In this document: positions 1 through 19,841 of the stretch, piece by piece
How the letters are laid out: each line of letters starts with the position of its first letter
Position numbering within the stretch: the first letter of the stretch is position 1
DNA from: a virus
Taxonomy: Duplodnaviria > Heunggongvirae > Uroviricota > Caudoviricetes
Virus record (IMG/VR): IMGVR_UViG_2541047861_000012
Coordinates: 1 to 19,841 of that record
Length of the DNA: 19,841 nt
Reading direction: 5' to 3' (one strand)
Notes under the pieces: model-generated
What the model was told of the DNA's origin: nothing
Database searches by the model: none
What the model saw: the letters and a program-made list of their open reading frames with translations, nothing else
Program-made: the position numbers and the translations under genes

Positions 1-516
1 ATGAAATTTAAAAAATGTCTTCTGCCTGTGGCAATGTTAGCGTCATTCACTCTGGCAGGATGCCAGTCAAATGCTGATGATCATGCCGCCGATGTTTATC
101 AAACCGATCAACTGAATACCAAACAAGAAACTAAAACCGTTAATATTATTTCCATTCTTCCCGCAAAAGTTGCCGTAGACAACGCCCAAAATAAACGGAA
201 CGCACAAGCCTTCGGCGCGCTTATTGGCGCTGTCGCTGGCGGTGTTATCGGCCACAACGTCGGGTCTGGCAGCAATTCCGGAACGACGGCAGGTGCAGTT
301 GGCGGCGGAGCTGTAGGCGCGGCAGCGGGTTCTATGGTGAATGATAAAACCTTAGTGGAAGGTGTTTCTTTAACATATAAGGAAGGCACCAAAGTGTATA
401 CCTCCACCCAGGTGGGTAAAGAGTGCCAGTTTACGACAGGTTTAGCCGTTGTTATTACCACGACGTATAACGAAACGCGTATTCAGCCAAATACCAAATG
501 TCCTGAAAAGAGCTAA
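1..516 (+). CDS. outer-membrane lipoprotein with glycine-zipper domain (SlyB/YcfJ-like)
   Basis: ATG at window position 1; lipoprotein signal peptide MKFKKCLLPVAMLASFTLAGC with lipobox LAGC; Gly/Ala-rich stretch GALIGAVAGGVIGHNVGSG...GAVGGGAVGAAAG typical of glycine-zipper lipoproteins; stop 514-516. Family call from motif recall only. Confidence 0.7.
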   Translation: MKFKKCLLPVAMLASFTLAGCQSNADDHAADVYQTDQLNTKQETKTVNIISILPAKVAVDNAQNKRNAQAFGALIGAVAGGVIGHNVGSGSNSGTTAGAVGGGAVGAAAGSMVNDKTLVEGVSLTYKEGTKVYTSTQVGKECQFTTGLAVVITTTYNETRIQPNTKCPEKS

Positions 517-531
517 TAATCAGGAGGAGTC

Positions 532-1071
532 ATGAAGAAAGTTTTTCTTTGCGCCATCTTAGCCTCCTTAAGCTATCCGGCTATCGCCTCATCATTGCAG
601 GATCAACTCTCGGCTGTCGCAGAAGCGGAACAGCAAGGTAAAAATGAAGAGCAAAGGCAGCATGACGAATGGGTCGCGGAGCGCAACAGGGAAATCCAGC
701 AAGAGAAGCAACGTCGCGCAAACGCCCAGGCCGCGGCTAATAAAAGAGCGGCAACGGCAGCAGCGAATAAGAAAGCTCGTCAGGATAAACTGGACGCCGA
801 AGCCACTGCGGACAAAAAACGCGATCAAAGTTATGAAGATGAGCTACGTAGCTTAGAGATTCAGAAACAAAAACTGGCGCTGGCGAAAGAAGAAGCCCGC
901 GTCAAGCGCGAAAACGAATTTATCGATCAGGAACTGAAGCACAAAGCTGCGCAAACCGATGTGGTGCAATCTGAAGCTGACGCAAACAGAAATATGACTG
1001 AAGGCGGTCGCGATCTGATGAAAAGCGTGGGTAAAGCAGAAGAGAATAAATCAGATAGCTGGTTTAACTAA
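532..1071 (+). CDS. secreted/periplasmic coiled-coil protein of unknown function
   Basis: AGGAGG Shine-Dalgarno at 522-527 just upstream of ATG 532; signal peptide MKKVFLCAILASLSYPAIASS; remainder Lys/Glu/Ala/Gln-rich and coiled-coil-like; followed by terminator 1110-1144. Confidence 0.65.
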   Translation: MKKVFLCAILASLSYPAIASSLQDQLSAVAEAEQQGKNEEQRQHDEWVAERNREIQQEKQRRANAQAAANKRAATAAANKKARQDKLDAEATADKKRDQSYEDELRSLEIQKQKLALAKEEARVKRENEFIDQELKHKAAQTDVVQSEADANRNMTEGGRDLMKSVGKAEENKSDSWFN

Positions 1072-1109
1072 ACGATGTTAGTAACTTCAAACCTATAATT
1101 CTTTAGGAT

Positions 1110-1144
1110 AAAAAAACCCTCTGTAGTAACAGAGGGTTTTGTTC
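1110..1144. terminator. bidirectional rho-independent terminator
   Basis: 8-bp stem CCCTCTGT (1117-1124) / ACAGAGGG (1129-1136), 4-nt loop, flanked by A7 (1110-1116) and TTTTGTT (1137-1143). This gives a U-tract on both strands, between convergent gene 532-1071 (+) and the lysis operon ending at 1290 (-). Confidence 0.65.
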
Positions 1145-1289
1145 ATTCATAGTGCAGGGTCAAATCATTCCCACTCAATTATTTACGATAACCATAACCA
1201 ATTGAGTGATAACATTTTTCCAAAGATGAATTTTTCCCATACCGTTTTATATACCGTCACCGGAAATCAGTACCATGAAAAATGCCATG

Positions 1290-1772
1290 CTATCTGGTCA
1301 GGGTGTCGTACTGTTTTTCGCAGACTCTTCCGGCTTCGGCTGCCCGGTCAGCATACTCTGCCAGTTGTCTGTTTCTCTCGAGAGATTTGCTGAGCACGTC
1401 GGCAAGCAAAACTCCGGTGTCTGCGGCTGACGACCCAGCGCCGACAATGGCGTTATAGTGCCTGAGCTGCTCACGGATGGCAACGAGCTGTTGCTGCAAC
1501 CGGCCAGCGCGAGCGGCAGCATCAAGAGCATCATTGCGCGCCTGGTCGATCCTCTGCTGCGATTCACGTTCATTGATCGCTTTCTCCTGTTCGTAGTGCT
1601 GACGAACTCTCTCATCTTCAGTTTTGCGGTCTTCTTTCGCCTGAGCATACCCGGCGTCGTACTGACGACTGCCGTGCACATTCCAGGCAACAACTCCTGA
1701 TGTGGCAAGAACAGCAAGCATCGCCACGATAATCAAATGTTTCCAGTATGCTTTTACGAATGCCCAGATCAT
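1290..1772 (-). CDS. i-spanin (Rz-like inner-membrane spanin subunit)
   Basis: Start ATG overlaps endolysin stop (ATGA, 1769-1772); N-terminal TM helix [18 protein letters not shown] then charged coiled-coil periplasmic domain; contains an embedded +1-frame lipoprotein ORF; sits directly after the endolysin. Confidence 0.75.
1298..1534 (-). CDS. o-spanin (Rz1-like outer-membrane lipoprotein) embedded in +1 frame of the i-spanin gene
   Basis: Internal ATG-ATG (1534-1529) within ORF 1298-1717 gives about 78 aa [17 protein letters not shown]... with lipobox LALAGC; Pro/Ser/Thr-rich mature part with Cys residues; fully inside the Rz-like gene (stops at 1298-1300 versus 1290-1292). Exact start uncertain. 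Confidence 0.6.
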   Translation of the reverse strand: MMLLMLPLALAGCSNSSLPSVSSSGTITPLSALGRQPQTPEFCLPTCSANLSRETDNWQSMLTGQPKPEESAKNSTTP

Positions 1773-2398
1773 ACAGCCAGCACCTTACTGGCAATGATGT
1801 ATCGGGCGCGGCGGTCATCAATGCCGTTCCGGCCACCATTGATAATCAGAGTTACACGTGCAATATCGCCGGTATACTTCATGCAGCCTTTGCTGGAGAA
1901 GAACCAGGCCGCGCTACGGGCCGCGTATTCGTCCTGTGCCAGCAGTTCAGGATTCTCCAGCAGGTCAACTTTCAGACCGTTTCCGCAGTCACGATAGTTA
2001 TTCAAGCCGGTAATCTGGATAAGTCCGCGCCCACGGTAGTTCCAGCCATCACCAGGGGCATTGTTCCCCATGCGTTTGCTGTACACCAGATTGGCGATAG
2101 CGCGCTGTCGCTCAAGTGGTAATGCTGCTTCACCAGCACGGCGACCCAGTGCATTAGCCTGCCCCTGGGTGAGACGCCCAGCCCGAACGAAGTTAGCCAG
2201 TCCGGTGACACTGTAGTTGAAATTTTCCTGCAACCGGGTGAAGCCCCCAGACTCATGCCCGACCTGAGCAATAAACATTGCCTGATCTTCGGGTTTGCTG
2301 ATTCCAAACTCTTTCATCGCAGAAGTTATATGCAAGAACCAGCGTTCGGCCAGCGCCTCGCTAATACCAGCAGCACGCTGGAATTGTTTAATCTCCAT
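1769..2398 (-). CDS. endolysin, glycoside hydrolase family 19 (chitinase-like)
   Basis: Motifs [12 protein letters not shown] and [16 protein letters not shown] match the GH19 catalytic core; start overlaps the upstream holin-like gene by 11 nt; lysis-cassette context. Confidence 0.85.
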
Positions 2399-2696
2399 GT
2401 TTAGACCTCGTTATTTTGAAAATTTGAACGACGTTACCGCGAGTTTTAAGAACCGCAGCAAGCATGACAGCGTTAATAATGACCTCAGATAAATCCACAG
2501 CCATTGGCGTACGTAACCAGATTGCATAGGCGACTCGAACAGGAATACTGGCCGCAGCAACAATCAGGAAATAAGCAAGCCATCCTCCCCACCTTCGGTG
2601 TTGAGAGCCGTTACGCCGGAATGTGACAACGCGAATTGCTATGCCAGTGCAAATAACTGCATTGGTGATAAGCAAAAAAAACTCATGCGTTACCAT
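2388..2696 (-). CDS. holin-like small membrane protein (second holin or antiholin)
   Basis: 102 aa; hydrophobic segments [54 protein letters not shown]; basic C-terminal tail; overlaps 2683-3087 by 14 nt and the endolysin by 11 nt. Confidence 0.55.
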
Positions 2697-3087
2697 CGTC
2701 TTTTCTCCCCGGAATTAACTCGCGTGGATTATCGGAAAGGTGATAGAGCCATATACCAATACGCACAGCGACAATTGCTGACACGAATGCGCCTGCAGAG
2801 AAAACAATCCCTTTTTCAAAAGAGTCCTGCGTGATGGTAGGGATCAGGCTAGCTATGCCGATAAGAATTGATGCTGCTGGTTTGTAAAAGAGAAGGCCGC
2901 AAAGAAAGCTGAGCATCGACAGGAGCACCCGGCGACGGATGGGGTACTCTACTGCAGAGGTAACAAAAATTACCGCCCCAGCCAAAGCCCCTAAAGCAAC
3001 CTCCGGAGGGACACCTGCAATAACCGCAGCAAGAGAACCAAAACTAAGCAACTGATTTAATTGCTCACTTGTTACTTGAGCAGACAT
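2683..3087 (-). CDS. holin (class I-like, 3-4 TM segments)
   Basis: 134 aa; AGGAG about 5 nt upstream of ATG 3087 on the minus strand; several TM helices and charged C-terminus [13 protein letters not shown]; first gene of the lysis cassette. Confidence 0.65.
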   Translation of the reverse strand: MSAQVTSEQLNQLLSFGSLAAVIAGVPPEVALGALAGAVIFVTSAVEYPIRRRVLLSMLSFLCGLLFYKPAASILIGIASLIPTITQDSFEKGIVFSAGAFVSAIVAVRIGIWLYHLSDNPRELIPGRKDDGNA

Positions 3088-3368
3088 ACTTTCTCCTGTT
3101 TACTATCTATAAGCCAGTCAATTATTGATGACTAAACCCGCATAGTAAACCATATATGAATCATTATTGTTCCATATCATATATCTCAATAAAAGTACTA
3201 ATTATTTTACAGAACGAGCCAGCAGAGTGGGGGCAGTTGTACAGGAACCATAGACTTAATTTTGTATTTAATAATGCTATGGTGTAATAAACCTGAACAT
3301 GTATTTAAAATACGTACTGATTCATGATAGAATTCAAAGATAACTTTTCACCAACTCCGTTTTTGATA

Positions 3369-3395
3369 CCCGCAAAATATTGCGGGCTTTTTTTT
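3369..3395 (+). terminator. rho-independent terminator oriented for plus-strand transcription
   Basis: 7-bp stem CCCGCAA (3369-3375) / TTGCGGG (3380-3386), loop AATA, then C plus T8 (3388-3395). The minus-strand RNA would have no U-tract after the hairpin (reads UAUCAAAAACGG). Confidence 0.5.
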
Positions 3396-6300
3396 AACGT
3401 TCTTCCAGAGACTGAATCCGCTCTTTTATCTTATCCATTTCTCTGCGCTGCCATGCTGCCTCGATATAGAATAAGAGATCAGGTCTGACCCCCCATCTAG
3501 ATCCTGCTGGCGTTATTTCAACGCGCTCAATGATGTCTTCCATTACCATCACTGGATTATCATCCTCATCAACAATGATGCTCCCGTCATTATCAGTCAG
3601 CTGTATTTCCCTTTGGCCAGTAATGACGTCATCATATACTGCGGGATAATCGTCATAGCAAAGAAAGGCATAGCGGCATGTTGTGCTTTCTTCTTCCATG
3701 AGTCCGTGAGAAATAAGAACATCACGAAGTTGCTGCGCGATTACACCATGATGTATCCTCGCCCCTTCTTCTCCCTTTATAGCGACAGCGTTCAGCCATT
3801 TATAAGCGATATACCTGACGTCACCCCAGGCATCCAGCAATGCTTCGTCAGGAGAGACCGGCTCTGTCTTTAATGTTCCGTCACTGGTAACCACAGGATT
3901 GGAGCCAAGATAAACTGTCGAGAACCTGTTTCCCGGACCACCAAGAGCATTTACATTATCAAGATAAGGTTTAACATCTCCGTTCTCAAAAAGATGTTCG
4001 AGTGCGTTATATACCGCGCGACGTGGAGTACTGCTTCCGGAACCATGCAACGTTATCATTGCACCATCTGCTGAAGACGTTGTTTCACCGCCGCTAACGA
4101 TTAATCTCTGAGCGGTAACATCATCAGACGGTACTTTCTTCGCAATAATGGCGTAATTGCCCTCCAGTTTGACTTCCGCGCGAACTTGTCCTGATGTACC
4201 TGCATGGACAGTCAGTGACTGGACGGCAACATCATCTGTGAAATCAACGGGTACAGGAACCGTCCTCACGCCGGACGTCGACATAAAAGTAGGAAGCGTT
4301 CTGTTAGGAGTGGCTCCGTAGACAAAATCCCTTGAAACAAATTCTTCCTGTTTAATTTTCACCCTGAAACAATACAAATCAGCCGGGTGACCATCGTGAA
4401 CATAAGGATATTTTCTGTTGTTATCCCCTATGCTCCATGGGTTTAGAAAGTCTTCCCCACCGAAAATGTAGTACAGCCAGTTGTCTTTGATACAAACTGA
4501 ACCAACACCAACCGCAGAGTTAACTATTCCGCCCTGATAAATCTGATCAGTAACATTAACCCACTCTACATTATCCAGACTCCACTCATTGACGTTAACT
4601 CTGGTCATAAATGTTCTTGGATAATTTCCTGCATAACGGTTATCAGGTTCTCCTCCTTCCCACTCACCAAATGCGCGCTCACTGCCAAAAATAATCAGCT
4701 CATCGCCAACTTTGGCAAAAGGAAGGTTTGAGTGATGAACATTATTTGGGAAGCGAAGAGAATTCCATGATGCACCTAAATCAGAGCTTCTGTGCAATGA
4801 ACTACCGGGTTGAGTACTTAATGTCCCCCTGGTCGTCAGATACAGAATGCCATCATAATATTTTACACATGGCTCAGATGCATTCGCCTCATATTCTGCA
4901 GGTATGCGTCTGCGAACAAAGCTACCAGGAGAACCGAAAGCATCAGAGAAATAGAGTATCCCAAGCTCGCGTGGACCAATATCACCATTATGGTAGCCAA
5001 CAGCAAAACTGTTATCGCTAATCGTCGCAAAACTGTGAATCTCAGTAACAGGAGTGCTTCCGTCAACAAAAGAAGAAATAGTTCCAAGACTGGTTTTTCT
5101 CCATGGTGACGAGTGAAATGATGTACCAAAACTCCAGTATCTACCCTCGTTATTCTGATCCACATCCTGAGTATTTTGCGTCGTAACTGTAAAAGTATTT
5201 TTATCAATAACAGTAGTCACCGTCATATTCCCGGTAACACCTGTAACACCAGAGTTTGAGAAGTTGACAAAATCACCAGCAAATAATCCGTGATCAGTAA
5301 TGCGAATATAAGCGACTTGCTGATTTGCTGCTTTCGTTATACCACCATAAACGCGAAGGCTGCGACTCATTGGACGATCCCACAACTCTGCAACCTGCAG
5401 TTTATTTCCGCGCACGGTCCGCGTCTCAATTACAGCAAAAAGGCGATTTCTGACAACCCCCATACTCATGCAGTGATAGTTAACTGTGGGATAGTTTTCA
5501 TGTAAATCTGTAAGCCATTCCGGCGTTGTCCAGGTCTTCCCGTCATCTCCTGAGCGAACCCATGCAACATGGAGGTTATTTACACCATGGCGGTCTCCAG
5601 CCATAAAAGGCGCATAGATGACATTGTCATATACAAACGTTTTATCCTGCGTCCAGGCGTTGTACCACGGTGTATCTGTAATTTTAAATAACTCTCCCTG
5701 GATAAAATCTTCAGAAGCATAAAAAAGAGGCTGACCCGGTATTCTCTCAAATAAAAAACGAGCATTTTTAAATCGGCTGACATCCGGAAGAGTTGATACT
5801 TTAAAAGTAAGCCCTAATCCGTCAATTTTATAACCTGGAGATGAGGCTTCAAGGCACGCGCTTATTGCAGTGGAATCGTCATTTATACCATCACCAACAG
5901 CTCCAAAATCTTTGGGGCTAATAGCATCACGCATTTTATCCTGGAACGTTCGGTATACTGCCCCAGAACCATACTGAATAAACCAACCAAAACCACCAAC
6001 AACCCCGGCGATTGCAGCATCGACATAATTACGCATTGAGCGATTATTTACAGCGTCCTGTTCAAGTGATGGATCTGCAAGGTTAGAAATTCTGTTTTGC
6101 TTTGCATCGTAATATTTTGCAAGCAAAGATGGTTTCATCAATGCACGTCTGAACCATCCAAAACATTGCTGGATCAGCATCGTCAGGTAGTCAAAGGCAT
6201 CTTCATGCACTTCGGGGAAAAACTTTCCCTGATTGCGAAGGTCTGTCTCCTGCACTACATCAAGCACACGATCTATCGTAATTCTCCATCCAGTAGCAAG

Positions 6301-6513
6301 CGGCGACGGAAGAACCACAGAACCGCCACTATAAGTGCCCGCCCCAGTTACCGTATAACCGGTATCCAGAACCAATTCTGTTACGTTCCCGTTCAGGTCA
6401 GACACCTGAACAACCAGGTCGGATTTTCTGAAAATTCGAAAAGTATACGGAAACGATGTCGTAACGCCGTTACCGGTGTATTCGTTGTGGTCAACTTCGG
6501 TTGAGACCGTCAT
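3394..6513 (-). CDS. tailspike/tail fibre with depolymerase domain (T7 gp17-like N-terminal anchor, Asp-box sialidase-like region, C-terminal S74 intramolecular-chaperone domain)
   Basis: GGAG 7 nt upstream of ATG 6513; residues about 10-115 resemble the T7 tail-fibre N-terminal particle-binding domain; pectate-lyase-like motif DFGAVGDGINDDSTAISA (201-219); Asp boxes SGDDGKTW (321-328) and SSDLGASW (576-583); predicted autocleavage site VVTS/DG (877/878) followed by a chaperone-like C-terminus. Substrate not determinable by eye. Confidence 0.85.
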   Translation of the reverse strand: MTVSTEVDHNEYTGNGVTTSFPYTFRIFRKSDLVVQVSDLNGNVTELVLDTGYTVTGAGTYSGGSVVLPSPLATGWRITIDRVLDVVQETDLRNQGKFFPEVHEDAFDYLTMLIQQCFGWFRRALMKPSLLAKYYDAKQNRISNLADPSLEQDAVNNRSMRNYVDAAIAGVVGGFGWFIQYGSGAVYRTFQDKMRDAISPKDFGAVGDGINDDSTAISACLEASSPGYKIDGLGLTFKVSTLPDVSRFKNARFLFERIPGQPLFYASEDFIQGELFKITDTPWYNAWTQDKTFVYDNVIYAPFMAGDRHGVNNLHVAWVRSGDDGKTWTTPEWLTDLHENYPTVNYHCMSMGVVRNRLFAVIETRTVRGNKLQVAELWDRPMSRSLRVYGGITKAANQQVAYIRITDHGLFAGDFVNFSNSGVTGVTGNMTVTTVIDKNTFTVTTQNTQDVDQNNEGRYWSFGTSFHSSPWRKTSLGTISSFVDGSTPVTEIHSFATISDNSFAVGYHNGDIGPRELGILYFSDAFGSPGSFVRRRIPAEYEANASEPCVKYYDGILYLTTRGTLSTQPGSSLHRSSDLGASWNSLRFPNNVHHSNLPFAKVGDELIIFGSERAFGEWEGGEPDNRYAGNYPRTFMTRVNVNEWSLDNVEWVNVTDQIYQGGIVNSAVGVGSVCIKDNWLYYIFGGEDFLNPWSIGDNNRKYPYVHDGHPADLYCFRVKIKQEEFVSRDFVYGATPNRTLPTFMSTSGVRTVPVPVDFTDDVAVQSLTVHAGTSGQVRAEVKLEGNYAIIAKKVPSDDVTAQRLIVSGGETTSSADGAMITLHGSGSSTPRRAVYNALEHLFENGDVKPYLDNVNALGGPGNRFSTVYLGSNPVVTSDGTLKTEPVSPDEALLDAWGDVRYIAYKWLNAVAIKGEEGARIHHGVIAQQLRDVLISHGLMEEESTTCRYAFLCYDDYPAVYDDVITGQREIQLTDNDGSIIVDEDDNPVMVMEDIIERVEITPAGSRWGVRPDLLFYIEAAWQRREMDKIKERIQSLEER

Positions 6514-6650
6514 GTTAAATCTCCAGATAGTCGCAGCACCCGTTGCGCCGCATATCTGGTCATTCTATTACCTAAAAAACCACATATGGATAGAAAGACT
6601 GTGAATACGAATAGATATTACCTTTCGGGTAATTTGCAAAACGTGCTGGA

Positions 6651-6687
6651 TAGCAAACAAATTATTTGCTACTGTATAAATATACAG
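6651..6687. promoter_or_regulatory. operator-like tandem inverted repeats upstream of gene 6710-6967
   Basis: TAGCAAA-N7-TTTGCTA (6651-6671) immediately followed by CTGTATA-AA-TATACAG (6672-6687, contains TATAAAT), ending about 10 nt before the GGAG of gene 6710. Confidence 0.3.
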
Positions 6688-6709
6688 TTATTGCATGGAG
6701 AATATTAAG

Positions 6710-6967
6710 ATGCAGCAGTATCACTATCCACTGGAAGACGGATTTACCGAAAGGATTCACACGCCGGGAGGCGTCAGGTCACTGGTGGAGGGATCGCACT
6801 TGATGAAATTACTCCGGGATCTCGATAAGGATGGATTTAATGTCGATGGCCCACTTGCCGAACTGACTGCACTGATTAACTACGTCACCAGCTCACAGAT
6901 GTCTATGCAGGATCTGCAAACACATCTCGACTATTGTGCCGAACAATTACGAAAACAAACCAGATAA
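6710..6967 (+). CDS. small stand-alone homologue of the antirepressor C-terminal module
   Basis: GGAG at 6697-6700, 9 nt before ATG 6710 (the in-frame ATG at 6695 has no SD); 85 aa; SHLMKLLRDLDKDGFNVDGPLAELTALINYV...MQDLQTHLDY aligns with the shared C-terminus of 7283-7978 and 8987-9925 (SLLMNLLNQLQEDGHDVSGAAAELTTMFCYIV...LRDIQTHAEY). Confidence 0.55.
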   Translation: MQQYHYPLEDGFTERIHTPGGVRSLVEGSHLMKLLRDLDKDGFNVDGPLAELTALINYVTSSQMSMQDLQTHLDYCAEQLRKQTR

Positions 6968-6997
6968 GATTTGAAATTACCAATAGGAGTGCTTATA

Positions 6998-7014
6998 TTT
7001 ACCTTTGCGGTAAA
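6998..7014. promoter_or_regulatory. operator-like palindrome TTTACC-N5-GGTAAA (copy 1)
   Basis: TTTACC (6998-7003), TTTGC, GGTAAA (7009-7014), nested inside a longer inverted repeat GGAGTGC (6986-6992) / GCACTCC (7023-7029). Identical half-sites recur at 8151-8167. Confidence 0.3.
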
Positions 7015-7105
7015 TTTACATCGCACTCCTCTTGTGCCATAGTAATCGGGCACTGGCAAAATCCAGTGCCGGGATTGGCGTCCCGGATTACTAAAAGGCG
7101 CATTC

Positions 7106-7125
7106 ACCGCGCAAGCGGTTTTTTT
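7106..7125 (+). terminator. weak rho-independent terminator in the leader of the Bro-N antirepressor gene
   Basis: Short stem ACCGC (7106-7110) / GCGGT (7115-7119), loop GCAA, then a T-run to 7125; preceded by hairpins at 7049-7070 and 7069-7086 that share bases. Confidence 0.3.
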
Positions 7126-7282
7126 ATGCGTATAGCACGGCCACATTCGTATTATGGTGGGCTGTGTGGGGGCACCGAAAGGTGCGCCGGGTCCTTTTAG
7201 CCGGTTACGCCAACCCTGCACAGTTCACCACCAACCGATTGGCGTCGGTAGTGGTGATTAACCAGACTAAAAGGTAACCACT

Positions 7283-7978
7283 ATGACAGCTACAAAAAGC
7301 ACGTCCATTTTTTCTTTCGAATCCCAAGCCGATATACGGGTAATCGTCATTAATGGTGAGCCATGGTTTATCGCTTCAGATGTTTGTCGGGCTATAGGCA
7401 TAGCAAACCATCGAGATGCTGTTCGAAAACTTGATGATGATGAGAAGGGCGTCGCTTCAACCGACACCCCTGGCGGTGAGCAAGAATCGATCATCATCTC
7501 CGAGTCAGGCCTCTACACACTGATCCTCCGCTGCCGCGACGCAGTGACACCAGGCACTATCCCCTACCGCTTTCGTAAATGGGTTACAGGTGAGGTTCTT
7601 CCTCAGATCCGCCGCACCGGAAGTTACATTAAAAACTCGCTCCCGCAGGAAGAACGCATAAAGATGGTTGCCGACCAGGTAGCCAACGCCACAGCATCAG
7701 CAGTGATGCAGGCAATGAAGATAGAGAACAAAACCTACAGTGCCCCGCTGAAGCCCGGCTACCGCAGTTTGATTCACTCGCCGTCTGGTGTTCTCGGCCT
7801 GACGGAGAACTCACTGCTGATGAATTTGCTGAACCAGTTACAGGAAGACGGGCATGACGTATCGGGCGCGGCGGCGGAACTGACCACCATGTTCTGCTAC
7901 ATCGTCGGTGTGAGTAAATGCCTGCGTGATATCCAGACTCACGCGGAGTACATCAACGACAAAGCAGGATTCTTCTGA
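7283..7978 (+). CDS. antirepressor-like protein (Bro-N N-terminal domain plus shared antirepressor C-terminal module)
   Basis: AAGG about 8 nt upstream of ATG 7283; Bro-N signature FESQADIRVIVINGEPWFIASDVCRAIG...ESGLYTLILRCRDAVTPGTIPYRFRKWVTGEVLPQIRRTG; last 77 residues identical to those of 8987-9925. Confidence 0.8.
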   Translation: MTATKSTSIFSFESQADIRVIVINGEPWFIASDVCRAIGIANHRDAVRKLDDDEKGVASTDTPGGEQESIIISESGLYTLILRCRDAVTPGTIPYRFRKWVTGEVLPQIRRTGSYIKNSLPQEERIKMVADQVANATASAVMQAMKIENKTYSAPLKPGYRSLIHSPSGVLGLTENSLLMNLLNQLQEDGHDVSGAAAELTTMFCYIVGVSKCLRDIQTHAEYINDKAGFF

Positions 7979-8000
7979 CGGGCGGCGGCACAGGGATGTG
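7745..8000. repeat. inverted repeat copy A (3' end of gene 7283-7978 plus about 22 bp)
   Basis: Reverse complement matches 8964-9220 at about 93% identity (16 mismatches in the 231 coding nt plus one indel in the 3' flank). Similarity begins exactly at the first codon of the shared 77-aa module. Confidence 0.85.
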
Positions 8001-8150
8001 CCTTTAAATAATTCTGTACAGATTGCAGACTGGGGGTGAATAGCGTACTATTACCTCACGGGTGATCCATAGCGATTAGGCACCGATACAGGAGGAGCCC
8101 ACATGAGAAAATTTGACGAGTACGAAGGCGTTTAACATTCGGATAGTTCA

Positions 8151-8167
8151 TTTACCCTAATGGTAAA
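8151..8167. promoter_or_regulatory. operator-like palindrome TTTACC-N5-GGTAAA (copy 2), about 40 bp upstream of gene 8207-8842
   Basis: TTTACC (8151-8156), CTAAT, GGTAAA (8162-8167); TA-rich -10-like sequence TATATATTAT at 8187-8196; GAGG SD at 8197-8200. Confidence 0.35.
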
Positions 8168-8206
8168 TCCCGCTTAAAGAAGCATCTATATATTATGAGG
8201 TGATGT

Positions 8207-8842
8207 ATGCCACAACAACTGCTGAATCCGGCAAAGGTAACTGAGGTTTTCGCTCATCTGAACGAAACTCCAGACAACCGCGCCCTGTATTCAGAGTTAG
8301 TGAACGGCAACGATGTCACATCTGATGTCAAAGGCGTTTCTCTGGCTCCTGGATACCGCGTTGTCCGTGTAGACGATCGTAAGAAAGGCGAGATTCCACA
8401 GGCGCACTTTGAACTGTCATTGATAAATGACCTCACCGAAGAGGTAGTGTATTACAATCGTGTCATTATCCAGCCTGACAGCTATCTTAACTGCCGTCCT
8501 GTCACGCAGATATTGGTATGGAGAACCCAGAAGCCTAAGCATCGTGCTGTGCTTCATGATTTCGCTGGCATCATCTTCATGAACTACCTCTTGGAACGGT
8601 ACGATATCATCGTGTCTGATCGCAACCAGACTCATGAAGGCATGTCGTTCTGGCAGGCTCGCATGTATGACGCACTGGAACTTGGCCTCCATCTCTATGG
8701 TTACGACATGATGACATGCGAACTTATAGAGATGAATAACGAGGAAGAACTTGAGAAAGGTGAAACCTGGTTGTGGGGTGATGCGGAAAACTTCCAAAAC
8801 AGATTGGCCATAATTTCAAAGCATAAGCTGCCAATAAAATAG
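8207..8842 (+). CDS. hypothetical protein, 211 aa, no recognisable domain (orphan moron between the two antirepressor genes)
   Basis: ATG 8207 with GAGG SD 6 nt upstream; uninterrupted 211-codon ORF; no TM segment or signal peptide; own strong terminator at 8851-8871; lies inside the segment bracketed by the 256-bp inverted repeat. Confidence 0.7.
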   Translation: MPQQLLNPAKVTEVFAHLNETPDNRALYSELVNGNDVTSDVKGVSLAPGYRVVRVDDRKKGEIPQAHFELSLINDLTEEVVYYNRVIIQPDSYLNCRPVTQILVWRTQKPKHRAVLHDFAGIIFMNYLLERYDIIVSDRNQTHEGMSFWQARMYDALELGLHLYGYDMMTCELIEMNNEEELEKGETWLWGDAENFQNRLAIISKHKLPIK

Positions 8843-8850
8843 TTCTTTAA

Positions 8851-8871
8851 GCCCGCGCCGCGGGCTTTTTT
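8851..8871 (+). terminator. rho-independent terminator of gene 8207-8842
   Basis: GC-rich hairpin GCCCGCG...CGCGGGC (8851-8865) followed by T6 (8866-8871). Confidence 0.7.
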
Positions 8872-8910
8872 GTGTCTGCGGATTCCCGCCCGGGCGGCGG
8901 TGGCATTCGT

Positions 8911-8935
8911 TAAAAACAAGGCCGCGAAAGCGGCC
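8911..8935 (-). terminator. rho-independent terminator of the arc-ant operon
   Basis: Stem GGCCGC (8920-8925) / GCGGCC (8930-8935) with GAAA loop; on the minus strand the hairpin is followed by UUGUUUUUA (plus 8911-8919). A further palindrome CCGCCCGGGCGG (8886-8897) lies between the two convergent terminators. Confidence 0.6.
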
Positions 8936-8963
8936 TGTGACATGTCACGCTAGTTTCGTTTTG

Positions 8964-9220
8964 CACGTCCCTGTGCCGCCGTTCTGTCAGAAGAACCCTG
9001 CCTTGTCGTTGATGTATTCCGCGTGCGTCTGGATATCACGCAGGCATTTGCTCACACCAACGATGTAGCAGAACATGGTGGTCAGCTCCGCCGCCGCGCC
9101 CGATACATCGTGCCCGTCTTCCTGTAACTGGTTCAGCAGATTCATCAGCAGTGAGTTCTCCGTCAGGCCGAGAACACCCGACGGCGAATGAATCAGACTG
9201 CGGTAGCCTGGCTTCAATGG
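8964..9220. repeat. inverted repeat copy B (3' end of gene 8987-9925 plus about 23 bp)
   Basis: Partner of 7745-8000; see copy A. Confidence 0.85.
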
Positions 9221-9925
9221 ATAACCATAACATTTTGTCTGTGTTTTAATTGCCTCACGAAGCGCATCTAACATCTTGACTGCCACTTCATCATTCTCTG
9301 ATGCAGATCCAGCAGGGAGATACTCCCCTTCAAGCGGAACCCGAGCAACAAGAGACAACGCTTCGGCAAATTGATCTTCACCAATTTCTTTGTACGAACA
9401 GCCAAAATGAGATTTCAGTGACGACCACATGGTGATCATCGCCTTAGCCTGTTTTTCTTTTGGCAGAGACTGACCGCGACTCATGACGAGTTGTTTAATG
9501 GCTTCCTGCTGTTCAGTTGTTATTTTACCCGGCAACGCCTTTTTAGCTTTGCGTGGGTTAACCACATGGCCTTTAGTCCAGTACTCGTAGAGCACATCGT
9601 CACACTCTTCCTGATACTGGATTACCTTGTCGCGGATTTCAGGGCGGACTTTGTTAGGGCTGATGCTGTTCAACCAAGCTGCCAATTTTCGTAAAGCCAT
9701 ACAAATCATGGCTTGCACCCCACCGGCAGAAGGTATGGTGATTTCCACCATACCCTTCGAGAAGCGTTGAGAAATCTTCTTATGTTGAGATTTCCAGTCT
9801 AGCCCCATTCCCTCAACGATAGGTTTCATTGGGGTATACGGTTCGCCGTTGTGATTGACAACATAAAGCTCTGCGCCGTGGAATGGCACGTTGATAGTAG
9901 ATACTGCTGTTGCTATACTCGTCAT
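8987..9925 (-). CDS. ant: antirepressor (Ant-like; AntA/P22-Ant-type N-terminal domain plus shared C-terminal module)
   Basis: 312 aa; follows the arc-like gene on the same strand after a 72-bp spacer; N-terminal region INVPFHGAELYVVNHNGEPYTPMKPIVEGMGLDWKSQHKKI resembles phage antirepressor N-terminal domains; C-terminal 77 aa identical to 7283-7978. The symbol is given by position and domain analogy to P22 ant. Confidence 0.8.
   Translation of the reverse strand: MTSIATAVSTINVPFHGAELYVVNHNGEPYTPMKPIVEGMGLDWKSQHKKISQRFSKGMVEITIPSAGGVQAMICMALRKLAAWLNSISPNKVRPEIRDKVIQYQEECDDVLYEYWTKGHVVNPRKAKKALPGKITTEQQEAIKQLVMSRGQSLPKEKQAKAMITMWSSLKSHFGCSYKEIGEDQFAEALSLVARVPLEGEYLPAGSASENDEVAVKMLDALREAIKTQTKCYGYPLKPGYRSLIHSPSGVLGLTENSLLMNLLNQLQEDGHDVSGAAAELTTMFCYIVGVSKCLRDIQTHAEYINDKAGFF
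9891..9919 (+). promoter_or_regulatory. candidate sigma70 promoter for an antisense (sar-like) RNA
   Basis: -35 TTGATA (9891-9896), 17-bp spacer, -10 TATACT (9914-9919); predicted start near 9926, i.e. opposite the ant start codon (9923-9925). Confidence 0.4.
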
Positions 9926-9999
9926 GTCGTTAATTCCTATACGTAGTTTTACGATACTGAAGCCCTGACGGTCTGGCCACCGTGGGGCTTCGCTGTTTT
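9926..9999 (+). ncRNA. predicted sar-like antisense RNA covering the arc-ant intercistronic region and ant ribosome-binding site
   Basis: Transcript predicted from promoter 9891-9919; ends at stem GAAGCCC (9959-9965) / GGGCTTC (9985-9991) with inner stem ACGG/CCGT, followed by GCUGUUUUA (9992-10000). About 70 nt, same size and topology as P22 sar RNA. Confidence 0.35.
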
Positions 10000-10165
10000 A
10001 TGCCACGCTATTCTTCTCACCAGTGAGTCCATACACTTTCCTCAGCTGATAGATAATCTCTGTATTGAACTTTCGGCATTCTTTTTCGCCATTTCTTTCA
10101 ATAGCTAACTTCACATCGTCCGGAAAACGAACTCGTCGTTGACACATCTCTTTTGCTTTTTGCAT
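9998..10165 (-). CDS. arc: Arc-like ribbon-helix-helix repressor
   Basis: AAGGAG SD 7 nt upstream of ATG 10165 (the longer ORF from 10186 lacks an SD); 55 aa MQKAKEMCQRRVRFPDDVKLAIERNGEKECRKFNTEIIYQLRKVY... matches the Arc/MetJ RHH pattern (compare P22 Arc RWPREV...NGRSVNSEIYQRV); first gene of an arc-ant operon. Confidence 0.8.
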   Translation of the reverse strand: MQKAKEMCQRRVRFPDDVKLAIERNGEKECRKFNTEIIYQLRKVYGLTGEKNSVA

Positions 10166-10179
10166 TTCATATCTCCTTA

Positions 10180-10248
10180 GCCCCACCGTGGGGCAAAATA
10201 ATTGTCACACCGTGCGTCATTGATGTCAAGCACACGGTGAGGCATACT
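10180..10248. promoter_or_regulatory. immI-type control region: overlapping divergent promoters with repeated CACCGTG/CACGGTG operator heptads
   Basis: Near-palindrome GCCCCACCGTGGGGC (10180-10194); CACCGTG at 10208-10214; CACGGTG at 10233-10239; a fourth copy GCCACCGTGGGGC at 9976-9988. Minus-strand promoter: -35 TTGACA (complement of 10224-10229), -10 GACAAT (complement of 10201-10206). Plus-strand promoter: -35 TTGATG (10220-10225), -10 CATACT (10243-10248). The heptad core matches the CCACGGTGG core I recall for the P22 Mnt operator. Confidence 0.55.
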
Positions 10249-10285
10249 TCAATCATTGCAAGTAACTCAATATTTGGTGAAGAAC

Positions 10286-10717
10286 ATGAGCAGAGAAGAT
10301 CCACAACTAAGGATCAGACTTCCCGTCGAAGTAAAAGAAAAAATAGAAATTTCTGCAAAAGCCAATAAGCGATCAATGAACGCTGAAATAGTACAACGTC
10401 TTGACACCAGCTTTCTGAAAGATATTCATGAAGATGACGTAATTTCTGCTTATGAAGCAAAAATCATTGCAAACAATGCACGACATGAAATATCAAATAT
10501 TATTTTCAAAAGAACCTTTAATGAAATTAATAAGAAAATAACACTTGGACATACAAGTTTTTATATAAACCTTAATGACCTTGAACTGGAATCACTTGCA
10601 GATAATGATTACCAGATCATCTTTGAAAAAACATTTAATAGGCTCAATGAACTAGGTTACATCATCTGTGAAAACTCATGGGATGCAGATGGTTTTGGAA
10701 TTGAAATACCTGAATAG
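10286..10717 (+). CDS. mnt: Mnt-like ribbon-helix-helix repressor with a novel C-terminal extension (chimeric)
   Basis: ATG 10286 preceded by GGTGA (the ORF track begins at TTG 10256); N-terminus MSREDPQLRIRLPVEVKEKIEISAKANKRSMNAEIVQRL closely parallels P22 Mnt (ARDDPHFNFRMPMEVREKLKFRAEANGRSMNSELLQIV); 143 aa versus 83 aa for Mnt; the extra acidic C-terminal part lies in the AT-rich block. Confidence 0.75.
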   Translation: MSREDPQLRIRLPVEVKEKIEISAKANKRSMNAEIVQRLDTSFLKDIHEDDVISAYEAKIIANNARHEISNIIFKRTFNEINKKITLGHTSFYINLNDLELESLADNDYQIIFEKTFNRLNELGYIICENSWDADGFGIEIPE

Positions 10718-10807
10718 GAAGAACAAAAGGCGTGTACATATTACACGTCTTTAATACAATTGAAAAACGCCACATTACTGATGTATGTTACAACAAGGAG
10801 CGATATT

Positions 10808-11371
10808 TTGAAAACCATATCTATATTAAAGGTTGCATTAGGCGTCGCTATTATTTTGACTCTCTCAATATTGTTTTATTTTTACCACAAACAAACTGCT
10901 ATTGCTCTTGATAGTCACGCGGCAAACTCATTTTTCTCAGAGTACATAGTGCCGCTATCAGGAAGCGGTATAACAAATAAATATACTGACTATGACATCA
11001 AATATGGAATTGATGATGGGGAGACTATTGTATTACATGTAATCATTAAAAACCTAATGACAGTAAATAAAAATACAGACTTCAACGATAAAAATACAAT
11101 ACATCACAACAACAGCAAAACATTAATTTCTTATAGTAGCAACATCTATACGGATAAATACCTAAAATACATATCAGAAGATACAATAAAAGAAACCCGC
11201 GAAAAGTTAAAAAACATATATTGTGCATCCGGCAGTTTTCACAAATTATCGCCGCAAGAGCGTTTATTCTACGAAGCAAGAAAACAACGTAAGTCAATAA
11301 TATTACATTATTATGCTGATTCAGGGGAGACACTCATATTTAATATTGGGGTTTCCCCTGAATCATGCTAA
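10808..11371 (+). CDS. single-pass membrane protein of unknown function in the sieA position (candidate superinfection-exclusion/defence moron)
   Basis: AAGGAG (10795-10800) 7 nt before in-frame TTG 10808; alternative in-frame starts at ATG 10781 and TTG 10760 (ORF track). N-terminal TM helix ISILKVALGVAIILTLSILFYFY then an Asn/Lys/Tyr-rich soluble domain; very low G+C; stop 11 bp from the stop of the convergent 1004-aa gene. Confidence 0.65.
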   Translation: MKTISILKVALGVAIILTLSILFYFYHKQTAIALDSHAANSFFSEYIVPLSGSGITNKYTDYDIKYGIDDGETIVLHVIIKNLMTVNKNTDFNDKNTIHHNNSKTLISYSSNIYTDKYLKYISEDTIKETREKLKNIYCASGSFHKLSPQERLFYEARKQRKSIILHYYADSGETLIFNIGVSPESC

Positions 11372-11382
11372 AGGTGTTTAAC

Positions 11383-14300
11383 TCACCGCATCACCGGATC
11401 CACTTGGTTTATTAGTGGCGCAATCCAGAACAGGTTATTGCCGGGTATCAGGGTTCGGACATTATGCACAATACGATCACCGGCATCACCATTCAACACT
11501 CCTGAGGTCACATCAATGATGCTATCCGCAAGACCAAATGACGGTCCGAATAGAGATCCTACGAATCCACGACTGGCATACCTGGACTGTGTGCCAGTGC
11601 CAAATAAAGCCCCCAGCCCAACAGCACCACCAGTCGCCTTTTCAGCCATGTTGTTATATTCCATCAATGGCCCAAGAATACCGGATCTATCTATACCCTC
11701 AAGCACCAGCTTCTCTGGTGACCAGTCAACATTTTTCCCTTTCGATGCTTCTTTAAGCGCATAGACCAGTGAGCCAAGAGCAATCTGAAATGCAGTGCCA
11801 TAATAAAATTGCGCAGTTCCTTCCTGTAACCCACCAAGTAGCGCACGGTTGTATGAAGCCGTTGTGAATGATTTAAACTGAAATATCGTTCGCCCCATTG
11901 GAGTACTCGCCCATAAAGGTGTGTCACCAATACCGGGGGTGATGATAGTGTTATTAACGTCTTTCAGAACCGCTGACTGGAATACTCCGGCAACGTACTG
12001 ATCGTCCCATTTATCAAAGTTACCAATGTGCCATCCATCAATTACCTCACCATGTTTCTCGAACTCACTGCGAATACGCGCAGCCATATTGTCGTTGATA
12101 CCGAGTTTTGCCATGCGACGTGCAGAAAACGCACCAGACAAAATACCGTCTGACGTGAGCATTCCGTTCATGGATTTGTTTATGTCATTAAATCGATCCA
12201 TGAGTGTCAGCTTGCCGAAGGCATCAGTAATTCGCTCCATTCCTGCTTCGACTGCTGTTGTCCTGGAAGAACTGTCAACAAGATCACCAATTGCACGAGA
12301 ACGTGAATGTAGTACAGTTTCCAATCCAATCCCCATCTTCAACATCTCTTCTTTGCTGGCCTTAAATGCCGGTGATTGGGATATCTGAGAAGCATAGCCT
12401 TTCATGGAGTTACGGAAACCATTAACCATAACCCCTCTGGCCAGATCTGGAATAGCTGATACTGTCATTCCACCGAGTTTGGTCGTGAAGTTCACATCCC
12501 GCAGAAAAGCGCCAGCACGAACAAAAAACGAAGACGGGTCATCAGGCATACCATATGTACCAACAAGACGATCGCGTAATGCTGTTATGTCTCTGAGATC
12601 ATTTGCTCTTGATTTTGAAAGTCTGGACTGTTCTTTCCGTAATTCCTTTTCGTACTTTCGCATTAATGAATCGAGTTTACCCTGAGGAACAACTTCACCA
12701 TTGCTCTCATAACGTGCTTTCAGATTTGCCACACTTTCGTCATATTTCGCCTTTATTTTTTCAGGCACTTCCCGTAACAGACTGTCATATTCGTCCTCAA
12801 TTAATTGCAGACGCTCTGTCATAGTTCGTTTGCCAAATGTTCTCGTCAACTCAATTTCTGCTGCCGCTTCACGGATATGACGTTGTAGAACGTAATTCAC
12901 ATCACTTTCGAGATAATCCCTGATAAGACTATCAGGCACATTTAATGTTCTTTCTTTCGTACTACCTGCGGCTTTTACAGAAAATACGCTGACAAAATCC
13001 TGTGGAACCTTAGCACCAGTAATTTTATTAATTACGATATCCGCTGCAATTTCAGCATCCTCAGGATCCAGTGTTTTATTGCCTCTCGACCACCAGTCAA
13101 CCAAAATACGTCGAAATTTATCGCGTTCACTGATTATTTTTCCAACTTTATATATACGTGGGAAATAGCTTGCCTGGCCTAATGCTTTCAGTTCTTCATC
13201 TGGCGGCAATAAACCAAGCTTTTGCATTTCAACCTTCACCCGATTTAATACAGTTCGCATCGCCTGCGCCGTTTCCTGAACAACAGGATTAGCATGCACA
13301 TCACCGCTTCGCATAGCATTCCCAACCTGCTGACGAAATGAATCAAAACTCATGTCACCACCATCAGCTTTATACTTTGCGTATGCCTGTTTATTTCCGA
13401 CAACAACAGCAGCTTCTTCACGCTGCCATCCACGTGTACGGGTTTCTACAGCTACCGGTGTTTCAATCCCCCTTTCATTTCCTTTAAGGGTGAAATTATT
13501 TTCGGCTAACTCCAGCGTTGTTTTTCGCACTGTCTTGGACGGAGACTCCATTAACCTTGTCAAAGGAGTAAGATAGCTCCCTGCTTTCCATGCAGCCTTT
13601 CCAACCACCCCACCGGAAACAGGGGTTAAATCATCCAGAGTCGCTGTATCAATTTTCATAGCACCAACACTACCACCATCAGAAAGCGAAGCGGCAGCCC
13701 TGTCAGTCGCTGATGTAATGCTCATATTATCAAGAGCATCAGCAACCTCACGCGTGGCTGCAGCCCGGACGGATGGCGAAAGCGCAACACCAGCACTGGC
13801 AAACACGCCGCTCATCATCGCACCCGCTGCAATGTGAGCGGCACTTTCACCCCATGAGCGTGTTATTTGCTGATTATTCAGCACAACCTCGCTTAATGCT
13901 GTACCGGCTGCACCAATCGCAATCTGTGAGCCAATACGCGCCAGTGCCCCTCCTTGAGCACCGGGGATAAACATTGACGCAACAGTAACCGGATCCATTC
14001 CCGCAGCAATACTGGCAAGGGTTCCAACTACGCCAGCATCAGACAATAAACGTCTGTCTTCATTTTCATCATCTATCTGCTGCTTAATCCACGCCGTTTC
14101 CTCTGGCGATCGGGAATCTGCAAATTTCGCCCCCCAGTATTCATAACCGTGCAACTCATTTTTATCAGCATATGGGTTATAACCTTCGACCGGTTCAAAC
14201 TGTCTGGCTGGTCGGAAAAAACCAGCCAGAATATTGTTCTGTCGCATTGCAGCCCCCCATACGGAAGGCTCCGGTGGCAATGGCTCAGGATTAGCCCCTT

Positions 14301-14397
14301 CCGGAAGGGCAACATCAAACCCAGTTTGTTCCGGCAAAACATTACCTGACGGGATCAGTCCGTTATTAAGATCTTCAGCTTGTGCATAAACTGGCAT
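11383..14397 (-). CDS. internal virion/ejection protein (large, gp16-like position)
   Basis: 1004 aa; start ATG overlaps the stop of the upstream gene by 1 nt (TAATG at 14395-14399); Gly/Ala-rich hydrophobic segments typical of podovirus core/ejection proteins; last large gene before the immI-like island, as gene 16 is in P22. Confidence 0.75.
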   Translation of the reverse strand: MPVYAQAEDLNNGLIPSGNVLPEQTGFDVALPEGANPEPLPPEPSVWGAAMRQNNILAGFFRPARQFEPVEGYNPYADKNELHGYEYWGAKFADSRSPEETAWIKQQIDDENEDRRLLSDAGVVGTLASIAAGMDPVTVASMFIPGAQGGALARIGSQIAIGAAGTALSEVVLNNQQITRSWGESAAHIAAGAMMSGVFASAGVALSPSVRAAATREVADALDNMSITSATDRAAASLSDGGSVGAMKIDTATLDDLTPVSGGVVGKAAWKAGSYLTPLTRLMESPSKTVRKTTLELAENNFTLKGNERGIETPVAVETRTRGWQREEAAVVVGNKQAYAKYKADGGDMSFDSFRQQVGNAMRSGDVHANPVVQETAQAMRTVLNRVKVEMQKLGLLPPDEELKALGQASYFPRIYKVGKIISERDKFRRILVDWWSRGNKTLDPEDAEIAADIVINKITGAKVPQDFVSVFSVKAAGSTKERTLNVPDSLIRDYLESDVNYVLQRHIREAAAEIELTRTFGKRTMTERLQLIEDEYDSLLREVPEKIKAKYDESVANLKARYESNGEVVPQGKLDSLMRKYEKELRKEQSRLSKSRANDLRDITALRDRLVGTYGMPDDPSSFFVRAGAFLRDVNFTTKLGGMTVSAIPDLARGVMVNGFRNSMKGYASQISQSPAFKASKEEMLKMGIGLETVLHSRSRAIGDLVDSSSRTTAVEAGMERITDAFGKLTLMDRFNDINKSMNGMLTSDGILSGAFSARRMAKLGINDNMAARIRSEFEKHGEVIDGWHIGNFDKWDDQYVAGVFQSAVLKDVNNTIITPGIGDTPLWASTPMGRTIFQFKSFTTASYNRALLGGLQEGTAQFYYGTAFQIALGSLVYALKEASKGKNVDWSPEKLVLEGIDRSGILGPLMEYNNMAEKATGGAVGLGALFGTGTQSRYASRGFVGSLFGPSFGLADSIIDVTSGVLNGDAGDRIVHNVRTLIPGNNLFWIAPLINQVDPVMR

Positions 14398-17114
14398 TAT
14401 TTAGATCCCCACGAAAAGTAATCTTTAAATTTGTCCATACGTTCGTTATGCAGGCGCTGATACTGCTCATCCAGAGCGCGATGCTTGTCTTTGAAGTTTC
14501 GTATAGCCTGTCCACGCATAATTTCTTCCTGCTCGTACTGCTCCCGTTCCTGCTGCATTTTCTTATAAGGTTCCCAATCTTCTAGTGATGGTTCCCAACG
14601 CATAGGACGCCCATGTTTGTTATAAAACGGCTGGACCCGATCGATGCCATTTTCATCCTTAGTTCTTACCATAATGGCGTAATCACCATTACGAGGTGTT
14701 AACACGTCAGGGGTTATGAATAATTCTCCATTAATACGACTCTCAGGGGTTTTTGTCTCAACTACAGGAGCATTACCTGACGTGATCCCAAGCAACGTCG
14801 GACTGGTTGTTATAATCTCTTTGCGCTCACCGTACATCAGCCGTTCTTTTTCAGCTTTCCACTGCGCCGCCTGCCAGCCTGACGGCCCATATTGATAAAG
14901 CGCCTCCGGTGCATATTTCATAAACTGCGCTTCTCCGTTAACCTCGCTGATACTCCAGGTGCGGGCTATCTGCTGGTTGGTCATTTGCTTCGCTACGTCA
15001 GCGTTACCACCAGCAACGCGGTAGTTAATGTCATACAGCGTCTGATAGTCATTACGGAATCTAGCTGCTTCCGGCGTCTGGTCATCCGCAGACGGATCCC
15101 AACGGAACCACTGCGCCATATTGCTGACAGCAGAATTCATCGCCTTGCTGCGATTATTTTTGTACTCTTTTGAACTCTGCGTTGATGCCAATTGAGCTTT
15201 AAGAGCATCGGTCTGGTTGTACGTCAGGTTCTGCGCCTGCTCGATAGCCGCATCAGCAGACATGCCAGAATCTGTTAGTTGCTTAACAGTCAGATAAAAA
15301 CCCTGCATATCCTTCGGCATATTTCCAATAGATGCATTGTCTGTTTCATATAACCGACTAAACAAATTCGCTGCATTTTTAACCACTTCCTGATTGCTGG
15401 ATCTGGATACTGCTGAAAGCTGCGTGATGACCTGCGAAGGCATGATGCCAGTCTGAGCCACAAGCCGAACAACCCCATCATGAGTGGAGGCATCATTAAT
15501 ACGAAAGTTCTGCGCCATTTCTGTGTAATCAGCAGCTTTCTGCATTGATTTGTTGCTTGGGTCTAATTTTTCACCTATTGTCAGCGCCTCATTGAATCTG
15601 CGTGAATCACGTTGCGCCTGAATTGCTTCATTTGATCGCTGAAGCAATGCAGACAATTTTCCGTAAGCATCGAGTTTTAACGCATAGTGAGGATCGTTAA
15701 CCTCAGGCTTCACTTTCTGCATTTCTTCTTGCTGCTGAGAAGGAGGTAAATACTGAATTGCCTGGAATATTCTCGCGTTATCAATCGCTATATCCAGTTG
15801 ATTGATTATTTTATCTGCATTTTTTCCATACCCCCTGATGATAGTCTCCTGAGCCGGTATATAATCTGGAACCTCACCGTTATATAGCTGGGCCATGGTG
15901 TTATTAATAGCTGGCTCAAGCTGTTCTAATATTAACTTCCTTTGCTTTTCTATCTGACTATTAGCAAGGTTATCTATTTGATAAATAGTCAGCGGATCCA
16001 TTCCAGTTTTATTTTTTCTATATCGGGAAAGCCACCCTTGTGTTTCTGATGGAAGATTTCGGATAAATTCTTCTTCTGATATTTCACCTTTACGTGGATC
16101 ACCGACTTTGGCGATCAGTTTATCCACGTTACCCATCCCCCAGTTATATGCTGCTCCGGTCAATATTTCGGAGCCGTACTTACCATACAGTTGATTTACA
16201 TAGTCACTGGCGAGCATTTCATGCTGTTGTTCGTCCGTAGGGTTGTATTTAACGCCACGCTTGGCCGCCAGTTCTTTCCCTGTGCCCGGCATTAACTGGT
16301 ATTTCCCCTGGGCTCTCTCTCCAGAAGATGTTATCGGTCCTTCAAGAAGACTACCATCAGGATTAAAATGTCGATCACCTGATTCAACAAGGCGTATGGC
16401 ACGCATGTCCATGCCTCCAGAATCATTTTTCTGAAACAGACCATTTAGCCATCCTTCTGGATTGGCAGCGGCATAATTCTTCGCCCGCATTTCTGTGGCA
16501 CGGCGATCATCACTTTCTATTTCTTCCAGAATGCGTTCTTGTGACCATCCCCTGGCAGCTCCATATCTAGCAATGGCTACCATTCTGGAATTTCTGGCTA
16601 AAGTGGCAGTTTGCGGGTCATTCCAGGCATCCGCTTCATTTTGTATCCATAATTTTCTCGTTGCCTGATATTGCTCATCTTCATAGGCATTTGTCTGCCC
16701 TATCTCATGTCTGAGAACTCCAGTACTGAACTGAATTTTCTGTGTTCTGGCTTGTTGCAAAAACATATTTCTTGCTGCTTCATCAGTCAATGAAGCAGCT
16801 ATTTCTTCCACATCCTGATCAAATCCAGATATGTACTCTTGCCCCTTACCAATCGCATTTTTGCCTTGTTGTGCATAAAAACCGGTTTGAGGGTTATAAA
16901 GACGTTCATTGCTGCGCTGATTAAGCTGAAGGATGGCATCCTGAGACAATGCAACATTCGCTTTCTGCCTGGCTTCACCATATGCCACCGCATACTGATC
17001 TGCGACATTCGCCAGCACCTGACCTGCTTGAGGAACATCGAAGATCTGAAAACCACCGGTTTGCACACCACGACTTTGCACCTGGCGTCCGGATGTAGTA
17101 GGAACAACAGGCAT
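14397..17114 (-). CDS. internal virion protein with soluble lytic transglycosylase (SLT) domain
   Basis: 905 aa; SLT signature around residues 236-330 (RLVESGDRHF...GKYQLMPGTGKE...AAYNWGMGNV); 1-nt start/stop overlaps with both neighbours. Confidence 0.8.
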   Translation of the reverse strand: MPVVPTTSGRQVQSRGVQTGGFQIFDVPQAGQVLANVADQYAVAYGEARQKANVALSQDAILQLNQRSNERLYNPQTGFYAQQGKNAIGKGQEYISGFDQDVEEIAASLTDEAARNMFLQQARTQKIQFSTGVLRHEIGQTNAYEDEQYQATRKLWIQNEADAWNDPQTATLARNSRMVAIARYGAARGWSQERILEEIESDDRRATEMRAKNYAAANPEGWLNGLFQKNDSGGMDMRAIRLVESGDRHFNPDGSLLEGPITSSGERAQGKYQLMPGTGKELAAKRGVKYNPTDEQQHEMLASDYVNQLYGKYGSEILTGAAYNWGMGNVDKLIAKVGDPRKGEISEEEFIRNLPSETQGWLSRYRKNKTGMDPLTIYQIDNLANSQIEKQRKLILEQLEPAINNTMAQLYNGEVPDYIPAQETIIRGYGKNADKIINQLDIAIDNARIFQAIQYLPPSQQQEEMQKVKPEVNDPHYALKLDAYGKLSALLQRSNEAIQAQRDSRRFNEALTIGEKLDPSNKSMQKAADYTEMAQNFRINDASTHDGVVRLVAQTGIMPSQVITQLSAVSRSSNQEVVKNAANLFSRLYETDNASIGNMPKDMQGFYLTVKQLTDSGMSADAAIEQAQNLTYNQTDALKAQLASTQSSKEYKNNRSKAMNSAVSNMAQWFRWDPSADDQTPEAARFRNDYQTLYDINYRVAGGNADVAKQMTNQQIARTWSISEVNGEAQFMKYAPEALYQYGPSGWQAAQWKAEKERLMYGERKEIITTSPTLLGITSGNAPVVETKTPESRINGELFITPDVLTPRNGDYAIMVRTKDENGIDRVQPFYNKHGRPMRWEPSLEDWEPYKKMQQEREQYEQEEIMRGQAIRNFKDKHRALDEQYQRLHNERMDKFKDYFSWGSK

Positions 17115-17689
17115 CAGTAACCTCCTATTTTGAATCGGGAGTCAGAATTCATAAAACCTGAGTTAGATAACATTGGCGTCCCACCACTAGATGTACTTCC
17201 TTTAGAGAACGGACTCCACGTCCCACCAAACATCTGGTACGCACCGTATGCCTTCAGAGGCGCAGTGAGCAATGTTGTTGCTGCTCCCACATTCCCCTGT
17301 TTACGGGCTGAACTGGCTTCTGCTTTATAGTTGGCAGCCTGAACCTGATAACCGTAAGCCTCGCGTTGCGCGTTATTCACCGTCGTCAGAGAATCAAGAG
17401 CGCCAAACTGGGCAGTGTCGCCAAATATATCCAGCGCGTTACCTGTAGATAAATCAGCGCCGGTAGCCCCCATTGTCGCCGCCTGTGTACCAAGCCGCTG
17501 TCGGGTCTCTCTGCGCCGTTGCTCAGCTTCAGCGTTACCTCTGTTTATTGCATCATTTGCCTGAGCTGTGGCTATATCTGCGTTCGCTTCTGCAACCTTC
17601 GAGGCATACTTTCCCTGTTGGTACTGGGTGTATGCCTGAATGCCACTCATGGCGAGCATTGCGCCACCAGCAATAACCGGATCGCACAT
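17114..17689 (-). CDS. internal virion protein A-like (T7 gp14-like)
   Basis: 191 aa beginning MCDPVIAGGAMLAMSGIQA..., resembling the N-terminus of T7 gp14; Ala/Gln-rich; translationally coupled to neighbours. Confidence 0.65.
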   Translation of the reverse strand: MCDPVIAGGAMLAMSGIQAYTQYQQGKYASKVAEANADIATAQANDAINRGNAEAEQRRRETRQRLGTQAATMGATGADLSTGNALDIFGDTAQFGALDSLTTVNNAQREAYGYQVQAANYKAEASSARKQGNVGAATTLLTAPLKAYGAYQMFGGTWSPFSKGSTSSGGTPMLSNSGFMNSDSRFKIGGY

Positions 17690-18153
17690 TATTTTCTCTC
17701 CATGTGAAATCTGTGGAAATTAAGACCAAGAGCACCATAAGGCGCGGCTTCTTCAAGCCTGAATCCAAGCCAGTGCAGCCATGCTTTGGCAACATGGTTT
17801 CGCTCGTCGACATAGTTTTCCAGGCGCGGATAAACTGCCAGCATCTGCTGCAATACAGGGCGGCAGTGGCGAAGAAATGTCTTCTGATATTTTTCGATAC
17901 GACTGGTTCCGACCAGCCAGGGCGTACCATTGCCACCGATCATTGACGCCGGAGATACGCCAAACATGGTTACCAGTTCTCCGTTCGCAAATCCTGACCA
18001 GGCCATAGTCGCAGTACGCAGACCAACACGCAGCGCATCTTCGGTAGTCATCAGTGATACCGCATACAGTTCGTCAATATCAGCCTGACGAACATCCGGC
18101 AAAATCATCTGAAGATGCTCTTCGGTTGCGGGAATAATTTGAACGTCAATCAT
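17689..18153 (-). CDS. hypothetical virion-module protein (154 aa)
   Basis: Uninterrupted ORF with 1-nt overlaps to both flanking genes in the coupled structural operon; no motif recognised. Confidence 0.6.
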   Translation of the reverse strand: MIDVQIIPATEEHLQMILPDVRQADIDELYAVSLMTTEDALRVGLRTATMAWSGFANGELVTMFGVSPASMIGGNGTPWLVGTSRIEKYQKTFLRHCRPVLQQMLAVYPRLENYVDERNHVAKAWLHWLGFRLEEAAPYGALGLNFHRFHMERK

Positions 18154-19718
18154 CAGAATCCCCCAACAGTAAGGCGAGGAATAACGGCAAGAACAGACAG
18201 CGGCAACGGGTCAAGCTGACGGATTTTTACACGTCCGTTTTTGCCCCAGTTACTGTCCAGTTTCACTTCTACTTTTCCGGTAGCATCATCAACAGGATCA
18301 TCGTAGAACTCGAATTCACGCTGTGGATATTCGTACCATTTACCGCCGGGCGTAGTCGCCCAGATGCCGCGACTGGCATTCACAACCAGAGTAACGGACG
18401 GGATCACCTGTTTTTTGTCCAGCAGCGTTTCCTGTCCGTTAATGTTGATATCCAGTGTTTCGAATTCAGCAGTTATTGGCAGGCCGATGTGCACAACAGC
18501 CCCAGGTGATTCCAGCGTGACGGCACCTCCGGAAACCACTTTCTGTGGCTCAACATTCGCATCAGAAAGAATGTTTACGGTCTGTCCTTCAAGATGAGAC
18601 AGGCCTCCAAATGTCCGGCGCGCCATCTGCCAGTTCGTGGTGGCCGTATTCCTGAGGGATGGCGGGACGTTCCTGTTGGCACGAACCACTACAGCGGTAT
18701 TGCTGGTTACAGAAATAATGTCGCAACGTAATTCTTTTGACACTTCATCGCCAGTATCAGGATCAGTTCCGGTATAAGGGAACTGTAGTTGCGCACCGAC
18801 ATCACTACTGGTGAAGTACGCACCACCAGAAACACTGATTGTATATTCCGCGCGGTAATCCCATTCGCCAGAACCACCAGTGATTGTCATCGTTCTGTCA
18901 GACGTATTTCTTCCATCATAGCTAAGGCCAGAATCAACAAAGAAAGCATCTTCATCGCTGGTAAATAAACGGCTGGACAGTCGCTCGATGTATCTCACTG
19001 TTTGCCCGTTAACGGTTCGGTTAATGACGAAATACACCGCATCTTCATTGCCTTCGCTGATACTGCATGTGCTTTCATATTTTCCGGTACTGGACTGTGG
19101 TGCCCATGCAAAAACCTGTTGATCACGCAAATAGGTCATCACCAGTAATTTACCGTCATCACGAATGCAGAAGGCGCTGGAGTAAGGGACAATAGAGAAG
19201 CACCAGTCAACAATGCTGTGCTTCTGAAAAAGATGATTGGCAAGGATAGTAAGGTCGTTCCCCTGATAGCCGTCAACATCGAATGAGTAGGCCAGATCAC
19301 GGACAACACTGCCTTTCTCCTGGACGAACAGAGCAATATTCGCCACGGCAATTGGTGGGACATTGCTCGAGCCATTTGATCCCTGAGAGCTGAATGCAAA
19401 TGATGATGGGGTTAACACTTTGTTCTGGTCGCCGGTGATGACGTACTCACCTCCGGAAGTCAGTGCCACCAGCGAACCGACATCAATCAGGTGGCGGATC
19501 TCATTAACCTGACGCCCGGCATAGGTGTAGATAATTCTGTCGTCATCCTGCGTAGGATTGCTTTTGCCAAAATCCTTATAATCCCCGGTACGGCTGGCCC
19601 AGATAGTCTGAGGGAACGCAGTCGATGCGGCGAAGTAAAGACGTTGTTGATAATAAACAACAGTGCCAGGATAACCATTAACACTGTTCCAGGCATATTT
19701 AGCCCATTTATAGCTGGC
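18153..19718 (-). pseudogene. podovirus tail gene (gp12-like position), 5'-truncated by IS insertion
   Basis: Open frame of about 521 codons runs from the IS junction at 19718/19719 to stop 18153; the first 31 codons of the reported ORF 18153-19811 are read from IS sequence, so the native start and N-terminal part are missing from this side of the IS. Confidence 0.7.
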
Positions 19719-19841
19719 TGAACCGCCCCGGGAATCCTGGAGACTAAACTTCCTGAGAAAGAGGTAAACAGGATGACTAAAAATACTCGTTTTTCCCCCG
19801 AAGTCCGTCAACGGGCAGTCCGTATGGTTCTGGAAAGTCAG
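19719..19841 (+). mobile_element. IS3-family insertion sequence (IS629/IS1203-like), left end, continues beyond window
   Basis: Terminal sequence TGAACCGCCCCGGGAATCCTGGAGACTAAACTTCCTGAGAAAGAGGTAAACAGG begins with the IS3-family TG end and matches the IS629-type left inverted repeat as I recall it; followed by orfA. Confidence 0.8.
19773..19841 (+). CDS. IS3-family transposase OrfA, N-terminal 23 codons (partial)
   Basis: ATG 19773; translation MTKNTRFSPEVRQRAVRMVLESQ is the characteristic N-terminus of IS629-group OrfA (helix-turn-helix region); truncated by the window end. Confidence 0.8.
   Translation, partial: MTKNTRFSPEVRQRAVRMVLESQ

What the first reader, a model, noticed from the sequence alone, without database searches (positions are those of the whole stretch)
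10286..11371. AT-rich two-gene moron in the sieA position: chimeric Mnt-type repressor plus single-pass membrane protein
From about 10430 to 11345 the G+C content falls to roughly 22-35% (for example 13 G/C in the 60 nt at 10501-10560) against about 50% in the flanking phage genes. The block ends 11 bp from the stop of the convergent 1004-aa virion gene. It encodes the C-terminal ~95 residues of a 143-aa protein whose N-terminal RHH is Mnt-like and lies in normal-G+C DNA, so the gene looks like a fusion of a resident mnt 5' end to imported sequence. It also encodes a 187-203-aa protein with one N-terminal TM helix and an Asn/Lys/Tyr-rich domain I cannot match to any family. In P22 the slot between the last ejection-protein gene and mnt holds sieA, so this pair is a prime candidate for a horizontally acquired superinfection-exclusion or anti-phage function.
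Basis: partly seen in the sequence, partly recalled or inferred. Interest (0 to 1): 0.72.

Follow-up and report, generated by a model that had tools for sequence, protein, structure and literature searches.

The report
Prophage immunity switch plus candidate exclusion gene
The AT-rich block is real, but its first gene is an ordinary full-length member of a widespread phage repressor family rather than a fusion, and its second encodes a small uncharacterised protein that probably faces the periplasm, always sits beside the phage's DNA-injection genes, and may block infection by related phages.

Summary
The G+C dip is real: 31.6% over 10430-11345, against 47.1% (sd 3.2) elsewhere in the window. 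It starts near 10330, at the 5' end of ORF1, not in mid-gene.

ORF1 (10286-10717, 143 aa) is not a chimera. More than 260 full-length homologues (59-70% identical among the 120 listed) occur across Enterobacterales. In the four other prophage types checked, each lies divergent from a small arc-like gene plus an antirepressor. ORF1 aligns with all 82 residues of P22 Mnt and adds a family-wide 57-residue alpha/beta domain. Together with arc, ant, a sar RNA (Rfam) and conserved CAC(C/G)GTG sites, it forms a complete P22-type immI switch.

So the two genes are not an obligate pair. Superinfection exclusion is a reasonable but untested function. Moderately interesting.

The parts
8987..9925 (-). 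ant antirepressor (312 aa)
   Evidence: Pfam P22_AR_N, E 5.9e-45. RefSeq calls it a phage antirepressor N-terminal domain protein.
9927..9994 (+). sar antisense RNA homologue in the arc-ant spacer
   Evidence: Rfam RF00262, 44.8 bits (gathering score 43), E 3.3e-7, full model 1-68. The complementary (minus) strand of this spacer, the only strand folded, gives -22.5 kcal/mol, z -2.9.
9998..10165 (-). arc-like gene (55 aa from ATG 10165)
   Evidence: phrog_228 Arc-like repressor, E 1.8e-5. Pfam Arc is weak, E 0.15. Annotated as a 55-aa Arc-like repressor in TL-2011b. A 55-58-aa gene holds the same place next to every ORF1 homologue examined.
10181..10243 (.). divergent control region
   Evidence: Contents: the palindrome GCCCCACCGTGGGGC (10181-10195), CACCGTG/CACGGTG sites at 10207-10218 and 10232-10243, and a Pant-like promoter on the minus strand (TTGACA 10229-10224, 17 nt, TG-GACAAT 10206-10201). 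Four of the five CAC(C/G)GTG copies in the window lie in 9978-10239. The core is invariant across Enterobacter, Yersinia, Proteus and E. coli loci. The palindrome sits where P22 Omnt (GGTCCACGGTGGACC) sits, between the Pant -10 and arc.
10286..10717 (+). ORF1: long Mnt-type repressor (143 aa). RHH 1-46, helix 55-86, extra alpha/beta domain 87-143.
   Evidence: Pfam Arc, E 1e-14. BLASTP against P22 Mnt: residues 2-86 align with 1-82, E 2e-13. AlphaFold2 pLDDT 82.6. 261 homologues, most full-length (alignment A3).
10726..10752 (+). 11-bp hairpin between ORF1 and ORF2 (possible leaky terminator; overlaps a weak promoter-like site)
   Evidence: The fold is not significant on its own (z -1.65). Retained, with one stem change, in sister prophages.
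10808..11371 (+). ORF2 (187 aa): N-terminal anchor or signal peptide, then a probably periplasmic domain with Cys139 and Cys187
11383..14397 (-). 1004-aa last internal-core (ejection) protein gene, convergent on ORF2
   Evidence: It follows a T7 gp14-family gene (17114-17689, PF24072, 33.7 bits) and an SLT-domain gene (14397-17114). A Vibrio phage homologue is annotated as an internal virion protein.

Best explanation
The region is the immunity-I (immI) module of a TL-2011b-like temperate podophage, followed by one accessory gene.

ORF1 is the Mnt-equivalent maintenance repressor. As a dimer-of-dimers RHH protein it would bind the CAC(C/G)GTG palindromes that overlap the divergent Pant and Pmnt promoters, and so keep arc-ant silent in the lysogen. 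It has the RHH and tetramerisation helix of Mnt plus a 57-residue alpha/beta domain that the whole family shares. That domain's role is unknown; higher-order oligomerisation or signal or partner binding are possible (inferred).

ORF2 is a separate gene that is probably expressed from the prophage. It would be read from the mnt-side strand by read-through of a weak hairpin and/or from its own promoter. Its product would be exported: a positively charged N-terminus and a 21-residue hydrophobic segment, then a roughly 150-residue domain in the periplasm, probably held by a Cys139-Cys187 disulfide. The fold resembles the peptide-binding periplasmic proteins PA3611 and AspS.

The most likely role is superinfection exclusion at the DNA-delivery step. 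The domain would bind or obstruct the trans-envelope conduit built by incoming core proteins of phages of the same type. That would make it a non-homologous analogue of P22 SieA.

Shown: gene structures, homologies, gene neighbourhood, conserved cysteines, predicted fold. Inferred: periplasmic location, expression in the lysogen, operator binding, exclusion activity.

Confidence by part: ORF1 as an Mnt-type repressor that is not a chimera, about 0.85. ORF2 as a periplasmic envelope protein, about 0.8. ORF2 as an exclusion factor, about 0.4.
For: ORF1:
- Arc/Mnt RHH.
- Aligns over all of Mnt.
- Full-length family across genera.
- Divergent from an arc-like gene plus an antirepressor in all four other prophage types examined.
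- sar RNA present.
- Operator-like palindrome in the Omnt position, with the control region conserved between genera.
- Synonymous changes outnumber non-synonymous ones among E. coli copies.

ORF2:
- One N-terminal hydrophobic segment and only two cysteines. Cys139 is invariant and Cys187 nearly so (at least 90%) across homologues 26-48% identical.
- Some homologues have classical cleavable signal peptides.
- Confident model. Its top hits are the periplasmic proteins PA3611 and AspS, which share its helix/strand order and a disulfide linking alpha2 to the C-terminal helix.
- 7 of 7 contexts are convergent on, and 2-35 nt from, the last core-protein gene.
- In P22 this slot holds sieA, whose product blocks the conduit formed by ejection proteins gp16 and gp20 (PMC10883804).
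- Sister prophages with 96-97% identical core genes carry other AT-rich small membrane proteins in the slot.
- E. coli copies show a high share of non-synonymous changes (10:6, 10:8, 5:1, 3:0).
Against: - There are no expression or phenotype data.
- ORF2 is unrelated to SieA in sequence (hhalign probability 0.4%) and in topology (one hydrophobic segment against three transmembrane helices).
- The Cys-Cys distance in the model could not be measured.
- Promoter-like matches upstream of ORF2 are no more frequent than in shuffled sequence.
- The slot occupant does not co-vary with the core protein. Nearly identical core genes sit beside different occupants.
- The excess of non-synonymous changes rests on few substitutions and could equally mean relaxed constraint.
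Confidence: 0.5

Rival explanations
1. ORF2 is a lysogenic-conversion or fitness factor that acts on a host envelope machine rather than on incoming phage. For example, it could be a pilotin-like binder of a secretin or another periplasm-spanning assembly, changing secretion, piliation or envelope properties of the lysogen.
For: - The best structural matches are PA3611 and the T2SS pilotin AspS, which binds the secretin S-domain.
- Probably periplasmic, with a conserved disulfide.
- Genes placed downstream of ORF1 homologues elsewhere include gtrABC, which converts the O-antigen.
Against: - There is no lipobox, which AspS has (sequence).
- The strict link to the phage's core-protein genes in 7 of 7 contexts fits a phage-directed target better.
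Confidence: 0.22
2. One reading: a recently imported two-gene cassette in which a chimeric Mnt (resident RHH fused to foreign sequence) regulates or cooperates with the membrane protein as one anti-phage unit.
For: Both genes are AT-rich (32.6% and 32.4% G+C, against 46.3% for the window). They are adjacent on one strand, 90 nt apart.
Against: - ORF1 is a normal full-length family member.
- There is no break in composition or homology at the domain boundary.
- ORF1 homologues lack ORF2 in Enterobacter, Yersinia, Proteus and E. coli prophages.
- ORF2 homologues follow other genes (a 120-aa RHH protein, Bro-N, ORF6N, a divergent 175-aa gene).
Confidence: 0.08
3. ORF2 serves the phage's own infection cycle, for example by helping its own ejection conduit, virion assembly or lysis, rather than protecting the lysogen.
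For: The gene is fixed next to the core-protein genes across genera. Its divergence rises as that of the adjacent core protein does (48/69, 28/50 and 29/about 40% identity).
Against: - It lies on the strand opposite the late operon.
- It is absent from sister prophages with 96-97% identical core genes and from Klebsiella and E. coli relatives, so the phage does not need it.
Confidence: 0.1
4. ORF1 and ORF2 form a type II toxin-antitoxin or abortive-infection pair (RHH antitoxin plus membrane toxin).
For: An acidic RHH protein (pI 4.96) lies upstream of a membrane protein. RHH domains are common in antitoxins, and FitA-like and HicB models give weak hits.
Against: - The two genes do not co-occur outside this phage type.
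- ORF1 is embedded in a full mnt/arc/sar/ant module.
- PADLOC gives nothing for ORF1 and only a 15-bit ThsB match for ORF2.
Confidence: 0.03

Closest known systems
P22 Mnt repressor and the immI region (mnt, Pmnt/Pant, arc, sar, ant)
   Same: - RHH with an Mnt-like N-terminal arm, and alignment over all 82 Mnt residues.
- Divergent from arc-ant, with a sar RNA in the arc-ant spacer.
- A CCAC-N-GTGG palindrome between the Pant -10 and arc, as for Omnt.
- The same gene order relative to the last ejection-protein gene and the tailspike.
   Different: - Three CAC(C/G)GTG sites rather than one operator.
- The backbone is a podophage with T7-type core proteins, not a P22-like phage.
P22 SieA (superinfection exclusion, inner membrane; PMC10883804)
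   Same: - The slot: next to, and convergent on, the last ejection-protein gene, on the mnt strand.
- Small and membrane-associated.
- Carried by only some members of the phage group.
   Different: - No sequence relationship (hhalign probability 0.4%).
- SieA has three transmembrane helices and a conserved motif predicted to be cytoplasmic. ORF2 has one N-terminal hydrophobic segment and a soluble domain containing the disulfide cysteines.
- ORF2 function is untested.
PA3611 (PDB 3npd) and the AspS-type T2SS pilotins (4ftf, 5zdh)
   Same: - Small periplasmic alpha/beta domain with the order alpha1, beta1-3, alpha2, alpha3, beta4-5, C-terminal helix.
- Conserved Cys pair at the end of alpha2 and the C-terminus.
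   Different: - No sequence similarity.
- No lipobox.
- A 29-residue low-confidence insert.
- Encoded by a phage.
Phage morons (for example lambda bor/lom, HK97 gp15, cor)
   Same: An AT-rich accessory gene inserted at the edge of the virion-gene cluster, on the opposite strand. The slot holds different occupants in sister prophages.
   Different: - Its own promoter and terminator are not demonstrated.
- The family is not a sporadic import. It keeps one position across at least four host genera.

Membership tests
Arc/Mnt RHH repressors (Pfam PF03869) | Ribbon-helix-helix domain matching the family model above its cut-off | tested here: met
   54.5 bits against a cut-off of 20.4, residues 2-46. 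PDB sequence hits are Arc, Mnt (1mnt) and AmrZ.
P22 Mnt-type maintenance repressor | C-terminal helix after the RHH (the tetramerisation element in Mnt) | tested here: met
   BLASTP alignment runs through Mnt residues 52-82. The model has a long helix at 55-86. Oligomeric state was not tested.
P22 Mnt-type maintenance repressor | Encoded divergently from arc-(sar)-ant, with overlapping face-to-face promoters | tested here: met
   Arc-like, sar and ant identified. Pant-like promoter. The same arrangement appears in Enterobacter, Yersinia, Proteus and E. coli loci.
P22 Mnt-type maintenance repressor | Binds a symmetric operator overlapping Pant and represses ant | not testable with these tools
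   A candidate operator exists in the right place and is conserved. Binding and repression need experiments.
P22 SieA | Sequence homology to SieA types A-C, including the FxRYPxEAxxFNK motif | tested here: not met
   hhalign probability 0.4% against P22 SieA (type A only; types B and C were not compared). The ORF2 sequence has no RYP. The motif is described.
P22 SieA | Integral inner-membrane protein with three transmembrane helices | tested here: not met
   One hydrophobic segment only. The model shows one N-terminal helix plus a globular domain.
P22 SieA | Gene lies between the last ejection-protein gene and mnt, on the mnt strand | tested here: met
P22 SieA | Blocks DNA injection by phages with cognate ejection proteins | not testable with these tools
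   Needs plating and DNA-entry assays.
AspS/PA3611 periplasmic fold | Structural superposition with the solved members | tested here: inconclusive
   [not shown]
AspS/PA3611 periplasmic fold | Conserved disulfide tying the C-terminal helix to alpha2 | tested here: inconclusive
   Two conserved Cys (Cys139 invariant, Cys187 in at least 90% of members) at the end of helix 124-138 and at the C-terminus.
AspS/PA3611 periplasmic fold | Sequence-level homology; a lipobox for the pilotins | tested here: not met
   No Pfam or PDB sequence match to these proteins for 17 family members. There is no Cys in the N-terminal region of ORF2.
Type II toxin-antitoxin pair | The two genes co-occur as an obligate pair | tested here: not met
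   ORF1 homologues occur alone. ORF2 homologues occur with other neighbours.
Moron (autonomous accessory transcription unit) | Base composition distinct from the flanks | tested here: met
   31.6% against 47.1% G+C. ORF2 homologues are 33-37% G+C in loci of 39-51%.
Moron (autonomous accessory transcription unit) | Own promoter and terminator; expressed from the prophage | tested here: inconclusive
   Consensus matches do not exceed shuffled sequence. In four of the seven contexts (the Providencia, Serratia, L030 and L032 loci) the upstream gene is on the other strand, so a promoter must exist there. Expression is untested.
Thoeris ThsB (TIR) | Match to the PADLOC model | tested here: not met
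   15.2 bits, E 0.005, over an Asn/Lys-rich stretch that largely overlaps the low-confidence insert. A cytoplasmic TIR domain is incompatible with a secreted, disulfide-containing domain.

The most novel reading that the evidence does not exclude
The ORF2 family is a previously unrecognised class of periplasmic superinfection-exclusion proteins. In this reading, an inner-membrane-tethered or secreted domain with a PA3611/AspS-like fold captures a segment of the incoming core (ejection) proteins and stops the trans-envelope DNA conduit from forming. The gene stays linked to the last core-protein gene, so that exclusion specificity travels with the ejection-protein type. It would be a non-homologous counterpart of SieA in temperate podophages with T7-type cores. 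Separately, the extra C-terminal domain of the 'long Mnt' family could be a sensor that couples antirepressor release to a signal.
Probability: 0.3. Interest if true: 0.65.

Novelty: new variant of a known kind. Interest (0 to 1): 0.45.

Why it matters
Few superinfection-exclusion mechanisms that act on DNA delivery are understood; P22 SieA got a mechanistic model only in 2024. ORF2 is a second, unrelated protein family fixed in the equivalent genomic slot of a different podophage lineage. Its soluble periplasmic domain should be easy to handle biochemically, so it would give a direct way to study how ejected core proteins assemble in the periplasm. The gene occurs in about 0.7% of complete E. 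coli genomes, among them APEC O2:K1:H7 and ETEC strains and the O103:H25 HUS outbreak strain that carried TL-2011b. It could therefore affect phage-therapy host range. The 'long Mnt' family is common across Enterobacterales, including Yersinia pestis, and its conserved extra domain is uncharacterised.

Tried and rejected
- Chimeric mnt: rejected on the full-length family, per-segment identity, GC3 and the breakpoints seen in sister prophages.
- Obligate two-gene system or toxin-antitoxin pair: rejected on gene distribution.
- SieA homology: rejected.
- ThsB/TIR hit: rejected as a 15-bit match in a compositionally biased region.
- BFVD viral structure library: nothing significant for ORF2. The afdb50 library was unavailable.
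- Promoter and terminator scans: uninformative in AT-rich DNA.
- My early label 'epsilon15-like' was wrong. The core protein's relatives are TL-2011b, two Klebsiella phages and E. coli phage EC.W1-9, and Vibrio podophages.
- Literature searches for the accessions, for TL-2011b, and for epsilon15 plus exclusion found nothing on these genes.
Full report
**What the window is**

Window 9900-11500 is 99.4% identical to the temperate podophage TL-2011b and 100% identical to a prophage of APEC E18055 O2:K1:H7. The prophage lies next to the host gene yfgI.

Three genes sit upstream of the finding on the minus strand:
- a T7 gp14-family gene (17114-17689, PF24072);
- an SLT-domain gene (14397-17114);
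- the 1004-aa gene (11383-14397).

I read these as the set of internal core (ejection) proteins. That is an inference from gene order and homology. Relatives of the 1004-aa protein are TL-2011b, two Klebsiella phages and E. coli phage EC.W1-9 (45% identity), and Vibrio podophages (about 36%). My first label, 'epsilon15-like', was wrong.

**Checking the observation**

The G+C dip is real and extreme for this window. The block 10430-11345 is 31.6% G+C. All 916-nt windows outside it average 47.1% (sd 3.2, minimum 41.0), and 10501-10560 has 13 G/C.

The two ORFs and the 11-nt gap to the convergent gene are as described.

One detail is wrong. The steepest fall is at about 10328, just inside the 5' end of ORF1. 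The RHH-coding part is already 37.6% G+C with GC3 0.30. There is therefore no composition boundary at the junction between domains.

ORF2 starts at TTG 10808, after AAGGAG. A 4-nt indel in sister prophages puts the upstream candidate starts out of frame.

**ORF1 is an Mnt-type repressor, not a chimera**

- It has an Arc/Mnt RHH (Pfam, E 1e-14; PDB sequence hits to Arc, Mnt and AmrZ).
- BLASTP aligns its residues 2-86 with all 82 residues of P22 Mnt, including the C-terminal helix (E 2e-13). The AlphaFold2 model (pLDDT 82.6) shows the RHH, a long helix at 55-86 and a compact beta-alpha-beta-beta domain at 87-143.
- The whole 143-aa protein is an established family. It matches phrog_1388 over 143/143 positions. 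It has 261 homologues; of the 120 listed, nearly all are 59-70% identical and cover 99-100% of it. They come from Citrobacter, Enterobacter, Salmonella, Klebsiella, Yersinia (including Y. pestis), Proteus, Serratia and others.
- Identity to relatives by segment is 81/57/55% for the window protein, against 83/66/59% among the other members. The C-terminal part is therefore a normal family member.
- In siphovirus-type prophages of Enterobacter, Y. pestis and Proteus, and in a P22-like E. coli prophage, the homologue lies divergent from a 55-58-aa arc-like gene plus one or more antirepressors. Nothing resembling ORF2 lies downstream.

The rest of the immI module is present in the window:
- an arc-like gene (9998-10165);
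- ant (P22_AR_N, E 6e-45);
- a sar antisense RNA homologue at 9927-9994, above Rfam's gathering score.

The divergent control region holds a Pant-like promoter and three CAC(C/G)GTG sites. One of them is the perfect palindrome GCCCCACCGTGGGGC. It lies between the Pant -10 and arc, where P22 places Omnt (GGTCCACGGTGGACC). Four of the window's five CAC(C/G)GTG copies fall within 260 bp here. The core of the region is invariant across genera, which fits the invariant N-terminal arm MSREDPQLRIRLP.

Sister E. coli prophages that lack this module lose all of 9901-11386. Their homology to the window resumes at 11387, a few nt from the stop of the 1004-aa gene.

ORF1-family genes run 2-9 G+C points below their surroundings in every host examined. 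The window copy (32.6%) resembles the Proteus copy (31.3%). An origin of the arc/ORF1/ORF2 block in a lower-G+C phage pool is therefore plausible. A fusion within the gene is not.

**ORF2 is the real unknown**

- It matches no Pfam, NCBIfam or meaningful PADLOC family. It matches only phrog_8033, which has no known function.
- The word-indexed search found essentially itself plus one protein 48% identical. The exhaustive profile search found 18 relatives, the distant ones 26-33% identical. A profile search with those added members named from Serratia, Providencia and Proteus.

All members share three features:
- a positively charged N-terminus followed by a hydrophobic segment (some have classical cleavable signal peptides);
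- conserved LSG..A..FF..Y.VP and YYD..G..L.F..G..P.SC motifs;
- two conserved cysteines: Cys139 is invariant and Cys187 is present in at least 90% of members. They are the only cysteines in ORF2.

This points to a periplasmic domain stabilised by a disulfide.

The AlphaFold2 model is confident (pLDDT 81.7, pTM 0.70), apart from a 29-residue Asn/Lys-rich insert that the distant members lack.

The published description of AspS and PA3611 gives the same order of secondary-structure elements. It also describes a conserved disulfide linking alpha2 to the C-terminal helix (PMC3542185). That is where ORF2's two cysteines sit.

**Gene neighbourhood of ORF2**

In all seven independent contexts, the ORF2-family gene is convergent on, and 2-35 nt from, the 3' end of the last core-protein gene (936-1133 aa). 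The contexts are:
- the window;
- a metagenomic relative whose core protein is 69% identical;
- Providencia loci;
- Serratia loci;
- three further metagenomic contigs.

The gene on the other side varies: ORF1, an unrelated 120-aa RHH protein, Bro-N, ORF6N, or a divergent 175-aa gene.

ORF2 identity falls as core-protein identity falls, but faster: 48/69, 28/50 and 29/about 40%. The family stays at 33-37% G+C in loci of 39-51% G+C. The AT-richness is therefore a lasting trait of the family rather than a sign of recent arrival.

The gene is dispensable:
- E. coli prophages with 96-97% identical core genes carry instead a 175-aa protein with an N-terminal transmembrane segment, or a 98-aa protein with two hydrophobic segments. 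The DNA of the 175-aa alternative is also AT-rich.
- A Klebsiella relative and the E. coli phage EC.W1-9 carry a co-directional gene there.

Among E. coli copies, ORF1 shows mostly synonymous change (6:3, 5:2, 3:1). ORF2 shows mostly non-synonymous change (6:10, 8:10, 1:5, 0:3). This is suggestive, but the counts are small.

**Comparison with P22**

P22's gene order is 16, sieA, orf59a, mnt, arc, sar, ant, 9, the same as here. SieA is a 3-TM inner-membrane protein that blocks the DNA conduit formed by ejection proteins gp20 and gp16. Only a third of P22-like phages carry it (PMC10883804).

ORF2 is unrelated to SieA in sequence (hhalign probability 0.4%) and in architecture.

**Interpretation**

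ORF1 is the Mnt-equivalent of a complete and highly mobile immI switch (confidence about 0.85). It carries an uncharacterised extra domain that the whole family shares.

ORF2 is an independent envelope protein that is probably expressed from the prophage. I favour superinfection exclusion at the DNA-delivery step (about 0.4) for four reasons:
- its slot is analogous to that of sieA;
- it is strictly linked to the core-protein genes;
- it probably faces the periplasm;
- it appears to evolve quickly.

The rival readings are:
- a conversion factor that acts on the host envelope, possibly binding a secretin (about 0.22);
- a role in the phage's own cycle (about 0.1);
- a toxin-antitoxin pair (about 0.03).

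**Verdict**

The 'chimera' and 'pair' readings are not supported. The 'sieA-slot exclusion candidate' reading survives, for ORF2 alone, as an untested but well-framed hypothesis. It is a new variant of a known kind and moderately interesting.

Noticed in passing
window 9927-9994 (+): A sar antisense RNA homologue (Rfam RF00262, 44.8 bits, full length) lies in the arc-ant spacer. Its 3' hairpin contains CCACCGTGGGGC, an exact copy of the core of the operator-like palindrome at 10183-10194.
   Followed up: partly
window 7710-7979 and 8986-9255: A 270-nt inverted repeat (89% complementary) encodes the shared C-terminal ~85 residues of a Bro-N protein (7283-7978, +) and Ant (8987-9925, -). It brackets 1006 nt that hold a 211-aa ORF of unknown function (8207-8842, phrog_1349). 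Sister prophages show this segment inverted or rearranged, so the repeat may drive inversion or cassette exchange.
   Followed up: partly
window 3394-6513 (-): The tailspike is a 1039-aa endosialidase (specific for the K1 capsule) on a TL-2011b-type backbone. TL-2011b itself has a different tail protein plus an O-acetyltransferase, so the receptor-binding module has been swapped.
   Followed up: partly
L008 5448-5975, L010 5448-5975, L009 5680-5976: Sister E. coli prophages fill the same slot beside the last core gene with other small membrane proteins. One is a 175-aa protein (AT-rich DNA) with an N-terminal transmembrane segment and a probably cytoplasmic domain. The other is a 98-aa protein with two hydrophobic segments, on the opposite strand. 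None has a Pfam match.
   Followed up: partly
L017 5020-5271 (P22 mnt in NC_002371) and phrog_795/phrog_2685: The RefSeq P22 record names the mnt product 'partition protein ATPase', and two PHROGs carry the same label. This looks like a mis-propagated annotation for RHH repressors.
   Followed up: no
L001 9478-9819 (TL-2011b gp40): TL-2011b annotates the ORF1 equivalent as 113 aa. By length this corresponds to a start at internal Met31 (inferred from the annotated coordinates, not checked against the TL-2011b sequence), which would remove most of the RHH. RefSeq E. coli genomes call the full 143 aa.
   Followed up: partly
L021 358-2046; L022/L023 4957-7833: Other defence or conversion cargo sits beside ORF1-family immI modules: an AIPR abortive-infection gene in a Proteus prophage, and gtrA/gtrB/gtrC downstream of the ORF1 homologue in a P22-like E. 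coli prophage.
   Followed up: no
window 10375-10489 (+): A sub-threshold Rfam match to the ribosomal S15 leader (18.8 bits against a gathering score of 39.5, E 0.27) lies inside the ORF1 coding sequence. It is almost certainly chance in AT-rich DNA.
   Followed up: no

What the first reader, a model, noticed from the sequence alone, without database searches (positions are those of the whole stretch)
18153..19841. IS629-like element truncates a tail gene, so the prophage is probably defective
The IS3-family left end begins at 19719 and its orfA starts at 19773. The minus-strand tail ORF is open right up to the junction, so the IS has removed its 5' part from this locus. The downstream coupled operon, tailspike, immunity island and lysis genes are all intact, which suggests a recent inactivation that leaves a cryptic prophage still carrying its accessory cargo.
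Basis: partly seen in the sequence, partly recalled or inferred. Interest (0 to 1): 0.5.

Follow-up and report, generated by a model that had tools for sequence, protein, structure and literature searches.

The report
IS629 splits a prophage tail-nozzle gene
A common E. coli jumping gene (IS629) has inserted into the tail-nozzle gene of an otherwise intact phiV10-like K1 prophage, splitting the gene rather than deleting part of it; this is an ordinary way for a prophage to be disabled.

Summary
An IS629 left end starts at 19719 and orfA at 19773. The minus-strand gene 18153-19718 is the 3' two-thirds (residues 303-823) of the 823-aa tail nozzle of a phiV10/epsilon15-type prophage. That prophage lies next to yfgI and carries a K1 endosialidase tailspike.

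The window is a contig of E. coli HVH 222, scaffold KE701088.1 (0 mismatches over the 9075 nt compared). It ends at a contig break inside the IS. Across a 705-N gap the scaffold continues with the IS629 right end, a 3-bp target duplication (GGC/GCC), nozzle codons 1-303, and full-length adaptor, head, portal and terminase genes.

So this is a simple insertion. The N-terminal fragment ends on the TGA of the IS terminus. Every other gene checked in about 29 kb of prophage is full length. None of 5426 complete E. coli genomes has this junction, although 529 carry the gene.

"Probably defective through one recent hit" is reasonable but untested, and it could revert by precise excision.

IS disruption of prophage genes is textbook biology. 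Interest is low.

The parts
19719..19841 (+). Left 123 nt of IS629 (IS3 family); the window and its contig end inside the element
   Evidence: 123/123 identical to 1310-bp copies in L013 and 122/123 to the annotated IS629 in LC567824. In scaffold L041 a 705-N gap starts exactly where the window ends.
19719..19743 (+). Left terminal inverted repeat (25 nt, starts with TG)
   Evidence: The two ends of the full-length copy match at 23/25 positions.
19773..19841 (+). First 23 codons of IS629 orfA (MTKNTRFSPEVRQRAVRMVLESQ)
   Evidence: Sequence read. Pfam HTH_Tnp_1 E=9e-4, below the curated cut-off because only 23 aa are present. Identical to the copies annotated as IS629 OrfA.
19716..19718 (.). 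Left copy of the 3-bp target-site duplication (GGC, which is the Ala303 codon GCC on the minus strand)
   Evidence: In L041, GCC flanks the IS on both sides...GATAATGCC|TGAACC...GGTTCA|GCCAGCTAT.
18153..19718 (-). 3' fragment of the tail-nozzle gene (residues 303-823 of 823), cut off from its start codon and promoter
   Evidence: Aligns to residues 318-828 of PDB 8ck1_A 'Tail Nozzle' at E=2.5e-132. One to six aa differences over 521 aa from twelve intact homologues. PHROG families annotated 'tail protein'.
18153..19811 (-). Spurious 552-aa chimeric ORF: 31 codons read antisense through the IS end, then the nozzle fragment. Not a real gene.
   Evidence: No promoter-like site in 18000-19841. phrog_15566 (552 positions) matches it end to end.
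17689..18153 (-). 154-aa internal virion protein; its start overlaps the nozzle stop (ATGA). Intact.
17114..17689 (-). T7 gp14-family internal virion protein. Intact.
   Evidence: Pfam PF24072; exact matches in other genomes.
14397..17114 (-). 905-aa internal virion protein with an SLT transglycosylase domain. Intact.
   Evidence: The exact protein is indexed in 411 blocks of the assembly collection.
11383..14397 (-). 1004-aa internal virion / ejection protein. Intact.
   Evidence: Same length as TL-2011b gp38.
3394..6513 (-). 1039-aa K1 endosialidase tailspike. Intact (context).
   Evidence: Pfam endosialidase domains, E=3.6e-232. 99.2% nt identity to phage vB_EcoP_ZX5 over the full length, and 99.1% to CUS-3 siaK1 over 77%.
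1290..3087 (-). Lysis cassette: two holins, a GH19 endolysin and a DUF2514 protein. Intact (context).
   Evidence: Gene lengths 134, 102, 209 and 160 aa and Pfam families as in relatives.
1..1071 (+). Host genes yfgH and yfgI, flanking the prophage end
   Evidence: Annotation of the matching region in 23CRST038. 5422 of 5426 genomes match some part of the window.

Best explanation
A single IS629 copy inserted by ordinary IS3-family transposition into the tail-nozzle gene of a phiV10/epsilon15-type (Uetakevirus) prophage. The prophage sits beside yfgI in E. coli HVH 222 and carries a K1 endosialidase tailspike. The insertion duplicated 3 bp (GGC, the Ala303 codon) and split the 823-codon gene in two.

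Shown:
- The 5' piece (codons 1-303) now ends on the TGA that begins the IS terminus.
- The 3' piece (codons 303-823, window 18153-19718) has lost its start codon.
- The window ends 123 nt into the IS because the short-read assembly broke at this multi-copy repeat.

Inferred:
- Podovirus tails of the T7 type need a hexameric nozzle, which docks on the adaptor and helps hold the fibres or spikes. Without a full-length nozzle the prophage cannot build infectious particles by itself.
- The IS lies antisense in the late operon, so it probably also reduces transcription of the ejection-protein genes downstream.
- All other virion, lysis and immunity-region genes examined are full length. The prophage is therefore a single-hit defective, probably recent. 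In principle it could revert by precise IS excision or be rescued by a related helper phage.
For: - IS identity and exact junction.
- Nozzle identity and full length of 823 aa.
- Source and other side of the IS: the exact 303-aa N-terminal fragment is on record as EQV12787.1 from E. coli HVH 222.
- Scaffold structure: locus L041 reads nozzle codons 1-303 | IS629 right end (222/223 identical) | 705 N | IS629 left 123 nt | GCC + nozzle codon 304 onward. The 9075 nt after the gap are identical to the reverse complement of window 10767-19841.
- Independent assembly: Logan contig L043, seen in 4 samples, carries the same right junction.
- Upstream genes: terminase, portal, protease, capsid and adaptor genes are uninterrupted; from the 68-aa gene before portal through the adaptor the lengths equal those in intact relatives.
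- Other window genes are exact matches to proteins in other genomes.
- Rarity: the junction is absent from 5426 complete E. coli genomes, of which 529 carry this gene.
- Role of the nozzle in T7-type tails: PMC12002296.
Against: - No experiment shows that particle production is lost.
- The IS interior is a 705-N scaffold gap. An intact 1310-bp element is therefore assumed, not seen (1310 - 346 = 964 nt expected).
- About 10 kb of the prophage (early genes, integrase) could not be fetched and may carry further lesions, or none.
- A co-resident related prophage could supply the nozzle in trans; some genomes hold up to three copies of this gene.
- 'Recent' rests on rarity and the lack of other damage, not on any dating.
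Confidence: 0.88

Rival explanations
1. One reading: the IS event deleted the 5' part of the tail gene, and perhaps more of the prophage, leaving a truncated remnant.
For: Within the window the 5' part is absent, and the sequence ends in the IS. IS629 is known to cause adjacent deletions (PMC9943667 abstract). Deletion-fusion alleles of this same gene exist in other strains (P0001 and P0004).
Against: Scaffold L041 carries codons 1-303 immediately beyond the IS, with a perfect 3-bp duplication and unbroken codon continuity. At least 10.9 kb of upstream virion genes are present.
Confidence: 0.02
2. The junction is an assembly artefact: a chimeric contig end at a repeat, with the nozzle gene intact in the real genome.
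For: The window ends inside a multi-copy repeat, and the scaffold has a gap there. Three Logan contigs (L042, L044, L045) stop at or 1 nt past the junction without any IS sequence. L044's last base matches the intact gene.
Against: Both junctions were assembled separately. They fit together as one insertion with a 3-bp duplication and the expected IS orientation, which chance misjoins would not produce. A separate assembly from reads (L043, seen in 4 samples) has the same right junction, including the same rare A at IRR position 8.
Confidence: 0.02
3. The insertion is real but the prophage is not functionally dead. It is rescued by precise IS excision, or by a nozzle supplied from a related co-resident phage. 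Alternatively it still excises, replicates and packages DNA.
For: Precise excision at the 3-bp duplication would restore the reading frame. IS629 excision promoted by IEE is documented (PMC9943667). Many 'defective' O157 prophages are still induced, packaged and even transferred (PMC2669165). All other genes examined are intact.
Against: The presence of IEE or of a helper prophage in HVH 222 was not tested. This IS copy has a point change in its right inverted repeat, which might hinder transposase-dependent excision. Without a nozzle no infectious podovirus tail is expected.
Confidence: 0.1
4. The tail gene naturally starts just inside 19718, and the IS lies in an intergenic region.
For: None beyond the open frame.
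Against: All twelve full-length homologues compared, including those of isolated phages, are 823 aa. The window fragment aligns from residue 318 of an 830-aa solved nozzle. The only start codon in the 5' stretch of the ORF (upstream of a GTG at codon 129) is a TTG inside the IS.
Confidence: 0.005

Closest known systems
IS629 (IS3 family; isoforms IS1203 / IS3411) insertions in E. coli prophage genes, for example in O157 Sakai prophages and Stx phages
   Same: The element is the same to 99-100% identity. Ends are TG...CA-type, the target duplication is 3-4 bp, and a phage gene is inactivated by simple insertion (PMC2669165, PMC9943667).
   Different: The host is an extraintestinal K1-type strain and the target is a phiV10-type podovirus prophage, not a lambdoid Stx phage. 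This copy has a C-to-A change at position 8 of the right inverted repeat.
Prophage of E. coli 23CRST038 at the same yfgI site (locus L013)
   Same: It belongs to the same prophage family with the same endosialidase tailspike. It is also hit by IS629, through simple insertions with 3-bp duplications.
   Different: There the IS629 copies sit in the tailspike and the 905-aa gene, an ISEc23 sits in the antirepressor, and the nozzle gene is intact. That prophage has three hits and is further decayed.
Escherichia phages phiV10, TL-2011b and vB_EcoP_ZX5, and Salmonella phage epsilon15 (Uetakevirus)
   Same: Gene order matches: adaptor, nozzle, internal virion proteins, immI-like region, tailspike, lysis. 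Nucleotide identity is 97-98% to the E. coli phages and about 74% to epsilon15. ZX5 has the same endosialidase.
   Different: Those are viable phages with an uninterrupted 823-aa nozzle gene.
T7 gp12-type tail nozzle (PDB 8ck1 'Tail Nozzle')
   Same: The intact homologue shows full-length sequence homology at E=3e-217. The gene also sits in the same position, after the adaptor and before the internal virion proteins.
   Different: Here only the part that aligns to residues 318-828 remains contiguous with the downstream operon.

Membership tests
IS629 / IS3 family insertion sequence | Terminal inverted repeats beginning 5'-TG | tested here: met
   The left repeat at 19719-19743 is identical to IS629. 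The right repeat was found in L041 at 10910 onward, with 1 mismatch in the 223 nt seen, at repeat position 8.
IS629 / IS3 family insertion sequence | orfA with an N-terminal helix-turn-helix, followed by orfB (DDE transposase) reached by a -1 frameshift | tested here: inconclusive
   Only 23 orfA codons lie in the window. They are identical to annotated IS629 OrfA, but the Pfam HTH_Tnp_1 score of 19.9 bits is below the 24.1 cut-off. The orfB 3' end is present in L041 (rve_2, weak). The middle of the element is a 705-N gap.
IS629 / IS3 family insertion sequence | 3-4 bp direct target duplication | tested here: met
   GCC lies on both sides of the IS in L041. Other copies show GTC, ATA and CTGG.
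IS629 / IS3 family insertion sequence | Element length of about 1310 bp | not testable with these tools
   346 nt are sequenced and the rest is an estimated 705-N scaffold gap.
phiV10 / epsilon15-type (Uetakevirus) prophage | Synteny and sequence similarity of the virion module to phiV10 and epsilon15 | tested here: met
   97-98% nt identity to phiV10 and TL-2011b, about 74% to epsilon15, with the same gene order.
Podovirus tail nozzle (T7 gp12 type) | Homology to a structurally defined nozzle, and a position between the adaptor and the internal virion proteins | tested here: met
   8ck1_A 'Tail Nozzle': E=3.2e-217 for the intact homologue and 2.5e-132 for the window fragment. Gene order.
Defective (cryptic) prophage | Disruption of a gene needed for virion assembly | tested here: met
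   The nozzle gene is split at codon 303.
Defective (cryptic) prophage | Failure to produce infectious particles on induction | not testable with these tools
   This needs an induction and plaque assay.
Defective (cryptic) prophage | Multiple lesions or loss of large parts (the usual sense of 'cryptic') | tested here: not met
   No other lesion was found in window 1164-19718 or in the 10.9 kb upstream in L041. About 10 kb of early region was not seen.

The most novel reading that the evidence does not exclude
The insertion could be more than plain decay: a held, potentially reversible off-state of an otherwise complete K1-specific prophage. The 3-bp duplication lies on a codon boundary, so precise excision would restore the nozzle gene exactly. 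The C-to-A change at position 8 of the right inverted repeat could alter how readily the element moves or excises. The host would meanwhile keep the endosialidase, lysis and immunity-region genes without the risk of lytic induction.
Probability: 0.04. Interest if true: 0.3.

Novelty: already known. Interest (0 to 1): 0.06.

Why it matters
It matters little beyond annotation. The result tells an annotator that this K1-type prophage in E. coli HVH 222 should be marked as carrying an IS629-interrupted nozzle pseudogene in two pieces, not a truncated remnant.

It also shows a general trap. A window or contig that ends inside an IS says nothing about what lies beyond, because short-read assemblies break there.

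A smaller practical point: one PHROG family (phrog_15566, 'tail protein') appears to be modelled on the spurious read-through ORF created by this kind of junction.

Tried and rejected
- Junction searches: the exact left junction was searched in IMG/VR, with no hits. A degenerate pattern covering both junctions was searched in GTDB genomes and JGI metagenomes and gave only chance hits to unrelated IS3-family ends. In hindsight the right junction could not have matched, because this copy has a mismatch in the repeat.
- Exact look-ups of possible gene calls for the 3' fragment (562, 552 and 438 aa) were not on record.
- Look-ups of the 905-aa, 1039-aa and 211-aa window proteins returned only the longest contigs of very widespread alleles. 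None was the source.
- Homology searches with the chimeric ORF and with the N-terminal 303 aa showed other truncated or fused alleles, but not this one as a cluster representative.
- What worked was an exact look-up of nine candidate 303-aa N-terminal fragments, predicted from a 3-bp duplication plus the IS's terminal TGA, alongside the 552-aa chimeric ORF.
- Looking for a 303-position PHROG for the N-terminal piece was inconclusive.
- A literature search for PDB 8CK1 found nothing, so the phage it comes from is not identified.
- No promoter-like site was found that could drive the 3' fragment.

Full report
**Observation.** The sequence TGAACCGCCCCGGGAATCCTGGAGAC begins at window base 19719, and an ATG at 19773 opens MTKNTRFSPEVRQRAVRMVLESQ. 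Bases 19719-19841 are 123/123 identical to the left ends of two 1310-bp elements in E. coli 23CRST038. They are 122/123 identical to an element annotated 'insertion sequence: IS3 family IS629' in Stx2a phage LC567824. The full-length copies have 25-nt terminal repeats (23/25 matching) and 3- or 4-bp target duplications. Aligned against phiV10 and TL-2011b, the window follows the phage gene up to ...ATAGCTGGC at 19718 and diverges from the next base. The match is to a known element and is not a chance resemblance.

**The interrupted gene.** In phiV10, TL-2011b and ten prophages fetched here, the homologous gene is 2472 nt (823 aa). It lies between a 201-aa adaptor-type tail protein and a set of internal virion proteins, and each start codon overlaps the preceding stop. 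The phiV10 protein matches PDB chain 8ck1_A, deposited as 'Tail Nozzle' (830 aa), over its whole length at E=3.2e-217. The window fragment matches residues 318-828 of that chain. So window 18153-19718 encodes residues 303-823 of the nozzle, which is the counterpart of T7 gp12. In T7-type podoviruses a hexameric nozzle caps the dodecameric adaptor and shares the fibre-docking site (PMC12002296). By chance the frame stays open through the antisense IS end to the window edge. The only start codon in that stretch is a TTG at 19811, which gives a spurious 552-aa ORF. No promoter-like site lies in 18000-19841.

**Surroundings.**
- Window 1-1071 is host yfgH and yfgI.
- The rest is the late end of a phiV10/epsilon15-type prophage. 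It holds a lysis cassette (1290-3087), a 1039-aa K1 endosialidase tailspike (3394-6513; Pfam E=3.6e-232) and a Bro-N/antirepressor/Arc region.
- Beyond these lie the ejection-protein genes of 1004, 905, 191 and 154 aa.
- Every one of these proteins has the same length as in intact relatives. From residue 26 onward each is an exact match to a protein in at least one other genome fetched, or is on record in its entirety.

**What lies beyond the window.** An IS normally splits a gene rather than removing part of it, so I predicted the other half. With a 3-bp duplication, the minus strand would read ...GAT AAT GCC and then TGA, the first bases of the IS right end. That gives a product of exactly residues 1-303. 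An exact look-up of nine such candidates, built from the N-terminal variants seen in relatives, found one on record: EQV12787.1, 'hypothetical protein G873_02618 [Escherichia coli HVH 222 (4-2977443)]'.

Its scaffold is GCA_000459455.1 KE701088.1 (1.46 Mb; locus L041). Read along the phage late strand, it runs as follows:
- adaptor gene;
- nozzle codons 1-303 ending ...GGATAATGCC;
- TGAACCGACCCGGGTTTCC..., which is 223 nt of the IS629 right end (222/223 identical);
- 705 N;
- the 123 nt of IS629 left end;
- GCCAGCTATAAATGG..., which is the nozzle from the duplicated Ala303 codon onward.

The 9075 nt after the gap are identical, with 0 mismatches, to the reverse complement of window 10767-19841, and the gap begins exactly where the window ends. 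The window is therefore that contig, and its right edge is an assembly break inside a repeat.

The target duplication is GCC (GGC on the window's plus strand). An independent read-based assembly (Logan contig L043, seen in 4 samples) has the same right junction, including the same rare base in the repeat. Upstream in L041, the small and large terminase, portal, protease, major capsid, decoration and adaptor genes are all uninterrupted. From the 68-aa gene before portal through the adaptor, their lengths match those of intact relatives.

**Interpretation.** The event is a simple IS629 insertion, which is shown. It leaves two non-functional pieces of an essential tail gene. The prophage should therefore be unable to make infectious particles on its own, and the antisense IS in the late operon probably lowers expression of the genes downstream. 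Both of these points are inferred.

'Cryptic' is too strong for a prophage with one lesion in the ~29 kb examined.

'Recent' is plausible for three reasons:
- none of 5426 complete E. coli genomes has the junction, although 529 carry the gene;
- the IS ends differ from other copies by one base only;
- no secondary decay is visible.

It is not dated, however. Precise excision would restore the gene, and IS629 excision promoted by IEE is documented (PMC9943667). Prophages with such defects can still be induced, packaged or rescued by relatives (PMC2669165). 'Defective' should therefore be read as 'not self-sufficient'.

**Comparison and novelty.** IS629 disruption of prophage genes is well documented in E. 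coli. The same prophage family shows it elsewhere. E. coli 23CRST038 has two IS629 copies and an ISEc23 in the tailspike, the 905-aa gene and the antirepressor, all simple insertions. Locus L012 has an IS110-family element inside the nozzle gene. The phiV10-type chassis with a CUS-3-type endosialidase is also already represented by the isolated phage vB_EcoP_ZX5. The specific insertion allele is rare, but nothing about it is new in kind.

**Limits.**
- The IS interior is an unsequenced gap.
- About 10 kb of early region could not be fetched.
- No phenotype is available.
- The phage of origin of PDB 8ck1 was not identified.

Noticed in passing
window 3394-6513 (-): The tailspike is a 1039-aa K1 endosialidase on a phiV10/epsilon15-type chassis. 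It is 99.1% nt identical to the CUS-3 (P22-like) siaK1 gene over 77% of its length, and the 5' (head-binding) end differs. It is 99.2% identical over the full length to the isolated phage vB_EcoP_ZX5. This shows module exchange of a capsule depolymerase between two temperate podovirus lineages, and it is already represented in GenBank.
   Followed up: partly
L003-L038 (prophages at or near the yfgI site): The same prophage backbone carries many alternative tailspikes in the same slot: endosialidase, GDSL-lipase type (875/879 aa), pectate-lyase types (763, 826 aa), Peptidase_S74 types (918, 923 aa) and a 765-aa Phage_tail_beta type. It also has a variable small-gene slot between the Bro-N and antirepressor genes, which in the window holds the 211-aa ORF at 8207-8842.
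   Followed up: no
L041 10917 and L043 (outside the window; right end of this IS copy): This IS629 copy has A instead of C at position 8 of its right inverted repeat (TGAACCGACCC). Two independent assemblies show it. It might affect transposase binding or excision.
   Followed up: no
window 18153-19811 (-) versus phrog_15566: PHROG family 15566 ('tail protein', 552 positions) matches the spurious 552-aa IS-read-through ORF end to end. The 31 IS-derived residues alone hit only this family, in register (E=0.37). The family therefore seems to be modelled on a chimeric pseudogene ORF with this same junction.
   Followed up: partly
P0001 and P0004: Two different fusion proteins join their partner to the nozzle at the same point (…IRRADSNYYR, about residue 220). 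One partner is a portal N-terminus and the other is replication protein P. This suggests a recurrent deletion breakpoint in this gene in other strains.
   Followed up: no
L012 5045-8962; L040 5730-7755: Other strains have independently damaged nozzle genes. One has an IS110-family element inserted (a simple insertion), and another has a 108 + 584 aa split allele with 63 member sequences in its cluster.
   Followed up: partly
window about 18642-18644 (nozzle residue 660): The window has Thr at residue 660, where all 12 relatives compared have Val or Ala. It is the only residue private to this allele in the 521-aa fragment.
   Followed up: no
window 1 and 19841: The window starts exactly on the ATG of a 171-aa yfgH and ends on a codon boundary of orfA. 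This suggests it was cut on gene calls. The right edge coincides with a contig end next to a scaffold gap.
   Followed up: yes
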